From a virus: a DNA stretch of 64,000 bases. The stretch spans positions 15,410 to 79,409 of IMG/VR virus record IMGVR_UViG_3300037847_007805. One strand, written 5' to 3'. Both the position numbers and the translations under genes were made by a program. Below are positions 1-64,000 of the stretch, in pieces (positions within the stretch are counted from its first letter, which is position 1; each line of letters begins with the position of its first letter). A model generated the notes under the pieces. It was given only the letters and a program-made list of their open reading frames with translations. It made no database searches and was not told where the DNA came from.

Positions 1-41
1 ATTTCTGCGTTCCAAAAAAATAACCAAGGTAAAATTACTTA

Positions 42-1589
42 ATGAATAGAACCAATTACATATACTATTCTTTTGACCCCGTTAAAGATATAATGGCGGG
101 TATGAAAACTGTTGAAGATAGAAATTTAGAAAGATGGACAACTCTAAGAAAAATTCAAGCAGATAATTCAAAACAATGGGAAGATACTAACTTTTCAGGA
201 AGAAAAATTGGAAGTAAGGATTCTGTAGAAAAACAATTTGACCTTGAAGATGGTCTTTCAAAATTTATAAGCACTCGACTTTTAAAACAACTTGAAGATG
301 CTTATGATACTGTTTTATCTGAAGTGGATTTGGGCGGTAATATACTTCCAAGCAGAATAAAATTTTCTTCTAAACCCATGGGTATTTTTGACTTTGGTCA
401 AGCATCAAAAGGTTTAATTAGACCTGTAGAGTTTTTTTCTACTGTAGACAATAAAATAATAAACCCTAAAGTGGTCAATAAAGAAACTAAAGGTGGTGAA
501 AATTTATTTTATTACTTGAAAAAAACAGAAAAGATTTATGTTCAAAGAAGGCAAGAGGGTACAACTAAAATGGTTGATAATTGTCCTGAATTGGATATAA
601 AACAAAATAATAAACTAAAACTATTTTTACCTTACAGGGGAAATGAAATAGTAAATGAATGTAAAGGATTTAGATTGAGGTACACCTCTACGAACCCCAA
701 AGTTTATGCATATAGAGAAAAATTAGGTGGGGGAACAACTCCGTATGTTGATTTATATATAGCGATGGGGGGAGTATATGACCAAAACCCTGAATCAATG
801 TCTATTAGAAGCGTACCTAACTTACTTTTAGCAAGAACTCTTGAAAACGCAGGAGTTAAAGTAAGAATTTTTGGTTTGTGGAGTACGGGAAATAGGAATG
901 ATATTTTCTCAATCGCTTTGCTTATAAAAAATTATGGTGAATCAGTATCTACAAACCAATTAGCTATTTTATGTGCTGATACAAGGTTTTACAGATATTG
1001 GCTTTCTATTTCAGCTAAAGGTATGATATATGATAAATTTGGTGTAGAAAAACCTGTCTTTGAAGGTACGGGTACTTTGAGAACTGAAGATATAAATGAT
1101 TATATAATGCCAAGATTGAGAAATTTCACATTGTATAATATACAAGACGGAAAATTTCCTTCACAGCTTGTAAATAAACGACTAATAGTATTTGTTCCTC
1201 TTGATGCAGATTCAGACGATAAAATTGATAGTGAAGAAGTAAGAAAACAAATTAAAGAAACTTATACAAAATTTGTAGATTATATATGTTTAGAGTTTTC
1301 GATTAACCCTGCTAAAGTAATTAAAGATATTCGAGTAAGACAGAATGAAGAAGGAATGAGTGCGAGTGAAACAAAAAGATATTTAAGAGAAGCTATTGCA
1401 AACGTATATAAAACAACAAGAGAATATAAGGGTAGTGATTTAGAATTGACAGATTCTGAAAAAATAGAACAAGCTGATAATATATTAGATAAAGAAAATC
1501 AATATATATTAGATACTCAAGATGGATATGAAGATACTGAAAAGAGTAGGGAAAAATTATTTGAAATTATAAACAAAACAATAAAATGA
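42..1589 (+). CDS. Putative vWA-like protein of the type partnered with MoxR/CobS AAA ATPases
   Basis: VDLYIAMGG...LARTLENAGVKVRIFG resembles phage vWA-like strand-helix-strand segments; MIDAS motif degenerate. Confidence 0.4.
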   Translation: MNRTNYIYYSFDPVKDIMAGMKTVEDRNLERWTTLRKIQADNSKQWEDTNFSGRKIGSKDSVEKQFDLEDGLSKFISTRLLKQLEDAYDTVLSEVDLGGNILPSRIKFSSKPMGIFDFGQASKGLIRPVEFFSTVDNKIINPKVVNKETKGGENLFYYLKKTEKIYVQRRQEGTTKMVDNCPELDIKQNNKLKLFLPYRGNEIVNECKGFRLRYTSTNPKVYAYREKLGGGTTPYVDLYIAMGGVYDQNPESMSIRSVPNLLLARTLENAGVKVRIFGLWSTGNRNDIFSIALLIKNYGESVSTNQLAILCADTRFYRYWLSISAKGMIYDKFGVEKPVFEGTGTLRTEDINDYIMPRLRNFTLYNIQDGKFPSQLVNKRLIVFVPLDADSDDKIDSEEVRKQIKETYTKFVDYICLEFSINPAKVIKDIRVRQNEEGMSASETKRYLREAIANVYKTTREYKGSDLELTDSEKIEQADNILDKENQYILDTQDGYEDTEKSREKLFEIINKTIK

Positions 1590-2449
1590 TAGGATTAGAT
1601 GGATTAGCATATATTGATAAAGAAATTAACCCTGTAATTGTTGTCGGTTTAGTTGATTTTATAGATAAGAAGTATTTAGTTCTAAATACTCCACCTCTTA
1701 ATGGCGAATTTGGGAGTTATTTTTCTGAAACATATAATAATATAGATTCGATTATGAGGGCTTGTGAATTGTCTGTATTATCACAAGAGGAAATAATTAG
1801 AAGGGACGATAATTCTTCTATTGTATGGGGTACAAGGTCAAATGAATTAGATTTAGGCGATATTGTTTTTTATAATTTTAAAAAATATACGGTTATAGGA
1901 CGGGTCTTAAACACCTATGCTCAACTTAATATACAAACTCCTGTTTTATTTAGTATGGACAGAATGTTTGAGGAATATAAAAATTTATTGTATTCAAAGT
2001 ATTCAGATGATGAGATACTAAATATAATTAACGATAAGCTAAAAGGGGGGGAATACAAAGATGATTTTGTATTGCCTTTTACTAATTCTGAAGATGAAAA
2101 CTCTTGGGGTGAAAAAATCAAATTAGTTAAAAATTATAATAGGGAAGCCTATTCAAAAATTATTCAAAATTTAAATGATAGATATTTTGAATTTGAAGAA
2201 AAAAGGCAAACTAAGGATTTTTTAAAGGACTTTTTATTAACTCGACAAGATGAAAAATTAGAAATTTTAGCAGATAGAAAGCCTGAATTTTATGAATCGT
2301 TTGTGAGGCTTATCAACGTAGTAAACAACAAAATATATAGTCAAGAAAAAGGAATGGCTCAAGTCGAACCTGAAATTCTTGATTTTGAAAAAATGATGGA
2401 AGAAGAATTAGATTTTGAATCATTAATGGAAGAACAACTTGGGGAATAA
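1586..2449 (+). CDS. Hypothetical protein
   Basis: 287-aa ORF, ATGA overlap with upstream gene, acidic C-terminus. Confidence 0.6.
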   Translation: MIGLDGLAYIDKEINPVIVVGLVDFIDKKYLVLNTPPLNGEFGSYFSETYNNIDSIMRACELSVLSQEEIIRRDDNSSIVWGTRSNELDLGDIVFYNFKKYTVIGRVLNTYAQLNIQTPVLFSMDRMFEEYKNLLYSKYSDDEILNIINDKLKGGEYKDDFVLPFTNSEDENSWGEKIKLVKNYNREAYSKIIQNLNDRYFEFEEKRQTKDFLKDFLLTRQDEKLEILADRKPEFYESFVRLINVVNNKIYSQEKGMAQVEPEILDFEKMMEEELDFESLMEEQLGE

Positions 2450-2479
2450 TTAGATATAAATAAAATTAAATTTAAAAAA

Positions 2480-5400
2480 ATGAGTGCAAAAGCAAAATAC
2501 GAAAGTTTAGATAGAAGTAAATTGGACAAAGGGGTTCTAAAACTTCTCGATGTTATGAAGAAAAAAACAGACAACTTTGAAAACAAAGAAGTTGTAAAAG
2601 CATCTAAAGTAGAAGGTGCTTTGGATAAGCTGATAGCTAAATATCCTGATGCTGTTAAAAAGTCAAAGCCAAAAGCTAAAGCCAAGCCAAAAGCAAAGGC
2701 GAAAGCAAAAGCTAAATCTACAGGTTCTCCTAAAAAAGAAACTGTAATGACTGTGGCTAAAAGAATTAGAAAGGACGGAGAAAAATGGCAAGATGCACTC
2801 AAAAGAGCCAAAGCAGAAATGGGTAAAGAAACCAAAAAATCTAAATCTGCTGTTGAATCTGAAATGGATAAATTAAAGAAACTAATTGCCGAAGATAGTG
2901 TTCTAAAAGGATTTCAAAAATCTGACTTACAAAGAGATTCTGTAAGAAAAGCTAAACCAAGAGGAAAAAGAAAATCTACTACCAAAGGTGAAACTACTAA
3001 TCAATATGGTACATTCAAAAATAAAGTTGGTAGACCTTATTGGGAAAGCAGAGAAAATCGTTCTGATAGATATGCACCAAAATATCCTGCTAACAAACCA
3101 TTTTTAGAAGATGGTGGAGTAATTGTAGGTGGTTCAACAGTTCTTAGAAACAATGCCGATATAATGGATTTAGGAATTGCTAATTCTGATGCTGTATTTA
3201 AGCACGGTGGGGCAATACATAAAATGAGAAAAGAAAAAGATATTGACATTTACGAAGAACAAATGAAACATGGTGGTAAAACGCATGGTTCAGATTGTGG
3301 CTGTAAAACCTGTATGGAAAAAGGTGGTATGGTTGAGTATGCTATTTTAGAAGATTATGATGGGAATGACATAGAAAAAATGAAGTTTCCAAAACCAATA
3401 ATTGAAAGTGAAGTAGTAGAGCCAATGGGTTATTCATTAGCTGATATTGAGGAAGATGAAGATGGAGTTCTTTATGCAAGATTTCAGCAAGATGATGAAT
3501 TTGCTAAAGGTGGAAGAATGAAGCAAGGTTACAATGACCGATTAGACGAAAGTTTAGGTATGCGTGATGGTGTCGAACCTATGATGATGCAATCTTACAA
3601 AGACCGTAGAGATGAATCCAAAGGAATGGAAAAAGCTATGGGTCGTAGAGCATATCAATCGGTTGGCACAATGGATAAAATGGGTCATGGTGGTATGATG
3701 CAAGGTTACAACGATAGATTAGATGAAAGTTTAGGTATGCGTGATGGTGTCGAACCTATGATGATGCAATCTTACAAAGACCGTAGAGATGAATCCAAAG
3801 GAATGGAAAAAGCTATGGGTCGTAGAGCATATCAATCTGTGGGTACTATGGACAAAATGGGCATGGGTGGATATTTATTAGCGGGTGGCACAGGTGCTTA
3901 TTTAGGTGCTAAATATCCTGATAAAGTAAAAAAAGTAACTGACCCGTTAGATAAAGCTGTTGAAGATATAAATAGAAACTTAAGAAATAGATATGAAGAT
4001 GGCGGACTTGTAGTAGGTGGCTCAACAGTCCTAAGAGATAACGGAGATATTATGCCCTTGGGAACTGCTAATGCCGATGCAGTATTTCAGACAGGTGGAG
4101 TTACAGCCCAAACTGTTGTAAACCCAAATGAAGCGATGGCTGATTTACAAAGCACTTATGGTTTTGATGATGTTTATGCTAAAGGTGGGAAGATAAAAAT
4201 TAGGAATGGCAAGGTAGTAAAAACCGATATAATTCACGAAAAGGAATCGTTAGGTTTGCCATTTCGAATTGTTTATTCTAAATTTTTAAGAGCAAATGAT
4301 ATTTCTGAATCATCTTTGTCATTGGCAGATTCACTTGAACTTGAAACTATTGCGTTAAATGAGTGGGAAAAAAGTAATAAAACCTACGCTAAAGGGGGTT
4401 ATATTGTTGAATGGTATGAAAATGACCAAAATAATTTTGAATACTTTGATAGCAACGAACTTAATGAGGCAAAGGACTTCTATAAATTTATTAAAGACGA
4501 AAAATTCTATTACGAGAAACCTAAAGTGGTTTTAACTTCAAGAAGTGATGGAGAAGTATTAATGGGTAAAAAATTTGCTAAAGGTGGTAAAATTGATGTA
4601 AGTAATTATAAAATCAATTATTTTGAAACTGAAAGCGATAGAGATAGTGGCGAATCTCAACAATTTGATTCTTTTGAAACTGATTATGATGCTTTCATAA
4701 ATGATGCAAGACGTTTATATAAAAGAGATGGAATGGAAGCTGTTGAGGTTTTAAACGAAAAAGGAGAAACAGTCGTAATTTTTGATAATGACACTCCCGA
4801 TGGAGAATTTTATATGACTAAACCTTCCAAAAAATCTTCTAAATTAGAAGTTGGAGAATTTCAAGTAGGCAAAAGGGTAGGATTTATAAATACTCCACAC
4901 GATGAAAGAGTTGGTGAAATTGTGGGAGAAGAACAGAATGGTAAATACCCTGTTAAATTAAAAAGCAAAATACACCAAGGATTTGAAGATAGAAAAGGTG
5001 AGCCAAAACTCATAAAAAGAGAGAACTTAATTAGATTATATAGTAGATGGGACGAAAGGGAAGAATTGGAGAAAAAATTTGATAGCGAAATGAAAAGAAT
5101 TTCACCTAAACAAATAGATAGGATTAAAAAAGAGTATGAAAAATATGAAGATATGCTCTCTCCTAAAAGGGATAATCCCGAATTTCAGGAATTTTTTGTC
5201 AGAGAATCCCAAAAAATATCCATGGCTAAAGGTGGGAAGATTGATAATATGATAGGTAAAAAAGTTAAAGTTGATTTCAGAAAAGAGGTAGGCAAAATAA
5301 TAAATATAGAAAATGATGATGTTACTGTTTTTTATCCTGAATTGGGATTTTCAGAAGTATTAGATGCTAAAGCAGTAGAAATTGTTTTTTTACCAAATAA

Positions 5401-6595
5401 ATTCGCTAAAGGTGGGGAGATTGATGGATTTACTATGAGCATGGTCAAATCAAGTGGAGATGTTACAAAAGTTGAAACCGAAGATGCTAAAATCAAAATG
5501 GCTAAAGGTGGTATAGTAAAAAACCAAGATGAAAACCATTTATTGCGAACTGCAATAGGTTATTCAATAAGTAAAGGTAATCTTGATAAAGAAGATAGAA
5601 AAAAATTAACTGAAATATACAATAGGTTAGTTAGTTCAAAATTTCATTATGCTAAAGGTGGTAAAGTTGATGACTTAGGAAACCCAACAGACCCAAAAGT
5701 CATTTCACAAATGGAAAAATTTATAAAAGAAAAAATGCCTAAATTGGATAAGGATAGATTTTTTACAGATGGAATGAAAAGAAAAGAAGCAAAAAGAATG
5801 TTCTATGAAAAATATGGTTATGGTGCTTATAACCCAAGGTTTTCAATTTTTGAAAAAGGTGGAAGGACAATGTATGATGCACCACCAAGTAAAATAGGTA
5901 AAGTGAAATTTTCTTTAGCAAAGGGTAGAGATTTTGACATAATTGTTCCTGAAGGTAAATTCAGGATTTTACGAATCCCCCCTTTTGATTTACCAACAGA
6001 AGTTGTCGATATGAATAAAGGAAAAAATTTCCAAAAAACTCCCGTAAATGATAGTAAAATTGCTCAAAAATATCAAAAAGAAATTCAAGAGTATTTAAAT
6101 ATGGATAGTACAAGATTTGAAAAAGGTGGTAAAATAGGATTTGAAGCATTGTCAAAAAAAGTTGCTAAAAGATATGTTGGCAAAAAAGTTCCTAAAAAAT
6201 TCCAAAATCAATATGGTAAAACATATAGTCCTGCCGAAGCAAAAGAAGTTGGAGATAAAGTAGCAGGTGCAGTATACAGAATGCAACAGGCTAAAAAAAT
6301 GGCTAAAGGTGGTAAAACACAAGGGTACAATGATAAACTTGATGAAAGTTTAGGAAACACCAAAGGGAAGCGTTCTACTAAAGAGCAAAACTATAAAGAC
6401 CGCAGAAATGAATCCGAAGCAATGGAGAAAAAGGGCGGTAAAAGAAAGTATGCCCGTGTGAAAACAATGGATAAAGGTTCAAGAAAAAAGAAGCCAAATA
6501 GCTTTTTTGCTGTTGTAAAAAGAAAGCAGAAAAAAGGAGAGGCTTGGCAAGATGCTATTCAAAGAGTAAAAAAAGAAATGAAAATGAATAAATAA
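2480..6595 (+). CDS. Large Lys-rich modular protein punctuated by [FMYL]xxGG motifs; candidate core/cargo polyprotein
   Basis: About 19 motifs such as FAKGG, MAKGG, YAKGG, FEKGG separate unrelated modules; basic termini share GE[KA]WQDA. Confidence 0.6.
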   Translation: MSAKAKYESLDRSKLDKGVLKLLDVMKKKTDNFENKEVVKASKVEGALDKLIAKYPDAVKKSKPKAKAKPKAKAKAKAKSTGSPKKETVMTVAKRIRKDGEKWQDALKRAKAEMGKETKKSKSAVESEMDKLKKLIAEDSVLKGFQKSDLQRDSVRKAKPRGKRKSTTKGETTNQYGTFKNKVGRPYWESRENRSDRYAPKYPANKPFLEDGGVIVGGSTVLRNNADIMDLGIANSDAVFKHGGAIHKMRKEKDIDIYEEQMKHGGKTHGSDCGCKTCMEKGGMVEYAILEDYDGNDIEKMKFPKPIIESEVVEPMGYSLADIEEDEDGVLYARFQQDDEFAKGGRMKQGYNDRLDESLGMRDGVEPMMMQSYKDRRDESKGMEKAMGRRAYQSVGTMDKMGHGGMMQGYNDRLDESLGMRDGVEPMMMQSYKDRRDESKGMEKAMGRRAYQSVGTMDKMGMGGYLLAGGTGAYLGAKYPDKVKKVTDPLDKAVEDINRNLRNRYEDGGLVVGGSTVLRDNGDIMPLGTANADAVFQTGGVTAQTVVNPNEAMADLQSTYGFDDVYAKGGKIKIRNGKVVKTDIIHEKESLGLPFRIVYSKFLRANDISESSLSLADSLELETIALNEWEKSNKTYAKGGYIVEWYENDQNNFEYFDSNELNEAKDFYKFIKDEKFYYEKPKVVLTSRSDGEVLMGKKFAKGGKIDVSNYKINYFETESDRDSGESQQFDSFETDYDAFINDARRLYKRDGMEAVEVLNEKGETVVIFDNDTPDGEFYMTKPSKKSSKLEVGEFQVGKRVGFINTPHDERVGEIVGEEQNGKYPVKLKSKIHQGFEDRKGEPKLIKRENLIRLYSRWDEREELEKKFDSEMKRISPKQIDRIKKEYEKYEDMLSPKRDNPEFQEFFVRESQKISMAKGGKIDNMIGKKVKVDFRKEVGKIINIENDDVTVFYPELGFSEVLDAKAVEIVFLPNKFAKGGEIDGFTMSMVKSSGDVTKVETEDAKIKMAKGGIVKNQDENHLLRTAIGYSISKGNLDKEDRKKLTEIYNRLVSSKFHYAKGGKVDDLGNPTDPKVISQMEKFIKEKMPKLDKDRFFTDGMKRKEAKRMFYEKYGYGAYNPRFSIFEKGGRTMYDAPPSKIGKVKFSLAKGRDFDIIVPEGKFRILRIPPFDLPTEVVDMNKGKNFQKTPVNDSKIAQKYQKEIQEYLNMDSTRFEKGGKIGFEALSKKVAKRYVGKKVPKKFQNQYGKTYSPAEAKEVGDKVAGAVYRMQQAKKMAKGGKTQGYNDKLDESLGNTKGKRSTKEQNYKDRRNESEAMEKKGGKRKYARVKTMDKGSRKKKPNSFFAVVKRKQKKGEAWQDAIQRVKKEMKMNK
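3524..3870 (+). repeat. Tandem 177-bp (59-aa) duplication within the 1371-aa ORF
   Basis: QGYNDRLDESLGMRDGVEPMMMQSYKDRRDESKGMEKAMGRRAYQSVGTMDKMG occurs twice; divergent third copy near 6320. Confidence 0.9.
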
Positions 6596-7032
6596 TGAGA
6601 AAAATTTTACTTGGCGGTGCTTTTATTATTGGCGGTTACTTTATTATTAAGAAATTGATGGCTAAAGATATTGAATTAAAAAAAGCAGAACTTGAATATG
6701 TACCTTATGAGCATGAGTGGGATTTAGAATCTCGAGAAAAATTATATGAACATTTAAAAGTTGTTCAGAGCAACGCTGAAAACAACACACATCATTTATC
6801 GAGAATAGATATTGAAAAAGGATTTACTCCTGAAGTAGTTGAAAAATTTAAAGAAACAGATATTTATAAACAGCTAAGTAAGTTTAAACCATATCAAATT
6901 GATACTACAGCTATTGAAAACTTAGGTAAAAATGAAGGTCAAATTCCAAGTTTTGGGTTTAGTCAAGAACAGCTAAATGCATTACTTGAAAATTATAGAG
7001 CAGGTACTCCAATCCTTCCAAGTTATGATTAA
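6595..7032 (+). CDS. Membrane protein with N-terminal anchor
   Basis: MRKILLGGAFIIGGYFIIKK hydrophobic helix flanked by Lys. Confidence 0.65.
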   Translation: MRKILLGGAFIIGGYFIIKKLMAKDIELKKAELEYVPYEHEWDLESREKLYEHLKVVQSNAENNTHHLSRIDIEKGFTPEVVEKFKETDIYKQLSKFKPYQIDTTAIENLGKNEGQIPSFGFSQEQLNALLENYRAGTPILPSYD

Positions 7033-7558
7033 AAAAAACTACATATTTGGTGGTCTTGCTGTTTTGGGTGGATTAATTTTTATTATAAGTTTTAGAAAAA
7101 AACAAAAGCAAAATCAAATGGTCGAATCGGTTTTACCAAAAACTGATTTTGAGTGTCCCTATAATAAATATACAGACCCTGAATATATAGCTGAAAAAGA
7201 AAAAAGAAGAAAAGAGTATATTAAAAACAACCCTTTAGCAGAATTATTTGGAGAATCATTTGCTGATAAAGAGTTTAAATATAATAGCCCATATTTCGAC
7301 CCTAATTTAGATTGTACTGCTGAAGAAAGATTAAAGTTTAAAAAAAGTTTTGATGATAGCATTAATAGGCTAAAAGAAGTTGCTACTAAAGGATTAGTAA
7401 AACCTTTACATTCACCACAAACATCAATTATGTTAGCAAAAAAATTTGGTAAAGCTGAACTTGGTACAGCCTATGACCCAAATAAAAATTATGAAAGAAG
7501 CTGTGGAACAGAACAATGTTGGGTTTGGGACGGTAAAAAATGGATAAAAGAAAATTAG
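7025..7558 (+). CDS. Membrane protein with N-terminal anchor
   Basis: Start moved to ATG 7025; YIFGGLAVLGGLIFIISFRKK. Confidence 0.65.
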   Translation: MIKKNYIFGGLAVLGGLIFIISFRKKQKQNQMVESVLPKTDFECPYNKYTDPEYIAEKEKRRKEYIKNNPLAELFGESFADKEFKYNSPYFDPNLDCTAEERLKFKKSFDDSINRLKEVATKGLVKPLHSPQTSIMLAKKFGKAELGTAYDPNKNYERSCGTEQCWVWDGKKWIKEN

Positions 7559-7562
7559 AATT

Positions 7563-8285
7563 ATGAAAAAAGAAACACTTTATTATTTAGGGGGTTTGAT
7601 TGTAACCCTTGGTGGGATTTTCATTTTTACTTCACTAAAGAAAAAAGACGATTCTATTGATGGTGTTACCACAAAAGATAATTTTTGGAAAAAAGTTTTA
7701 TACGGAGTAATTTCTGTAGAAAACGGATTTAACACACCGTGTGATAATATATGGAGTAGAGGCTGTACAGGAAAAAGATATACTGATGTTTTGCATTTAG
7801 ATAGTGGAACTATAGGCATTGCACATTTTGCTTCAGGTGGACTTAAAAAGGTTTATCAGGCTATGGACACAGAAAAGTATTTTGGTCGTTCTGAAAAAGA
7901 AATGATTGATAATTACGCATCAAGAACAAGTGGTGCATCTGATAATCAATGGTGGATAGATGGATTTAAAAGATGGGTCAATAATCCAAAACATAATAAA
8001 ATTCAAGATAGATTATTTAAAGATTCAAGACAAGAAGCAGTAAATGATGCAAAGAAAAATGGTTGGACAACTGATAGAGAATTTGCTATAGCTGTAGGGG
8101 TTAGTAACTCTTATGGAAATTCAGGATTTAGAAATCATGCCGAAAAATATAATTGGAATGCAGAAGATATTTTAGATGCTTATGTTTACAAATTTAGTAA
8201 TGATTTTAGTAATCACAAGAATAAAAGAAAAAAGCAAATCAATAAATGGTTTCCTAAAAATAAACAAGTTAAAATAAACTTATAA
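7563..8285 (+). CDS. Membrane-anchored lysozyme-like peptidoglycan hydrolase (putative)
   Basis: N-terminal TM; SVENG (candidate catalytic Glu) followed by LDSGTIGIAHFASGGL, resembling lysozyme-fold beta-hairpin motifs. Confidence 0.5.
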   Translation: MKKETLYYLGGLIVTLGGIFIFTSLKKKDDSIDGVTTKDNFWKKVLYGVISVENGFNTPCDNIWSRGCTGKRYTDVLHLDSGTIGIAHFASGGLKKVYQAMDTEKYFGRSEKEMIDNYASRTSGASDNQWWIDGFKRWVNNPKHNKIQDRLFKDSRQEAVNDAKKNGWTTDREFAIAVGVSNSYGNSGFRNHAEKYNWNAEDILDAYVYKFSNDFSNHKNKRKKQINKWFPKNKQVKINL

Positions 8286-8563
8286 TGAAAAAAATTTTAA
8301 TTGGGGGTTCTGTTATTACATTAGGTTTTTTATTTTATAAATTTTTTACTAAAAAAAATAAAGATATTGATTTAGAAAAAGTGGAAATTAAAACAGCCGA
8401 ACTTTCAGAACAAGAAAAAAAGAGTTTAAAGAAAAAGGAAGATTTATATAGAATGTATGTTAAAGATGATTCAGCAGGATTCAGACCTAACCAAGGTGAA
8501 ATTTCTATGGATATGTTAAATAATTATATGTATCATTTGAATCAAAAAAATAAAAAAAGATAA
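8285..8563 (+). CDS. Small membrane protein with N-terminal anchor
   Basis: MKKILIGGSVITLGFLFYKFFTKK. Confidence 0.65.
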   Translation: MKKILIGGSVITLGFLFYKFFTKKNKDIDLEKVEIKTAELSEQEKKSLKKKEDLYRMYVKDDSAGFRPNQGEISMDMLNNYMYHLNQKNKKR

Positions 8564-8598
8564 TTTTAAAAAAAATTATTATTAAATAAAATAATATA

Positions 8599-8606
8599 TA
8601 TATTTG
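8599..8606 (+). promoter_or_regulatory. Bacteroidota-type -7 promoter element
   Basis: TATATTTG matches TAnnTTTG, in an intergenic gap upstream of 8640. Confidence 0.6.
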
Positions 8607-8639
8607 TAATTCACTTATAATTTTTATACTTTTTACTTT

Positions 8640-9152
8640 ATGGACACAATTTTAACATTAGAGGGAGAGATTGGTAGAGAAAATCTTTCCACTCAAGGGA
8701 AAAAAAGAATTACTACTTATCACAATTTAAAAAAACAAGTAGCTAATTTAGAAAAAGCATATCAAGGGGCTGATGAAAAAGAAAAAGAAAACTATGGCTC
8801 TGAATTAGATAGTGCTACTGATTATCTAAATAATTTTAGAAAAGCAACTATTGATTTTCTACAAGATGAATTAGATGATTTAAAAGCAAAGCAAAAAGCC
8901 AAAGAAGAAAAACTTAGGCTGAAAAAAGAAAGGGAAGAAAAGGCAAAAGCTGATGCGGAAGCAAAAGCGAAAGAGGAAAAGGAAAAGCAAAAAGCTGAAT
9001 CAAATGATAACCCTACTGATATTGACAATCTTGCAAAGCCACCTAAAGAAGATGACGATTCTGACAAAAGTTCAGGAATAACAAGCATTTTATTTGGTGG
9101 GTTGGTTTTAGTAGCTACACTTGGTGCAGTTAATTATTTTAGAAATAGATAA
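8640..9152 (+). CDS. Coiled-coil protein with C-terminal membrane anchor
   Basis: KE-rich coil; ILFGGLVLVATLGAVNYFRNR. Confidence 0.65.
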   Translation: MDTILTLEGEIGRENLSTQGKKRITTYHNLKKQVANLEKAYQGADEKEKENYGSELDSATDYLNNFRKATIDFLQDELDDLKAKQKAKEEKLRLKKEREEKAKADAEAKAKEEKEKQKAESNDNPTDIDNLAKPPKEDDDSDKSSGITSILFGGLVLVATLGAVNYFRNR

Positions 9153-9155
9153 TAG

Positions 9156-9575
9156 ATGAAAAGAAGCGGTAGAAAGAGTAAGGCTCAAACTCCTGCACCC
9201 CGTAAAGACAGAATAAAAGGTTCAAAAACCAATGTCAAAGGTAGTGCTAAAAGTCGAACCTCTGCTCGTTCTATCAAATTTTCTGATTCAACTTTAAACT
9301 CTATAAAATCAAAACTAAAAGAATACAATGCTAAAAATCCAAATAAAAAAATTTCCCTACCAACTGCAAAAGCTGTTGTTAGAAGGGGAATGGGTGCATA
9401 TTCTACATCTTACAGACCCACGATAAGGGGTGGTAAACCAAATAGTAGGAATGCATGGGGTCTTTCAAGGTTGTATGCTTTTATGAGAAAAAAAAGTCGT
9501 TCTGAATCCGCAAAAGGAGTTGTTCCAAAAAGAGCAATTAAAAAATCTTATGTTCAAGATAATGATTTATTATAA
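9156..9575 (+). CDS. Basic protein, DUF5824-like (recalled similarity)
   Basis: AVVRRGMGAYSTSYRP...AWGLSRLYAF pattern. Confidence 0.45.
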   Translation: MKRSGRKSKAQTPAPRKDRIKGSKTNVKGSAKSRTSARSIKFSDSTLNSIKSKLKEYNAKNPNKKISLPTAKAVVRRGMGAYSTSYRPTIRGGKPNSRNAWGLSRLYAFMRKKSRSESAKGVVPKRAIKKSYVQDNDLL

Positions 9576-9868
9576 TGGGTTACAGAATTACAGATTATAC
9601 AAAACAACAAGCTAAAAAACTTGGTGTTGAAGTAAAGCCTTCTAAAACGAAAGGTAAAAAAATAGATGTCTTTAAAAAAGGCAAAAAAGTTGCTTCTGTA
9701 GGTGCTATAGGATATAAAGATTTTCCTACTTACTCAAAACTTGAAAAAAAAGGTATATATGAAAAAGGGTATGCTAATAAAAGAAGGAAACTTTACAAAA
9801 TAAGACACAAAAAAGACAGGAATGTTAAAGGTAGTGCAGGTTACTACGCAGATAAATTATTATGGTAA
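9575..9868 (+). CDS. Basic protein, DUF5754-like (recalled similarity)
   Basis: KKIDV...GAIGYKDF...RRKLYKIRH...GYYADKLLW pattern. Confidence 0.5.
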   Translation: MGYRITDYTKQQAKKLGVEVKPSKTKGKKIDVFKKGKKVASVGAIGYKDFPTYSKLEKKGIYEKGYANKRRKLYKIRHKKDRNVKGSAGYYADKLLW

Positions 9869-10233
9869 ATCTATCAAATACAGTTCCACCACTAATTCAC
9901 AAGTGGTCAAAAGCTATCAGCTTGATGAATCCAAAATTAATGGCGGATTTTTATTGTGAAAACGCTGTCTTAGTAGGCACTTACAGTCAGCCTTATGAAA
10001 TCGGCAAAAAACAAATTTTAAAATACTTTGAAGATTTTTTGAATAATGATAGTATGACTTGTGTTATTAACGAGCAAACTTGTCAAAAAATAGGAAATTT
10101 ATGTGTTTCAAGTGGAGTTTACACTTTTACAATAAATGGAGAAAGTATTGAAGCGAGATTTAGTTTTGTTTGTATTCCAAGAAACGGTCAAATGAAAATT
10201 TTAAACCATCATTCGTCTGTTTATGAAAGATAG
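9862..10233 (+). CDS. NTF2/SnoaL-like (CaMKII association domain-like, DUF4440) protein
   Basis: YCENAVL...I.KYFEDF...SGVYTF...ARFSF...KILNHHSS. Confidence 0.7.
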   Translation: MVNLSNTVPPLIHKWSKAISLMNPKLMADFYCENAVLVGTYSQPYEIGKKQILKYFEDFLNNDSMTCVINEQTCQKIGNLCVSSGVYTFTINGESIEARFSFVCIPRNGQMKILNHHSSVYER

Positions 10234-10432
10234 TCAGATAGTAGCGTTATCAACTTTCGTATTATTTACGGGAGAAGCATACGGTCATTATTTAATTGCA
10301 AAAAATGAGGGCAAAGAAAAGTTTACTTTTTATTTCCCTGAATTTGATACAACAGTAAAAAATTTAATGTTAGTTGGTGCTTTTTCTTTGGCTAATGGAT
10401 TTATAGTATCACAAGTAAAAAAACTTTTATAA
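10223..10432 (+). CDS. Small membrane protein
   Basis: Two hydrophobic segments in 69 aa. Confidence 0.55.
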   Translation: MKDSQIVALSTFVLFTGEAYGHYLIAKNEGKEKFTFYFPEFDTTVKNLMLVGAFSLANGFIVSQVKKLL

Positions 10433-10575
10433 TGGTATATAGAGAATCAGGAGAAGAATCAAAAAAAGAAAAAATACATAAAAACCTTTTGCTTGTTTTT
10501 ACAGCAGTAGGTATAATTAGTTTTAGTTTAGGTGCGTTAGTAAATTACCATACATTAAAAAAAATCAATAAATAA
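10432..10575 (+). CDS. Small membrane protein (47 aa, not in ORF track)
   Basis: MVYRESGEESKKEKIHKNLLLVFTAVGIISFSLGALVNYHTLKKINK; TAATG overlaps at both ends. Confidence 0.6.
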   Translation: MVYRESGEESKKEKIHKNLLLVFTAVGIISFSLGALVNYHTLKKINK

Positions 10576-10964
10576 TGATTTCAATTTCAGGTAATATACA
10601 AAACACTTTGGGTGAGCCATTAATGGGGGCAAATGTTTATGCAGATACCTTAAGTGGTAAACAAGGGGGAATATCCGATTTTGATGGAGATTTTAAAATA
10701 AATTTTGACCAAGAATTATCATCTCCTATAACAATTTCTTATATGGGCTATAAGAGTGAAACCTTCAGCCCTGAACAATTACAAAATTCACAGGTAACCC
10801 TTGAAGAAAACATTGAAGAATTAGATGCGGTATTTATTAGTAACAAAAAACCTAAAAGCAAAAAAAAGTTAGAAAAAAACAAACTTATAGGAATTATTAG
10901 CATAGGTGCAGGTCTTTTAGCCTTGGGAATAATCCTTGTAAATATAAATAGAAATGGAAAATAA
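10575..10964 (+). CDS. CarboxypepD_reg-like (SusC N-terminal) domain protein with C-terminal anchor
   Basis: GEPLMGANV...SDFDGDF.I...ISYMGY...L.E....LDAV.I. Confidence 0.8.
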   Translation: MISISGNIQNTLGEPLMGANVYADTLSGKQGGISDFDGDFKINFDQELSSPITISYMGYKSETFSPEQLQNSQVTLEENIEELDAVFISNKKPKSKKKLEKNKLIGIISIGAGLLALGIILVNINRNGK

Positions 10965-11286
10965 ACCTACAAATCAAACAGCAGAAACTACAGGGGCTGA
11001 AGCAGTAGCCTCTCAAGATACAGCAGGGGCAGTAGATAGTACAAGCCCTTCGCCATCTAATTTTGAAGAAGGTGGTGAATTAAAAGCAGGTGGGGAATAC
11101 TCACTTGTATATTATTTGACATTTGCATTATTACTTTCTGCATCAGCTTATAGTATTTATTATCATAGACAGGCATTAAACAAATTAATGGACGATGATA
11201 ATGATGAACTAAAAAGAGAAGTGCGTGAAGTAAAATCTAATCTTAAAAAATTAATGGGCAACAAGTATGAAATTATCACTAAATAA
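10954..11286 (+). CDS. Membrane protein with an FEEGG motif before the TM helix
   Basis: Low-complexity N-terminus, NFEEGGELKAGG, TM helix, short coil. Confidence 0.6.
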   Translation: MENKPTNQTAETTGAEAVASQDTAGAVDSTSPSPSNFEEGGELKAGGEYSLVYYLTFALLLSASAYSIYYHRQALNKLMDDDNDELKREVREVKSNLKKLMGNKYEIITK

Positions 11287-11917
11287 TATAACATACGGAA
11301 ATCCTAATTCATCTCACAAGAAGGCTTTATCAAAAACCTGTCTTGTGGATTCTTTATTTGAGGAACTAACAAAATTTCCATTTCCTGAAAATGAAAGCGA
11401 TACTACAAAACAAGAACTAAATGAACTTGTAGATTACTTAGAAGATATGGACATTGTAGATAATGAAAAAATTAGAAAAAGATACATTTTCTACGATAGA
11501 AACCTATTTCAAGCAATCATAAATACTTTCAGAACTGATAAAGTAGATATAAAACAACTTATAAACGATATTGATAATGACATAACAGGTTTAATAGTAA
11601 AATTAAAATACTTTTACCAAAGACCAAGACCTTATCAACTTGCCAATTATTACAAACTAAAACTTTTTCCAATAAATACAAAATCGGGACATTCACCGTC
11701 TTATCCAAGCGGACACACTACACAGGCTTATGTAATTTTAACAATTTTAGGAAATCTTGTGCCTGAATACTATCAAAAAACAAAAAAAATGATAGAAGAT
11801 GTTGCGTATAGCAGATGCTATATGGGTGTCCATTATCAAACTGATAATGATTTTGCGTTTCTTGTAGCACAAAAGATTTTAAAACAACCTGAATTTGTTG
11901 AAAAATATGGAATTTGA
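11267..11917 (+). CDS. PAP2/vanadium-haloperoxidase superfamily phosphatase
   Basis: KxxxxRxRP, SYPSGH and SRxxxGVHYxxD motifs. Confidence 0.85.
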   Translation: MKLSLNNITYGNPNSSHKKALSKTCLVDSLFEELTKFPFPENESDTTKQELNELVDYLEDMDIVDNEKIRKRYIFYDRNLFQAIINTFRTDKVDIKQLINDIDNDITGLIVKLKYFYQRPRPYQLANYYKLKLFPINTKSGHSPSYPSGHTTQAYVILTILGNLVPEYYQKTKKMIEDVAYSRCYMGVHYQTDNDFAFLVAQKILKQPEFVEKYGI

Positions 11918-12314
11918 AAACATTACTTTTCCTGTTTGTCCTTTTCCAAAACCGAGAATGACACAAAGAGATAGGTGGAAAAAAAGACCTGTTGTAGTCA
12001 AATATCATATTTACAAAGATAGCATGAAGCACTATGCAAATGAATTTAATTATTGTGTAGATGAGGATTTATCTTTGACATTTATAATGCCCTTTCCTAA
12101 ATCTTACTCAAAAAAGAAAAAAAATGAATTAAGAGGAAAACCACATAGGTTAAGACCTGATTTAGACAATCTACTAAAAGCATTCAAAGATGCTCTTTGT
12201 CAAGAAGATTCATATATACACACTTATAGTAGTATTCAAAAAATATGGGGAGATGATGGAAAAATCATAGTAAAGAAACTTAAACTTGAAGAAAATGACA
12301 CTACTCCCGAATAG
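11907..12314 (+). CDS. rusA: RusA-family Holliday junction resolvase
   Basis: PKPRMT...RPDLDNLLKAFKDAL...EDS. Confidence 0.85.
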   Translation: MEFENITFPVCPFPKPRMTQRDRWKKRPVVVKYHIYKDSMKHYANEFNYCVDEDLSLTFIMPFPKSYSKKKKNELRGKPHRLRPDLDNLLKAFKDALCQEDSYIHTYSSIQKIWGDDGKIIVKKLKLEENDTTPE

Positions 12315-12891
12315 CAATAAATCAAAACACGAAGATTTATTTATTGAATTTTCATATTTCACAAGAGATTATGGAACAAATGCTTTATTGCATAATTTAA
12401 AAATTCTAAACGATTCTTCAGGCTACCTTGAAAACCAATCCTCACAAGAAGAAATTTTGACACATGAATTGGGTCTTGCTTTTTCAGAATATGGCATAAA
12501 TTTTATTTCACTTTTTTTTCAAACAAATCGAACTAAAATGCTTAATTTTGAATACAGCGAAAACTCGGCATTAAATGACAAGGTTTTTGAAATTATTTGT
12601 AGGGTTTTTAAAACTACCAAGGATTCAATCTTAGACAAGTTTGATAGAGATGGAGTAAGAGTTTATGCAAGTGGTTCGCTATTTAAATTGTTATTAGATA
12701 CTTGTGGATATAGTGTAAAAGAGGTAATGTTGCTCACAGGAAAGCCAAGAAGCATAATTAGTAGACACAAAAACATAATCAGCAATTTAGACCATAAACA
12801 CATATTTGATAAAAAGATTATCAAAAAATTTATAGAATCTAAAAAACAATTAATTAAATATATTTTAAATGAGTACAAGCAAGAAAACTAA
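12295..12891 (+). CDS. Hypothetical protein with possible C-terminal HTH
   Basis: GYSVKEVMLLTGKPRSIISRH helix-turn-helix-like segment. Confidence 0.45.
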   Translation: MTLLPNSNKSKHEDLFIEFSYFTRDYGTNALLHNLKILNDSSGYLENQSSQEEILTHELGLAFSEYGINFISLFFQTNRTKMLNFEYSENSALNDKVFEIICRVFKTTKDSILDKFDRDGVRVYASGSLFKLLLDTCGYSVKEVMLLTGKPRSIISRHKNIISNLDHKHIFDKKIIKKFIESKKQLIKYILNEYKQEN

Positions 12892-13843
12892 TGACGAAGC
12901 AGAAGAAGTAGAGTTTGAAGAAGTCGGCTCTTTTGATGCTAACCCTGATTTTTCTCCTTTTGACGAACCTGTTAAAGAAAGAGATTATACTAAGCCAAAC
13001 ATAGATGCTTCACAAATTGAAGGTGAATTAGAAGAACCTACATTTGAAGCACCAAGTTTTTCTGATTTTGAAGAAGAAGAAGAACCCAAACCATTTAATC
13101 CAAGTTACAATGAATTAGGTAATAAGGAAAAACAAATGGGTGCGGAAATGATTGCAGACGTTGTAGTAGACGGATATGCTCGTTTGAAAAAAGGTATGGG
13201 TAGCCTTTCCACTATTTCAGAAAATAAATTAGAAAGAGAATTTGCTGAAGGAAATATCAACCCTAATTTACAATTACCTATAGATGAATATGGAAATACT
13301 GCATCTATTAGAGAATTTGTAAAAGAGTTTAATGAAACAAGTAAAGAAGCGTTTGATACTCCTCAAGATTTTAAAGAAAAAGTAAAGCCACCTCTTATTA
13401 GAGTATTCAAAAAAAGAGGTGTAGGAATGACTGATGAACAGTTATTACTTTACTATTTTGGAACTGACTTTGCTACAGCAGGTATTACCGCATTTGGTCT
13501 TAAAAAATCAGCAGATGGGATTTTGAAACAATTAAGAGAACAAACTGATTTAATGCGTTCTCCCGCAAGTCCACCACCCCCACCTTCTAATCAATCATCA
13601 ACAGATGTTTCGGAAAGTGAAAGTGAGTTTGAAGAACCTGAAGAAGTTTTTGAGGTACAGCCCGATATAGTAGCACCAAAGAAACAGTCGAACTCAAACT
13701 TTAGTTCAGAGCAAGAAGTTCCTGAAAATATGCCTTCTTTTGGCGACCCTGCTATTTTGAAGGAGATTGATAAGATTGCTTCACAAGAGAACTTAGATTC
13801 AAAACCCAAACGAAAAAGGGGTAGACCTAAAAAGAAAAAATAG
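12869..13843 (+). CDS. Acidic protein upstream of the packaging ATPase, with a C-terminal AT-hook-like motif
   Basis: Acidic termini, hydrophobic LLLYYFGTDFATAGITAFGL, terminal KRKRGRPKKKK. Confidence 0.6.
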   Translation: MSTSKKTNDEAEEVEFEEVGSFDANPDFSPFDEPVKERDYTKPNIDASQIEGELEEPTFEAPSFSDFEEEEEPKPFNPSYNELGNKEKQMGAEMIADVVVDGYARLKKGMGSLSTISENKLEREFAEGNINPNLQLPIDEYGNTASIREFVKEFNETSKEAFDTPQDFKEKVKPPLIRVFKKRGVGMTDEQLLLYYFGTDFATAGITAFGLKKSADGILKQLREQTDLMRSPASPPPPPSNQSSTDVSESESEFEEPEEVFEVQPDIVAPKKQSNSNFSSEQEVPENMPSFGDPAILKEIDKIASQENLDSKPKRKRGRPKKKK

Positions 13844-13997
13844 GCATTATGTTTACCAAGGAAACAAATACATTAACTAACCTGTTTTTACGGGGAATTA
13901 GTTTAACAACTCCGTGTGTTACTTATACATACATAACTTTAGATAATCAAACATTTGTTTGTATAGATGAAAAATACACGATAAAATATCATACAAT

Positions 13998-14810
13998 ATG
14001 AGAGAGCCAAAATTAGGAGTAGCTGTAGGGAAAAAAGGTGTAGGGAAAACTTACACTACTGATAAGGTAATACAAAGCTATGTTCAAGGTAACCCGAGCA
14101 AAGGTGTAAAACCAAGACGAGCATTAATACTTGATGTAAATGATGAATTTGAACATATAAAAGCCTTACGAGTAAAAGACGTTATGAAGTTTTCTGTCCA
14201 CCCTACCGTAGAAGCAAGAAGAATACGACCATTTATGGAAGATGGTCAAAAAATGACCATAAGAGAAATTCAAGAAACTTTATTTGAAATCTTAAGACAC
14301 TATAGAGGCGGTTTACTTTTGATAGAGGATATAAACAGATATATTTCAGACCAACTACCAAATGACGTTGTGGGTGCTATATGTACAAACAGACACTCTG
14401 ACACAGATATAATTCTTCATTTTCAATCTATTGGAAGGGTAACTACAAAAATTTGGCAGAACCTAAATTGGTTAAGATTTCATAAAAACACCGATTCTGT
14501 AGATAGACACAAACACAAATTTGAAGATAAATTTGAATATCTTAAAATAGCAGAAATTTTAGTAAACCATAAATACTATAATGGCGATGAAAGATATTTT
14601 TTATATGTAGATGTTGATAGTGAGAAGATATTAGGAAACGTATCAAAAAAAGATTTAGATTTTGCTATCGAGGAATACATTTCTAAGTATTATAAAAAAA
14701 TTGTTACTCCACTTTTAAATCAAGTTGGCATGGACGGAAAAAAGAAATATACACCCGAATCAGCCATCAAAGAGATTAAATCCAAGATTTACAAGAATTT
14801 TAGTAAATAA
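13998..14810 (+). CDS. A32/FtsK-HerA-type genome packaging ATPase
   Basis: Walker A GKKGVGKT, Walker B LLLIED, Arg finger NRH and sensor ILHFQS; 270 aa with no nuclease domain. Confidence 0.8.
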   Translation: MREPKLGVAVGKKGVGKTYTTDKVIQSYVQGNPSKGVKPRRALILDVNDEFEHIKALRVKDVMKFSVHPTVEARRIRPFMEDGQKMTIREIQETLFEILRHYRGGLLLIEDINRYISDQLPNDVVGAICTNRHSDTDIILHFQSIGRVTTKIWQNLNWLRFHKNTDSVDRHKHKFEDKFEYLKIAEILVNHKYYNGDERYFLYVDVDSEKILGNVSKKDLDFAIEEYISKYYKKIVTPLLNQVGMDGKKKYTPESAIKEIKSKIYKNFSK

Positions 14811-14876
14811 ATGCAATTATCCTTTTTATTTGCAGATAATTTTATTTATTAAAATAAAAATTATTATAAAAGACAA

Positions 14877-14884
14877 TATATTTG
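14877..14884 (+). promoter_or_regulatory. Bacteroidota-type -7 promoter element upstream of the capsid operon
   Basis: Intergenic TATATTTG. Confidence 0.6.
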
Positions 14885-14947
14885 AAGCGTAGATAGTTCT
14901 GTAACTGTTTACGCTAATTTATTTATTAACTTTTATATCATTCTGTA

Positions 14948-15076
14948 ATGAATACCAAAGTGCTTATGGAGTTTGGTAAGTCCGTTTTAACTGTCGTTGT
15001 AGGAGTAGCTGTATATAATGCAGTAAAACCTATGCTCGATAAGGCAAAATTGTCTGCACCAAGTTCTGACGAATAG
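14948..15076 (+). CDS. 42-aa membrane protein immediately upstream of the capsid candidate (not in ORF track)
   Basis: MNTKVLMEFGKSVLTVVVGVAVYNAVKPMLDKAKLSAPSSDE. Confidence 0.65.
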   Translation: MNTKVLMEFGKSVLTVVVGVAVYNAVKPMLDKAKLSAPSSDE

Positions 15077-15127
15077 TCAAACGAAATTTTAAAAATTATT
15101 TATTAACCTTATTTTAAATTATTTATC

Positions 15128-15820
15128 ATGTCAAATGTACGCAGATATTTAGCAAATGCACAGAGAATGGCAAACGAATCTTTCTCTAATGCAGATGGTT
15201 TCATTGATGATGATTTGTCTTTCACAGGCGAAGATTTTTTCAGTGCTAATGGAGTAGGCGGTGGTTCAGCACCAACTTCTCAACCATATATTGTTACTGT
15301 AACTTCTACATCAGGAAGTGCTGTATCAAACTTTAAGGTGCTTGGTTCTTACGAGTATCTTAACAATTCAGGTTTCACCGCAGGTGGCGACCTTGTAATT
15401 GGTTCAATCACTATTTCAAGTGGAATTTCAGGTATCACATACCGTGAAATGTTGTACCAATTTATGAACAATCCGTATAGTGTAGGACTTACTTATGTAC
15501 AGTCAGCTACAGCTAATCAGATTTTGGAAACTATTTCTGTTAATACAAGAGATGCTAACGGTAATGAAGCACAAAAAACACTTGTGCCAACAATCGACCC
15601 GTATCAGCAACAATCTACAGTATTAGCTATGAAATATGCTTACCGAATTGATGGTTTCACAAAACTAATCATTCGTCAGATTTTAGCTAACGCTACTGTT
15701 AAATTGTACTTCTACCCATCTGACAACATTAACCTTGCAAGAGGTCTTGCAGGACAAAATGTTTCTCGTCAGTACGGAAACCCAGGCATTGTAAAAGCAC
15801 AAACTATCAAATTAACATAA
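15128..15820 (+). CDS. Candidate major capsid protein, probably single jelly-roll
   Basis: Beta-rich and soluble; follows the packaging ATPase; flanked by a promoter element and a strong terminator; frequent TTC/AAC/CGT codons suggest high expression. Confidence 0.6.
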   Translation: MSNVRRYLANAQRMANESFSNADGFIDDDLSFTGEDFFSANGVGGGSAPTSQPYIVTVTSTSGSAVSNFKVLGSYEYLNNSGFTAGGDLVIGSITISSGISGITYREMLYQFMNNPYSVGLTYVQSATANQILETISVNTRDANGNEAQKTLVPTIDPYQQQSTVLAMKYAYRIDGFTKLIIRQILANATVKLYFYPSDNINLARGLAGQNVSRQYGNPGIVKAQTIKLT

Positions 15821-15860
15821 TTAGATAGTTAATGCTTAACAATAGTATTGGATAATTAAC

Positions 15861-15896
15861 AAGGGGCGGATTGATTTATTCAACTTGCCCCTTTTT
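15861..15896 (+). terminator. Intrinsic terminator after the capsid candidate
   Basis: AAGGGGC...GCCCCTT stem running into a T tract. Confidence 0.8.
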
Positions 15897-15910
15897 AAAA
15901 TTTAAAAACT

Positions 15911-16276
15911 ATGGACGTATATAATTATGTAGCAGGTGCATCACCAATTAAAGCACAGGGTATTATAAACAGCTTTGGATATAAAGTCGTAGATAAAAAC
16001 GATATGGGTGGAAACCTTAAGTCGCTTGTGGCAAAAGAGGGAGAACCCGCACTTAAAATGATATTAGAATCACACCCTGATAAAGATGTGATTTTAGAAC
16101 TTTACGGAACTTCTGAAGGGGAGTGTAAAACCTGTAGAGATTCACAAATTATAGAAAAATTTTTAAACGCAAGTGGTAAAGAGCAAAGCGAGGCTAAAAA
16201 AAGTGATAATAACTTTTCATTAGTTTTCCTTGCAGGTATTTTGGCATTATCATTTGCAATCATTTCAAAAAAATAA
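15911..16276 (+). CDS. Virion membrane protein with C-terminal anchor and FLNASG motif
   Basis: Helical N-domain; FSLVFLAGILALSFAIISKK. Confidence 0.65.
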   Translation: MDVYNYVAGASPIKAQGIINSFGYKVVDKNDMGGNLKSLVAKEGEPALKMILESHPDKDVILELYGTSEGECKTCRDSQIIEKFLNASGKEQSEAKKSDNNFSLVFLAGILALSFAIISKK

Positions 16277-16279
16277 AAA

Positions 16280-16951
16280 ATGGCTCGATTTAACAAATTA
16301 GGACAAGCTATTGGTATTGCCATTTCAAAAGATGAGCAGGGAATAAGAAATTTGCTTCAAAGAAACGGTGTATCAACAGCTAACATAAAAACTAAAAACC
16401 AACTTGCAGATGTTTTTGTAGAATCACTTGTCGCATCTAAAGGTTTGGCTCAAGATTTTTCAAACTATGTAAAATCTAAAGATAATGTAAACTTCATGTA
16501 TAATAATGCAGGTGGAATGTATAACAACATGACATTAGAAATGTCATCTTTTGCAAGTGTTGTTGGTGATGGAGTGCCTGATGCTTATAATATGACGGGA
16601 GATGAATCAAATACTAACATTTGGTCGCCTTCAGGAACAAGCACTTCAGTAAATGCTGATGGCGAAAATGAAGAAGAAAAGAAAAAAGGTGGATTTTTTG
16701 AAGGAATAACCTTAAAAGAAATACTTAATCAAGCTAAAGATATTTACTTAGCTGATAAAAATGATTCAATCGCAAGACAAGAAACAGAACAAATAAAGAC
16801 AATAGCTAACACGCAAATCAATAACGATAATTTTTCACCTAACAGAACTTCTCCTGAAAAAAAATCAAACACAGGACTATATATTTTCCTTGGTGTTTTA
16901 GGATTAGCAGTCGTTGGTGGGGTTATTTATTTCGTATCAAAAAAGAAATAA
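16280..16951 (+). CDS. Virion membrane protein with C-terminal anchor and YNNAGG motif
   Basis: DEQGIRNLLQRNG domain shared with neighbours; LGVLGLAVVGGVIYFVSKKK. Confidence 0.7.
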   Translation: MARFNKLGQAIGIAISKDEQGIRNLLQRNGVSTANIKTKNQLADVFVESLVASKGLAQDFSNYVKSKDNVNFMYNNAGGMYNNMTLEMSSFASVVGDGVPDAYNMTGDESNTNIWSPSGTSTSVNADGENEEEKKKGGFFEGITLKEILNQAKDIYLADKNDSIARQETEQIKTIANTQINNDNFSPNRTSPEKKSNTGLYIFLGVLGLAVVGGVIYFVSKKK

Positions 16952-16952
16952 T

Positions 16953-17552
16953 ATGGCAACACAAGACCAATTACGTCAATTAGGAAATGCTGTAGGATTT
17001 TTGTCAGTAGCTGATATTCAAGGGCTTTCTAACCTTTTAGCTAAATATGGCAATATGCCTGATAACATTTCTTATCAAAGTTTGAATAAAGCAACAATAG
17101 AATCTTTATCAAACCGAAATTTTTACCAAGAATTTTTAAGATTAGTTTCTGCTAATGTAAAAGAGGTTGCTCAAATTAACCAATTCAGCAATGTAGCAGG
17201 TGATACGGTTGCAACTACCCCTGCAACCACTCCCGCTTCAACGGGTTCAGGCTTTTTTTCAGGGTTTAACTTAAACACTCTAATCGGTCTTGGAACTACT
17301 ATTTACGCAACTGAATCAGCAGGAAAACAACAAGACAGGCTGTTAAATGCTCAAGCTAATCAACAAGCACAGCAAAACCAAGATACGATTATGGCAGGTC
17401 AATTAGCTTTAGAAACCGAAAAATTAAAACTTGCTCAAATTCAGGCGGGTGGTGGACAAGGCGGTGCTAACAACACTATGCTATATGTAGGATTAGGTAT
17501 ATTAGGATTACTTGTAGTTGGTGGAGTTATTTACGCAGTAGCTAAAAAATAA
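16953..17552 (+). CDS. Paralog of 16280 protein with FSNVAG motif
   Basis: LGNAVG...DIQGLSNLLAKYG; GILGLLVVGGVIYAVAKK; start moved to ATG 16953. Confidence 0.7.
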   Translation: MATQDQLRQLGNAVGFLSVADIQGLSNLLAKYGNMPDNISYQSLNKATIESLSNRNFYQEFLRLVSANVKEVAQINQFSNVAGDTVATTPATTPASTGSGFFSGFNLNTLIGLGTTIYATESAGKQQDRLLNAQANQQAQQNQDTIMAGQLALETEKLKLAQIQAGGGQGGANNTMLYVGLGILGLLVVGGVIYAVAKK

Positions 17553-17555
17553 TAT

Positions 17556-17783
17556 ATGAAAAGTCCAAAAGAGATAGTTGAAGATGTTTCTTCAATGACC
17601 GATGAAAAGAAAAGAAAAGCATTTATGGTAAAAGCACAGTCAAGTGTGCATGGTGCTTTTTGGGGTGGTGCTTTTGGTCTTATGTTCGCTTTTTATAAAG
17701 GCAAAAATAAATATACAAGTGCCTTATTAGGTGCGGGTATTGGTGCGTTAGTGTCGAACCTTTTAACCGTTGAAAAAAAATAA
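17556..17783 (+). CDS. Glycine-zipper two-TM membrane protein
   Basis: GAFWGGAFG and LLGAGIGALV. Confidence 0.65.
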   Translation: MKSPKEIVEDVSSMTDEKKRKAFMVKAQSSVHGAFWGGAFGLMFAFYKGKNKYTSALLGAGIGALVSNLLTVEKK

Positions 17784-17787
17784 AATT

Positions 17788-18060
17788 ATGATAAATCCCG
17801 AAAGAAAGTATACGTTTGGCGACCCCAAGAATAAAAGTCAATTTTTTATAGATAATAATGTGACAATTTTACCTGTTAGGGGTGATAGAATGACAAAAGA
17901 GGAACAAAAAGCTAAAATAGAAGAAGAAAAAATAAAATTACAGGCAAGTCAAGATGAAAAGAAAATAAAGGAAAAAATCAAAAGAAATAAAAATGTTCTT
18001 ATATATGTGGCTGTAGCAGTAGCAGGTTTCTTTGCTTATAAAAAATTATTTAAAAAATAA
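17788..18060 (+). CDS. Small protein with C-terminal anchor
   Basis: VLIYVAVAVAGFFAYKKLFKK. Confidence 0.65.
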   Translation: MINPERKYTFGDPKNKSQFFIDNNVTILPVRGDRMTKEEQKAKIEEEKIKLQASQDEKKIKEKIKRNKNVLIYVAVAVAGFFAYKKLFKK

Positions 18061-18403
18061 AGTTATGAGAAAAATGAGTAAGGAAGCACAATTAGAACGC
18101 TTAAGAAAAAAATTAGCAGAATTTGAGGCTATCATGCAAAAAGGCGGTAAAGTTCAAGGTACTGTTGATAGTTTAAGAAAACAAATTGCTGTTTTAGAAC
18201 AAGCAACTTCAAAAAGCGACAAAAACATTGACTTAAGCAATTTAAAACCTGTCGGTGGTTCTGACACAGAAAAAGAAGTTTTTGAAATGCAAAGACAAGA
18301 ATTTGAAAAGGAAAAAAAGAAAGAAAAAAATAAAAAAATTCTTTTATACGTTGCCCTTGCAGTAGCAGGTTTCTTTGCTTATAAAAAATTATTTAAAAAA
18401 TAA
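18016..18403 (+). repeat. Identical 45-bp direct repeat (18016-18060 and 18359-18403) encoding the membrane-anchor end of two genes
   Basis: gcagtagcaggtttctttgcttataaaaaattatttaaaaaataa occurs twice. Confidence 0.9.
18065..18403 (+). CDS. Coiled-coil protein with C-terminal anchor
   Basis: ILLYVALAVAGFFAYKKLFKK. Confidence 0.65.
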   Translation: MRKMSKEAQLERLRKKLAEFEAIMQKGGKVQGTVDSLRKQIAVLEQATSKSDKNIDLSNLKPVGGSDTEKEVFEMQRQEFEKEKKKEKNKKILLYVALAVAGFFAYKKLFKK

Positions 18404-18829
18404 ATGATGCATCATTCAGATTACATGGAAGATTTTAACAATGCTATGGGTGGAAATTATAATTTCGGACTACATGGTTTTAAGCCTTCAAAAGGTAGTT
18501 TACTAAATACTTCTGTATTGGATAAAAAATTACGAGGAATTAGTGATAGTAGTGAATTGAAATCTGATGTCCAACCATCTGAAGAAGAATTACAAATGCA
18601 AGAAAAATATATGCAAGAGTTGATAGATGCAAATAAAAAATATCGTGCTACTTTAATTGGTGGTAGGATAGGAAGTTCTTTGGGCTTCATTGTAGCTTTA
18701 GGCTACGCTTTTAAAGTAAAGTCAGGATTTTGGAAAGGTTGGGGTTATACAATCTTGGGAAGCATGGCTTTAGGTGGATTAGGGGCAGGAGTAGGTTTTG
18801 CTATTGATTCATCAAAGAAGAATAATTAA
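18404..18829 (+). CDS. Two-TM glycine-rich membrane protein with FNNAMG motif
   Basis: GGRIGSSLG...KSGFWKGWGY...GGLGAGVG. Confidence 0.65.
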   Translation: MMHHSDYMEDFNNAMGGNYNFGLHGFKPSKGSLLNTSVLDKKLRGISDSSELKSDVQPSEEELQMQEKYMQELIDANKKYRATLIGGRIGSSLGFIVALGYAFKVKSGFWKGWGYTILGSMALGGLGAGVGFAIDSSKKNN

Positions 18830-18857
18830 TATATGTTAAACTTTAAATTTTAAAACT

Positions 18858-18977
18858 ATGAAATTAGATGTTAAATCTTTAGTAGGAGTAGCAGTATCAG
18901 TTGCTGTACTTTATGTAACCGTATATTACGGTGGACAAGCGTGGAAGCGTTCTCAAGAAGGTGAGAAACTATTATAA
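18858..18977 (+). CDS. 39-aa membrane protein (not in ORF track)
   Basis: MKLDVKSLVGVAVSVAVLYVTVYYGGQAWKRSQEGEKLL. Confidence 0.6.
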   Translation: MKLDVKSLVGVAVSVAVLYVTVYYGGQAWKRSQEGEKLL

Positions 18978-18980
18978 TAA

Positions 18981-19082
18981 ATGAAACAAAGAACTTTAAT
19001 AGGATTTTTTTTAGTTGTTGCAGGGATTGGGGGTCTATCTTATGTTTACAATCGTTACATAAAGGACGATTCTCAATCGTAG
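18981..19082 (+). CDS. 33-aa membrane protein (not in ORF track)
   Basis: MKQRTLIGFFLVVAGIGGLSYVYNRYIKDDSQS. Confidence 0.55.
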   Translation: MKQRTLIGFFLVVAGIGGLSYVYNRYIKDDSQS

Positions 19083-19097
19083 CAATGTTATTATAAT

Positions 19098-19361
19098 ATG
19101 GAAAAGTCAGCAAATCAATTATGGAGAGAAAGCGGTACTTCATTATCTTTTAAAGATTGGATTCAAAGAGAGAAAGATAAAGGTGTACAAATAAAAAACA
19201 AACTCCTTGAAAATGTTGTCGATTCGTTTAAAGAAACTGACGAACAAGACACAATAGATACAACAAGGTTTGCCTTTGGAATACCAAAATGGGTAGTTTA
19301 TACAGGTGTTTCAATTTTAACCTTTGCTGTTGTATATAAACTTTACAAAGCCAAAAAATGA
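19098..19361 (+). CDS. Small protein with C-terminal anchor
   Basis: GIPKWVVYTGVSILTFAVVYKLYKAKK. Confidence 0.65.
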   Translation: MEKSANQLWRESGTSLSFKDWIQREKDKGVQIKNKLLENVVDSFKETDEQDTIDTTRFAFGIPKWVVYTGVSILTFAVVYKLYKAKK

Positions 19362-20146
19362 ATTTAAGGATTAATACCCGATATGAAGAACTATCCTTGG
19401 CTATATATGTACAAACACTTGCACCCTGCAAAATCAGGATAAAAGTTTTTGATGCAGAACAGCCTAAAACTGTTTTTACCGACAGGTATAAAACCGTAAA
19501 AGGAAAAGAGGTTTTTTATGTCAGAATGCCCTTAACTTCAAGCAAGGTAATTGTAAGCATATACAACGAAGCTGTTGGAAATAAAAGGAAAGGCGAAGAT
19601 AGTAGCTTTATTGTTACAGAGGTCAAAAAACTTCCGTTGCAAAAAAGAACAGATGTTGGCGATATAAAAGATTATACCGTTTCAGCTTTTGTAGATTTTG
19701 CACAAAGGTTTTCATTTAATGCCTCGTATTTAGACGACAATAAAACTTATCAGAGCCAAAGCGGAGAGTTTTTGATAGAGTATTTACCAAATATAGTTAG
19801 TTCAAAAACAGGGAAAAAAATGAAAACCCCTGCTCGAATTTCCAAAGTAAATGGTAGAATACAAGTATCAAAAGAAGCGTTTGACACATATACTGTACCT
19901 ATGCGTATGGCTATATTGTTACACGAATTTTCCCACTTTTATTTAAATGATAATATGGACGATGAGGTTGAAGCTGACCTTAATGGTCTTTTAATCTATT
20001 TAGGCTTGGGCTATCCAAGGATAGAAGGTTATCAGGCTTTTTTAGAGGTGTTTCAAGAAAGTCCATCACAACAGAACAGAAACCGTTATGATATTATAAA
20101 TAAATTCATAAGGGATTTTGAGAATAATAAAATGGTAATGAATTAA
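19358..20146 (+). CDS. Zincin metalloprotease (HExxH); candidate maturation protease
   Basis: ILLHEFSHF followed by DEVEAD third-ligand motif; located in the structural block. Confidence 0.7.
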   Translation: MNLRINTRYEELSLAIYVQTLAPCKIRIKVFDAEQPKTVFTDRYKTVKGKEVFYVRMPLTSSKVIVSIYNEAVGNKRKGEDSSFIVTEVKKLPLQKRTDVGDIKDYTVSAFVDFAQRFSFNASYLDDNKTYQSQSGEFLIEYLPNIVSSKTGKKMKTPARISKVNGRIQVSKEAFDTYTVPMRMAILLHEFSHFYLNDNMDDEVEADLNGLLIYLGLGYPRIEGYQAFLEVFQESPSQQNRNRYDIINKFIRDFENNKMVMN

Positions 20147-20157
20147 AAAAATTAAAC

Positions 20158-20295
20158 ATGGCAAAGAAAATGAACGCATATATGAAAGCACTACAAAAAG
20201 CAAGAAAAAGCGGTGCAAGTAGTTTTAAGTACAATGGCAAAACATACAAGAAAGCTAAGACCAAAACAGGTATGGTAATTTATAAAGCAAGATAA
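20158..20295 (+). CDS. 45-aa basic protein (not in ORF track), possible DNA-condensing core protein
   Basis: MAKKMNAYMKALQKARKSGASSFKYNGKTYKKAKTKTGMVIYKAR. Confidence 0.6.
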   Translation: MAKKMNAYMKALQKARKSGASSFKYNGKTYKKAKTKTGMVIYKAR

Positions 20296-20296
20296 A

Positions 20297-20554
20297 ATGA
20301 AAAATAGTACAATTATAACCTTGTTAGCAGGTTTAAGCCTTTTCTTGTTGTTTGAAAAATATGGTAAAAAGAAAAAAGGTTGCGGTTGCAAAGGAAAAGA
20401 GGACAGTCAAGTCGAACCTTCGGATTCTGATGATGTTGATTGTCAAGAAGCAGTCGATATGATTATGGCAGAAAGAATGAAAACAATGAAAATGTCCCAA
20501 GAGGCTTTTGCAAAAATGAGAGAAGAAGAATTAGAAAAATGTAAAAACTCATAA
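20297..20554 (+). CDS. Membrane protein with N-terminal anchor
   Basis: TM helix then KKKKGCGC. Confidence 0.6.
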   Translation: MKNSTIITLLAGLSLFLLFEKYGKKKKGCGCKGKEDSQVEPSDSDDVDCQEAVDMIMAERMKTMKMSQEAFAKMREEELEKCKNS

Positions 20555-20557
20555 ATT

Positions 20558-20998
20558 ATGTCTTTACAGTCAGTTAAAATCTTGCCAACAAAAAACAGTT
20601 CCGACCAAGAATGGCTATCGTGGTACTTAGATTTAAAAAACCTTATAGGTACTAAAAAAGCTAACAGAATTTTTACAATGCTTTGGAATAATGAAGATGG
20701 GTATAATTCTGATGCAAACTCCGTGTATTTACGAGATGAAATGGAAGGTTACGGAGTAGAGATAGCAGGTGGAGTTATTGGTGATGTAGCTGATTTCTTT
20801 TCTACTGCTAAAGGTTACTTTGGTGGATTTTTTACAGCAGGAAAATGGATTGGTATTGTATTGGCAGGTGTGGTTGTTGTTTCTGTAGGTGGATTACTAT
20901 TACAGATAGCTTTCAAACCATCAGTAAGACAAGAAGCTGTAAAAATTGGCACAGCAATAGGTACAAGAGGAATGTCTGAACTCCCCGCAAAAAAATAA
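20558..20998 (+). CDS. Membrane protein
   Basis: WIGIVLAGVVVVSVGGLLLQI TM helix. Confidence 0.6.
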   Translation: MSLQSVKILPTKNSSDQEWLSWYLDLKNLIGTKKANRIFTMLWNNEDGYNSDANSVYLRDEMEGYGVEIAGGVIGDVADFFSTAKGYFGGFFTAGKWIGIVLAGVVVVSVGGLLLQIAFKPSVRQEAVKIGTAIGTRGMSELPAKK

Positions 20999-21004
20999 TT
21001 AAGA

Positions 21005-21484
21005 ATGACGAGGCAACAAAAAATAATAGTTTATGCAAGTGTAAGTGCTTTAAGCATTGGCTATCTGTCTTATAAAGCTATTAGAAGAAATCAAATTTAT
21101 AACGAATTGATTGGTGTAATAGAAAAAACAGGTGGTGGATATAATAAGAGTAAAAATGAAAGTGCATTAAAAGGTACTCTACACCCCATAATAGAAAGTC
21201 AAAACTATGATAAGGGTATAATTATTTTACAACCTGATGAAGTAAAAAACAGAGCAGAAGCATTATTTAGTGCTATAGATGGGGCAGGAACAGATGAAGA
21301 AAAAATTGCTTCTGTTATTACGATGTTCAATGATAAATTTGCTTTATCACAGGTTGCATCTTTTTATAGAGCAAAATATAATGAAACTCTTTATGATGCA
21401 CTAAAGGGAGATTTGAATAATAGCGATTTTGAGTATTATGTAACGGAAAACATGGCAAAATTGCCTGAAGTAAGATTTGTTTAA
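21005..21484 (+). CDS. Membrane-anchored single annexin-repeat protein
   Basis: AEALFSAIDGAGTDEEKI...Y...Y.ETL.DALKGDL matches the annexin GxGTDE repeat. Confidence 0.75.
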   Translation: MTRQQKIIVYASVSALSIGYLSYKAIRRNQIYNELIGVIEKTGGGYNKSKNESALKGTLHPIIESQNYDKGIIILQPDEVKNRAEALFSAIDGAGTDEEKIASVITMFNDKFALSQVASFYRAKYNETLYDALKGDLNNSDFEYYVTENMAKLPEVRFV

Positions 21485-21494
21485 AAAAAAAGCT

Positions 21495-22007
21495 ATGAAT
21501 AAAAACACAAAAACACTTTTATATGTATTAGGCGGAGTAGTAGTTTCCGTAGTAGGAGTATTTGCTTATACGCTTTTAAAAAACAGAAAATCTGCTAATA
21601 TAACAGATTTGAATATAGACGAAGTAATAAAAGAAGAAAGCCAAAATACAGGAACGCAAAATAATGAAGTAGCGGATAATGAAGCTATATTGGGACAAGC
21701 TATTCCTTCAAGAGAAAGTTTCCCATTACAAATTGGTATGTATGGAAAAAATGTTCATGTAATGCAACAAGCCTTAAAAGAATTAGGAAATTATAGTGGA
21801 AAAATAGATGGTAAATATGGGGCATTAACAGACGAAGCGTTAGATAAAGGCGGTTCAAGGTATAATGGAAGTATGTGTGGTAATTGGCTCGTAGGGGCTT
21901 GTGAAGTAACAATGTCAGGATTTAACAGATTGATGGCTGATGCAAAAAGAGAAAAAGGGTTTGATAAAGATTTGGCATTGATAGAAGCCCAAAAAATGTA
22001 TTTGTAA
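21495..22007 (+). CDS. Membrane-anchored peptidoglycan-binding domain (PG_binding_1) protein
   Basis: FPLQIGMYGKNV..MQQAL..LG.YSGKIDGKYG.LT..AL. Confidence 0.8.
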   Translation: MNKNTKTLLYVLGGVVVSVVGVFAYTLLKNRKSANITDLNIDEVIKEESQNTGTQNNEVADNEAILGQAIPSRESFPLQIGMYGKNVHVMQQALKELGNYSGKIDGKYGALTDEALDKGGSRYNGSMCGNWLVGACEVTMSGFNRLMADAKREKGFDKDLALIEAQKMYL

Positions 22008-22026
22008 CTTATTTAAATGGTTTTAT

Positions 22027-22431
22027 ATGAGTTACAGTTCATATTTGAAAGGAAAGGCACAAGCAAATCAAGATTTAAGGAATAAATATCTTGCAACAAA
22101 GAGTTGTCCTGATGCCTTAAAAAATAGAGATGAATTACAATTTGTAGTTTCTGACCTTACAAAAAAAGCAATAAATAGTGATTATTGGCGAGGCTATTCT
22201 GATGCACACGCACAAAGGCTCAAAGATGTTTCGGCATATTACAATTTTGGTGATTGCGACAATTATTTTAATCGCTATAAGGTTGATAAGTTGGGCAAAA
22301 TAGTAGATAAAAAAAATACAAAAGCCCAAGAATTAATTAATGCACAAACCAAAAAACAAAATAGGCTTGTCTTATTTGTTGGATTTGCAGTTATGTTAGT
22401 TGGAACAATAATTATTTTAAAAAGAAAATAG
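22027..22431 (+). CDS. Helical protein with C-terminal anchor; paralog of 22434
   Basis: C..D...SDLTKK...C pattern; terminal TM plus KRK. Confidence 0.6.
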   Translation: MSYSSYLKGKAQANQDLRNKYLATKSCPDALKNRDELQFVVSDLTKKAINSDYWRGYSDAHAQRLKDVSAYYNFGDCDNYFNRYKVDKLGKIVDKKNTKAQELINAQTKKQNRLVLFVGFAVMLVGTIIILKRK

Positions 22432-22433
22432 TT

Positions 22434-22868
22434 ATGAAAAAGCTAATAGATAAAATTAAAAATATACAGCAAAATAGGTCAGATGCTGAAAATTCTGCTA
22501 CAAACATTAATAATTTAGGTATAAACAAGACAAACACCTTTACTATTTGTGCAGATTTAGACCAAAAAATTACTCGGTACGATGTGCTTATTGCAGACCT
22601 TACAAAAAAAAATGTAAAGGGTAAATCATACGGAGATTTAATAAAAAAATATAGTTCTGAAAGATTAGAACTACAAAAAAGATTTACACGATTATCGTGT
22701 TTAGAAGAAATAGAATTTCAAAAGTTAGAAGAATCTGCTGACATTTTAGACACGCAGTTTTCTCAAGCTGAAATAGATATTCTTGAGAAATCAAGAAAAG
22801 AACAAAATAAACTGTATTTCATTGGTGCAGGAGTTTTATTATTAGGTGCATATATAATTATTAGATAA
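22434..22868 (+). CDS. Helical protein with C-terminal anchor; paralog of 22027
   Basis: CADL...ADLTKK...C pattern; terminal TM. Confidence 0.6.
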   Translation: MKKLIDKIKNIQQNRSDAENSATNINNLGINKTNTFTICADLDQKITRYDVLIADLTKKNVKGKSYGDLIKKYSSERLELQKRFTRLSCLEEIEFQKLEESADILDTQFSQAEIDILEKSRKEQNKLYFIGAGVLLLGAYIIIR

Positions 22869-23080
22869 TGAAAAGAGAATATAATTATAGGGGTATTTAT
22901 GATAAAGATGAAGTCGGAAGAATAAACGACTTACTTGGTACGCAAAGAGAACTGTTTATAGAAGAAGAAAAAAAACAGCTTCCAACACAACAAAAAGTTC
23001 AAAAATACTTTTTGATTGCGATGGGAGTTTCATTAATTATTGTATTAACTAAAGTTTTATCAAATGGAAAACGCAAATAA
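22868..23080 (+). CDS. Small protein with C-terminal anchor
   Basis: YFLIAMGVSLIIVLTKVL. Confidence 0.6.
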   Translation: MKREYNYRGIYDKDEVGRINDLLGTQRELFIEEEKKQLPTQQKVQKYFLIAMGVSLIIVLTKVLSNGKRK

Positions 23081-23372
23081 CATTTTAAATCCACCTCAAA
23101 ATAATAATTGGGAAGAAAATGACAATTTCGCATCTAATACACTTGCTAAGGGCGAAGGTATCGTAAAAGACATCGTAGATGGTGCTAAAGATACTTTTAA
23201 TCTTGCTGTAGAAGAAGCAAAAACTGTAGCACCTGATGTAGTTGATGTTTTTGAAGAATCATCAGACAGGTTGAATGCAGAGCCAAGAATTATAAAGGCT
23301 GTACCTAACAACTATTTGGTTTATGGAGTTGTATTGTTAGCATCTTATATTATTGTCAAGAAGGTGCTGTAA
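23064..23372 (+). CDS. Small protein with C-terminal anchor
   Basis: YLVYGVVLLASYIIVKKVL. Confidence 0.6.
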   Translation: MENANNILNPPQNNNWEENDNFASNTLAKGEGIVKDIVDGAKDTFNLAVEEAKTVAPDVVDVFEESSDRLNAEPRIIKAVPNNYLVYGVVLLASYIIVKKVL

Positions 23373-23935
23373 TGAGAAAACTGTTTTTTTACGGTGGTAT
23401 TGGTATTATAGGTTACGCTTTTTATTCATATTTTAAAAAGCAATATAACCTTGCGGTAAACTATACCTATCGTTTAAAAGACATCAATGTCCTTGAACTA
23501 ACAAAAGAAAAAGCAACCTTAGATTGTACAGTAGAAATTAAAAATAAATCCTCTTTTCAAGTAGAAATAAGAGGCTGGGATTTAGTTTTTAAATACAAGG
23601 GTGTTGAATTTGCTGACACAAAAAGCAATGAAAGATTTGCAATACCACCTGATTCAGTATTTTCTGTAAGTGCAGTTGGAGATTTAGATTTTACTAATTA
23701 CAAAAGTGTTTTGTACCCCGCAGTTTTAGATATACTGTCAAGAAAACCGATTGACGTTCAAGTTGATGGAAAGCTATTTGTAACTTTCATGGGAATAAAT
23801 AGAACAATTAATTTTAGTGATGAAGAATTTAGATATTCAGATGATATTATTGAAGAAGTTGGTTTAGGTAAAAAATATGATAAAACTTTAGCAAAAATCC
23901 AAGATATATTCGGTAAAATTGGAGTAAAAGTTTAA
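23372..23935 (+). CDS. LEA_2/WHy-domain membrane protein
   Basis: N-terminal TM; VEIKNKSSFQVEI...FKYKGVEF...IPPDS pattern. Confidence 0.65.
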   Translation: MRKLFFYGGIGIIGYAFYSYFKKQYNLAVNYTYRLKDINVLELTKEKATLDCTVEIKNKSSFQVEIRGWDLVFKYKGVEFADTKSNERFAIPPDSVFSVSAVGDLDFTNYKSVLYPAVLDILSRKPIDVQVDGKLFVTFMGINRTINFSDEEFRYSDDIIEEVGLGKKYDKTLAKIQDIFGKIGVKV

Positions 23936-23965
23936 TTTTACAAAATAAGAAACATTTAAAAAGAC

Positions 23966-24361
23966 ATGATACAGCAGATTACGAGTAAAATTATGCTTGG
24001 TGGTATTTGTAAATATGCAAATATATATCAAGATGAAGAAAAAAATGTTCAGATAAGAGTGTCTAAAAATGGAGAAGATTCATTGAATTATGAAATGTGT
24101 CAAAATTGGCAACCAAAAGAATCGGTAACTTTTAAAGACATACTTAATAAAAAAATAGACATTCTTGGTTATGAGCAACTGTCTACTCCTTTTTTGCTTA
24201 AGTCATTAAACTTATATCAAAAAGAGTTTGAGGCAGAAAATGAAACATTGAGCATATTTCTCTTTAACAGAAATGATAAAGTGGGATTAGCTGTTTTTGA
24301 AGATAAGAAAAATTTAAAATTATTAACTCTATCAAAACATTTTGAGCAATTAGGATTATAA
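23966..24361 (+). CDS. Hypothetical protein
   Basis: 131-aa ORF in operon. Confidence 0.6.
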   Translation: MIQQITSKIMLGGICKYANIYQDEEKNVQIRVSKNGEDSLNYEMCQNWQPKESVTFKDILNKKIDILGYEQLSTPFLLKSLNLYQKEFEAENETLSIFLFNRNDKVGLAVFEDKKNLKLLTLSKHFEQLGL

Positions 24362-24640
24362 ATGGCTACTACAAGAAGAAAGACCGTGAGTGTGAGCAAC
24401 GCTGATATTAATTGGATTAAAGACCAATTACTTGAACAGCACACAGTTTTGATGAAACTTAACCAAACTATAATTGGGGATAAAGAGTACGGTCAAAAAG
24501 GTCTTGTCGAGCAAGTAAATGACCATAGAAGGTACATTCTTAAAGACCAAAATCTCAAAGCTAAATTTGTGGGCGGTACAACTGTAGTAGGTGTTGTATG
24601 GACTTTATTGCTCAAGTTTTGGGATAAAATTTTTGCTTAA
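24362..24640 (+). CDS. Coiled-coil protein with C-terminal TM
   Basis: IIGDKEYGQKGLVEQV; terminal hydrophobic helix. Confidence 0.55.
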   Translation: MATTRRKTVSVSNADINWIKDQLLEQHTVLMKLNQTIIGDKEYGQKGLVEQVNDHRRYILKDQNLKAKFVGGTTVVGVVWTLLLKFWDKIFA

Positions 24641-24643
24641 AAT

Positions 24644-27600
24644 ATGAGCATTCAGGTATCTTTAGCCAACGATATTAAAGTCGTTCAGGGCAATGGTTTA
24701 GCTATCTTTTTAGATAGTGATACAAACCTTTTAACCCTGAAAGATACTAATGGGTGTGTTCAAGCCCTCGACAGTTATATATTACAAGAGGGGATTACTG
24801 AAATTATAGCGGGTTGTTGTATAACAGGTGGTGGCACATCTGCAATAGTTACAATTAATCACGCAGACACTTCTTCATTAGATGGCGATTATGGTGCTAC
24901 AGGTTCTCAAAATGGCTGTTACATCAAATCTGTTACAGTTGATGGTCTTGGACATTTAACAGGTGTAACAAGTGCTAATTTTGATACAAGATATTTAGGA
25001 ATTTGTGCTTGTGCTTGTGATTCAGCTTCGTTAAACGCTTTAGACCCTGATTACTATTTAAACTTTTGTAATTTTTTCAATGTCCCACCATTAGGAGATA
25101 TAACTGATGTTGTTGCAGGAGATGGTTTAGGCGGTGGTGGTTGTTGTGGTTGTATTACTTTATGTAACACAGATAAAGGTTCAGACCAAGCAATTATAAA
25201 AAGAATTGCAGATAATTCTTCAACAGTATTTACAGCTTCCACCAATAATGATTTGTTTTGTATTGTTGGAACAGGGGCTATAAGCACATCTATAAGTGGA
25301 GATACTTTAACAATATCTTCTTCAACTGTTGCTAATAATTGTCAAATTGAGGTTTCGGCAGGTACAGGTTTAAGTGGTGGTGGCTGTTTTAACTTAAATC
25401 AAAGTTCTAATTGTACACTTACTATTAATAACTGCGATAGAGGTTCACAGCAAAATATATTTAAAAACATTGCTGTATCAGGACAAAATACAATTATTGC
25501 AGGTTCAAATACAGCCACATTAACTTTAGTTGAGGGTGCTAACATTGATATTACTACTTGTACTACTGATGGTTCGGTAACAATAAGCAGTACACAGTCA
25601 GCCCCAAATAATTGTCAAATACAAATTACAGGCGGAGATGGGCTTGGGGGAAGTGCAACCTTTACTTTAAATCAAGCAACAAATGGTAGTTTCTCACTTT
25701 GTAATACAGACAAAGGTTCTGACCAATGCTTTTTTCAAAACATTGCGGTTGTTGGTTCATGCACGATAACAGCAGACAGTAATGCCGACACCGTTTGTTT
25801 ATCAGCAGGAACAGGAATTACTCTAACCTCTGACAGTTCTCAAGATTTAATTACGATAGGTACTACAGCTACAGGCTGTACAGGAACAGTAACCGAAGTA
25901 TGTGTACAAAGTGGCACAACAGGTTCTGATTTTAATGTTTCGGGTAGCCCGATTACAACTTCAGGAACAATTACTTTAAACTTGCCCATAGCAAGTGCGA
26001 CCAAAACAGGTAAATTATCATGCACAGATTGGGCAACATTTAATAGTAAAACGTCATGCACAGGAACAGTAACAAGCGTAGGGTTCTGCACAGCAGAAGG
26101 GGGAACAGATGTCAATGTATCAGGAAGTCCGATAACGTCAAGCGGGGACATAACATTGAACATACCGATTGCAAGTGCAACAAAAACAGGTAAATTATCA
26201 TCAACTGATTGGAGTGATTTTGATGCAAAAGTAGATGATGTAACAGCAGGTTCAGGTATTGCGGTAAGTGGAACTGATACTATTGAAGTAACAAATACTG
26301 ACAAAGGTTCAGACCAATGTATATTTAAAACATTTGCAGTTTCAGGACAAAATGATATTGTAGCTGATTCAAATAGCGACACGCTTACTTTTGCAGGTTC
26401 AGGTATTGCAATTACAACTGATGATGCTACAGACACCATTACATTCACCGTTACTGATGCAGGTGGTACGGTTACAGAGATTTGTGGTGCAGTAGGAACA
26501 ACGGGAACAGATTTTAATGTTTCAGGAAGTCCAATCACGACAAGTGGAACTCTAACCTTTAACCTTCCTGATGCGAGTGCAACCTCAAGAGGTGCATTAA
26601 CAAGTACAGATTGGAGTACATTTAATTCTAAAACAACTTGCACGGGTACAGTAACAAGTGTCCAAATTGGTGGGGGAGAAGGAATTGTAGCCACAGGAAC
26701 TAATCCTGTTACAACAAGTGGTACTATAAATCTTGCAGTTTGCCTTAATGAATTAACAACAACAACAGATAATGATTGCGGTTGTTATTTTGCTGTAGTA
26801 GATTCTTCAGGTGTACAAAGTAAACTTTGTAAATCAAACATAAATAATTCAGGATTCAACAATGATGCGGGATATACAACCTGTACAGGAACTGTATCGA
26901 GTGTAGGATTGTCAGCAGGAACAGGAATATCTGTTTCAGGAAGCCCCGTTACGGGAAGCGGAACTATGACGGTTACAAATACTGACCGTGGTTCTTCTCA
27001 ATGCATTTTTAAATGTGTGGCTGTTTCAGGACAAACAACAATAGAAGCTGATAGCAATGCCGATACATTAACCTTTGCAGAGGGAACGGGTATTACTATA
27101 ACAACTGATGATTCAACAGATACTATTACGATTTCAAATGAAGGTGCAGACGGAACAGTTACTTGTATAAATTTTGCTACAGATGAATCGGGTACTAATG
27201 TAGGGGTGTCAGGTGTTCCGATTACAACAAGCGGAACAATAACTTTATCTATACCTGAAGCAAGTGCTACTTCTACAGGTAAACTTACTGCAACTGATTG
27301 GAGTACATTCAACTCTAAAACCACTTGTACGGGTACTGTAACAAGTGTTGGTCTTACAACGGGAACAACAGGGACAGATGTAAATGTTTCAGGAAGCCCC
27401 GTTACAGGAAGTGGTAATATAACTTTAAATATACCTACTGCAAGTGCTACAAAGAGAGGTGCATTATCCTCTACTGATTGGAGTACATTTAACTCCAAAA
27501 CTACTTGTACAGGTACAGTAACAAGCGTGGGTCTTGCTACTGATGAAACGGGAACAGACGTAGCTGTATCGGGAAGCCCTGTAACGGGAAGTGGAGATAT

Positions 27601-30600
27601 AACGCTTTCTATTCCTGTGGCAAGTGCAACTAAAACAGGTAAATTATCAAATACAGATTGGACTACATTTAATTCTAAAACAACCTGTACAGGAACTGTA
27701 ACAAGTGTTTCAGGCGGGGCAGGTTTAACGGGAACTGTAACAACTTCAGGCTCTATTTGTGTTGATTATGCAGGTGCAGATAATATAATTTTAGCAAGTC
27801 CTTGTACAGCTACAGGCACATTAGATGTCGATGACTTTATTATGATAAATAATTGTAACACAAATAATGTTACAAAATCAGCTATATCTAATTTACCTTT
27901 CTCAAATTGTTCAGGAACTGTTACAAGCGTAGGTTTAACCACAGGAACAACAGGTACTGATGTAAATGTATCGGGAAGTCCTGTAACGGGTAGTGGGGAC
28001 ATTACCTTAAATATACCCGATGCAAGTGCAACCTCAAGGGGTGCTTTAACAAGTACAGATTGGTCTACATTTAATTCAAAAACGACTTGTGTTGGTACGG
28101 TTACAAGCGTAGGTATTACAAGTGGTGGTGGATTAAGTGTTTCAGGTAGCCCTATAACTACAAATGGAGATATAACTGTTACAAATACAGATAAAGGTTC
28201 TGACCAATGCATATTCAAAACTTTTGCAGTTTCAGGTCAAGATGATATTGTAGCCGATTCTAATAGTGATACTGTTACTTTTGCAGGTTCAGGTATTGCG
28301 ATTACAACCGATAATACTACAGATACAATAACATTTACAGTTACCGATGCAGGTGGTACGGTTACAGAGATTTGTGGTGCGGTTGGAACTTCAGGAAGTG
28401 ATTTTAACGTAACAGGAAGTCCAATAACGACAAGCGGAACTCTAACCTTTAACCTTCCGACAGCGAGTGCAACAAAACGAGGTGCTTTATCAAGTTCAGA
28501 TTGGACTTCATTTAATTCTAAAGTAGACGATGTAACCGCAGGTGCAGGTATAAGTGTAACAGGTTCGGGTACTAAAACCGTTACAAATACAACCTGCATA
28601 TTTAAAAATATAGCTTCAACAGGTCAATCCACTTTAGTTGCAGACAGCTTGACTGATACGGTAAATATAGAATCAGGAACAGGGATTTCTATAACTACAG
28701 ATGATACTACTGACACCTTAACTATAGCAAACACACTTAGTGTATCTGATTGTACAATCTGTATTCAAGCAGGTTCAGGTCTTGGTGGTGGTGGAGATTT
28801 TACCTTAAATCAAAGTTCAGGTGAAACTGTAACTTTAACAAATGCTGACAAGGGTTCTTCCCAATGCATTTTCAAAAATATAGCTGTTTCAGGTCAAAAC
28901 ACAATTTCAGCAGACAGCAATGCCGACACACTTACTTTTGCAGGTTCGGGTATAGCAATTACAACTGATGATAGTACAGACACGGTTACGTTTACAGTAA
29001 CAGATGCAGGTGGTACAGTAACCTGTATAAATGCAGTTGCTTGTAATACAGGTTCAGATATTTCTGTTACAGGAGTTCCAATTACCACAAGTGGAGAAAT
29101 ATGTATTAACATACCGACAGCAAGTGCAACTAAACGAGGTGCTTTATCATCTACAGATTGGTCTACATTCAATAGCAAAACAGATTGTACGGGTACAGTT
29201 ACAAGCGTATCGGGTGGAGTAGGTCTTACAGGAACAGTAACAAGTTCAGGAAATATAAATGTAGATTACTTAGGTACAGACAATATAATTTTATCAGCTA
29301 CAAATTGTGAAGGTGCTTCAGCTTCTTCAGGATTTACATTACTATTAAATGATGATTCCACTTGTAATGTCGGAAGATATGAATTAAGTGATTTACCATT
29401 TTCAAATTGTGGTGGAACTGTTACAAGCGTAGGTTTAACAACTAACGAATCAGGAACAGATGTTTCAGTATCGAACAGTCCAATTACAAGTAGCGGGGAT
29501 ATTACCCTATCAATACCGATTGCAAATGCGACCAAAACAGGTAAATTATCTAATACAGATTGGAGTACATTTAACGCAAAAACTACTTGTGTTGGAACAG
29601 TAACAAGTGTAGGAATTACAAGTGGCGGGGGCTTAAGTGTATCAGGTAGTCCGATTACAACAAACGGTGATATAACCGTAACAAATACAGATAAAGGGTC
29701 TGACCAATGTATATTTAAAAATATAATAGTTTCGGGTCAAGACACTATATCTGCCGAAATAAATGATGATAGCTTAACCCTTATTGCGGGTACAAATATG
29801 TCTATCTCAACAAATTGCACTTTAGATTCAATAACCTTTGCTTCGACAGGAACAACTTGCACAGGAACAGTTACAAGTGTTGGGCTTACAGCAGGTACAG
29901 GAATATCTGTTTCAGGAAGTCCAATTACAAGTAGTGGCTCTATTACAGTTTGTAATACTGATAAAGGTTCAGACCAATGCATATTTAAAACTTTTGCGGT
30001 TTCAGGTCAAGATGATATTGTTGCTGATTCAAATAGTGATACTCTTACTTTGGTAGGTTCAGGAATTGCAATCACAACTGATGACACAACCGATACAATT
30101 ACTTTTACTGTAACTGATGCAGGTGGAACTGTAACTTGTGTTTGTACTACAGCACCTTTAACAGGGGGTAATTTTTCTACTACGGGTACAATAGGTATTA
30201 CCGAAGCAGATTCAACAACAGATGGTTATTTATCATCTACAGATTGGAATACATTTAACGATAAAACCGATTGTACAGGAACTGTTACAAGCGTTGGACT
30301 TACAGCAGGTTCAGGTATTTCTGTTTCAGGAAGCCCTATAACAGGAAGTGGGTCTATAACTGTTACGAACTCTGACAAAGGTTCTGACCAATGTATGTTT
30401 AAGTGTATTGCTGTAGCGGGACAAGATACTATTGTAGCTGATAGTAACACCGATACTCTTACAGTTGTCGGTGGAAATAATATATCAGTTTTAACAAATG
30501 CCACAAGTGATACTCTAACTATTTGTACTATATCTACATCATGCACAGGTACTGTTACGAGTGTTGGTCTTTGTACGGGTACTGCGGGTTCAGATGTAAA

Positions 30601-33600
30601 TGTTACAGGCACACCTGTTACAAGTAGTGGTAACATAACTTTAAATGTTCCAACAGCGAGTGCAACGAAACGAGGTGCTTTATCTTCTACAGATTGGTCT
30701 ACTTTTAATAGTAAAACTGATTGTGTAGGAACTGTTACAAGTGTAGGTTTAACAGCAGGTACGGGAATATCTGTATCAGGAAGCCCTGTAACAAGTAGTG
30801 GCTCAATAACTGTATGTAATACTGACAAAGGTTCTTCGCAATGTATTTTCAAATCTATCGCAGTATCAGGACAAAATACTATTACAGCAGATAGCAATGC
30901 CGACACACTTACATTTGCAGGTTCAGGTATAGCTATTACGACTGACGATAGTACCGATACTGTAACATTTACAGTAACTGATGCGGGTGGAACTGTTACA
31001 GAGGTTTGTGCAGTTACAGGAACATCGGGTACAGATTTTAATATAGGTGGAAGTCCAATTACTACAAACGGAACTCTAACCTTCAATCTCCCTGTTGCTT
31101 CGGCTTCAGCTACAGGTAAATTATCTTCAACTGATTGGAATACATTTAATAATAAAACTGATTGCACGGGAACGGTTACAAGCGTTTCAGGTAGCAATGG
31201 ATTATGTGGAAGTGTTACAACTTCAGGAAGTATTTGTGTAGATTATGCAGGAGTTGATAACATAATTTTATCAGCAACAGACGTAACGGGTAATACTATA
31301 GGTTCAACCGATAAATTACTTATTTCTTGTCAAACTAATGGTAATGTTGGTTATTATTGTGTATCTGATTTACCATTTTCAAATTGTACAGGTACTGTTA
31401 CAAGTGTAGGATTAACAGCAGGTTCGGGTATTTCCGTTTCAGGTAGCCCTATAACGGGTAGTGGCTCAATGACTGTTACTAACTCTGATAGAGGTTCTTC
31501 TCAATGTATCTTTAAAACTTTTGCTGTATCAGGACAAAACGATATTGTAGCTGATTCAAATAGCGACACAGTAACTTTAGTAGGTTCAGGTATTGCAATA
31601 ACTACAGACGATTCTACAGATACAATAACATTTACTGTTACAGATGCAGGGGGTACGGTAACAAGTGTAGGATTGTGTACAGGAACTACAGGTACAGATA
31701 TAAATGTTTCAAATACACCTATTACTACAAGTGGTAATATAACTTTAAACGTACCAACCGCAAGTGCATCAAATCGTGGTGCTTTATCAAGTACAGATTG
31801 GAGTACATTTAACGACAAACTTGATGATGTTACCGCAGGTGTAGGTATATCCATTTCAGGTTCAGGAAATAAAACTATATGCAATAGTGATAGAGGTTCT
31901 GCACAATGTATATTTAAAAAGGTGGCAGTTTCAGGACAAGCTACAATTCAAGCTGACACAAATGATGACACGCTTACTTTTGCAGAAGGTACAGGCATTA
32001 CAATTACAACAAATGATACAACCGATACTGTTACGATAAGTAGTTCAATCGTTGGTGATATTACTTGCGTGGGTGCAGGTGCAGGACTAACGGGTGGGGG
32101 TAGCACAGGTGATGTAACATTATGCGTAGATTATGGTAGTACAGGTCTGATTGCAGATGCAACTTGTGTTGGTTCAGTAAGTAGTTCAGATTTCTTATTA
32201 GTAGGTTTAGCCGATAGTAGTTCAGGAGAAACAAGAAAAATTGAAATAGTTGATTTCTTCTCTTGTGTCGGTGGAGATATAACAGGAGTAACAGGCTCGG
32301 GTGGACTATGTGGTGGTGGAACTTCAGGTGCTGTAACTGTTTGTGTAGATTATGAGGGTGCTGACAACATTATTTGTACAGCTTCTTCATGTGAAGGCAC
32401 AGCTATAGGAACAGGTGATGCAATAATTGTTAATGAAGATGCATCAGATTGTGTTAGACGACATTTAGTAAGTGATTTACCATTTTCAAATTGTACAGGT
32501 ACTGTTACAAGTGTAGGTTTGACCGCAGGTTCAGGAATTTCGGTTTCAGGAAGTCCAATAACGGGTAGTGGTTCAATGACTGTTACTAACTCTGACAGGG
32601 GTTCTTCACAATGTATTTTCAAAACTATAGCCGTATCAGGTCAAAGTGATATAGTCGCAGATACAAATAGCGATACTTTAACATTTGCAGAGGGAACTAA
32701 TGTTACAATAACCACAAACGCTACAAGTGATACTCTTACTATTTCTTCATCTGCAACAACTTGTACAGGAACTGTAACAAGTGTAGGTCTTACAACGGGT
32801 ACAACAGGGACAGATGTAAATGTTTCAGGAAGTCCAATTACAGGAAGTGGTGATATTACTTTAAATATACCTACTGCAAGTGCATCAAATCGTGGTGCTT
32901 TATCATCTACAGATTGGTCTACATTCAATGATAAAACTGATTGCTTAGGAACTGTTACAAGTGTAGGTTTAACAGCAGGTACGGGAATATCAGTTTCAGG
33001 AAGCCCTATTACAAGTAGCGGGTCAATGACTGTTACGAACTCTGATAGAGGTTCTTCACAATGCATATTTAAAACGATTGCTGTTTCAGGACAAAGTGAT
33101 ATTGTAGCAGATACAAATAGTGATACACTTACATTTGTTGGTTCGGGTGTTACAATTACTACAGATGCATCAACCGATACAGTTACTTTCACAGCTACAC
33201 AGGGAGATATTACAGGTGTTACAGGAACAAGTGGTCTTTGCGGTGGTGGAACAGTAGGAGATGTTTCAGTATGTGTAGATTATGCAGGTACAGATAACAT
33301 TATTGCTTGTTCCCCTTGTACAGCAACGGGTACACTTTCTACAAGTGATTGTATTATGATTAGTAACAATGCTACTAACAATGTTACTAAAGCAACAATA
33401 GGTTTATTACCATTCTCAAATTGTCAAGGTGATATAACAAACGTAACAGCTACTTGTGGATTGTGTGGCGGTGGTGCTTCAGGTAGTGTATCAGTTTGTG
33501 TTGATTATTGTGGAAGTGATAATATAATTTTAGCCTCACCATATCCTGCGTTTGTAATCAATTCAAGTGATAAAATTCTTACTACAAACACTTCTAATTG

Positions 33601-35962
33601 TTGTGTTTATCAAACAGAATTATCCTGTTTACCTTTTTCAAATTGTTCAGGAACAGTTACAAGTGTTTCAGCGAATGCAGGGACAGGAATAAACATAACG
33701 GGAGATACAACAATTACAACAAGTGGTGCATTTACTGTTTGTAATACTGACAGAGGTTCTTCTCAATGTATTTTTAAAACCATAGCTGTTTCAGGACAAA
33801 GTGATATAGTAGCAGATACAAATAGTGATACACTAACTTTTGTTGGTTCAGGTGTTACAATCACTACTGATGCCTCTACTGATACGGTTACATTTACAGC
33901 AACGCAGGGAGATATAACAGGTGTAACAGGTTCAGGCGGTCTTTGTGGTGGTGGCACAAGTGGTGCAGTTACAGTTTGTGCTGATTATGAAGGAAGCGAT
34001 AATATAATTTTAGCTACTCCATCTTGTTCAGGTGGTACTGTTAGTTTAAGTGATAAAATCATTACAACAAGCACTTCGGGTTCTCAGGCAGTTTGTCAAA
34101 CACCTTTATCGGATTTACCTTTTACTAATTGTTCAGGAGATATTACTTGTGTAGGTACAGGTGCAGGACTAACGGGTGGGGGTAGCACAGGTGCTGTAAC
34201 TGTTTGTGTTGATTATTTAGGTTCAGATTCAGTAGTAATGTCTGCACCTTCAGGAACAGGAACTATAGCACCTGATGATTTCTTACTTATTGGTAGAGAT
34301 AGTTCAGAATCAGGAAATTCTGATAGATTCCCAATAGAAGATGTGCCATTAAGTTGTTTTTGCAATGATAGTGGATTTACAAGCTGTACGGGAGATATTA
34401 ATACTGTAGGTGCAGGTGCAGGACTAACAGGTGGTGGTGCTTCAGGTAGTGTTGCACTTTGTGTTGATTATGCAGGTACTGATAACATTATTGCTTGTTC
34501 CCCTTGTACAGCAACGGGTACACTTTCTACAAGTGATTGCATAATGATTAGTAATAATGCTACTAACAATGTTACTAAGGCATCAATAAGTTTATTACCT
34601 TTTACTAATTGTTCAGGAGATATTACTTGTGTAGGTACAGGTGCAGGATTAACAGGTGGTGGTACTTCAGGAAATGTTACGGTTTGTGTAGATTATAGTT
34701 CTTCGGGTCTTATTGCAGATGCACCTATAGGTAGTGGTTCACCTGATTCAGATGATTACGTCTTAATTGGTAAAGATTCCACAGGTAGTGGTGAAACTGT
34801 TTCTTATCAGCTTACAGATTTGCCATTCAATCAAACCAATGCAACAGTTTGTTGCGTAAATCTTGTAAATGGGGGTGGAATGACAATTTCAGGAAGTCCA
34901 ATAACAACAAGTGGTTCTATAAGTTTAACAAATTCTGACCGTGGTTCAAATCAATGTATATTTAAGAATATAGCTGTTTCAGGACAAAGTACCATAGTTG
35001 CAGATTCAAACAATGACACTCTTACTTTTGCAGGTGGAACAAATGTTACTATAACTACAGATGCCTCAACGGACACAGTAACAATAAGTGCAAATGATTC
35101 TTGCACAGGGGACGTTAGTAGATGTGGAAGCATCACTTGTAACGATATAGCTTTATGGTGTAATAATACGGGGATTTATTCTTGTAATTGTTTTACTTAT
35201 TGCCCTACAACTTGTTCATTATTTGTTCATGGTGGAAGCGGTGGTGTTTTTGCTACTCCTGATAAAAACTGTCCATCTTATTCTTTTATTGGTGATACAG
35301 ACACAGGTGTTGTAAATTCAGGTGGAAGTGCTAATCAAGTTGGTTTCATGACAGGGAGTAAAAATGCACTAACTGTTACAAGTGGACAACAGCTAAAACT
35401 TGATTGCTATTGTGCAACTATGACAAGTTCATTAGGTTGTTCTATAGACCCTGACCAACAAAACTACTATCCGTGTAATGGCACAATAGCAGAAATAGGA
35501 GTAGATAGATGCGGAAATGTTGCAAGAGGATTTCAAGAAGCAACATGGAAATTTACACTTGCTCAATTAAATGCAGGGTTTGGTGGAAGTGGTCAAACAC
35601 TTTTACAATCAGCAGGTGCAGGAAAATTTGTGGTGATTCAGGAATCTACCTTTATGGGTGAATTTAATGCTGATTTTAGTAGTGCAAATAATAATATAGA
35701 AATAAGACAAGGAAATCAAAATAATTCAAATGCAACCGTTTCAATTTTACCCGCAACTCAACTTAACTTAATGGCTACTAATATAGCTACAAATGGAAAC
35801 TTTGGTATTTATAGTAGAAATGTACCTCAAGTTGGAAGGATATTCAAAGCTAATACACCTACTACAATACACTTAGTTAATAGTAATAACTTTCCATCAG
35901 GTCTTACAGCAGTATATATAAAATTAAGATATAGGGTTTATGACCAAACAAATTACATATAA
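24644..35962 (+). CDS. Giant Cys/Thr/Ser/Gly-rich repetitive fibre or spike protein (3772 aa)
   Basis: Many copies of CTGTVTSVG...SGSPITxSG, ASATxxGxLSSTDWSTFNxK, QCIFKxIAVSGQxxIxADxNxDTLT and VCVDYxGxDNII. Confidence 0.8.
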   Translation: MSIQVSLANDIKVVQGNGLAIFLDSDTNLLTLKDTNGCVQALDSYILQEGITEIIAGCCITGGGTSAIVTINHADTSSLDGDYGATGSQNGCYIKSVTVDGLGHLTGVTSANFDTRYLGICACACDSASLNALDPDYYLNFCNFFNVPPLGDITDVVAGDGLGGGGCCGCITLCNTDKGSDQAIIKRIADNSSTVFTASTNNDLFCIVGTGAISTSISGDTLTISSSTVANNCQIEVSAGTGLSGGGCFNLNQSSNCTLTINNCDRGSQQNIFKNIAVSGQNTIIAGSNTATLTLVEGANIDITTCTTDGSVTISSTQSAPNNCQIQITGGDGLGGSATFTLNQATNGSFSLCNTDKGSDQCFFQNIAVVGSCTITADSNADTVCLSAGTGITLTSDSSQDLITIGTTATGCTGTVTEVCVQSGTTGSDFNVSGSPITTSGTITLNLPIASATKTGKLSCTDWATFNSKTSCTGTVTSVGFCTAEGGTDVNVSGSPITSSGDITLNIPIASATKTGKLSSTDWSDFDAKVDDVTAGSGIAVSGTDTIEVTNTDKGSDQCIFKTFAVSGQNDIVADSNSDTLTFAGSGIAITTDDATDTITFTVTDAGGTVTEICGAVGTTGTDFNVSGSPITTSGTLTFNLPDASATSRGALTSTDWSTFNSKTTCTGTVTSVQIGGGEGIVATGTNPVTTSGTINLAVCLNELTTTTDNDCGCYFAVVDSSGVQSKLCKSNINNSGFNNDAGYTTCTGTVSSVGLSAGTGISVSGSPVTGSGTMTVTNTDRGSSQCIFKCVAVSGQTTIEADSNADTLTFAEGTGITITTDDSTDTITISNEGADGTVTCINFATDESGTNVGVSGVPITTSGTITLSIPEASATSTGKLTATDWSTFNSKTTCTGTVTSVGLTTGTTGTDVNVSGSPVTGSGNITLNIPTASATKRGALSSTDWSTFNSKTTCTGTVTSVGLATDETGTDVAVSGSPVTGSGDITLSIPVASATKTGKLSNTDWTTFNSKTTCTGTVTSVSGGAGLTGTVTTSGSICVDYAGADNIILASPCTATGTLDVDDFIMINNCNTNNVTKSAISNLPFSNCSGTVTSVGLTTGTTGTDVNVSGSPVTGSGDITLNIPDASATSRGALTSTDWSTFNSKTTCVGTVTSVGITSGGGLSVSGSPITTNGDITVTNTDKGSDQCIFKTFAVSGQDDIVADSNSDTVTFAGSGIAITTDNTTDTITFTVTDAGGTVTEICGAVGTSGSDFNVTGSPITTSGTLTFNLPTASATKRGALSSSDWTSFNSKVDDVTAGAGISVTGSGTKTVTNTTCIFKNIASTGQSTLVADSLTDTVNIESGTGISITTDDTTDTLTIANTLSVSDCTICIQAGSGLGGGGDFTLNQSSGETVTLTNADKGSSQCIFKNIAVSGQNTISADSNADTLTFAGSGIAITTDDSTDTVTFTVTDAGGTVTCINAVACNTGSDISVTGVPITTSGEICINIPTASATKRGALSSTDWSTFNSKTDCTGTVTSVSGGVGLTGTVTSSGNINVDYLGTDNIILSATNCEGASASSGFTLLLNDDSTCNVGRYELSDLPFSNCGGTVTSVGLTTNESGTDVSVSNSPITSSGDITLSIPIANATKTGKLSNTDWSTFNAKTTCVGTVTSVGITSGGGLSVSGSPITTNGDITVTNTDKGSDQCIFKNIIVSGQDTISAEINDDSLTLIAGTNMSISTNCTLDSITFASTGTTCTGTVTSVGLTAGTGISVSGSPITSSGSITVCNTDKGSDQCIFKTFAVSGQDDIVADSNSDTLTLVGSGIAITTDDTTDTITFTVTDAGGTVTCVCTTAPLTGGNFSTTGTIGITEADSTTDGYLSSTDWNTFNDKTDCTGTVTSVGLTAGSGISVSGSPITGSGSITVTNSDKGSDQCMFKCIAVAGQDTIVADSNTDTLTVVGGNNISVLTNATSDTLTICTISTSCTGTVTSVGLCTGTAGSDVNVTGTPVTSSGNITLNVPTASATKRGALSSTDWSTFNSKTDCVGTVTSVGLTAGTGISVSGSPVTSSGSITVCNTDKGSSQCIFKSIAVSGQNTITADSNADTLTFAGSGIAITTDDSTDTVTFTVTDAGGTVTEVCAVTGTSGTDFNIGGSPITTNGTLTFNLPVASASATGKLSSTDWNTFNNKTDCTGTVTSVSGSNGLCGSVTTSGSICVDYAGVDNIILSATDVTGNTIGSTDKLLISCQTNGNVGYYCVSDLPFSNCTGTVTSVGLTAGSGISVSGSPITGSGSMTVTNSDRGSSQCIFKTFAVSGQNDIVADSNSDTVTLVGSGIAITTDDSTDTITFTVTDAGGTVTSVGLCTGTTGTDINVSNTPITTSGNITLNVPTASASNRGALSSTDWSTFNDKLDDVTAGVGISISGSGNKTICNSDRGSAQCIFKKVAVSGQATIQADTNDDTLTFAEGTGITITTNDTTDTVTISSSIVGDITCVGAGAGLTGGGSTGDVTLCVDYGSTGLIADATCVGSVSSSDFLLVGLADSSSGETRKIEIVDFFSCVGGDITGVTGSGGLCGGGTSGAVTVCVDYEGADNIICTASSCEGTAIGTGDAIIVNEDASDCVRRHLVSDLPFSNCTGTVTSVGLTAGSGISVSGSPITGSGSMTVTNSDRGSSQCIFKTIAVSGQSDIVADTNSDTLTFAEGTNVTITTNATSDTLTISSSATTCTGTVTSVGLTTGTTGTDVNVSGSPITGSGDITLNIPTASASNRGALSSTDWSTFNDKTDCLGTVTSVGLTAGTGISVSGSPITSSGSMTVTNSDRGSSQCIFKTIAVSGQSDIVADTNSDTLTFVGSGVTITTDASTDTVTFTATQGDITGVTGTSGLCGGGTVGDVSVCVDYAGTDNIIACSPCTATGTLSTSDCIMISNNATNNVTKATIGLLPFSNCQGDITNVTATCGLCGGGASGSVSVCVDYCGSDNIILASPYPAFVINSSDKILTTNTSNCCVYQTELSCLPFSNCSGTVTSVSANAGTGINITGDTTITTSGAFTVCNTDRGSSQCIFKTIAVSGQSDIVADTNSDTLTFVGSGVTITTDASTDTVTFTATQGDITGVTGSGGLCGGGTSGAVTVCADYEGSDNIILATPSCSGGTVSLSDKIITTSTSGSQAVCQTPLSDLPFTNCSGDITCVGTGAGLTGGGSTGAVTVCVDYLGSDSVVMSAPSGTGTIAPDDFLLIGRDSSESGNSDRFPIEDVPLSCFCNDSGFTSCTGDINTVGAGAGLTGGGASGSVALCVDYAGTDNIIACSPCTATGTLSTSDCIMISNNATNNVTKASISLLPFTNCSGDITCVGTGAGLTGGGTSGNVTVCVDYSSSGLIADAPIGSGSPDSDDYVLIGKDSTGSGETVSYQLTDLPFNQTNATVCCVNLVNGGGMTISGSPITTSGSISLTNSDRGSNQCIFKNIAVSGQSTIVADSNNDTLTFAGGTNVTITTDASTDTVTISANDSCTGDVSRCGSITCNDIALWCNNTGIYSCNCFTYCPTTCSLFVHGGSGGVFATPDKNCPSYSFIGDTDTGVVNSGGSANQVGFMTGSKNALTVTSGQQLKLDCYCATMTSSLGCSIDPDQQNYYPCNGTIAEIGVDRCGNVARGFQEATWKFTLAQLNAGFGGSGQTLLQSAGAGKFVVIQESTFMGEFNADFSSANNNIEIRQGNQNNSNATVSILPATQLNLMATNIATNGNFGIYSRNVPQVGRIFKANTPTTIHLVNSNNFPSGLTAVYIKLRYRVYDQTNYI

Positions 35963-36050
35963 AAACTATTTTTTTTATTTATTATAATAAAAATTTTCTT
36001 AAATTGTGCATCTCTAAAAAGACATCAGAAACTAATTAAAAATTCAAAAT

Positions 36051-36500
36051 ATGATTTATTGGTTCACAGGACAACCTGCTCATGGTAAAACTACCCTTGC
36101 AAGAAAACTAATGAAATATCACAAAGATATTTATGATAACAAAATCAAAAGCATATCTATTGATGGCGATGATTTAAGAGAAGTTTTTAATAACAAAGAT
36201 TACAGCGAAAAAGGAAGAAGGAAAAACATAAAATTAGCACAAGATTTGGCTCTGTTTATGCATCATAAGGGTTACGATGTATATGTTTCTTTGGTAACTC
36301 CATTTATAGATATGAGAGAAGATTTCAAACAATTAATGAAATCTGAAATTAAAGAATTTTACGTTTACTGTAGTAAAGAAAGGGAAAGAGAAATGTATAA
36401 AGTAAAAGATTATCAGCCACCAAAAGATAACTTTACTTTGATTGATACTACTGAAGATAGTATAGAAAAATCTCTTTTTAAAATTTTACAAAATATATGA
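36051..36500 (+). CDS. cysC: Adenylyl-sulfate (APS) kinase
   Basis: IYWFTGQPAHGKTTLA, IDGDDLR, DYSEKGRRKNI. Confidence 0.8.
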   Translation: MIYWFTGQPAHGKTTLARKLMKYHKDIYDNKIKSISIDGDDLREVFNNKDYSEKGRRKNIKLAQDLALFMHHKGYDVYVSLVTPFIDMREDFKQLMKSEIKEFYVYCSKEREREMYKVKDYQPPKDNFTLIDTTEDSIEKSLFKILQNI

Positions 36501-37375
36501 ATATAATACTAAACATTCAAGGCGGTCTTGGTAAAAACATTTTAGCAACAGCTTTGGTAAAAGGAATTAAAAAAAGATACCCCAACTCCTTTCTAATCGT
36601 TATTAGTGGTTATCCTGATGTGTTTTTAAATAATCCGTCTGTCAGCAAATGTTTAAGGCATGACCAACAGGTAGGCATTTATAATAAATACATAAAAAAT
36701 CACGACACAAAATTTTTCATAATTGACCCTTACATGACGAGTGATTTTCAAAATGGAAAAGGACATTTGTTACGAATTTGGTTTGAATTGTGTGGTCTAA
36801 ACTATAAGGGTGAGCAACCTCAATTTTTTCTTTCTAAAGTCGAAAAACAGTATTATAAAACAGCATATCCAATAACAAAACCAATTTTAGCTATTCAACC
36901 TAATGGTGGGGCTAAAAATCAGGGTATGTATTATAATTGGGCAAGAGATATTCCTGAAGTTATTACTACAAAAATTATAAATAAATTTAAAAACGATTAT
37001 CAGATTGTTCATATAAAACGTCAAGACCAAATGTCGTTTACAAACACTACACAGGCTTTAGACAGTTTTAGAAGCATTGCATATTTAATATCCATATCTG
37101 AAAAGTGTTTGTTTATTGATAGTTTTGCACAGCACTTGGCTAAAGCAGTAAATAAAAAAGCTGTTGTGCTTTGGTCAGCAACAGAGCCTGAAATGTTTGG
37201 CTACGATTCACATATAAACATTAAAGCAAATAAATACACAAAAGAACCACAATACAATCATGGACACTATAAGCCTTTTGAACTTGTTGAGCCAATAGAA
37301 AAATGTCCTTATCAAGATTTATCTGAAATTTTTGATTATAATTTAGTTTATAACAAACTTTATTCGTATAATTAG
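36497..37375 (+). CDS. GT-B glycosyltransferase, GT9-like
   Basis: GGLGKNI at N-terminus; FIDSFAQHLAKA..KKAVVLW...FGY. Confidence 0.7.
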   Translation: MNIILNIQGGLGKNILATALVKGIKKRYPNSFLIVISGYPDVFLNNPSVSKCLRHDQQVGIYNKYIKNHDTKFFIIDPYMTSDFQNGKGHLLRIWFELCGLNYKGEQPQFFLSKVEKQYYKTAYPITKPILAIQPNGGAKNQGMYYNWARDIPEVITTKIINKFKNDYQIVHIKRQDQMSFTNTTQALDSFRSIAYLISISEKCLFIDSFAQHLAKAVNKKAVVLWSATEPEMFGYDSHINIKANKYTKEPQYNHGHYKPFELVEPIEKCPYQDLSEIFDYNLVYNKLYSYN

Positions 37376-37377
37376 TT

Positions 37378-37385
37378 TATTTTTG
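37378..37385 (+). promoter_or_regulatory. Bacteroidota-type -7 promoter element
   Basis: TATTTTTG in the gap before 37415. Confidence 0.45.
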
Positions 37386-37414
37386 TATTAGTTTTATAAA
37401 ATAATTTTAATATC

Positions 37415-37726
37415 ATGGCAAAAAAGATTCAAGAAACACAAAAAATTGAAAAAGAAGAACTTAAGGAGTTACAAGAATTAGTAGGTGCTACTACTGATGC
37501 AAACAACAGGATTGCACAACTTTGTCTTAACAAAGAAAGAACTTTTAGAAATCTTCAAAAGGAGTTTGATGAGAGCATGGAACTTATTGAACTTCAAATA
37601 AAAGAAGCTAATGAAAAGCAAGTTGAATTTGTTAAAGAATTAGACAGCAAGTACGGTCAGGGCAAAAGCTATGACCTATCCACAGGGGAAATAAAAGATG
37701 TGGAGAAAAAAGATGAAAGTAATTGA
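37415..37726 (+). CDS. Coiled-coil protein, possible fibre chaperone
   Basis: ELDSKYG...DLSTGEI terminal motif of the kind seen next to phage fibre genes. Confidence 0.5.
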   Translation: MAKKIQETQKIEKEELKELQELVGATTDANNRIAQLCLNKERTFRNLQKEFDESMELIELQIKEANEKQVEFVKELDSKYGQGKSYDLSTGEIKDVEKKDESN

Positions 37727-38249
37727 CCCTGCTGATAAAGTAATACAAAACGTAATTTTTGAGAAACCCGAAGTCGTAGTAAAGATTTTGAGGGATAGCG
37801 GTGTGTCTGTATCTAACAGACCTACTCTTGATGAAATTACTGAAAAAACATTTGTAGAGGTTTACGATAAGCAGAACAAAGAGTTTGCTAAAAAGTTTGA
37901 TAGCTTAATCAAAACGGGTGAGTACAACAATGCTGTAGGTATTGTTCTAACTATTGCTTCAGGTATCTTTTCGGGTATCATGGGTTCAAGACAAGCAAGA
38001 AAGCAAAGGGCAACTATGGAAAGAATTGCTGTTGCTCAATTAGAAAATGATAAATTACTTGCCCAAGACCAAAACAGAATTTACGGAGAAACCGAAAGAA
38101 CTAAAATTTTAGCAAGTAGCTTACTCGATTATAGAGGTAAACTACAAGATGCTTCCACAGAAAGACAAAAAAATGTTTATTATTACTTGATTGCCCTTGG
38201 ATTAGGAATATCAATTATTTATGGTACAAACTTATTATTAGCTGACTAA
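37713..38249 (+). CDS. Virion membrane protein of the 16280 family with YNNAVG motif
   Basis: PEVVVKILRDSG domain, EYNNAVG followed by a hydrophobic helix, C-terminal TM. Confidence 0.65.
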   Translation: MKVIDPADKVIQNVIFEKPEVVVKILRDSGVSVSNRPTLDEITEKTFVEVYDKQNKEFAKKFDSLIKTGEYNNAVGIVLTIASGIFSGIMGSRQARKQRATMERIAVAQLENDKLLAQDQNRIYGETERTKILASSLLDYRGKLQDASTERQKNVYYYLIALGLGISIIYGTNLLLAD

Positions 38250-38590
38250 TGGCAAAGCAAGGTGGATTTGACGTAGGTAATTTAGCGGGTACTTTAATTA
38301 GTACCTTTATTGGTATTGGCTTTGCTAAAAATGATGCTAAAAAACAGCGACAGCTTCAAGAAAAGATAGCAAATATGTCGCTTGAAAATCAACAAGCAAT
38401 CGCTAATAGATTAGCAGAGGCACAAACAAACATTGAAAAACAAAGAATAGCTTTTCAAATTTTAGCACTTGAAAACAACGCTAATTTAGTAAGAGAATTA
38501 GAGGGAGAAAAAAATAAATCATTAATTGTTCTTGGTGTTGGTGCTATCGCACTTGCAGTTGTTATAGTTTTAGCAAAATTTAAAAAGTAG
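38249..38590 (+). CDS. Membrane protein (hydrophobic helix, coil, C-terminal anchor)
   Basis: Resembles the C-terminal half of the 37713 and 16953 proteins. Confidence 0.65.
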   Translation: MAKQGGFDVGNLAGTLISTFIGIGFAKNDAKKQRQLQEKIANMSLENQQAIANRLAEAQTNIEKQRIAFQILALENNANLVRELEGEKNKSLIVLGVGAIALAVVIVLAKFKK

Positions 38591-38595
38591 ATATT

Positions 38596-38802
38596 ATGAG
38601 CCAAAGAGTAGGAGATTTTGGAAGTGAACTTATGAGTTGTGGAAACGATAGTGAAATTAAAAAATATGGTTCAGAACAAGCGTGTAGGGAAGCAAAACTA
38701 TTTCCAAATAAAAAGAAATCTGAAAAGGTAAGTAAACAATATCTTATGTATGGTCTTATAGCAGTAGCGGGATATTTCGCATACAAAAAATTTAAAAAAT
38801 AA
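38596..38802 (+). CDS. Small protein with C-terminal anchor
   Basis: IAVAGYFAYKKFKK, same anchor type as 17788 and 18065. Confidence 0.65.
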   Translation: MSQRVGDFGSELMSCGNDSEIKKYGSEQACREAKLFPNKKKSEKVSKQYLMYGLIAVAGYFAYKKFKK

Positions 38803-39146
38803 TGGACGGGCAAACTAAAAAACTTTTAATAGTAGTTGGAATAGCTGTATTAGTTCTATGGGTTACGAAACCAAAAAACAATATGGTAGATTCAATGAGA
38901 AAAGGTGGTTCTAAAAAATTAGATGCACCTAAAACTTTAGATTCAAAACTTGCTCAAGAACAGCATGAAGGTACAGTTGGTATTCAAGCGATGCGAAGTG
39001 CAATAGCAAATGGAGAAACGAAAAAAGAACTTGACAAACTAAATAGAATGCTTTTGAATGAAAATGGCATCAAAGTTTATGTAATGTCAAATGGTAAATT
39101 GTGTGCGAGAAACAGAAAGGGTAAAACAGTTGCAAAAGAAAAATAA
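38802..39146 (+). CDS. Membrane protein with N-terminal anchor
   Basis: KKLLIVVGIAVLVLWVTKPK. Confidence 0.65.
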   Translation: MDGQTKKLLIVVGIAVLVLWVTKPKNNMVDSMRKGGSKKLDAPKTLDSKLAQEQHEGTVGIQAMRSAIANGETKKELDKLNRMLLNENGIKVYVMSNGKLCARNRKGKTVAKEK

Positions 39147-39149
39147 TTT

Positions 39150-39692
39150 ATGGGAGTATATTCACCATCAACAACATCTTTTCCTAACGGGGTGGTTACT
39201 ATAGAAAGTGAAGATGACACTTTGTATAGCACCATTCAAGAAGCTGTTGCAGGTTCTCATAACTACCAAATCAATGAAATTTACCTAAAAGCAAACGACA
39301 TATCCCAAATCCTACAGCCGATTACTTTTCAAAAGTATGATTCAAATGGAGATATTCTTGAGGATAAAAGAGTTCCCACAGTAGACCCATTTTCATTTCA
39401 ACCTTCTATAAAAATAAATTTTAAAAACAAGGATTATATTTTAGATGGTCGCTTAGAAATAGATTATACAGTCAAAGGTGGAGAAGAAGTTTATTTCTAT
39501 TTAGATACGACTGTGTTAGACAATGGTGCATTACTTGGCGATGATAAAAGTATGCCGAAAGATTTTTTGAAAACATATAATTTTTTCCAAGATTACGGAA
39601 AAGAAATAGAAATTGATTTTAGTTATGACGAAAGGGCAATACCTGAATGCACAGACCAAGAGGCGAGTGATTTCAGGACTGAAAACAGGTGA
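39150..39692 (+). CDS. Paralog of the candidate capsid protein (second or minor capsid protein)
   Basis: QILQPI...DSNG...VPTVDP...YILDG aligns with QILETI...DANG...VPTIDP...YRIDG of 15128. Confidence 0.65.
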   Translation: MGVYSPSTTSFPNGVVTIESEDDTLYSTIQEAVAGSHNYQINEIYLKANDISQILQPITFQKYDSNGDILEDKRVPTVDPFSFQPSIKINFKNKDYILDGRLEIDYTVKGGEEVYFYLDTTVLDNGALLGDDKSMPKDFLKTYNFFQDYGKEIEIDFSYDERAIPECTDQEASDFRTENR

Positions 39693-40077
39693 TTTAGTTA
39701 AACTTCGTTCAGAATACATTTTTTTGCCTTTTGTATTTCACTATGGAATCATAAGTTTAGAAGATGGTAAAATATATATTTACCACTCAATTACCGACAA
39801 AGAAAATAAACATGGTGGTAATTTAGTAAGAGAAGATTTTGAGCAAGTAATAAAAGGTAGAGAAATTTTAGCTGTAGAAAGTTTAGATATAAAAAAAGAA
39901 AATTTTTATAATACCTTAGATAAATTACAAAAAAGAAAATATGATGTGTTTACAAATAACTGTGAGCATTTTGTTAATTTTATAAAAGAAAAAAGATTTG
40001 TTTCAAATCAACTTAAAACTTGGGGTTTAGCAGTTTCCCTTGGGATAGTTGTATATTTATTTATTAAGAAAAAATGA
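39625..40077 (+). CDS. LRAT/H-rev107-like permuted NlpC/P60 enzyme with C-terminal anchor
   Basis: GDLV...FHYGI...IYH...YDVFTNNCEHFV. Confidence 0.8.
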   Translation: MTKGQYLNAQTKRRVISGLKTGDLVKLRSEYIFLPFVFHYGIISLEDGKIYIYHSITDKENKHGGNLVREDFEQVIKGREILAVESLDIKKENFYNTLDKLQKRKYDVFTNNCEHFVNFIKEKRFVSNQLKTWGLAVSLGIVVYLFIKKK

Positions 40078-41549
40078 GTTACAAAGAAGCCATAAGTTTA
40101 AAACTAACAAATAACACTTCTATTGACCAACCCATTGGAATACTTGGGGGGCAATCTTCTACATATCAAAACTCAAATAATAACATTTTAGTTGAGTGGG
40201 ATTTAGCAGGTGAAACTTTTTCTGCCACAACTGTTACTCTTGATACTACTGTGCCTGTTACGGTAGATTTGCCTTCTCAAAACATACAGGGAGTAGTAGA
40301 AGCGTTAAATACAACAGATAAAGCTATCTTTACTACTTCAGGAACAAAAGTTTATGCAACATCTTTAAGAGATAGTAGTGTTCAATCCGCAGATATAAGT
40401 GTTGGTACAAGTGGAACATATTTAGCAAAGGTTTTAGGAACAACTGCCGATAGTGTTAATTTTACTCAATTTTCTCCGTCATCTGTAATTAGTGCATTTG
40501 AAAGTGCCACAACAAATACAGGAACAACTTTATACATAGACCCAAGTGATACAATTACTGTAGGGACACAGCTTTATGATGATTCTTTTGGAAATACCGC
40601 ATCAACAGTAACGCAGTTTGCAACTCAAGGACTTGGCTCTAACCCAAATGTGCTTACTATTCATAATGGAATTATAACAGAAGTAACTCCCCGAGGTAAC
40701 TTAACTAATAATTTTTCGAGGGATATAACTGCGATGCCTAATTTTAATAAATCTACAGTTTTTACAGGAACTACGGGGCAGACGGGTAAATTCATAAAAC
40801 AATGGGTGCTTTCAACAAATGGTAAATATGTATTTGCCATTGAAGATAATGCTGTAATTTACAGATGGACATTTACAACCGCATGGGATTTTTCGACATT
40901 TGATAATACTTCAACTACCTCGCTTGACTTAACAGGTCTTGATGGTTCTGTAGGCACTCAAAAAGGATTGGCTATAAACCCCATTGGAAATAAATTATAT
41001 TTTTATGATAATGGTAATGGTGGCTATAGAAGTGTTAGTTTAAGCACTCCGTTTGATTTATCAACTGCTACGTTAGATAGTTTTACAGCTAACGTAAGTA
41101 CAGCAAGACAAATTTGTTGGAATAATGATGGCACATCTTTAGTGGGTATTGATAAAACTGCGGGTATTAATATAAGTGCTTATTCAACACCTTTTGATTT
41201 ATCTTCATATCAATCTAATCAGAATGAGCCGACTATGACAACCTACATAAACCCCTCAAAAAGTAATGCATCATGTGAGAGTTTAATTATTTCGCCTGAT
41301 GGGACTAAATGGTATGTACTGTTTTTCGCTGTTGGTACTCCGAATGAATTTGAAACCATACAGGTAGATATTAGTAGTTATAGCGATATAACAACACTAA
41401 ACCAAACAGACAACAATAGGCAATTCGATGGAATATCAGAGGTTACAAATGGCTTGTGGTGGAATGAAAATCAAACTGAATTATTTTTCCACCAATCAGC
41501 AAATGGTGGTGATAATGATATTTATAGAGTTGATTTCCCTGCACCTTAA
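40074..41549 (+). CDS. Putative spike or vertex protein with C-terminal beta-propeller
   Basis: Repeats WDFST, PFDLST, PFDLSS with NPIGNKLY and SPDGTKWY blades; Thr-rich N-terminal half. Confidence 0.55.
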   Translation: MSYKEAISLKLTNNTSIDQPIGILGGQSSTYQNSNNNILVEWDLAGETFSATTVTLDTTVPVTVDLPSQNIQGVVEALNTTDKAIFTTSGTKVYATSLRDSSVQSADISVGTSGTYLAKVLGTTADSVNFTQFSPSSVISAFESATTNTGTTLYIDPSDTITVGTQLYDDSFGNTASTVTQFATQGLGSNPNVLTIHNGIITEVTPRGNLTNNFSRDITAMPNFNKSTVFTGTTGQTGKFIKQWVLSTNGKYVFAIEDNAVIYRWTFTTAWDFSTFDNTSTTSLDLTGLDGSVGTQKGLAINPIGNKLYFYDNGNGGYRSVSLSTPFDLSTATLDSFTANVSTARQICWNNDGTSLVGIDKTAGINISAYSTPFDLSSYQSNQNEPTMTTYINPSKSNASCESLIISPDGTKWYVLFFAVGTPNEFETIQVDISSYSDITTLNQTDNNRQFDGISEVTNGLWWNENQTELFFHQSANGGDNDIYRVDFPAP

Positions 41550-42349
41550 AATTCATCATCTATATCCAACGATTTGGTAAGGTTAGAATATAATGGGTTT
41601 TTACCAACCATTTTCCCTCTAATAAGATTTACGTTGTCAGATTCATCAACAACTATATAATCGCCACCCTCAACATGGTCATCATAAGAAATGGCTTTTT
41701 GTAACTTTAAATCTTCTTTTGGCAGGGTTTTACTTAATTGTTTTAGGACTATTTTTTTTACAGTCCAATACTGTGGGTCTTTAGTATCATTAAAATATAA
41801 ATGATTTGGAGTTTTTTGCATTTTAATAATTTGAGAAATTTCTGTTTTAGACATCACTTTAAATACAATATCGTCATCATTTAGCTTTACACAAGCATAA
41901 ATGTATTTTATATTTTCAGCTTTTTTTACAGCTTTTTCGGAAGGTATGTGGGTTAGCTTCGGGTTAATTCCTAATTCGTACTCGAAGTCATCACCCTCAA
42001 AAACTACCTCTGTCCAAACTTTTTTTATCTTATTGCTACGATATAATAAAGTGATAAGCCCCTTGTAACCAATTATAGGGTTTATGGAGTTTTTAAAAGG
42101 TATGAAGAAAAACTCACCAACCAACTCACTTGGATTTAACCCTAACTCGGCACAATGCAAAATAGATGCAAATAATGATGCAGGATTTTTTTGAAATGCT
42201 GATTGAAGCTGTGGACTTCTTTTCAGTTCCGTTATCATAATCTGCTTGAATTTCGCAGGACTTATTGGACTATCCTCAAGAAGTTCAGTAAAGTTTTTCT
42301 TTTCATATTTTTCTATTGTGTTTTGAAAATTTGTTATAAGTTCTTTCAT
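41546..42349 (-). CDS. recT: RecT-family ssDNA annealing recombinase
   Basis: AELGLNP...FFIPF...IIGYKGLI.L..RS...V.EGDDFEYELG...KKIVLKQL.K.LP. Confidence 0.9.
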   Translation of the reverse strand: MKELITNFQNTIEKYEKKNFTELLEDSPISPAKFKQIMITELKRSPQLQSAFQKNPASLFASILHCAELGLNPSELVGEFFFIPFKNSINPIIGYKGLITLLYRSNKIKKVWTEVVFEGDDFEYELGINPKLTHIPSEKAVKKAENIKYIYACVKLNDDDIVFKVMSKTEISQIIKMQKTPNHLYFNDTKDPQYWTVKKIVLKQLSKTLPKEDLKLQKAISYDDHVEGGDYIVVDESDNVNLIRGKMVGKNPLYSNLTKSLDIDDEF

Positions 42350-42361
42350 CTTTAGTTTTTG

Positions 42362-42586
42362 TTACGTTAATTTTTCATGTTCAAGTCGTATAGCATCAGA
42401 GATTTTTTTGTTTTTCTTTTTTATTTCTCTGTCTATTCGATTTATTTCTTTAAATAACTTTTCTCCGTCCATTATAGGTAAAGGAGTTTTAATCAAAAAA
42501 TTTTTAAGAGATTTTTTATATCTCTCTAAGGCGATTATTTTTAATTCGTGTCTAAACACTTTGGCACTTGCTTTTTCTAAATACAT
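42362..42586 (-). CDS. Hypothetical protein
   Basis: 74-aa ORF in operon. Confidence 0.5.
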   Translation of the reverse strand: MYLEKASAKVFRHELKIIALERYKKSLKNFLIKTPLPIMDGEKLFKEINRIDREIKKKNKKISDAIRLEHEKLT

Positions 42587-42588
42587 AA

Positions 42589-43383
42589 TTAATAATATAC
42601 TGTATCAATTAAGGGTAATCGAGTAGCATATTCACAATCCTCAAACAAAGGACATTGTGTGCAGTTTTTAAGGCTTGGTTTGGCTTTAAAAATCTTATCT
42701 AACGGATTACTATTGATTTGGTTATATACGAAGGCTACGTTGTTCTTATGAAGTTCTAATGTGGATTCATCAATAACTTGTTTTATGATTTTTGCTTGTT
42801 TTGGGTTTGATTGTGAAAAAACAAAGTAATAAAAGTCAAAATCTTCAGGTTCATGATTTAAACAATCTTTTGCCAACAGGGTGTATTGAACCCCCTGTAT
42901 CATTAATTTATGCTTTTCTGTTAATGAGTTTGTTTCCCAACCCCTTTCGTCCCATTTGTTATCTATAAGACCACTATATTTTAAATCTATGAAGCAGAAC
43001 CTATCGTTCCATTTTGCATAAATATCTGCAATCCCATTCATTTGTTCATTTTTCAATGAAAGCCCTACGTCAATAATTTCTATTCCATATTCTTTTACAA
43101 TATCTTTAAAGTAAGAAGCACTATCTTCTGCCCTTTGAAAAGGTGCAGACAATTTTTCACGGGCTGTTCCTTTATAGCTTATTTTAGGTTCAGGAACTTT
43201 TCCGTTTCTTGGTAAAGCCCCTGTGCATTTATATTCAAAATAGTTACCTAAGTCCATAGCTTCACTACTTGGAAACTCTACACCCTCAAAATACTTTGCT
43301 TTTATTTGTAAACCACAAACATCTACGAAATCAGATTTATAATCTGAAAAATCTTTTAAAAATGATTGGCTTATTCTATGCAT
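42589..43383 (-). CDS. PD-(D/E)xK exonuclease, Cas4/RecE-like partner of RecT
   Basis: GIADI...FIDLKY...QxxxY; N-terminal Cys plus C-terminal CxxCPxxxxC. Confidence 0.75.
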   Translation of the reverse strand: MHRISQSFLKDFSDYKSDFVDVCGLQIKAKYFEGVEFPSSEAMDLGNYFEYKCTGALPRNGKVPEPKISYKGTAREKLSAPFQRAEDSASYFKDIVKEYGIEIIDVGLSLKNEQMNGIADIYAKWNDRFCFIDLKYSGLIDNKWDERGWETNSLTEKHKLMIQGVQYTLLAKDCLNHEPEDFDFYYFVFSQSNPKQAKIIKQVIDESTLELHKNNVAFVYNQINSNPLDKIFKAKPSLKNCTQCPLFEDCEYATRLPLIDTVYY

Positions 43384-43681
43384 TATTTATTTTTTTAAAT
43401 TCATTTTCTTCAATCCAACCATCTGAAGTTACATCTGTTCCAACCCAAATGTGATTTTTACCATGTCTTTTTCTTTCTGAAACTCCTTTTACAGGCATTT
43501 CAATCCTTACATCTTCAAGAGTTCTCAAGTCAAGAACATCTGTTTTATTTGCCAATTCGTTTAACATATTATCTGCTTCATCTTTTGAGTATGCTTCCAT
43601 AATCACAGGTTTTGGGTTACCCATAAAGTAATACTTATAGAATTTCACTTTTGGTTTTGACCAATCCTTCATATTTCTCAT
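43376..43681 (-). CDS. Hypothetical protein
   Basis: 101-aa ORF in operon. Confidence 0.55.
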   Translation of the reverse strand: MRNMKDWSKPKVKFYKYYFMGNPKPVIMEAYSKDEADNMLNELANKTDVLDLRTLEDVRIEMPVKGVSERKRHGKNHIWVGTDVTSDGWIEENEFKKINNA

Positions 43682-43868
43682 TTAATTGATTATATAAAAC
43701 GTAGGTGAGGATTCCTGTTTCTCTAAATTTATCATCGCCTGATGTTTTAATGTGAAAATTATAGAAATTTTCAATTAAACGAACCAAACCCTCGTAATGT
43801 TCATTGCAATTACGATTTGAACGAATTATTGCAGATATTTTCTCAAAGTGTTGTACAAGTTGTTCCAT
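43635..43868 (-). CDS. Hypothetical protein
   Basis: 77-aa ORF. Confidence 0.5.
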   Translation of the reverse strand: MEQLVQHFEKISAIIRSNRNCNEHYEGLVRLIENFYNFHIKTSGDDKFRETGILTYVLYNQLNEKYEGLVKTKSEIL

Positions 43869-43928
43869 TTCGTGTTAATTTTGATTTACCCTGTATTGTG
43901 TCTAATTAGGGTAATTAGTTTCTTGGAT

Positions 43929-43959
43929 AGCGGGTCGCTTTATGCGACCTGCTTTTTTT
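43929..43959 (+). terminator. GC-rich hairpin with T tract (terminator-like, + orientation)
   Basis: AGCGGGTCGC-TTTAT-GCGACCTGCT-TTTTTT, intergenic. Confidence 0.55.
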
Positions 43960-44356
43960 ATACACATAGTTTATATTTATTTTCATAGTATTTTTTAATT
44001 CCATAAGACAGTAAAACCTTTTTCATAAGTAAAAACAAAAACTCTTTATCTTGTTTTTTTAAATCCATAAAAGTTTCTTTTACAATATCATCTTCAGATT
44101 GTTTGATTCCATAATAAAGTAATTCCATTAAAAACTCTGAAATTACTATTTCCTTTATAGGAAGTTCCTCTGTCAGTTGCTCGGTAATCATTATGTCCTT
44201 AAAAAAGTGCATAAAATTACTATCCTTTAATAGACCATCTACCATAACAGCAGTATTCCTGTCCTCTTTCCTGTGTGCTATATCAAGCAAAGATTCAGTA
44301 GCCCTGTCATCTATCTGCTGAAAAAATACATTCCAATCTTTCTGTGTTATCATCAA
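43958..44356 (-). CDS. Hypothetical protein
   Basis: 132-aa ORF. Confidence 0.55.
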   Translation of the reverse strand: MMITQKDWNVFFQQIDDRATESLLDIAHRKEDRNTAVMVDGLLKDSNFMHFFKDIMITEQLTEELPIKEIVISEFLMELLYYGIKQSEDDIVKETFMDLKKQDKEFLFLLMKKVLLSYGIKKYYENKYKLCV

Positions 44357-44682
44357 AAATCCTTAAAGGCAAATGGTTTGCCTAAAGAATTATTTTTGCA
44401 GTAAGTTAAGAGTGCATTATAGTATTTTAAAGCATCTAAACGATTTTTCGCAACAACTTTCCCATAGAAAAACCAATAGTAATTACCATCGTTATCTAAT
44501 ACTCCAAATTTATAGTTTGTTTTTGAATTAAGAAAGAAATTTTCGTCAATTATGCTTAAAACAGCCATAGGATAGCCCCTTTCGACAAATTCGTTATACT
44601 CAAATTTGTGGGACAATTCTTCTTCAGTAAATGGTATGATTTTAAATTCCACTTCTGTCTTTATTTTAATTACACATGGCAA
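44353..44682 (-). CDS. Hypothetical protein (start uncertain)
   Basis: The TTG start overlaps a promoter-like element. Confidence 0.45.
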   Translation of the reverse strand: MPCVIKIKTEVEFKIIPFTEEELSHKFEYNEFVERGYPMAVLSIIDENFFLNSKTNYKFGVLDNDGNYYWFFYGKVVAKNRLDALKYYNALLTYCKNNSLGKPFAFKDF

Positions 44683-44687
44683 ATATA
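44680..44687 (-). promoter_or_regulatory. Bacteroidota-type -7 promoter element
   Basis: TATATTTG on the minus strand. Confidence 0.5.
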
Positions 44688-44753
44688 TAAAAAATTATTT
44701 TCTACAACAAAAATTATTTTACAAAATAAAATTATTATATAAAATAAAAATAT

Positions 44754-45461
44754 CTAATCTACTAACTGCTTGAATAACATATCTTTAGAGGTAAAGTATG
44801 CTGTAACTTTTTCTACGTTTTCAGGAGTATCTCTGTAATAAATACAGTCAGTTTTCCAACAATCAAAGTCATCACCAAGTAAAACAGAGCATTCGTACAT
44901 TAGCTGATAACAAAAATATCTTATGTATTTATAAATCATTCTTTTGTTTTCATCACCTTCATCAATACAAACCCTTTCTCCCATGTATTTACCATCAAAA
45001 CGGGTAAAATGTTTTTTCCTACCTAAAACAGATAAAGTTGCCAATCTAAGGGCTTTAGACGGGCTTTTAAGACCTTTTTCATAAGTATCTTCACTTATTA
45101 TTCCTTTAATCATAGCTATTCTCCAATAAGCATGGTCGAGGTCAGTTCCTGTAACTTTGCCTTTATTGTGGTCGAAATCAAGATTATATTTAGTTACTTC
45201 GTGTTTAGGTGGTAATGCAATCTTTTTTCTTCCTTTCAACCATTTAGTTACATCTCTATTGACACTTTTAAACATAAATAAATAGTTGCGAGGGAAATTT
45301 TTTGAGTGAGGAAAGTAAAACATTGTATTCTCAAAAATAATTTGAGTGGATTCAGATGTTTTTTTTAAGAAGAATTTTGTGTTTTTATTTTTTAAAGTCC
45401 TAATTAATCTATTAGGATTTGAAAACATCATTTTAGTTATTTCATAGTTAAATGAACTCAT
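44754..45461 (-). CDS. Minimal family-B DNA polymerase palm-like protein (no exonuclease domain)
   Basis: Motif A-like GTDLDHAYW, motif B-like KALRLATLSVLG, motif C-like WKTDCIYY. Confidence 0.5.
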   Translation of the reverse strand: MSSFNYEITKMMFSNPNRLIRTLKNKNTKFFLKKTSESTQIIFENTMFYFPHSKNFPRNYLFMFKSVNRDVTKWLKGRKKIALPPKHEVTKYNLDFDHNKGKVTGTDLDHAYWRIAMIKGIISEDTYEKGLKSPSKALRLATLSVLGRKKHFTRFDGKYMGERVCIDEGDENKRMIYKYIRYFCYQLMYECSVLLGDDFDCWKTDCIYYRDTPENVEKVTAYFTSKDMLFKQLVD

Positions 45462-45476
45462 TGTGTCTAATAAGTT

Positions 45477-46361
45477 TTATATTATTCCCCCTTCATCAAA
45501 CATTTCTTCTATTTCTTTTACAGCTTTTCTGTATTCAGCTTTTGTTTTAAGACCAAGTTTAAATTCTTCTAACAGTATTTCTTTTGCTCTATTTTTATCT
45601 GCAAGTGGGGTTCTTTGCCTTGTAGGTTTTTTAACAGTTTCTTTTTTTGATTTCGTTGGTCTTTTTTGTGTTTTTGCTTTTTTTAATCTTTCTCTTTTAG
45701 TTTGCTTTTTCTTTGATTGAACTTTTTTGATACGTTCTACCCTTCCTGTATCTTCTACAGGCACTTCTCTTTCCTGTGCAACTTGACCTTCTTCATCTAA
45801 AAGTTTTGTTCCATCAGATAAAACAAAATCAATAAAATAAGAACAGTTTGAGCCATCATCTTTTTTGTTTGGAACAACTTTTATAATTCCTTCAAACACA
45901 AGTCCACTTTTGTTATCTACAAATTGTCTTATGTTTTCTACAATAGGCTGAACCTCTATTTCGATATTTATGTTTTGAACTTGGTCAATTCTTGTTCTGC
46001 CAAATTCTGAACCCCCATTTACTCTGACTTGAACATTTTGTGGAAGCCCTTGTAGTGTATTTTCTATTTCCCACCACTCTAAAGAAATTATATCAGCTTT
46101 ATTTACAGCGAAAACAGAAAAACAAGGAGAAACTTTTTTTGGTGCTGTTAAGCCTAATGCTAATTCAACCTCTTTTTTAATATCAGCAACTTTGACTTGG
46201 TTTACTGACTTTCCTTTAAATTTAGGATATACATTAGCCGAAGTCCATTTTTGGATTTCATTCCATTTTTCGGGTCTACCCTGCTTCTCAAATTCTTTTT
46301 TGACTTGCTTTGCACACTTGTTAAACAATCGCAAACCATTATTTTTGGGTAATTTCGGCAT
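45477..46361 (-). CDS. Basic hypothetical protein ending in FDEGGII
   Basis: Lys-rich C-terminal region; terminal FxxGG motif. Confidence 0.6.
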   Translation of the reverse strand: MPKLPKNNGLRLFNKCAKQVKKEFEKQGRPEKWNEIQKWTSANVYPKFKGKSVNQVKVADIKKEVELALGLTAPKKVSPCFSVFAVNKADIISLEWWEIENTLQGLPQNVQVRVNGGSEFGRTRIDQVQNINIEIEVQPIVENIRQFVDNKSGLVFEGIIKVVPNKKDDGSNCSYFIDFVLSDGTKLLDEEGQVAQEREVPVEDTGRVERIKKVQSKKKQTKRERLKKAKTQKRPTKSKKETVKKPTRQRTPLADKNRAKEILLEEFKLGLKTKAEYRKAVKEIEEMFDEGGII

Positions 46362-46469
46362 TTTTACCTTTAAGTATTAGGATTTAATAAAAGATTATCG
46401 TTATTTTGTTTTTCCAACGCAAGTTCCATTCATCATCGTTGGTTTTTGATTACACATAAAAGCCACTTG

Positions 46470-46757
46470 TTAATCCTCAATAGGTGGCTTTTTATATTTC
46501 TTTATTGATGATTTAGAAACCCCAAAATACTTCACAGCTTCATTGATAGAATTATCTTTACAAAACTGATAAATTTTTTCGGCAGTATCACTATCAATTC
46601 GGTTATTTTTAAACCCAATATCGGTTAAATCGTGCTTTTTGCAATGATAGTTTATTGTGCTTTTAGCACACTCTAATTCTTTGGCTATTTCATTGTAGGT
46701 TTTACCTTCCTCTCGAAGCGATAAAATCGCATTTTTTATTTGTCGTGGTCTTGCCAT
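46470..46757 (-). CDS. Double HTH DNA-binding protein
   Basis: GKTYNEIAKELECAKSTINYH and SINEAVKYFGVSKSSI. Confidence 0.75.
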   Translation of the reverse strand: MARPRQIKNAILSLREEGKTYNEIAKELECAKSTINYHCKKHDLTDIGFKNNRIDSDTAEKIYQFCKDNSINEAVKYFGVSKSSIKKYKKPPIED

Positions 46758-46870
46758 ATTTTGAATTTTTTAAGTTTCTTTAAAAGTTGGACTAAAGTAC
46801 GACTTTTTATAAAAGAGGCAAAAAAAAATAGACAAAAAATCTATTTTAATTTTTAGTATGTAACAAAAAT

Positions 46871-47392
46871 TTATGCTCTTTTTATGTTTTTGTGAACGTA
46901 TTTAGGATTTATTGCTTTTCCATCTACTAATACTTCATAATGTAGATGGTCGCCCATAGAATTTCCTTTCATTGGGTCATTATATCCACCACCTGATAAT
47001 CCTATAACTTGACCCTTTGTAACCTTATCACCTTTTTTTACAAAAAACTTTTTTAAATGGCAATACTTAGTTGATAAACCGTCTTTATGATTTAATTGAA
47101 TAAATCCACCGCAACCATTCGGCTCTGTGTTTTTAGCGTACTTAACTACTGCATCTGCTACTGCATATACATTGCTTCCTGATTTTGCTCTTAAATCCCA
47201 ACCATTATGCATTCTTCCCCATCTCCAACCATAAGGGCTTGTTATAGCAGTATTGTTGATAGGCGGAAGGTCTATGGCATTAGCATCTCCATATTTTAAA
47301 TCATCTCTTATTCTTTTAAAAACAAGGGGAATACTTACTAAACCAACAGCTATACCAATTCCATAAATTACAAATGGATATTTTTTAAGCAT
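46871..47392 (-). CDS. Membrane-anchored M23 peptidoglycan endopeptidase
   Basis: HNGWD, YCHL, HLHYEV motifs; N-terminal TM. Confidence 0.9.
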   Translation of the reverse strand: MLKKYPFVIYGIGIAVGLVSIPLVFKRIRDDLKYGDANAIDLPPINNTAITSPYGWRWGRMHNGWDLRAKSGSNVYAVADAVVKYAKNTEPNGCGGFIQLNHKDGLSTKYCHLKKFFVKKGDKVTKGQVIGLSGGGYNDPMKGNSMGDHLHYEVLVDGKAINPKYVHKNIKRA

Positions 47393-47838
47393 TAGTCAAA
47401 TTTTCCTTTGATAAATAAATTATAGTATTCTTCAGTAACTTGTCCTTTTACAGCATCAGGATAGAAATTTTTAAAATTTTGCCAACTTTTATCATCTCCG
47501 TCAAAGCCCATCTGCTCATTAAGAACTGCATTTTCAGTTAAGTTTCCAAATTTTCCATCAACAGCCAAACCATAAGAACCCGCATCATTCAAAAATTTCT
47601 GTAATGCTTTTACTTTATCCCCACCGCTTCCTTTTCTAAGTGGAAACCCTTTATCTGTATATTTGCTTGTTACAACAGAACTTACTTCATCGGGAAGATT
47701 TACTATTGTTTCTTTTACATCGGTTACAGCTTCACCAAAACTTGTTGGCTTTTTTCTAAGTAAGCTAAAAACTAAATAACCAACTCCTGCTGTGGCAACC
47801 CCGCCTAATGTTATGAAAATTATTTTTTTTGTGTTCAT
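47392..47838 (-). CDS. Membrane-anchored peptidoglycan-binding domain protein
   Basis: FPLRKGSGGDKVKALQKFL...LAVDGKFGNLTENAV. Confidence 0.85.
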   Translation of the reverse strand: MNTKKIIFITLGGVATAGVGYLVFSLLRKKPTSFGEAVTDVKETIVNLPDEVSSVVTSKYTDKGFPLRKGSGGDKVKALQKFLNDAGSYGLAVDGKFGNLTENAVLNEQMGFDGDDKSWQNFKNFYPDAVKGQVTEEYYNLFIKGKFD

Positions 47839-47848
47839 TTTGAGTAAT

Positions 47849-48319
47849 TTATGATGTTAATATGTTAGAGGATTTTACAAAAGTATCGCCCACTTTTTTA
47901 TATCCTAAATTATTTATTTTTTGTTCCACTTCGTCTAAATCGTTTTTTAACGAAACTAATTTTTTATAAAATATCACCCGTCCAAATCCTGTTGGCACTT
48001 GACCTGTTTTAACAAAATTTTCAAATGCAACTCTATTACGAATATCTCTATTCATCAAAGGATTATTTCGTGTTTTGTCAATTTCTTTTTTATATATTTT
48101 ATTAATTTCTTCATATTGGTCAAGAAAAAACTGTGCTTCTTCTTTTGTAGTGTCTTTTACAACGCTTGAAGAATCTAATACGTTATCTTTTGGTGTAGAA
48201 GCTACTGAATCATCTACAACTGATTGTTGCTCTAATACATTATTCTTTTTTCTAAAGAACATGAAATATGCTAAAACACCTGTAATTGCTAAACCCGATA
48301 CTAAGTATATTTTTTTCAT
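47849..48319 (-). CDS. N-anchored membrane protein; paralog of 48324
   Basis: DTTKEEAQF...LGYKKVGDTFVK. Confidence 0.65.
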   Translation of the reverse strand: MKKIYLVSGLAITGVLAYFMFFRKKNNVLEQQSVVDDSVASTPKDNVLDSSSVVKDTTKEEAQFFLDQYEEINKIYKKEIDKTRNNPLMNRDIRNRVAFENFVKTGQVPTGFGRVIFYKKLVSLKNDLDEVEQKINNLGYKKVGDTFVKSSNILTS

Positions 48320-48323
48320 AGTT

Positions 48324-48815
48324 TTATCCTAATACTGTTCCTGCTTTTACAAATCTATTTCCAACCTGAACCCAACCTAATCTTGCAATTTTATCTAAAA
48401 GAGGCTGTATTTCTTCTCTCCTCATTTTCTCTGCTTTCTTTTTTTTGTTAGCAATAATAGTCATATTACTACAAGTCCTTCCCCTACAATTTTTATTTGT
48501 AGCAAGAGCATCGGCTTGTTCGATTAAATCTTTTACTTGTTTTATTAAAAACTGTGCTTCTTCTACTGATGTATCTTGCGTATAAAAATTTGATAACGGG
48601 TCTTTTTTGACAGTAGTTTGAACTGAAGAACCATCTTTTTCTTGCCTAACTATAGTTGCACCTAAAAAACTTTGTTCAGGTTTTGATGGCGGGGAATCGG
48701 GTATTGGTGGTTGCATAGGCATTGTAGATGCTTGTTGAGGCTTTCTTTTTAGAAAAAAGTAACCCAAAACTCCTACAGTTCCTAATAATCCAATAAGTAA
48801 TAATTTGTTTTTCAT
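48324..48815 (-). CDS. N-anchored membrane protein; paralog of 47849
   Basis: DTSVEEAQF...LGWVQVGNRFVK. Confidence 0.65.
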   Translation of the reverse strand: MKNKLLLIGLLGTVGVLGYFFLKRKPQQASTMPMQPPIPDSPPSKPEQSFLGATIVRQEKDGSSVQTTVKKDPLSNFYTQDTSVEEAQFLIKQVKDLIEQADALATNKNCRGRTCSNMTIIANKKKKAEKMRREEIQPLLDKIARLGWVQVGNRFVKAGTVLG

Positions 48816-49348
48816 TTTCTTTTTCTTAAATAGTATATAGTAGCACCTATTATTATTGCTAATAGGAAAAATCTACGTCTTTTCTTTTTGTCAGGATTAT
48901 AACGCTTATCTAAATTTACAGGACTGTCGTAGTTTAGTGCAAAAAAATGGTCATGCTTAATTTTTTCTGCTTCTTTGTCGAGTTTTTCTACTTTTATATC
49001 ATCAATCTCCACAACAGGTTTTATCACCTTATTGATAAGGTCGAAATTACCCTCTTTTTTTTCTGTTGTTTTTTTAGGTGGAACAAAACCAACTTCAGTA
49101 CCAAGCCTAACAAAACGACCTTTACCAAAAGGAACAGGAAATCTACTATCTTGTTTGATGCCCCCTACAGCATATACTCTATCTACTACTGATTCTTTTC
49201 CGTTTCTGCCAATGACTACTTTGTCGTAAACTTGCATTTTTACATCTTGACCTTTTTTAAACAAAGGCTCTTTACTTGATGCAAAATATATATCTTGAAG
49301 CATTACACCATCTTGTTCTGCGACATATTTGTATTTTATTGAACTCAT
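48812..49348 (-). CDS. Protein with C-terminal anchor
   Basis: RRRFFLLAIIIGATIYYLRKRK. Confidence 0.65.
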   Translation of the reverse strand: MSSIKYKYVAEQDGVMLQDIYFASSKEPLFKKGQDVKMQVYDKVVIGRNGKESVVDRVYAVGGIKQDSRFPVPFGKGRFVRLGTEVGFVPPKKTTEKKEGNFDLINKVIKPVVEIDDIKVEKLDKEAEKIKHDHFFALNYDSPVNLDKRYNPDKKKRRRFFLLAIIIGATIYYLRKRK

Positions 49349-49479
49349 TTACTCATAAATTTTTCAGGTTCTAAATCTTTACTCATACTTGTATATAACC
49401 AATAAAGACCATAAAACATTAAACCTAAAACAACATAGGTTTTTACTTTTTCCTTTAATTTTTCTTTTTTATCCCTCAT
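49345..49479 (-). CDS. 44-aa membrane protein (not in ORF track)
   Basis: MRDKKEKLKEKVKTYVVLGLMFYGLYWLY...; ATGA overlaps. Confidence 0.5.
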   Translation of the reverse strand: MRDKKEKLKEKVKTYVVLGLMFYGLYWLYTSMSKDLEPEKFMSK

Positions 49480-49567
49480 ACAGGATATTTTTTACAATCT
49501 AAAGTACACCACCCAAAACAAAATCTTTTGAAAGTAATCTTATAAACTAATCTGCAAAATAATTTTT

Positions 49568-49708
49568 TCATTTTCTTCTACCTTGACCGTTATACGCTTT
49601 TTTGTAATTCTTGCTTTTTTTTACTTTTGATGATTTACTTTTAGCGTGTACTCCTTTTCTTTTTTTCTTGTGTTTTTTTAAATAGTTTCCTATGATTAAT
49701 CGTGCCAT
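49568..49708 (-). CDS. 46-aa highly basic protein (not in ORF track)
   Basis: MARLIIGNYLKKHKKKRKGVHAKSKSSKVKKSKNYKKAYNGQGRRK. Confidence 0.6.
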   Translation of the reverse strand: MARLIIGNYLKKHKKKRKGVHAKSKSSKVKKSKNYKKAYNGQGRRK

Positions 49709-49840
49709 TTATTCTGTTTCTTTTCTATAATTAAAAATTTTATACTTGTCCTTGATAACGTCCCAAATAACAACTGCTGTAAGCGATGCTACAACACCTG
49801 TCATAAAATCTTGGGCATTAAGTTTTTTTAAAAAATTCAT
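49709..49840 (-). CDS. 43-aa membrane protein (not in ORF track)
   Basis: MNFLKKLNAQDFMTGVVASLTAVVIWDVIKDKYK... Confidence 0.55.
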   Translation of the reverse strand: MNFLKKLNAQDFMTGVVASLTAVVIWDVIKDKYKIFNYRKETE

Positions 49841-50197
49841 TTATTTTTTGTAATTAAAATTGTTTCCTGCGATTGCTAATTTCTCTATAACCTCTGATTG
49901 ATAATCTCGAAGCATTTTTTCGACTTTATCTTTTTCAAGGGCTAAATTTTCAAGCTGTTTTTCTAAAGATTCGTTTTTTGCTCTTAGTGATTCAACTTCT
50001 TCAGGATTTTTACCTATAAAGGTATAAATTACTACTGACAAACTACCCACAAGCATACCAACAATTACTTTAAAAATATCATTGTTTGTTTCGGGTATCT
50101 CAAAAAAAGCTAAAAATAAAAGCAAAGCCATTACCAACAAAAATACTGTTGCTGAACCTAAATAACCTCTTAATTCTTTATCTGTAAATACTCTCAT
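49841..50197 (-). CDS. Two-TM protein with C-terminal coiled coil (holin-like, tentative)
   Basis: Two TM helices followed by a heptad-rich tail. Confidence 0.5.
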   Translation of the reverse strand: MRVFTDKELRGYLGSATVFLLVMALLLFLAFFEIPETNNDIFKVIVGMLVGSLSVVIYTFIGKNPEEVESLRAKNESLEKQLENLALEKDKVEKMLRDYQSEVIEKLAIAGNNFNYKK

Positions 50198-50201
50198 AAT
50201 T

Positions 50202-51383
50202 TTATAATCTTAAATTTAAACCTATTGAACTATTATAAACTTCAGAATCCCAAAACTTTGTGTATTCACCTTCTATGAATAAACCCAAAGATTTTGTAAG
50301 ATTCCAACCTGTTATAAGACCGACCTGCCAATCGTCCCATTGACGACCATCTTCTTCTATATTATAATTTTCTATTTCCCATGAATTTCTATGAAGATAA
50401 GTGTATCTCTCATCTCCCTGTATATATTTATGATGTGGTAAAATATAGTTTGCGTAAGTGTGAAACCAAAACTTGTTTTTGTAAACATAGTAATCAAAAC
50501 CTACGATGGGTGCTATCTCACCAAAAGAATCTAATTCGTCCCAAATTTCATTATTATACCTGTTCATCAGTTCTCCAAAAATCCTATCTCTAAAATCCTC
50601 ATCGGTGTAAGCCACTATAGTCCCTTCTGAATCTTGCCATAGATAATTAAATATCTCTGATGTAGTACCATCTGAATTATATATTGTAGAGGTATATGGA
50701 GAATCTGAATATCCGTATTGATAACCTAAACTATACCAAGGGTTCACGGGAAATCCATCTTCATTAGTTTCATTTAACCAAAGAGAAATTGGATTATATC
50801 CAAAACTTTTTTCATGTGTTCTATAAATAGCACCAACAGAAATAGAAAAGTTTTTACCGATAGGTAATCTAAATCTTAACTCTGCACTTGAGTATTCAAA
50901 ATCTATATTACCTTCTTGACGAAGTTCTACTTTAGCTATGTGATGTTTACCTGTATGTCTTACAAAAACTCTATGATTTGTAAAGACATCTGACCTTTGT
51001 CTTTCTTTTTCCCAATGAAATAAATACTCAAGACCTTTGACTGCTGAAGTGGGAGAAGATAAAGCTACTTGGTTTTCGTTACCATCATAATAATTTCTTG
51101 CTTTTATTTCATAGTCAAATCTTGCTATCCTTCTAATACCAAATCCTACTCTATAGTCAAACTCATGGTAAATAGTGTTGTCTACTATTTCAGGAACTGC
51201 ATAAAGATTATCAGGATTGGTTCTAACAAAATACTGTGGTCTTTGTGTTCTATAAGGTGTTTTAACATCTCCTGCTACATAAATAGTGGAGTATTTAAAA
51301 ACCTCATCGTAAACTTTTTTGAAGATTTGGGATTCAACAGAAAAGTATGAAAACAATAATATAATTAAAAAAAACTTTTTCAT
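50202..51383 (-). CDS. Secreted protein, probable outer-membrane beta-barrel
   Basis: Signal peptide MKKFFLIILLFSYFSVESQ; aromatic amphipathic strands; ends GLFIEGEY...SIGLNLRL. Confidence 0.55.
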   Translation of the reverse strand: MKKFFLIILLFSYFSVESQIFKKVYDEVFKYSTIYVAGDVKTPYRTQRPQYFVRTNPDNLYAVPEIVDNTIYHEFDYRVGFGIRRIARFDYEIKARNYYDGNENQVALSSPTSAVKGLEYLFHWEKERQRSDVFTNHRVFVRHTGKHHIAKVELRQEGNIDFEYSSAELRFRLPIGKNFSISVGAIYRTHEKSFGYNPISLWLNETNEDGFPVNPWYSLGYQYGYSDSPYTSTIYNSDGTTSEIFNYLWQDSEGTIVAYTDEDFRDRIFGELMNRYNNEIWDELDSFGEIAPIVGFDYYVYKNKFWFHTYANYILPHHKYIQGDERYTYLHRNSWEIENYNIEEDGRQWDDWQVGLITGWNLTKSLGLFIEGEYTKFWDSEVYNSSIGLNLRL

Positions 51384-51724
51384 TAAAATTTACTTTCGAT
51401 TATTTCTTCTATTTTTTGTCTTATCAATTTTTTAGAATTTTCAGGCAACGCTAATTTTATGCCACCATCAATCCTAAAATGTTCGTTTCCGTTATGGTAC
51501 ACTACTATTGTAGGAACATATTTTATTTTATCACTTTCAAATTTTTTATCATCTTTTCCCATGTAAAAAATATGGGTTTGATAATCTTTTTCAAATTCTG
51601 AAAGAGATAATTCTTTTTCTTTAACAAATGTTGCCGAGTATTGTACAATGCTAATTTTATCTTTGTATGCTTGAGAAAATCCAAAGTTTGGTAATAAAAT
51701 CAGTAAAATAATCAGCTTCTTCAT
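51383..51724 (-). CDS. Secreted thioredoxin-fold protein lacking CxxC
   Basis: Signal peptide; IKYVPTIVVYHNG.E..R cis-Pro motif. Confidence 0.6.
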   Translation of the reverse strand: MKKLIILLILLPNFGFSQAYKDKISIVQYSATFVKEKELSLSEFEKDYQTHIFYMGKDDKKFESDKIKYVPTIVVYHNGNEHFRIDGGIKLALPENSKKLIRQKIEEIIESKF

Positions 51725-52011
51725 CTTATTTCATATAATCTTTCGTCCATTTTTTCTAACTGCTTTTTGATTTCAGCCATATCTTCTTTTATAATGCCTA
51801 CGTCTTTTTCCACCTGTTCAATGGACGTTCTCACCAATTCATCTTTATATTGAAATTCAATTTTAGATATTTCAGGTTTTGGTTCTTCCATTGCTCTATC
51901 TATTTTAGATTCCAAAGTAAAATATGTAAAAGATACACTTACAACTACACCAATAATTATTGCTATAGTTTTTAAATCAAAAGTGAGTTTAGTATTTTCT
52001 CCTATTTCCAT
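51721..52011 (-). CDS. TM plus coiled-coil protein
   Basis: IAIIIGVVVSVSFTYF followed by a coil. Confidence 0.6.
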   Translation of the reverse strand: MEIGENTKLTFDLKTIAIIIGVVVSVSFTYFTLESKIDRAMEEPKPEISKIEFQYKDELVRTSIEQVEKDVGIIKEDMAEIKKQLEKMDERLYEIR

Positions 52012-52013
52012 TT

Positions 52014-52490
52014 CTATAGTTTAGCATATATTGATTCGGCTACTTGCATTCTTTTTGGACTAATAACAGCAGGTCTTTCAAAATACTTTGCAAAATTATA
52101 AGCTGACTGATATGGTGTTTTTGCTTCTATCAGTTTTTGATATGCCTTTTTTTCAGTATTTTTTAATTCCCAATCCAAATAATCAAGCTGACCTTGAAAA
52201 GTATTTGGGTCTTTGTTGTTTTCTTTAGCCCAAGCATTAAGCCTTTGCCATCTCGTTTTGTGCCATTGTGCCAATCCAAAAGAAGTACCGTTGTCGCCAA
52301 CAGCTAAAGGATTATAGGAAGATTCAACAAAAATGTTTCCTGCAATCCCTGAAGAATTAGCTTTGCTATAGCCTAAAGACATTAAGTATTTAGCAATGCC
52401 TACTCCATCTTTTGATAAAACAGTTTCTTTTACTTTAAAAAACAAAAAAGCACTTGCACTTAATCCTATTAAAAATGGAATTAAATACAT
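52014..52490 (-). CDS. Membrane-anchored phage tail-type lysozyme (Phage_lysozyme2)
   Basis: GIAGNIFVES...GLAQW...QLDYLDWEL...FERP. Confidence 0.85.
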   Translation of the reverse strand: MYLIPFLIGLSASAFLFFKVKETVLSKDGVGIAKYLMSLGYSKANSSGIAGNIFVESSYNPLAVGDNGTSFGLAQWHKTRWQRLNAWAKENNKDPNTFQGQLDYLDWELKNTEKKAYQKLIEAKTPYQSAYNFAKYFERPAVISPKRMQVAESIYAKL

Positions 52491-52706
52491 CTATAGTGCT
52501 ATTGTTTGACGAGATGTTCTAACCTTAACCTTCATGTTGCCAAGTTCTGCATTTGGCATTTGTACATCAGTATCAGGTATATCTTCAGTTGGTATGGTTT
52601 CAGCACCATCTACCGTCATCTCATTTATTTTTTTTTTTGAATACTTCTTATATAATAAATAAGAAGCACCAATCAAAAGTCCATATATGATAAATGAATT
52701 TTTCAT
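52491..52706 (-). CDS. Small N-anchored membrane protein
   Basis: FIIYGLLIGASYLLYKKYSKKK. Confidence 0.65.
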   Translation of the reverse strand: MKNSFIIYGLLIGASYLLYKKYSKKKINEMTVDGAETIPTEDIPDTDVQMPNAELGNMKVKVRTSRQTIAL

Positions 52707-52717
52707 TATTATATTTT

Positions 52718-53596
52718 TTATCTTCTACTTCCTTTACCAATTCTCCTTGTAGGTGGCTTAAATGTACTTCTACTTCCTTTGCCAATTCTTGCGACAGCAG
52801 GTCTTGTACTATCTATTCTTGGAATAGTAAAAGTTTTTGTATCTCCTGCATCTAAAACGGGTGGTGCTAATTCAGGTTTAGCAGGTTTATATGGTTTAGT
52901 TGGTATTGGTTTTGGTTTGCTAACAGGTTTTGGTTTGCTAACAGGTTTTGGGGGTTTAGGTGGATTAGGCATTCCTATTGGTTTTCCTCGTCTATCTGTT
53001 GGTCTGCTTCCCCCATAAAAATCTTCTCTATCATCAAATCTGCCCCTTGGGTCGCCAAATTGTACAACTTTTGGTTTTTTTGGTTGATTAGGTGAATAAG
53101 GGTCATAAAAATCTCTTTGGTCTACAAAACTTGGCATTACAGACAATACAGGCTCAACTGTTGGTGCAGGTGGAGTTCTTGGCTCATCAATCTCTACGAC
53201 AGCGTTTCCTTCGGCTATTGGAGTAATTACTTTTGCAGGGGGTGGAGTTTTTTTAGCAGGTGGTTTAGGCATTGCATCTCTTGGGACATCATCACCAAAA
53301 AAATCTTCTTTACCTCTTGGGTCGCCAAACTTAGGTGGTTTTTCATCTTTTGGTTTTTTTATTAATACTGATGAAACAGGTTTTGCTTCCTTATTCATTG
53401 GTGGTAAATCTTTAATTTTATTTACTAAATTTTTTACCTTAGAAGGTTTAGCAGGTTTTACATCTGTAACAGGTATTTTTGGTTTTGGTTCAGCTTCACT
53501 TAAATCCAATTCAGCAGGTTGCATTTTTTTTCTTGAACGCATATAAAAATATATGGCAAGACCACCCAATGCCCCATATAGCAATGTCTTTCTCAT
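52718..53596 (-). CDS. N-anchored Pro/Lys-rich extended protein
   Basis: Start moved to ATG 53596; FGDPRG..EDF twice, KPVSKP twice, RIGKGSR twice. Confidence 0.65.
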   Translation of the reverse strand: MRKTLLYGALGGLAIYFYMRSRKKMQPAELDLSEAEPKPKIPVTDVKPAKPSKVKNLVNKIKDLPPMNKEAKPVSSVLIKKPKDEKPPKFGDPRGKEDFFGDDVPRDAMPKPPAKKTPPPAKVITPIAEGNAVVEIDEPRTPPAPTVEPVLSVMPSFVDQRDFYDPYSPNQPKKPKVVQFGDPRGRFDDREDFYGGSRPTDRRGKPIGMPNPPKPPKPVSKPKPVSKPKPIPTKPYKPAKPELAPPVLDAGDTKTFTIPRIDSTRPAVARIGKGSRSTFKPPTRRIGKGSRR

Positions 53597-53623
53597 AATT
53601 TTATTTTTAAAAATAATATATTT

Positions 53624-53631
53624 CAAAAATA
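53624..53631 (-). promoter_or_regulatory. Bacteroidota-type -7 promoter element
   Basis: TATTTTTG on the minus strand upstream of 53596. Confidence 0.45.
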
Positions 53632-53721
53632 TAAATATCTAAAGATTAAAATTATGGTTACGACATATTTATTCGCAAAAAGAAAGTGTTTTTGATTTTA
53701 TAAGTATTTTTTTTTTGGAAA

Positions 53722-54393
53722 TTACAGATTGTAGCCAATTAATTTTTCAGTTTTCAAATCAATTTTATTTATTATGTCGTCTACAGAAAAAATTTGATTT
53801 GTTTTTCCTTCAATATATTCAGCACATTCTTTCTTATAAGTTGTTATATTTTGTATTTCAGGATTTACTTGTAATAAATGAAATTTTTGTGATATAACTT
53901 GCAGAGTATTTTCTAATTCATTTTTTAAATCTTCATATTTTATGAAATGGTAATTCTGAACTGAAAATGGCATAGTATTAAATAAAAATTCTGCTTTTGT
54001 TTTCCGTAATTCAAAAATGTTATTGTAGGGTCTGTTTTTTTCTATAAGGTGATAACTTTCGGGAATATCTTTTCCAAAGTCATGTTTGTTTTCTGTATCG
54101 CCACTATCATAAATAGACCATATTTTTTCATTCAAAAAACTTTCTTTATCTTTTTTGGCACTATATACTACATGATGTGGCTGATTCCAAAAAGAGTTTA
54201 ACCAATCTAAAGGGTGTCTTACAATTCCTAAAAACAAAGTTTCGTTTGAAGCTGATAAATTAGCATAGCCAAAATAGTGTTTCCAACCATAATCCCAAGT
54301 TACAGGAATACCAAAATTTTTTTCAATTAGAAGTTCTAAATAATTAGTTCCTGTACACCTCTCTCCGTAAATTGTAAAATTTTTAATTTTCAT
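53722..54393 (-). CDS. Sulfotransferase-like protein
   Basis: IYGERCTGTNYL (PSB-loop-like), IVRHPLDWL.S, IKYEDL. Confidence 0.65.
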   Translation of the reverse strand: MKIKNFTIYGERCTGTNYLELLIEKNFGIPVTWDYGWKHYFGYANLSASNETLFLGIVRHPLDWLNSFWNQPHHVVYSAKKDKESFLNEKIWSIYDSGDTENKHDFGKDIPESYHLIEKNRPYNNIFELRKTKAEFLFNTMPFSVQNYHFIKYEDLKNELENTLQVISQKFHLLQVNPEIQNITTYKKECAEYIEGKTNQIFSVDDIINKIDLKTEKLIGYNL

Positions 54394-55060
54394 AATTCCA
54401 AAAATTAGTAAATGTGTCAATCTCCTGCCCAAACGCTTCTCTAAAATAAGATATTTCGTAAGGGTTCAGTTCAGTTCTCCAAGAATGAACTTTACCACTT
54501 CTAAAAGCATTTTTTAAAGGTAATATATTTTTATGTAATACCTTATCTTTCAAATCATTAACAAAAGATTGTGTATAAGGAATTTCTAAAAAGTCATATA
54601 GTTTTGAAACTGATTCATTAAAATTATTTACAACATCTTGAAATCGTATATTGTATGAATAATTATAATTTCTAATTTGATAAATTTCTTGTAGATATTT
54701 TTTGACTTCATCTTTAGTTCTTTCGTTGCTATATTCTGTCCAAGTAACTTTTCTTAAGGAGTTGGCTGTAGCCAAAGGAAATCTATCTACAATAATTTTT
54801 TTACAATTAGGAAAATCATTTACAATTTCCCTGTGATGTAAAGTATGTATTGGAGTTTTTTCAAAAACTAATTTATTAGGATTATTGTTTATGTGTTTTT
54901 GTATTTCACTCTTAGGAGAACTTGAATTGACGTAAAGTCCTGATTCAGAAGTAGTATTATCTTTTCTAATAGCAAATGTATTTTGAGCATGATATAAAAT
55001 AGACCAAACTAAAGTAGTTCCACCTCTCGGAAGCCCAAATACAAAAGCTATATTACTCAT
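54383..55060 (-). CDS. PAPS-dependent sulfotransferase
   Basis: FVFGLPRGGTTL, EKTP.H, R.P....NS, IRFQDV, FRSGKVHSW. Confidence 0.8.
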   Translation of the reverse strand: MSNIAFVFGLPRGGTTLVWSILYHAQNTFAIRKDNTTSESGLYVNSSSPKSEIQKHINNNPNKLVFEKTPIHTLHHREIVNDFPNCKKIIVDRFPLATANSLRKVTWTEYSNERTKDEVKKYLQEIYQIRNYNYSYNIRFQDVVNNFNESVSKLYDFLEIPYTQSFVNDLKDKVLHKNILPLKNAFRSGKVHSWRTELNPYEISYFREAFGQEIDTFTNFWNYEN

Positions 55061-55794
55061 AACATTTTTGTTATAAGGTTAGTATCATCAGTTTGTTTCC
55101 AAGTAATTAAATCGGTGTTAAAATCTGATTTATCATGTACAGCTTTTCCCTTTCTTTTTTTCCATTTTTCAGAGATAAGCTGACCGTTATTTACTTCGTA
55201 AAGATGATTAGCGTAGTAGTCGCAAGTTTTCTCCCATTCTTCTACAGAAACAGCTTTCCCATAGTGCTTGACTTTACCTAAAGTAAATTCTTTTTTATTT
55301 GGTATAAATGGCTCACGGTGTGGGAAATTTAAGCCCATTTCAGGACGAAACAATGTAATTATTTCTCTATACTCTATTCCACAGTATTCTCTTTCTAAAA
55401 AATGCTTATTTACATCGTTAGGAGTAATGTAAAAATCAAAGAACCTGCATCTAATAGCATTTGCATTGATACCATATAGCCATATTTTATCAAAATCTAT
55501 AAACTCATCAGCATCAAAATAATAAACCCAATCAGGTTTATACCTTAAACACGCTTGATAGATTTCATTTCTTTGAGTACCTTCTAATTCAAGCCTTTTT
55601 TTTGGGTCTGATTCCCATTTTTTATTTTCTATAATTGTTCTGACTTTTGGGCTATGTTTACAAACTTCTACTGTTTTATCCGTAGAGCAATCATCGTAAA
55701 CTAAAATATCAGAACAAAAATTACTAAGATGTTTCAGCGTATGACCGATAACATTTTCTTCATTTCTTATTCTTGTTATACCTACTATATTCAT
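55057..55794 (-). CDS. GT2-family glycosyltransferase
   Basis: RIRNEE, VYDDCSTDKT, WVYYFDADE. Confidence 0.85.
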   Translation of the reverse strand: MNIVGITRIRNEENVIGHTLKHLSNFCSDILVYDDCSTDKTVEVCKHSPKVRTIIENKKWESDPKKRLELEGTQRNEIYQACLRYKPDWVYYFDADEFIDFDKIWLYGINANAIRCRFFDFYITPNDVNKHFLEREYCGIEYREIITLFRPEMGLNFPHREPFIPNKKEFTLGKVKHYGKAVSVEEWEKTCDYYANHLYEVNNGQLISEKWKKRKGKAVHDKSDFNTDLITWKQTDDTNLITKML

Positions 55795-55795
55795 T

Positions 55796-56443
55796 TTATT
55801 TGTGTGCTAATACAAAATACTCTAAATATCCATTGGGTTTGTAATTACCATTTTCACCATACCCAACAAGATTTCCTTCAGTTATATCTATCTTACTATA
55901 TCCCGTGCTTTGAAAAAGATTTTGTAGTTCTTGTTTTTCATAAAGGTTTACAAATTGAGTTTCTTTATAGTACAAATTTGGTTTTTGAGGAAACTGAATA
56001 AAAACCTTTCCATTGTCATTTAGACACTCGTGTAAATTTTTTAGAATTGGTGTGTGGTATTTTTTATCATTATGTTGAAATACCATAATACTATAAATAA
56101 AATCAAAGTAATTTATGTCTTGAATAAGTGTAAGACCATCTGAATAATGAGTTTTAATATCAGAATTATTTATATTTCGTAAAAACTTTAAACTTGCATC
56201 AGCCCCATGTAGTTCATCAGCTTTTAAATGTTTTAAAATTCTTGCAACCCCACAGCCAAATTCAAGAACTTTAATTTTTTTTGCTTCAAATTCAAAATCA
56301 ATAATATCTTGAATCAATTTAGCTTGTTGTTCTCCTTCGTTATTAAACTGTTCATCAGTCCTTTTAGGTAAAATAAAATCTTTCCAATTATCTTCAGCTT
56401 CGATATTTTTCCATGTGTCTTTTATAAAGTTGTCTTGTATCAT
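55796..56443 (-). CDS. Class I SAM-dependent methyltransferase
   Basis: VLEFGCGVAR, GADAS, FDFIYS..VFQH, L.DNG. Confidence 0.85.
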   Translation of the reverse strand: MIQDNFIKDTWKNIEAEDNWKDFILPKRTDEQFNNEGEQQAKLIQDIIDFEFEAKKIKVLEFGCGVARILKHLKADELHGADASLKFLRNINNSDIKTHYSDGLTLIQDINYFDFIYSIMVFQHNDKKYHTPILKNLHECLNDNGKVFIQFPQKPNLYYKETQFVNLYEKQELQNLFQSTGYSKIDITEGNLVGYGENGNYKPNGYLEYFVLAHK

Positions 56444-56640
56444 TTCTTTTGTCTGTAAAATTTAAACCATGCTCTTTCATGAAGAAAATATAAAATCATT
56501 TTTGTTATTGCTTCTATACCACCAATAGCCATTCCTATTTTTACAGACCCTGTTACAAACCAAGATACTATCATCGTGTCTATTGTTCCTATTAATCTCC
56601 AAGAAAAAGTTTTTAATATGTGTCTTTTATAGCTTCCCAC
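56440..56640 (-). CDS. DUF2061 small membrane protein
   Basis: RHILKTFSWRLIGT.DT...K.ILYFLHERAW. Confidence 0.8.
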   Translation of the reverse strand: MGSYKRHILKTFSWRLIGTIDTMIVSWFVTGSVKIGMAIGGIEAITKMILYFLHERAWFKFYRQKK

Positions 56641-56977
56641 TTTCCCTTAATTTTTGTCTAATTTCAGTAGCTGATATATTCATAATTGTTCTTGGGGGAA
56701 AATGCTCAATAATTTCGTAACCAACACCTCTACCATAGTTTACACTTTCAATATCAGGTATAATAATTACTTTTACTTTTTTAGCATCAATCAATTCTTT
56801 TAAATCTTCTTCTATTTTTTTCTTAACGTCTTTAGGATTGTACGGGTTGCTATCGCTTTTATCGGTTTCTCTGACAGCTATACAAACATTTTTTCCCTCT
56901 TTTAATCTTTCGTTAATAAGCCAACGGTGTCCATCATGAAATGGTTGCCATCTTCCTATAAATAATGAGTATTTCAT
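56627..56977 (-). CDS. HxGH cytidylyl/adenylyltransferase-like protein
   Basis: FIGRWQPFHDGH, NPY, ISATEIR. Confidence 0.8.
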   Translation of the reverse strand: MKYSLFIGRWQPFHDGHRWLINERLKEGKNVCIAVRETDKSDSNPYNPKDVKKKIEEDLKELIDAKKVKVIIIPDIESVNYGRGVGYEIIEHFPPRTIMNISATEIRQKLRESGKL

Positions 56978-56979
56978 AG

Positions 56980-57918
56980 TTATTCAATTATGGTTAAGTA
57001 ATCATCAGCGATTTTTTTACTATCGCAAAAAGTTTTTATTACTACTCTATTTACTTCACAGTTTTTAAGAGAGTATTTATTTATTTCATCAACTATATTT
57101 TCTTTCGTGGGTTTATTTTTTAAGTATCTACCACTACAATTATTTTTTACAAAGTAGCCAAAATTCTCGGCATTTACTAATCCGTCCATATAGGAATTGC
57201 TCATGTACCCTCTGCTATCTGCAACAATTACATTTTTACACATTGACATTGCTTCGTAACAGCCACGACCAAGAGAAAAAACTAAATCAGCATTTTTTAA
57301 ATTTTCTCTAATATCATAAGTTGGATTGGTATGTTTATTGTTTTTGTTAAAATTAAACCCAAAATCAAAACAGATTTCAGAAATCAATTTATTAAACTCA
57401 TCATTTTGTGATAATGAATATACGTTTTCAATAGACGAGTTGCTTGTGGTGTGGTAAAAATACTTAGTGTCTACAGGGTTAAGTATATGATAAACTAATT
57501 TGTTTCCGTTTGTTTTGTTAAGTACGCTTTCCTGCACTTCTTCACTAATTGCAACATACTTAAGTTTATGCCAAAAAGAAGGAAACTCTAATTGTGAAAA
57601 AATGCCATGACATATTTGAAACAAGTTTTGGTCGTTAAATTTCAAATCTTTTCTGCTATAAACTTCCTTAACAAACCTATTTACGGTAGATTGATGAGAT
57701 AAAAAAACAGCATCAACTGTTGTATTAGTAGGCATTACATCTACATCTATGTTTAATTCTTTTTTTATCAAATCAGACATTTTGCCTTTTAGGGTGAAAT
57801 TACCAAGAAGAATATAAACATTATGTTTTAGTAATTTAAACTCTTTCGCAAGAGAAAATAAATGTTGTTCTGAACCCCCTAATTCGTGCAGATGATTACA
57901 GCCTAAAATTATATTCAT
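56980..57918 (-). CDS. GT-B (GT4-like) glycosyltransferase
   Basis: GGSE, ICHG, VAISEEV, NPVD, ADLVFSLGRGCYEAM. Confidence 0.7.
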   Translation of the reverse strand: MNIILGCNHLHELGGSEQHLFSLAKEFKLLKHNVYILLGNFTLKGKMSDLIKKELNIDVDVMPTNTTVDAVFLSHQSTVNRFVKEVYSRKDLKFNDQNLFQICHGIFSQLEFPSFWHKLKYVAISEEVQESVLNKTNGNKLVYHILNPVDTKYFYHTTSNSSIENVYSLSQNDEFNKLISEICFDFGFNFNKNNKHTNPTYDIRENLKNADLVFSLGRGCYEAMSMCKNVIVADSRGYMSNSYMDGLVNAENFGYFVKNNCSGRYLKNKPTKENIVDEINKYSLKNCEVNRVVIKTFCDSKKIADDYLTIIE

Positions 57919-58211
57919 TACTTTGTAACAAGTTTAAATTCAGCTACTTCTTCAAGTTTTTGCTGTAATTTTTGTATTCTTTTCTTATCTTCTAAAGACA
58001 GTCGAGGTTTGCTTTTAATCTCAAGGATTTCTTTAAATATATCTGAAACTTTTTTCATTGAAAGGCTTGTATATTTTGGGGGTTATATTCTTTAATTTTT
58101 TTAAAATCGCAAGAAAGTTTGTAGCTACACACATTAGAATTAATAAGAACAACAGCTTCTTTAACTGAAATGTGTTGGTCTTTTAATAATCTTTCAACAA
58201 TTTTAATTTTA

Positions 58212-58502
58212 TCAATAGACATAAGATGTTATGATGACAGTTCCCTTGCCATTTTTAGAGGTAGTTTTGCTTTTAAAAGTATCAATATCCATTCCTTGCT
58301 TTTTTAATCTATATATAATAGAGGATAAGCGAGTTACTTCATATAACTCGTAGGCTTGTTTATTATTGATTGTAGTAAATTCTTGAAGATGCCTTCTAAC
58401 GCTATCAGTTTTATTGATACCGTCTTTTATTTCTAATCTAAAAGGTATTTTTTCTTTCTTTTTACAGTTAAATAACTTTAATAAAAATTCACAGATTGAC
58501 AT
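58212..58502 (-). CDS. Winged HTH protein
   Basis: HL...TI...AYELY.VTRLSSIIYRLKKQG.DI. Confidence 0.7.
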   Translation of the reverse strand: MSICEFLLKLFNCKKKEKIPFRLEIKDGINKTDSVRRHLQEFTTINNKQAYELYEVTRLSSIIYRLKKQGMDIDTFKSKTTSKNGKGTVIITSYVY

Positions 58503-58523
58503 AGTAAAAGTTTCTTATTCAAA

Positions 58524-58531
58524 CAAATATA
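58524..58531 (-). promoter_or_regulatory. Bacteroidota-type -7 promoter element
   Basis: Intergenic TATATTTG on the minus strand. Confidence 0.55.
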
Positions 58532-58537
58532 AAAAAA

Positions 58538-58780
58538 TTATTTTATAAAATAAGAAATATACCTATCGCATTTACAAGATGATTTAGCAGTTTTTTTCCA
58601 AAACATAAAACCATCTTCTGTAAGCAAAATTTGAGAAACTCCGCAGGATTTACAAGTTCTTCTGTGTAAATCGCTTAAGTAGAATAAACGATATTCTGTA
58701 ATTCTATCTATTAGAATATAAATAGTTATTAAAAAAATCAATAAAAGTAAGGGGATAAAATAAGTCCATTTTTCTATCAT
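58538..58780 (-). CDS. Small TM protein with Cys pairs
   Basis: N-terminal TM; CKSC and CKC. Confidence 0.5.
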   Translation of the reverse strand: MIEKWTYFIPLLLLIFLITIYILIDRITEYRLFYLSDLHRRTCKSCGVSQILLTEDGFMFWKKTAKSSCKCDRYISYFIK

Positions 58781-58800
58781 AAATTATAAATTAGTTAGAC

Positions 58801-58832
58801 AAAAAAAAACACGGAGAGCATTTCCCCGTGTC
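58801..58832 (-). terminator. Terminator-like hairpin
   Basis: ACACGG...CCGTGT stem followed by a T tract on the minus strand. Confidence 0.45.
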
Positions 58833-58854
58833 TAAAATTAGAACCTTGTATAAT

Positions 58855-58862
58855 CAAATATA
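58855..58862 (-). promoter_or_regulatory. Bacteroidota-type -7 promoter element
   Basis: Intergenic TATATTTG on the minus strand. Confidence 0.5.
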
Positions 58863-58878
58863 CAATTTTTTTTAAAAA

Positions 58879-59175
58879 TCAATCAAGTAAAACCATATAT
58901 GCTTTAGGATTATTGGCTCTAAACCAACCAACTCCCCTTCTTACATCTTCCCAATGTTGCTGTGCTTTAGGGTTCAAATCATCAGGATTTGCAGATTGCG
59001 TAAACTTTCTATCTAATTGTTCTGCAACGTAATTAGAACCCATAGTAAAGTCATAAATAGCAACTTCAAGTGGATTTAACTCTATTGATTCACCTGTATA
59101 AGGGTTTCTAACAACTTCATTAATCTTTCCAACCGTACCCTTAAACCAAGATGGTTTTTTGATTGTATTTTCCAT
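58879..59175 (-). CDS. Hypothetical phage protein
   Basis: NPYTGESIEL...YD...WFRANNPKAYMVLLD. Confidence 0.6.
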   Translation of the reverse strand: MENTIKKPSWFKGTVGKINEVVRNPYTGESIELNPLEVAIYDFTMGSNYVAEQLDRKFTQSANPDDLNPKAQQHWEDVRRGVGWFRANNPKAYMVLLD

Positions 59176-59570
59176 TATATATAGTATTTAAAATTTACAT
59201 TAGACATGATTTCATTGAAATCTTTTTTGCTTACTTTTAAAATATCCTCATAATCTTTCATAAACTTTTTACCAACAGTTCTTGCAGAGGAGTTATTAAG
59301 TTCAGGGTGTTTATTACGGATTGCTTTAATAAAAGTCATGTATGGAGTAAAATACTTCTTTTTACCTTTTATTTTAGTTTTACCACTTGACCTCTTAAAT
59401 TTAGTAATAGGGCTTGTGGTAATTTTATCTACAACATTTTTAGTTTTAGATTTTGTTGTATTAAGATTAGTTACAATAGATATGTAACGCTTGTCATTTT
59501 TAGTTTCTACTTTTAATTCAAAACCATTTAGAGATAATTTCTCTAAGATTTCAAGAAATTCTTGTGTCAT
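59175..59570 (-). CDS. Basic hypothetical protein
   Basis: 131-aa Lys-rich ORF. Confidence 0.55.
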   Translation of the reverse strand: MTQEFLEILEKLSLNGFELKVETKNDKRYISIVTNLNTTKSKTKNVVDKITTSPITKFKRSSGKTKIKGKKKYFTPYMTFIKAIRNKHPELNNSSARTVGKKFMKDYEDILKVSKKDFNEIMSNVNFKYYI

Positions 59571-59592
59571 AATTAGTGATTTAAAATTTATA

Positions 59593-59862
59593 TTAATTTT
59601 CTTGTAATTTTTCTAAAGTTAATTCTTCTAATTCCTGAAAAAAATCAGGGCTTAATAATTGACTGACTTCAACACCTTCCAACTTGACTGAATCAATTTG
59701 AATATCAGGTGGTTCAGGGGGTTCTCCAAGTGGGTCATTCCAAGTGGAAAAACTACCCCTGTGTCCTGCAATCCAACTTCCTTCTACATCAAGTTTAGAA
59801 TCAAATATGGAAACCTCTTGATAAAAACTATTCCAAGTGCTTAAATTACTTCCAAAAATCAT
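59593..59862 (-). CDS. Hypothetical acidic protein
   Basis: 89-aa ORF with PPEPP. Confidence 0.55.
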   Translation of the reverse strand: MIFGSNLSTWNSFYQEVSIFDSKLDVEGSWIAGHRGSFSTWNDPLGEPPEPPDIQIDSVKLEGVEVSQLLSPDFFQELEELTLEKLQEN

Positions 59863-60086
59863 TTTTCAAAGTAAATTTTATAATTAAACATCTGAAGTTT
59901 ATCAAGATTAGACATATTGTTCCAAAAAGAAGGCGATACATCTTCTATATGTACAGCCATACCATCGGACTTGTCTATTTTCCCATTTTTGTACTGTGGA
60001 TAGGTGAGTTCCGTTTTTGTGTCAAATACACAACCTACTGAATTTAAAGTAATTATCATTACTAACTTTTTTTGATTACTATTCAA
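59859..60086 (-). CDS. Hypothetical protein (start uncertain)
   Basis: The TTG start overlaps a promoter-like element; a downstream ATG (MIITL) is more likely. Confidence 0.5.
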   Translation of the reverse strand: MNSNQKKLVMIITLNSVGCVFDTKTELTYPQYKNGKIDKSDGMAVHIEDVSPSFWNNMSNLDKLQMFNYKIYFEK

Positions 60087-60091
60087 ATATA
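60084..60091 (-). promoter_or_regulatory. Bacteroidota-type -7 promoter element
   Basis: TTTTTGTATATTTG on the minus strand. Confidence 0.55.
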
Positions 60092-60134
60092 CAAAAAAAA
60101 GTTTAAAGTTCTACTTTATTTAGGTTTTTTTTTT

Positions 60135-60359
60135 TTAAATAGTCCACTTAAAGGTTATAATTAATATAAAAAGGCTGAATTGCCAAGTGTGTTCTACGGT
60201 GTTGTTATCAAGATAATCTTTATTATAATGTATTCCAAGCAAAAGTCCATAAACGGGAGTTACAATAACTTCCCCTTTTTTAAAACTTGTAAAATCAAAA
60301 ACAAAATAACAAATTATTAAACCTAAGATAGTAATAAAGAAAAATGATAAAAGGCTCAT
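60135..60359 (-). CDS. Small hydrophobic protein
   Basis: 74-aa ORF with hydrophobic ends. Confidence 0.5.
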   Translation of the reverse strand: MSLLSFFFITILGLIICYFVFDFTSFKKGEVIVTPVYGLLLGIHYNKDYLDNNTVEHTWQFSLFILIITFKWTI

Positions 60360-60361
60360 AA

Positions 60362-61576
60362 TTAAAATAAGTGAATGAATTTAGCTACTTGACCATGATT
60401 TGGATTATGTAAAAATCCCTCTACAGCTTTTGGATTATGCTGATAACCGTTTCGATGATGCCAACCATCTGTTCCTGATGGAGTTCTAAGAGATTCAACA
60501 GTTACACCTATATAATCTTTTAATACTTTATGATGTATATGATGAGTGTATATGTATCTATATTTTGTACAAGCCCATGATTCAGCACTTTCTTGAGCCA
60601 TAAGTAGAGGTAAATCTTTTTCTTTTGCACCGTCCCCATGAGTAGATGCAATCAAATTTTTACCATATTGATAATACTTTCTATGTGATATACTACAATC
60701 AAAAGTAATGTTCTTGTTTCTCCTAAACCAAGTTTCAATAGTTTGTGCTAAGAAAAAACCATGTGTGTAATCATGATTAGAAGGATTATAAACAAAATGT
60801 ACATCAGCTACAGTAAGTAACATTTCTAATACATCAACGTACAATCTTCTTGCTATAAGAAAATTAGTAAACCACATTCCATCAGTATCTTGTGGAGTTC
60901 CACTTGTAGTTTGTCTTTTCGGTGTATCAATGTGCAAAATATCATTCCCTGCTATGAAAAGAATTTTATTTATTTCATAACCTCTTGACTTACTTATAAT
61001 GCCTTGTACACCCTCTAAAACTCTTTTTACAGCAATCTGACTATTATAATCTTCTCCTGTTTCAAATGAATCGCAAAGTTTTCCAATATGAACATCAGCA
61101 GGGTCAATAACTAAAAGGTGTGGGTCGATTAACTCTCTGCGTTTTAATTTAGGATATTTAGGAGAATAATTTTTCATCTCACTAATTATACGATTACCTA
61201 CTTCTTCATAGCTAATCTTTTTAGGTTTCATTTGTGCAGATATATGTTTTGATTTCCACCAATATATATTTGCATCAATAGGGTCGAAGCCTTCTTTCCG
61301 TGCTTCATCTACAAGAGGTTTATGATTAACTTCTAAATGAACCATTTTTTCACAATAAGTTTTTAATTCATTATAGAATGTAGAAAATTCTGTTTCTGTT
61401 AATTCACGAACATCAAGCCTACTTAATGTTTCTTGGGCTATTTTTTTAAAATTTCTCTTGTTTTTAGATTTCCTATAAAGGTTTAAGGAAATGTTGAAGG
61501 CTATAGTTTTATTAACTAAAGACCATACTGTATAATGTTTTGGGGCTTTCTCGTTTTTAGGTTGGAGTTGTGCCAT
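60362..61576 (-). CDS. Calcineurin-like metallophosphoesterase
   Basis: DVHIG, GNDILH.D, SNHD, THGD, HHIHH motifs. Confidence 0.75.
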   Translation of the reverse strand: MAQLQPKNEKAPKHYTVWSLVNKTIAFNISLNLYRKSKNKRNFKKIAQETLSRLDVRELTETEFSTFYNELKTYCEKMVHLEVNHKPLVDEARKEGFDPIDANIYWWKSKHISAQMKPKKISYEEVGNRIISEMKNYSPKYPKLKRRELIDPHLLVIDPADVHIGKLCDSFETGEDYNSQIAVKRVLEGVQGIISKSRGYEINKILFIAGNDILHIDTPKRQTTSGTPQDTDGMWFTNFLIARRLYVDVLEMLLTVADVHFVYNPSNHDYTHGFFLAQTIETWFRRNKNITFDCSISHRKYYQYGKNLIASTHGDGAKEKDLPLLMAQESAESWACTKYRYIYTHHIHHKVLKDYIGVTVESLRTPSGTDGWHHRNGYQHNPKAVEGFLHNPNHGQVAKFIHLF

Positions 61577-61678
61577 TTATTGAATTAGTATTGGTTTGTG
61601 TTCGACTAAATTACAGAAAAATTATTGAATAAAACAAAAAATACTATATCAAATGCCTATATTATTATTTTTACGAAT

Positions 61679-61713
61679 AAAAAAAACGCACCAAAAATAA
61701 ATTTGATGCGTTT
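61679..61713 (-). terminator. Terminator-like hairpin
   Basis: AAACGCA...TGCGTTT stem followed by a T tract on the minus strand. Confidence 0.45.
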
Positions 61714-61776
61714 AAAAAAAGTGATTAAACCAAATTAATGAAAAAATTAAACTACTCTAATAACTAAACAAAACAA

Positions 61777-62082
61777 TCACTCTTTATTTTTAATTTCTTC
61801 TTTACTTTTTTCGATTTCCTTCTGTAAATTCGCTAAAGACCGCCATGCGACCTTTGTTGAGTGTCTAATTCCATCAGTATCTATAGTTCCTGCATCAATC
61901 AAATGACGAGCCAAAGCATCTAAATCATCTGATGACTTACTCCTGTCCCAAGCTAAAGGCTTATCAGGGTTGTGTTGAACCTGACCTATCAAACTGCATT
62001 TTGCAATTTCCATGATAGCATCAGGAAAATACTTAAGAACTCCTGTAAAAACAGGTGCATTTTTTCTTTCCTTTGCTGTCAT
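61777..62082 (-). CDS. dATP/dGTP diphosphohydrolase-like (DUF5664) protein
   Basis: FPDAI.EIAK.S..G...H....W...DALARHL...H...VAWR.L. Confidence 0.65.
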   Translation of the reverse strand: MTAKERKNAPVFTGVLKYFPDAIMEIAKCSLIGQVQHNPDKPLAWDRSKSSDDLDALARHLIDAGTIDTDGIRHSTKVAWRSLANLQKEIEKSKEEIKNKE

Positions 62083-62362
62083 ACAGGTTCATAAATATCA
62101 CAACTCCCATCATCATTTAGAGGGGGGACTGCATAGTGATTTTGAGTTGCGGGGTCGGTTAATTCTAAATGTAAATTACAAGAATCTTTAACTTCACAAC
62201 CATCACCACTACATAAGATAACATTATCACTCATTGTAAATAATTTTATGTATTCCTTGATACGAATACTTGGTTAATACTTCATAAGTACAAGAATTAC
62301 ACCTAAATTTTTTTTGATATTGGTGTGAATCGTACTCACTATTACAAACATAGCAGGTATTT

Positions 62363-62587
62363 TTAATATCCACTATACTTACTATTTCTGTGTTCGTGTC
62401 TGCTTGTAAAGTAATTAAGTTTATCTACACAATGAGAAATCCATCTTTTATCAGGATAATTTCTTGTTACTTCTCTTTGAAGTTCCTGACACCAATGGTT
62501 TATCTTTGGTAAATAACCTTTTATCTTTTCTTGTTTTCTAAATTCATCGAAAGTTTCGTTTTCGATTGCATTTGGTAATTCTGCCAT
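62363..62587 (-). CDS. Hypothetical protein
   Basis: Start moved to ATG 62587, downstream of the promoter element. Confidence 0.55.
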   Translation of the reverse strand: MAELPNAIENETFDEFRKQEKIKGYLPKINHWCQELQREVTRNYPDKRWISHCVDKLNYFTSRHEHRNSKYSGY

Positions 62588-62615
62588 AGCTTCTTTTTTA
62601 AAACATTGATATACA

Positions 62616-62623
62616 CAAATATA
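62616..62623 (-). promoter_or_regulatory. Bacteroidota-type -7 promoter element
   Basis: TTTTTGTATATTTG on the minus strand. Confidence 0.55.
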
Positions 62624-62634
62624 CAAAAAAGTTT

Positions 62635-63207
62635 TTAGTTCGATATTTTAGGGTGTGTCATCATCTTTTTCATGAAGGATTTATAACCTAAATTTAAGTT
62701 AAAACCATACCACCTTGCAAATTCTATCCATGCAGGAATAACATCTACAGGGTGTTCAAGATTACTAACATTTTCAAAAAAACTATCATGCTCATTCATG
62801 TACATATTAAATTTTTTTTGATTATCTGAAAAAAGTGAATAACGAATGTTACTACTTCTATCACAAATTTTTACAACTGTAGCTTTCCAATCGGATTTAA
62901 TTCTTGGATAACCTTCTTTTTTTCTAACCTCTCTGCTAAACCCCTCTAAATCAGATACATTCCAAAGTATATTAAAAATTTCAGCACCAAATTCATTACA
63001 AATTTCTTTTTGTGTAGCATCTGTATCTTCTAATACATCGTGTAAAGCACAAGCGATTTGTATAGTTTCATCATAACCTAATCTTTGTGCAACACCTACT
63101 ACATCGTTTATATGAAACATATATGGTTTATCCCCATACATTTGATTGCCATGTTTTTTTTCACTAAAATCTAATGCTCTCTTTAGCTTCTCTTTTTCTA
63201 AACTCAT
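62635..63207 (-). CDS. HD-domain small alarmone hydrolase (RelA/SpoT HD, Mesh1-like)
   Basis: H.NQ....PY..H...V; ALHDVLEDT; VKICDR..N. Confidence 0.8.
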   Translation of the reverse strand: MSLEKEKLKRALDFSEKKHGNQMYGDKPYMFHINDVVGVAQRLGYDETIQIACALHDVLEDTDATQKEICNEFGAEIFNILWNVSDLEGFSREVRKKEGYPRIKSDWKATVVKICDRSSNIRYSLFSDNQKKFNMYMNEHDSFFENVSNLEHPVDVIPAWIEFARWYGFNLNLGYKSFMKKMMTHPKISN

Positions 63208-63397
63208 CTATTTCAATTTTTTCAAAATCTACTTTTCTAATTAAGAAAGACCCGTAGGGCATTTCATCTAATTCAATAATCCTTGGGTCTGAACCTCTTT
63301 CAGGATTTTCTAAAAGTTTTTTTGCTTTTTTATATGCTGATTCATCATCTTTTGCCCATATATCATAAGCAATACTAACTGTATATCTTGTACTCAT
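63164..63397 (-). CDS. Hypothetical protein
   Basis: 77-aa ORF. Confidence 0.55.
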   Translation of the reverse strand: MSTRYTVSIAYDIWAKDDESAYKKAKKLLENPERGSDPRIIELDEMPYGSFLIRKVDFEKIEIDEFRKREAKESIRF

Positions 63398-63936
63398 AAT
63401 TCAGTAATTTTTACAATTTCAATTTGTTCAGGGTCTACAACAACCTCTTTTTCACCTCTATCTTCAAAAACACTTAAGATGTCGCTTTTTTTAACTTTAG
63501 CTTCTATAAGAGTGGGCTTTCCCCCACCTTTTGAAAACCTTTTTGCAAACCATTCAGCTTGTTCTTTGTCATAAGTGAAGGATAGACCTATATTTTCTTC
63601 ATCTAACTCATCTTCTACTCTTACACCTCTATACAAGGTAACTTCGTCTGGAAAGTTGTTGTAAACCTCTAATTCTTCTTTATTCATCATAGATTGAGGA
63701 TTACCCCTGTCATAAAATAATTGAACTAAATCCCAATATCCATAAAAACCGCTTGAAGGAAACTCTGTTACAGTCCAAGAGAATTTAAGTAAGTCATAGA
63801 ATTTATCGTCATCATCTATCAAATAAGAATTTTCAGATAACCATTTTAATCTTTCTTGTTTAGGTAATAAAACTAAAACACTATCCCAATGTTTATCATC
63901 AATAGCTTCTTGAACTTTCTTTTGGATATAATTCAT
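63394..63936 (-). CDS. ADP-ribosyltransferase-fold protein (R-S-E type, putative)
   Basis: LYRG, GLSFT...A.WFA, EKEVVV. Confidence 0.55.
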   Translation of the reverse strand: MNYIQKKVQEAIDDKHWDSVLVLLPKQERLKWLSENSYLIDDDDKFYDLLKFSWTVTEFPSSGFYGYWDLVQLFYDRGNPQSMMNKEELEVYNNFPDEVTLYRGVRVEDELDEENIGLSFTYDKEQAEWFAKRFSKGGGKPTLIEAKVKKSDILSVFEDRGEKEVVVDPEQIEIVKITEL

Positions 63937-64000
63937 TCTAAATACATACCAATCACCAAATGTTTGTAGTTTTTTACGTTTCTTTTCACTAAAAGTTTTT

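Follow-up and report, generated by a model that had tools for sequence, protein, structure and literature searches.

The gene at 39150 encodes what sequence profiles identify as a genuine distant paralog of a candidate coat protein, and its product forms one functional unit with the N-terminal ∼100-residue domain of the protein encoded at 40074, as shown by synteny and by natural fusions. On balance, we think it probable that the two constitute the vertex module, a penton plus a spike anchor, of an icosahedral, membrane-containing particle. Both genes lie in a window of 64,000 nt (positions 15,410 to 79,409 of IMGVR_UViG_3300037847_007805) from the 79 kb genome of an uncultured water virus; all coordinates given here are positions in this window. 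The features that enter into the argument are listed below.

15128..15820, plus strand: coat-protein candidate of 230 aa, used as the reference paralog.
38802..39146, plus strand: 114-aa protein with one N-terminal membrane helix, separated by a 4-nt gap from the downstream gene 39150.
39150..39692, plus strand: 180-aa distant paralog of 15128.
39613..40077, plus strand: LRAT/NlpC-P60-like thiol enzyme with an NCEHF motif and a C-terminal membrane helix.
40074..40403, plus strand: anchor domain of 40074 (residues 1 to ∼110), the constant partner of the 39150 domain.
40404..41549, plus strand: distal part of 40074, variable, likely a propeller-type host-recognition head.

The first-pass annotation had aligned 39150 with 15128 by eye, and the relationship holds far beyond chance. 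BLASTP pairs the two proteins with an E of 7e-8 over 49 aa, a span that covers the VPT[IV]DP and D[AS]NG motifs noticed at that stage, and an own-genome search with 15128 as the query finds 39150 at E 8.4e-6 (residues 114-197). A 17-sequence profile of the 39150 family picks up the ortholog of 15128 in every one of 25 related virus records (E ∼1e-15), and alignment of the two family profiles with hhalign gives a probability of 97% and an E of 1.2e-10, setting residues 14-119 of 39150 on residues 92-196 of 15128. With a 139-sequence 39150 profile, the corresponding values are 98.9% and 1.3e-17, and the own-genome search with this profile recovers 15128 at E 3.4e-21. Reciprocally, the coat-family HMM matches nearly all members of the 39150 family, which at E ≤ 1e-3 numbers 494 cluster representatives. 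In a tree built from 183 domain copies, the coat-type sequences part from all 39150-type copies with a split support of 0.998. Neither 39150 nor 15128 has a match in Pfam, PHROGs, NCBIfam, or PDB sequence profiles.

As drawn from family alignments A1 and A4, 39150 opens with a conserved N-terminal arm (residues 1-13), which is followed by a beta-sandwich core (residues ∼14-125, nt 39189-39524) and by a tail (residues 126-180) of low conservation and low model confidence. The homologous core of 15128 spans residues ∼92-196 (nt 15401-15715). It had been claimed that 39150 lacks the first strands of 15128, and at the sequence level this is broadly borne out: residues ∼53-91 of 15128 are without a counterpart, the shared core begins after only 13 residues in 39150, and near the N-terminus the protein falls short of the folded part of 15128 by about 28-40 residues. 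In a global profile alignment, residues ∼4-12 of 39150 come to lie on the first 15128 strand, leaving a 28-residue deletion, with an alignment confidence of zero. AlphaFold gave too weak a model (pLDDT 54) from 17 sequences; from 139 sequences, the monomer is predicted at a pLDDT of 81 overall and 87-95 for residues 10-130. DSSP assigns one helix and six strands to this deep-alignment model, a seventh strand (residues 14-19) being present only in the low-confidence first model.

The partnership between 39150 and 40074 is seen in gene order and in fused proteins. The 39150-type and 40074-type genes are neighbors in all 11 relatives in which they are separate, and they look fused into a single gene in the twelfth. 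Ten IMG/VR relatives and a 132-kb MAG contig share one gene order: 38802, 39150, an LRAT-like gene where there is one, the 40074-type gene, and a convergent recombination block (with recT in those cases in which it was detected). At least nine protein clusters (9 of the 163 family members examined) carry both domains in one chain, with linkers; in eight, the 39150 domain precedes the anchor, and in one the order is reversed. To the eye, a 290-aa gene of G022 resembles these fusions. The fused forms are scattered over the family tree, and because each has an unfused nearest neighbor (supports of, e.g., 1.0, 0.96, and 0.93), we read them as repeated fusion or fission. The gene context of the distant 39150 homologs was taken from IMG/VR records and one MAG contig only; in profile searches of genome contigs, the 39150 family profile found no match, and the coat profile matched one MAG contig. 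A real loss of 39150 and the anchor from G013 and G014, two records designated "100% complete", was considered and rejected: the G013 contig ends inside a Cys-rich fibre gene upstream of the module, and the same is implied for G014 by a coat gene lying ∼14 kb from the contig end. Adjacency, fusions in both orders, and a hypervariable partner couple the penton candidate to the spike, and since 39150 always travels with the 40074 anchor and is sometimes fused to it, a vertex complex is its most likely setting; we infer that the two domains are in physical contact.

Across relatives, 40074 is conserved only in residues 1 to ∼100 (28-38% identity, alignment A2), where BLASTP of the anchor gives an E of 7e-12 over residues 7-96; a homolog search with residues 1-110 returned near-identical proteins only, a limit set by the word index. 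The anchor starts with a conserved strand-like I-x-L-x-V-x-N-N-T segment. The first-pass annotation had likened this N-terminus to the first strands of 15128 and proposed that it might complete 39150 in trans, a strand from 40074 filling the gap in an otherwise incomplete sandwich. The residues that 39150 is short of, the obligate nature of the partnership, and the strand-like opening of the anchor would each suit such a donation, but in profile comparison the 40074 segment is not similar to the strands of 15128. With residues 1-110 of 40074 represented by a profile of 11 orthologs, the alignment to the 15128 family had an E of 0.22 and a probability of 0.3%, in the wrong region, and with profiles extended to 19 anchor domains on one side and to the coat family plus three divergent extra paralogs on the other, the values were 0.065 and 0.9%, again elsewhere. 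Against the 39150 family, hhalign finds no similarity for the same residues (E 0.43, probability 0.1%). The 39150 core is, moreover, confidently predicted as a monomer, and the occurrence of fusions with linkers in both domain orders is more readily reconciled with a pair of packed domains than with the insertion of one specific strand. The data can be explained without strand donation from 40074 and lend it no support; we regard it as very unlikely.

Beyond the anchor, the distal part of 40074 is likely an exchangeable host-recognition head, here repeat- or propeller-like. Residues ∼240-491 hold about five repeats of ∼52 residues each, with a T-P-F-D-L-S-S/T-like motif at the end, and self-comparison shows a modest periodicity at offsets of 47-57, 103-114, and 153-162 residues (best ungapped score of 42; shuffled sequences gave a mean of 30.5 with an sd of 4.3 and no score above 39). 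The protein itself has no Pfam family at E ≤ 0.1, NHL and SBBP included, and no PHROG or NCBIfam match; a sub-threshold Atlas lead points to FG-GAP (score 0.75). NHL/SBBP beta-propeller repeats that exceed the Pfam cut-offs are present in the orthologs of three relatives, where SBBP scores 51-83 bits (cut-off 20.5). Among the relatives at large, the distal part is an NHL/SBBP propeller, a PKD+LRR arrangement, or one of the unknown forms of 747-1241 aa, or it is missing altogether, the headless anchor proteins of several relatives being 113-137 aa long. The 40074 stop codon overlaps that of the convergent recT gene. The virus also encodes a 3772-aa fibre, which we counted against a vertex reading of 39150 and 40074.

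The core of nucleoplasmin and nucleophosmin is a pentameric eight-stranded jelly-roll, nucleoplasmin being a eukaryotic histone chaperone. The eleven best fold matches of the 39150 model are all nucleoplasmin-type cores (rmsd 2.9-3.8 Å, 73-90 of ∼95-108 residues aligned, 7-10% identity), at weak Z values of 5.1-5.6 that fall under the tool's specific level, Z < 8 being common among unrelated sandwiches by the tool's own remark; the likeness is one of shape only, with no sequence similarity. Capsid proteins of STMV, XSV, FLiP, and phiCjT23 follow (Z 3.9-4.4), together with CBMs. The ESM Atlas holds no model, only a lead below 0.9. Foldseek gave no match at E ≤ 0.001 in PDB or BFVD, the best PDB matches being F-type fucose-binding modules (lectins) at E 0.019, and CBM32, CBM62, and the AlgX CBM reach Z values of 4.1-4.8, near the top score. 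These last matches suggest another reading, in which 39150 would be a lectin- or CBM-like adaptor and would form with the anchor a receptor-binding complex carried by the membrane, the giant fibre, or another capsid protein, away from the five-folds. The fast evolution of 39150, its fusion to PKD/LRR or propeller heads, and the membrane proteins that flank it are in keeping with such an adaptor. However, no sugar-binding motif was identified, the anchor proteins of several relatives have no distal head, and 39150 is clearly homologous to 15128, which is the most conserved and the most abundant of the virus's structural candidates, a homology that a position in the shell accounts for more easily. 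We consider an adaptor unlikely and prefer the vertex module.

Two neighboring genes may bear on how such a vertex works. The hydrophobic stretch of 38802, read from the translation, covers residues ∼8-22, and in 11 of 12 relatives the gene next to the 39150 ortholog on its upstream side is an ortholog of 38802 (33-44% identity); no such gene was detected in the fused-form record G022/L079. We take 38802 as a candidate tether of the vertex complex to an internal membrane. The 39613 product matches Pfam LRAT at E 2.5e-5 (25.0 bits, cut-off 24.3), and its gene starts at TTG 39613 or ATG 39625, giving an overlap of 68-80 nt with the 39150 tail. A gene of this type is an optional element of the interval between 39150 and 40074, with 8 of the 12 relatives having one and G007, G017, G019, and G006 lacking it.

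The coat role of 15128 is itself putative. At E ≤ 0.01, a search finds 1923 homologs of the protein, with identity running at 80-100% for the top 120, and some relatives hold further 15128-like copies, including a tandem double-domain gene (397 aa) in a 102-kb relative. A P-loop ATPase gene (270 aa) adjoins it. By sequence, using Pfam and PDB profiles, this ATPase is not assignable to the FtsK/HerA-A32 packaging clade: Pfam gives AAA_22 at 21 bits, under the cut-off of 27, and PDB gives HerA at E 0.06, with matches at the P-loop level only. In the GenBank phage collection, the stretch 13000-20000 has no DNA match, and tblastn finds no match to 15128 or to the ATPase.

A weak match of the ATPase to a PHROG family labelled terminase large subunit (E 9e-7) and weak matches of the 39150 model to podovirus tail complexes (Z 3.9-4.8) raise the question of a tailed phage with unrecognizable hallmarks. 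There, 15128 and 39150 would be tail-type paralogs, e.g., tube-like and distal-tail-like proteins, and 40074 a fibre docked on 39150; an abundant, conserved paralog plus an adaptor beside a fibre with a conserved N-terminus also describes a tail tube with Dit-type proteins. We hold this to be highly improbable. Among 29 ORFs scanned with Pfam or PHROGs, no tailed-phage hallmark was detected, whether portal, HK97 capsid, terminase nuclease, tape measure, or tube family; the ATPase has only 270 aa, long runs of small single-pass membrane proteins surround both 15128 and 39150, and the 39150 model is a sandwich without the expected tube-protein matches.

Sphaerolipovirus-type viruses (P23-77, SH1, HHIV-2) have two single-jelly-roll coat proteins, and the virus studied here resembles them in its paralogous jelly-roll-sized candidates and in a small adjoining ATPase, a putative packaging-type one. 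The first-pass annotation had accordingly named 39150 as a second capsid or vertex protein. As a second facet protein, 39150 would share mixed capsomers with 15128 over the whole shell, which accords with the presence of two paralogous small beta-sandwich proteins in one virus and with the extra 15128-like copies, the tandem gene among them. Against this, the two genes are not adjacent, comparable coat genes: they lie 24 kb apart, and their conservation is unequal, with 33-43% identity between relatives for 39150 orthologs versus 71-81% for 15128 (30-42% for the 40074 anchor domains and 56-73% for the ATPase in the same virus set). Moreover, it is the spike, not 15128, with which 39150 is associated; many lineages have it fused to spike-type modules, and it is missing part of the 15128 domain. 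Owing to the distance and the much faster evolution, the facet half of the proposal fits poorly, and we judge it quite improbable; the vertex or penton half is the best fit. A penton that evolves about as fast as its spike is unusual, and we count this against the vertex reading.

The vertex complex of PR772 and PRD1 consists of the penton protein P31, the N-terminal domain of the spike P5, and the membrane protein P16; in PR772, whose genome is 15 kb, P31 and the N-terminal domain of P5 are homologs that share the penton (PMC6750898). The module described here is similar in that a gene for a small single-pass membrane protein (38802) accompanies the vertex-candidate genes, and the likeness extends to inverted terminal repeats, present in relatives of the virus, and to many small membrane proteins. 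Unlike the partners in a heteropentameric penton of the P31/P5 type, the 40074 anchor shows no similarity to 39150. It is instead the coat candidate, of single- rather than double-jelly-roll size, to which the penton candidate is homologous in sequence, and the genome, at 79 kb, is about five times larger than that of PR772.

Vertex proteins of the PM2 P1 and STIV A223 types are single chains in which the penton jelly-roll is followed by outer domains. The fused relatives, with a 39150 domain, an anchor, and a PKD/LRR or other head in 258-445 aa, have this one-chain layout, whereas here the unit is split between two genes, in some cases with an enzyme gene in between. No sequence match and no significant fold match of 39150 to PM2 P1 or STIV A223 was obtained; both, along with P31 and the adenovirus penton base, are absent from the VIA match lists, an absence that does not amount to exclusion.

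In the vertex module that we favor, gene 39150 is an ancient duplicate of the coat-type gene 15128; its product keeps a beta-sandwich core of ∼105-150 residues and has lost ∼28-40 residues near the N-terminus. Its jelly-roll-like domain would fill the five-fold positions in a shell of 15128, and the 40074 anchor would sit on or in this domain and bear the exchangeable distal host-recognition head. The single-pass 38802 protein may link the vertex to the internal membrane, and the optional, membrane-anchored 39613 enzyme may act on the host envelope or lipid during entry. A bolder extension, which we think unlikely, is that the shell in this group of viruses (70-130 kb) is built entirely from one single-jelly-roll family, with 15128 in the six-fold and 39150 in the five-fold capsomers, that their kinship is still visible in sequence, and that the tandem copies represent the step from single to double jelly-roll. 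To our knowledge, no described lineage of jelly-roll viruses has kept a kinship between coat and penton that is visible in sequence.

These results provide a concrete vertex-module candidate, made up of a coat-paralog penton candidate, a new ∼100-residue anchor domain, and an exchangeable head, for which the natural fusions are ready material for structural studies. As a marker of the group's host-range cassette, the anchor domain is an aid in reading metagenomes. The group is uncultured and very abundant; if its members are truly large, tailless, and membrane-containing, the vertex genes would be key to how the particle is built, and should the coat and penton candidates be confirmed, their kinship in sequence would bear on the diversification of jelly-roll capsids.

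The 180-aa product of 39150 is almost certainly a paralog of the 230-aa coat-protein candidate 15128, judging from sequence comparisons of increasing depth. Pairwise BLASTP aligns the two over 49 residues (E 7e-8), and a six-frame search of the genome with 15128 as the query matched, besides the query gene, only 39150 (E 8.4e-6, residues 114-197); the own-genome searches gave no third copy in the window. A word-based search yielded 17 homologs of 39150, and the profile made from them picks out the 15128 ortholog in every one of 25 related virus records (E ~1e-15), a true 39150 ortholog in 16 of the 25 (1e-35 to 1e-47), and a longer fused form in one. The hhalign comparison of the 17-sequence profile with the 15128 family places residues 14-119 of 39150 on residues 92-196 of 15128 with a probability of 97% and an E value of 1.2e-10. 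Among 1.84 billion cluster representatives, a profile search identified 494 as relatives of 39150; with a 139-sequence alignment, the hhalign E value against the coat family is 1.3e-17, and 15128 is matched in its own genome at 3.4e-21. Reciprocally, the coat-family HMM matches nearly all members of the 39150 family, and a FastTree analysis of 183 domain copies (151 columns) splits the coat-type copies from all 39150-type copies with a support of 0.998. The distant paralogy that the first-pass annotation proposed by eye is borne out by these results.

Further copies of the domain occur elsewhere. A 102-kb relative (G021) carries a 397-aa ORF (plus strand, C1:17225-18418 of G021, equal to 726-1919 of the fetched stretch L085) with a hydrophobic, lysine-rich N-terminus followed by two tandem full 15128-type domains; the normal coat ortholog of this virus lies apart, at ~59.5 kb, and the ORF represents a naturally doubled form of the single-domain protein. 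In another relative (G003; L084:4535-5188, minus strand), an extra 217-aa 15128-like paralog with a hydrophobic N-terminus of the same kind sits directly upstream of the ATPase gene. A 975-aa metagenomic cluster representative (P0278), which has no Pfam match, contains three 39150/15128-type domains at residues 42-190, 528-677, and 720-871.

The common core begins near residue 14 in 39150 and near residue 92 in 15128. The folded part of 15128 follows an acidic leader rich in glycine and starts at about residue 53, leaving ~40 residues of 15128 with no counterpart in 39150. A global profile alignment alternatively sets residues ~4-12 of 39150 on the first 15128 strand with a 28-residue gap, at an alignment confidence of nil. 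The earlier observation that 39150 lacks the first strands of 15128 is therefore right in substance, with 28 to ~40 residues missing. The companion proposal, that the N-terminus of 40074 weakly resembles these strands, did not hold. The anchor domain (the first ~110 residues of 40074 and ten orthologs) has no profile similarity to the coat family (hhalign E 0.22, probability 0.3%) or to the 39150 family (E 0.43). Extending the comparison to 19 anchor domains, including those of fused proteins, and adding three divergent extra paralogs to the coat family gave E 0.065 and a probability of 0.9%, with the weak match outside the proposed region. The likeness seen by eye consists of two strand-like segments ending in L-G and is indistinguishable from chance. 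Donation of a strand to 39150 in trans, which the missing segment had invited, now seems very improbable.

AlphaFold models of 39150 improved from a pLDDT of 54 with 17 sequences to 81 (pTM 0.61) with 139. In the deeper model, residues 10-130 reach 87-95 and the tail from 131 lies at 57-67; the core comprises a short N-terminal strand, a helix at 26-34, and strands at 38-48, 58-63, 69-74, 86-90, 102-106, and 114-123. Foldseek gave no match at E<=0.001 in PDB or BFVD. A wide VIA-align search returned 893 chains at Z>=2, only two of them at Z>=5, and in a second look the best eleven were all nucleoplasmin-type cores (Z 5.1-5.6, rmsd 2.9-3.8 A, 73-90 residues aligned), where calibration indicates that Z<8 may reflect a mere common arrangement. 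At Z ~4 follow CBMs, F-lectins, and capsid proteins of STMV, XSV, geminivirus, phiCjT23, and FLiP. Our reading of the predicted core is a small sandwich of jelly-roll-like type. Such a fold would suit a capsid or penton domain but is no proof of one, and the model's likeness to a pentameric jelly-roll is no more than suggestive. The lectin-type matches would also suit a lectin-like adaptor outside the shell, which we consider unlikely beside the homology to 15128.

The window, bases 15410-79409 of a 79,409-bp IMG/VR virus record, has ~30% GC, with plus-strand genes up to 41549 and minus-strand genes beyond, and 39150 belongs to the end of the plus-strand block:

38802, plus strand: 114 aa, N-terminal membrane helix
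39150, plus strand: 180 aa
39613-40077, plus strand: 154 aa, LRAT/PLAAT-like (NlpC-P60 superfamily), NCEHF motif, C-terminal membrane helix; Pfam LRAT E 2.5e-5
40074, plus strand: 491 aa
recT, minus strand: convergent with 40074; NCBIfam RecT E 2.5e-38

At 41546-41549, the 40074 and recT reading frames end in overlapping stop codons, so that the late structural and recombination blocks converge with no intergenic room for a terminator. The LRAT-like gene starts within the 39150 tail (68-80 nt overlap), wedged between the two putative vertex genes; its presence in only 8 of 12 relatives marks it as an optional cassette.

In ten IMG/VR relatives, 39150-type proteins are only 33-43% identical, yet the order 37698-like, 38249-like, 38802-like, 39150-like, (LRAT-like), 40074-like, convergent recombination block is kept, with recT in that block in nine of the ten. 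The order, recT included, recurs on a 132,486-bp contig binned with a Sediminibacterium sp. MAG (JBBAJS010000009.1), where the complete 38802-39150-LRAT-anchor-recT module lies 28 kb from a coat ortholog of 77% identity. Its ~31% GC and few long ORFs at both ends suggest that the contig is perhaps wholly viral rather than a prophage; it hints weakly at a Bacteroidota host. For a further coat homolog, P0020, the label gives a Pelagibacter MAG as the source. The record G013 (73,240 bp; L080), rated 100% complete, appears truncated: it breaks off within a Cys-rich fibre gene and hence does not include the putative vertex module that follows downstream; G014 (76,746 bp; L081), rated likewise, appears truncated too, judging only from its coat gene, which is ~14 kb away from the end of the contig, and completeness estimates appear unreliable for this group. 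G013 also has a run of small proteins (L080:6126-7365), each with an N-terminal membrane helix and, behind it, a peptidoglycan-binding-like repeat (type L-K-K-G-S-x-G-x-E-V), which enlarges the block of membrane proteins that follows the coat gene.

Conservation of 40074 is limited to its first ~100 residues (28-38% identity; BLASTP E 7e-12, residues 7-96). In three relatives the distal part is made up of NHL/SBBP propellers, with Pfam scores of 51-83 bits for SBBP (cut-off 20.5); in others it is swapped for 747-, 980-, or 1241-aa sequences (no Pfam match for the latter two), and five have anchor-only proteins of 113-137 aa that lack it. Both domains share one chain in 9 cluster representatives among 163 family members:

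39150-type, then anchor (gene order; eight): P0200, P0202, P0203, P0226, P0233, P0254, P0255, P0268
reverse order (one): P0142

P0203 adds PKD and LRR modules C-terminal to the anchor, and a 290-aa gene in the relative G022 looks like the same fusion from its resemblance to P0254. On the domain tree, the nearest neighbour of each fused form is unfused (supports up to 1.0), which suggests repeated fusion or fission, on a short, partly resolved tree in which some unfused neighbours may be truncated ORFs. Taken with the kept gene order, the fusions indicate that 39150 and the anchor domain are very probably partners.

The 29 ORFs scanned with Pfam or PHROGs, among them every large unassigned ORF in the plus-strand block and in the 15 kb that precede the window, gave no tailed-phage hallmark. 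Sequence searches found no relatives among deposited phage genomes and gave the 270-aa ATPase no assignment to the FtsK/HerA-A32 clade. A cryptic tailed phage seems highly unlikely.

We favor, with some reserve, a PRD1/PR772-like vertex module formed by 39150 and the 40074 anchor, because 39150 is homologous to the most conserved structural candidate, is obligately paired with the constant, basal part of a hypervariable protein, diverges like host-interaction genes (33-43% identity, where 15128 keeps 71-81% and the ATPase 56-73%), and is flanked by single-pass membrane proteins. A second facet protein, which homology to 15128 might also suggest, is improbable beside this pairing and rate. The PR772/PRD1 vertex complex comprises the penton P31, the N-terminal base of the spike P5, and the membrane protein P16 (PMC6750898). 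The present unit departs from that arrangement: the anchor domain lacks homology to the penton candidate, the kinship of the latter with the coat candidate is still recognisable in its sequence, and the unit is repeatedly split or fused, with an enzyme gene that can separate its halves. P1 of PM2 has a one-chain layout, and the fused 39150-anchor relatives would share it.

Follow-up and report, generated by a model that had tools for sequence, protein, structure and literature searches.

Known replicative and protein-primed family-B DNA polymerases (PolBs) have at least 550 aa. In phi29 and PRD1 the polymerase (gp2 and P1, respectively; 553-572 aa) is paired with a terminal protein (gp3 and P8), whose ~260-290-aa gene lies directly upstream and is co-transcribed; both genomes, of 15-19 kb, are linear, with inverted terminal repeats (ITRs) and genes that read inward from the ends. 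Linear replicons of Streptomyces also have long ITRs. The cellular replisome copies them, starting at an internal origin, and protein-primed synthesis, carried out by the terminal protein Tpg and Tap with a cellular polymerase, completes their ends. The piPolB of pipolins has the full size of a PolB and an exonuclease domain. Its motif C has no first Asp, and the enzyme is active and primer-independent (PMC7544198). Divergent phage PolAs, divPolA1 and divPolA2, are thumb-less or thumb-truncated; they conserve the catalytic residues and have no active exonuclease, and an N-terminal globular domain of divPolA2 has been proposed as a thumb replacement (PMC11348598). Among known tailed phages, protein-primed replication is unique to the phi29-like group (2024 review, PMC11476376).

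The window analysed here, 64,000 nucleotides long, spans bases 15410-79409 of a virus record of 79,409 bp (IMGVR_UViG_3300037847_007805, hereafter G000), which is complete according to CheckV. At its centre of interest are two adjacent genes.

44754..45461, minus strand: PALM, a predicted miniature right-hand polymerase core of 235 aa (ORF list, motifs and AlphaFold2 model).
45477..46361, minus strand: B294, a basic partner protein of 294 aa, directly upstream of PALM.

The original prediction had read DLDHAYW, KxxRxxxLxxLG and KTDCIY in the 235-aa protein as PolB motifs A, B and C, and had noted a co-oriented, Lys-rich upstream neighbour ending in FDEGGII. The three motifs are indeed present in that order, the second as K136-ALRLATLSVLG, and the neighbouring ORF is as described. 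PALM resembles the phi29 and PRD1 polymerases in the order of its palm motifs and in having a co-transcribed gene of similar length directly upstream, in a genome that is likewise linear, with ITRs and genes reading inward. In contrast, it is less than half their size, it lacks the exonuclease, TPR1, TPR2 and thumb, its motif C has T-D in place of D-T-D, and its genome measures ~80 kb. Neither PALM nor B294 shows detectable sequence similarity to its phi29 or PRD1 counterpart. Altogether, the PALM-B294 pair, found on linear genomes of marine phages with ITRs and no ordinary polymerase, points to an undescribed, stripped-down system that copies or repairs genome ends.

The structure of PALM was modelled by AlphaFold2 with the family alignment (pLDDT 92.9, pTM 0.84). 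An N-terminal β/α domain (about residues 1-60) is followed by the palm with short fingers (about residues 61-235). Strand 103-108 ends at D107 and continues into a helix; then come two short helices, the second of which starts with K136, a β-hairpin and a long helix. A second hairpin, made of strands 199-203 and 206-210, bears T204-D205 at its turn and precedes a helix and the final strand. As modelled, PALM is a classical palm with short fingers and no candidate thumb downstream. The chain stops ~30 residues past the motif-C hairpin and holds no 3'-5' exonuclease domain, in agreement with the architecture first proposed. The motifs read TD107-L-D-H-A-Y112-W-R-I-A (A), K136-ALRLATLSVLG (B) and K-T-D205-C-I-Y-Y (C). 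The TPR1 and TPR2 insertions that characterise protein-primed PolBs are absent, and there is no space for them, since only 29 residues separate D107 from K136 and 69 separate K136 from D205.

PALM belongs to a large family, with at least 380 clusters at 90% identity; the full profile search reached at least 1,124 representative clusters at 50% identity, so the motifs cannot be put down to chance. Nearly all of these 1,124 relatives are standalone proteins of 230-300 aa, and a search for longer or fused forms, weak evidence in itself, found none. In an alignment of 43 sequences, down to ~20% identity, D107 and D205 are the sole invariant residues besides Met1. Among 244 homologs, D107 is kept in every one, K136 in 241 (99%), A116 in 240, D205 in 239 (98%) and W113 in 237. 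Of the Asp pair in DLDH, only D107 is conserved; D109 is variable (N in 132, D in 76 and others in 36 of the 244).

Position 112, five residues past D107, is aromatic throughout the same set (Y in 191, F in 53). In DNA polymerases and reverse transcriptases (RTs), the fifth position past the motif A Asp is occupied by an aromatic 'steric gate', as in RB69 (D411/Y416), phi29 (D249/Y254), HIV-1 RT (D110/Y115) and Dpo4 (D7/Y12); viral RdRPs have an Asp there. The presence of Y or F in 244/244 homologs therefore points to dNTP use. Judging from the alignment and the model, PALM is probably active, because the unchanging D107 and D205 occupy the places of the motif A and motif C metal ligands and the near-invariant K136 sits on the fingers helix.

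The palm was predicted with high confidence and family-B polymerases were the top structural matches, as anticipated; in the PDB, Foldseek matched RT and TERT entries alone, and weakly (best E=1.4e-3). The likeness to family-B polymerases shows in the predicted structure and not in sequence: hhalign of PALM against phi29, PRD1 and a 47-sequence pPolB profile returned a probability below 1%. There is no significant sequence or profile match to family B (PF00136 / PF03175) in Pfam, PHROG or NCBIfam, and a PDB profile search with PALM yielded nothing. More generally, PALM and B294 have no match in Pfam, PHROGs, NCBIfam or PADLOC, nor any sequence-level match in the PDB.

Motif C of the family, [KY]-T-D-C, lacks the first Asp of the D-T-D signature. 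This feature is shared with the piPolB of pipolins, which is similarly encoded by a mobile or viral element. The closest published parallels to PALM are the thumb-less divergent phage PolAs: divPolA1 and divPolA2 are also phage palm polymerases with conserved catalytic residues and a lost or truncated thumb. However, they derive from PolA and occur beside a regular polymerase, whereas PALM is PolB-like by its fold and is the sole polymerase-like gene of its genome.

Across 185,579 cellular species genomes, the PALM family occurs on three MAG contigs only, and its nearest clusters in the Atlas are all viral; it is therefore essentially a phage family. A tblastn search with PALM gave no match in 50,697 phage records. 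The family is present in marine metagenomes from 11 studies, and full-text literature searches found no description of a PALM-like protein.

B294 accompanies PALM almost everywhere. BLAST detected a homolog in 46/49 related IMG/VR loci, and in 45 of these 46 it lies immediately upstream of PALM and in the same orientation, and the stop codon of one gene often overlaps the start codon of the next. Inspection of L049 and L050, the two loci that diverge most, revealed an ORF of 286/293 aa with the architecture and motifs of B294 at the equivalent place. With these two, a B294 gene precedes PALM in 48/49 loci, the remaining locus being a truncated contig. The neighbour suspected to be a partner thus proves to be an obligate genomic one, and its place immediately upstream of the polymerase gene, in a linear genome with ITRs, is that of a terminal protein gene.

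The B294 family is large (at least 380 clusters) and unannotated. All 148/148 sequences have T123 and R145, and 146/148 have C80. In the AF2 model (pLDDT 84), the N-terminus is helical and basic; next come an α/β core that includes T123 and R145, and a long helix, followed by a disordered Lys-rich linker and a SHOCT-like helical hairpin at the C-terminus. Weak matches to SHOCT or SHOCT_2 (PF09851 / PF20612) were obtained for 5-6/26 B294 homologs, with E down to 7e-5; the B294 of the window itself has no SHOCT match. Fold searches matched only the trivial helical hairpin and the N-terminal helices, with no relative of the core. Atlas structure rows for B294 were left out, as the model there is poor (pLDDT 0.47).

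In a subset of PALM homologs, of 354-356 aa (P0011, P0012, P0017 and P0024), ~115 aa are added at the N-terminus. The motif E-G-I-F-x-E-D-x-Y-K-E-E-L of this extension has a weak alignment (E=0.018) with the B294 tail that resembles SHOCT.

Compared by hhalign to the terminal proteins of phi29 and PRD1, B294 gave a probability below 1%; this mismatch carries little weight, because the terminal proteins of different viruses are generally dissimilar. B294 is a candidate terminal (primer) protein or, alternatively, a candidate DNA-binding subunit that substitutes for the thumb. T123, invariant in the alignment, is a candidate priming residue. A complex prediction for PALM with residues 1-200 of B294 resulted in a score of 0.19, with a mark of 0.32, which speaks neither for nor against binding.

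At first look, no terminal repeat was seen at the ends of the G000 record, because the assembly breaks off within an ORF on the right.

63394..64000, minus strand: first right-arm gene, truncated where the record ends; contig L131 extends 192 nt past the window.

L131 is an independent metagenome contig, identical to G000 at 3907/3914 positions of their overlap. The reverse complement of its last 36 nt matches G000 positions 321-356 exactly. The right ITR begins about 157 nt past the end of the window, and its copy is G000 1-356, 15.4 kb upstream of the window. When contigs of four public marine runs were placed on the left end of G000, three runs (X1, X2 and X3, from two studies) displayed an assembly fork at position 356, with one branch going into the left arm and the other into the reverse complement of the first right-arm gene. 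In two runs, the depth inside the repeat is about 1.4-1.5 times higher. The contig overlap and the fork at 356 show G000 to be a linear genome whose ITRs measure 356 bp or more. A pattern search for the left end in viral contigs found nothing.

The ITR of G000 is non-coding. It contains three copies of a 12-nt motif, TT[AG][GA]GGGAAGGT (L001:30-41, 55-66 and 256-267), and, near its inner edge at about 315-345, a TTTG...TATATTTA element that is possibly an inward-facing early promoter.

The search for ITRs, suggested from the outset, was also rewarded in five relatives. In the IMG/VR classification of 48 related records, 3/48 have an ITR and 0/48 a direct terminal repeat. The exact inverted repeats of the three ITR-class relatives measure 127, 123 and 653 bp. 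The first two values are presumably the maximum k-mers of JGI's assemblers; if so, each stands for an inverted repeat of length k or more. The one of 653 bp adjoins a poly-G run and may be chimeric. In two near-complete genomes, G018 and G014, the first ~115 nt are repeated, inverted, 0.8-0.9 kb inside the opposite end; the outer stretch is largely non-coding and has no fold-back. Such a pattern results when an assembler collapses a long ITR. An invertible segment was considered for these offset repeats and is disfavoured, as the right ends have no fold-back copy. The protelomerase family PF16684 was not found, a weak negative given that the control was positive in only one genome.

On L124, the right end of G018 (the record behind L047), the terminal stretch of ~880 nt is nearly non-coding, and four tandem, iteron-like copies of AAGTGGTCAAAT adjoin the inverted repeat.

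A separate full polymerase, which the original prediction had advised looking for, was not found in the PALM genome: six-frame searches detected no PolB, PolA, pPolB, PolIII-alpha, DnaB helicase or Prim-Pol. PolA or PolB family matches are similarly missing from 20 longer related records (0/20; nine of them at least 90% complete), and PolIII-alpha from 28 further related records (0/28). PF03175 is absent from three complete relatives, with phi29 (E=3e-113) and PRD1 (E=7e-84) as controls. The PALM genome does encode a Phg_2220_C (DnaD-like) initiator. Its genes run inward from both ends and meet at about window position 41.5 kb. The virus is probably a tailed phage of ~80 kb, not a PRD1-like virus. 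Only one terminase-like match was obtained.

13998..14810, plus strand: 270-aa P-loop ATPase, candidate packaging ATPase (phrog_2666, E=9e-7; weak AAA_22 match over residues 3-140).

The match covers part of a terminase-large-subunit PHROG; no nuclease family figures among the matches of the protein, nor is there an informative PDB match. It may drive packaging without a nuclease of its own, as happens in phages whose packaged DNA is capped and of unit length, and would then suit unit-length packaging. The 324-aa ORF before it (window 12869-13843, plus strand) has no match.

In the right arm, PALM and B294 are embedded in a module of genes, all on the minus strand.

46470..46757, minus strand: 95-aa helix-turn-helix (HTH) protein at the head of the module (HTH_38 and HTH_7 matches); homolog upstream of B294 in 26/49 loci.
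44353..44682, minus strand: p109, a conserved 109-aa protein directly downstream of PALM; same position in 28/49 loci, no family match.
43376..43681, minus strand: p101, a conserved 101-aa protein beside the exonuclease gene; homolog in 30/49 loci, no family match.
42589..43383, minus strand: 264-aa putative PD-(D/E)XK, Cas4-like exonuclease (IDLK motif, C-terminal CxxCx5C cluster).
41546..42349, minus strand: RecT single-strand annealing protein, last gene of the right arm (PF03837, E=6e-31; phrog_148, E=4e-46).

The 264-aa protein is assigned as a putative nuclease by reading its sequence, as it has no library match; a homolog lies between PALM and RecT in 33/49 loci, and RecT itself has a homolog in 32/49. 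The order HTH-B294-PALM-p109-...-p101-exonuclease-RecT is kept in about 26-33/49 loci. In the divergent loci, a conserved 149-aa protein directly follows PALM in place of p109 (L049:1991-2440 and L050:2360-2809).

We propose that PALM and B294 form a minimal module for protein-primed or end-patching DNA synthesis, a reading for which we consider the chances evenly balanced. The palm fold, the conserved Asp residues and the ITRs all hold and there is no second polymerase, and this reading is the most economical one; the role in priming, end repair or terminal-protein charging first suggested is supported, with the caveat that PALM has no sequence-level PolB membership. PALM would be a catalytically active palm-type enzyme in miniature, either a DNA polymerase or a nucleotidyltransferase, and would descend from the family-B core or have converged on it. 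D107, where its β-strand ends, and D205, at the turn of its β-hairpin, would bind the two catalytic metals; K136, on the short fingers helix, would touch the phosphates of the incoming nucleotide; and the aromatic Y112 would shut out ribonucleotides, leaving dNTPs as the substrate. As an obligate pair, PALM and B294 would serve the ITR ends of the linear phage genome. B294 may bind DNA through its basic regions and offer a hydroxyl as primer, possibly that of T123, to which PALM would add the first nucleotides, either in protein-primed initiation or in end patching similar to that of Streptomyces. Bulk synthesis would probably fall to the host replisome, recruited by the DnaD-like (Phg_2220_C) initiator, and the repeats may be annealed and processed by RecT and the exonuclease. 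The parallel with Streptomyces end patching lies in an internal-type initiator that occurs alongside ITRs and a small polymerase-partner pair; it differs in that PALM would be a dedicated miniature polymerase. A more specific claim, namely that the PALM core and B294 as terminal protein (through T123) are the smallest known protein-primed DNA replication machine, acting at the ITRs of 60-100-kb marine and freshwater Bacteroidota phages, is tentative and, as it stands, somewhat doubtful. If correct, it would add a first case of protein priming in tailed phages beyond the phi29-like group, and the pair might be a relic or an extremely reduced form of the PolB lineage.

The main rival places PALM in recombination or repair, where it would fill gaps or extend 3' ends provided by the exonuclease and RecT, with B294 as a non-covalent DNA-binding, thumb-like or oligomerising accessory. 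The module order HTH-B294-PALM-...-exonuclease-RecT, conserved in about 32/49 loci, speaks for it and would explain the linkage to RecT; so do the basic character of B294, its SHOCT-like tail and its dissimilarity to known terminal proteins, and a DNA-holding partner is plausible because PALM has no thumb. However, this leaves unexplained both the strictly invariant Thr of B294 and the link of the family to linear ITR genomes with no other polymerase. Moreover, the PALM-B294 pair is kept in L003, L004, L009, L011, L049 and L050, where RecT and exonuclease homologs went undetected nearby. We regard this rival as unlikely, and the others as less likely still. One of them takes its cue from motif C: the single Asp (T-D) is common to PALM and to the active, primer-independent piPolB (PMC7544198), so that PALM might make short DNA primers de novo for the host replisome in place of a primase, with B294 targeting it to DNA. 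The genome, which lacks a Prim-Pol and a DnaB helicase and has PALM as its sole polymerase-like gene, would accommodate such an enzyme, but no sequence relation of PALM to piPolB or any PolB was detected, a host primase is normally available and the ITRs are not accounted for by de novo priming itself; we find it quite unlikely.

A palm could also belong to an enzyme that produces a signalling or decoy nucleotide and has nothing to do with replication, either a non-templated nucleotidyltransferase or a nucleotide cyclase (GGDEF, class III cyclase or minimal CRISPR-polymerase-like). Yet the polymerase structural matches score higher and span more residues, a Lys on the fingers helix and an aromatic side chain at D+5 are traits of polymerases, PALM has neither a GGDEF or GGDD motif nor a PADLOC match, and its gene is located in the replication/recombination arm, which makes this reading improbable. 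Finally, herpesvirus UL8 and chordopoxvirus F12 set a precedent for proteins that, like PALM, have structural similarity to the PolB palm and no detectable sequence similarity, and PALM could be a catalytically dead PolB-derived scaffold of that kind. Inactivated homologs typically lose the metal-binding Asp residues, whereas PALM, unlike UL8 and F12, keeps both of them and the motif-B Lys almost throughout, the two Asp being the only invariants besides Met1; a dead scaffold is accordingly very improbable.

We know of no smaller right-hand DNA polymerase, and PALM, if active, would be by far the smallest. It would then show what a minimal catalytic core is capable of if other proteins provide the thumb and the primer in trans. 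ITR-based and probably protein-primed end replication would extend to a widespread, unannotated group of large phages, and it would become clear how they get by although no polymerase can be recognised in them. A compact enzyme of 235 aa could also be of practical interest.

Several other genes of the phage were noted. The PALM arm also encodes an M23 peptidase, three small membrane-anchored proteins and a protein with a phage tail lysozyme domain (window 46871-48815 and 52014-52490, minus strand). Neither of two giant ORFs, of 3772 aa (window 24644-35962, plus strand) and 1371 aa (window 2480-6595), has a Pfam domain, and the second has no match; the former lies in a region with a G+C content of 0.35-0.39, against about 0.30 elsewhere. 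Upstream of the window, L001:9506-13240 (G000 bases) encodes a 1244-aa 'polyvalent' protein with ART-PolyVal and RelA/SpoT nucleotide-pyrophosphokinase domains, after which comes the gene of an AAA_5 (MoxR-like) ATPase. A right-arm cluster (window 54383-56443, minus strand) comprises a sulfotransferase, a family-2 glycosyltransferase and a SAM methyltransferase; a group-1 glycosyltransferase is found at L001:7972-9162 and a GT9-like match at window 36497-37375. Close to the right genome end lie a DNA-repair exonuclease (phrog_704, E=5e-71; window 60362-61576, minus strand) and an HD-domain phosphohydrolase (window 62635-63207, minus strand).
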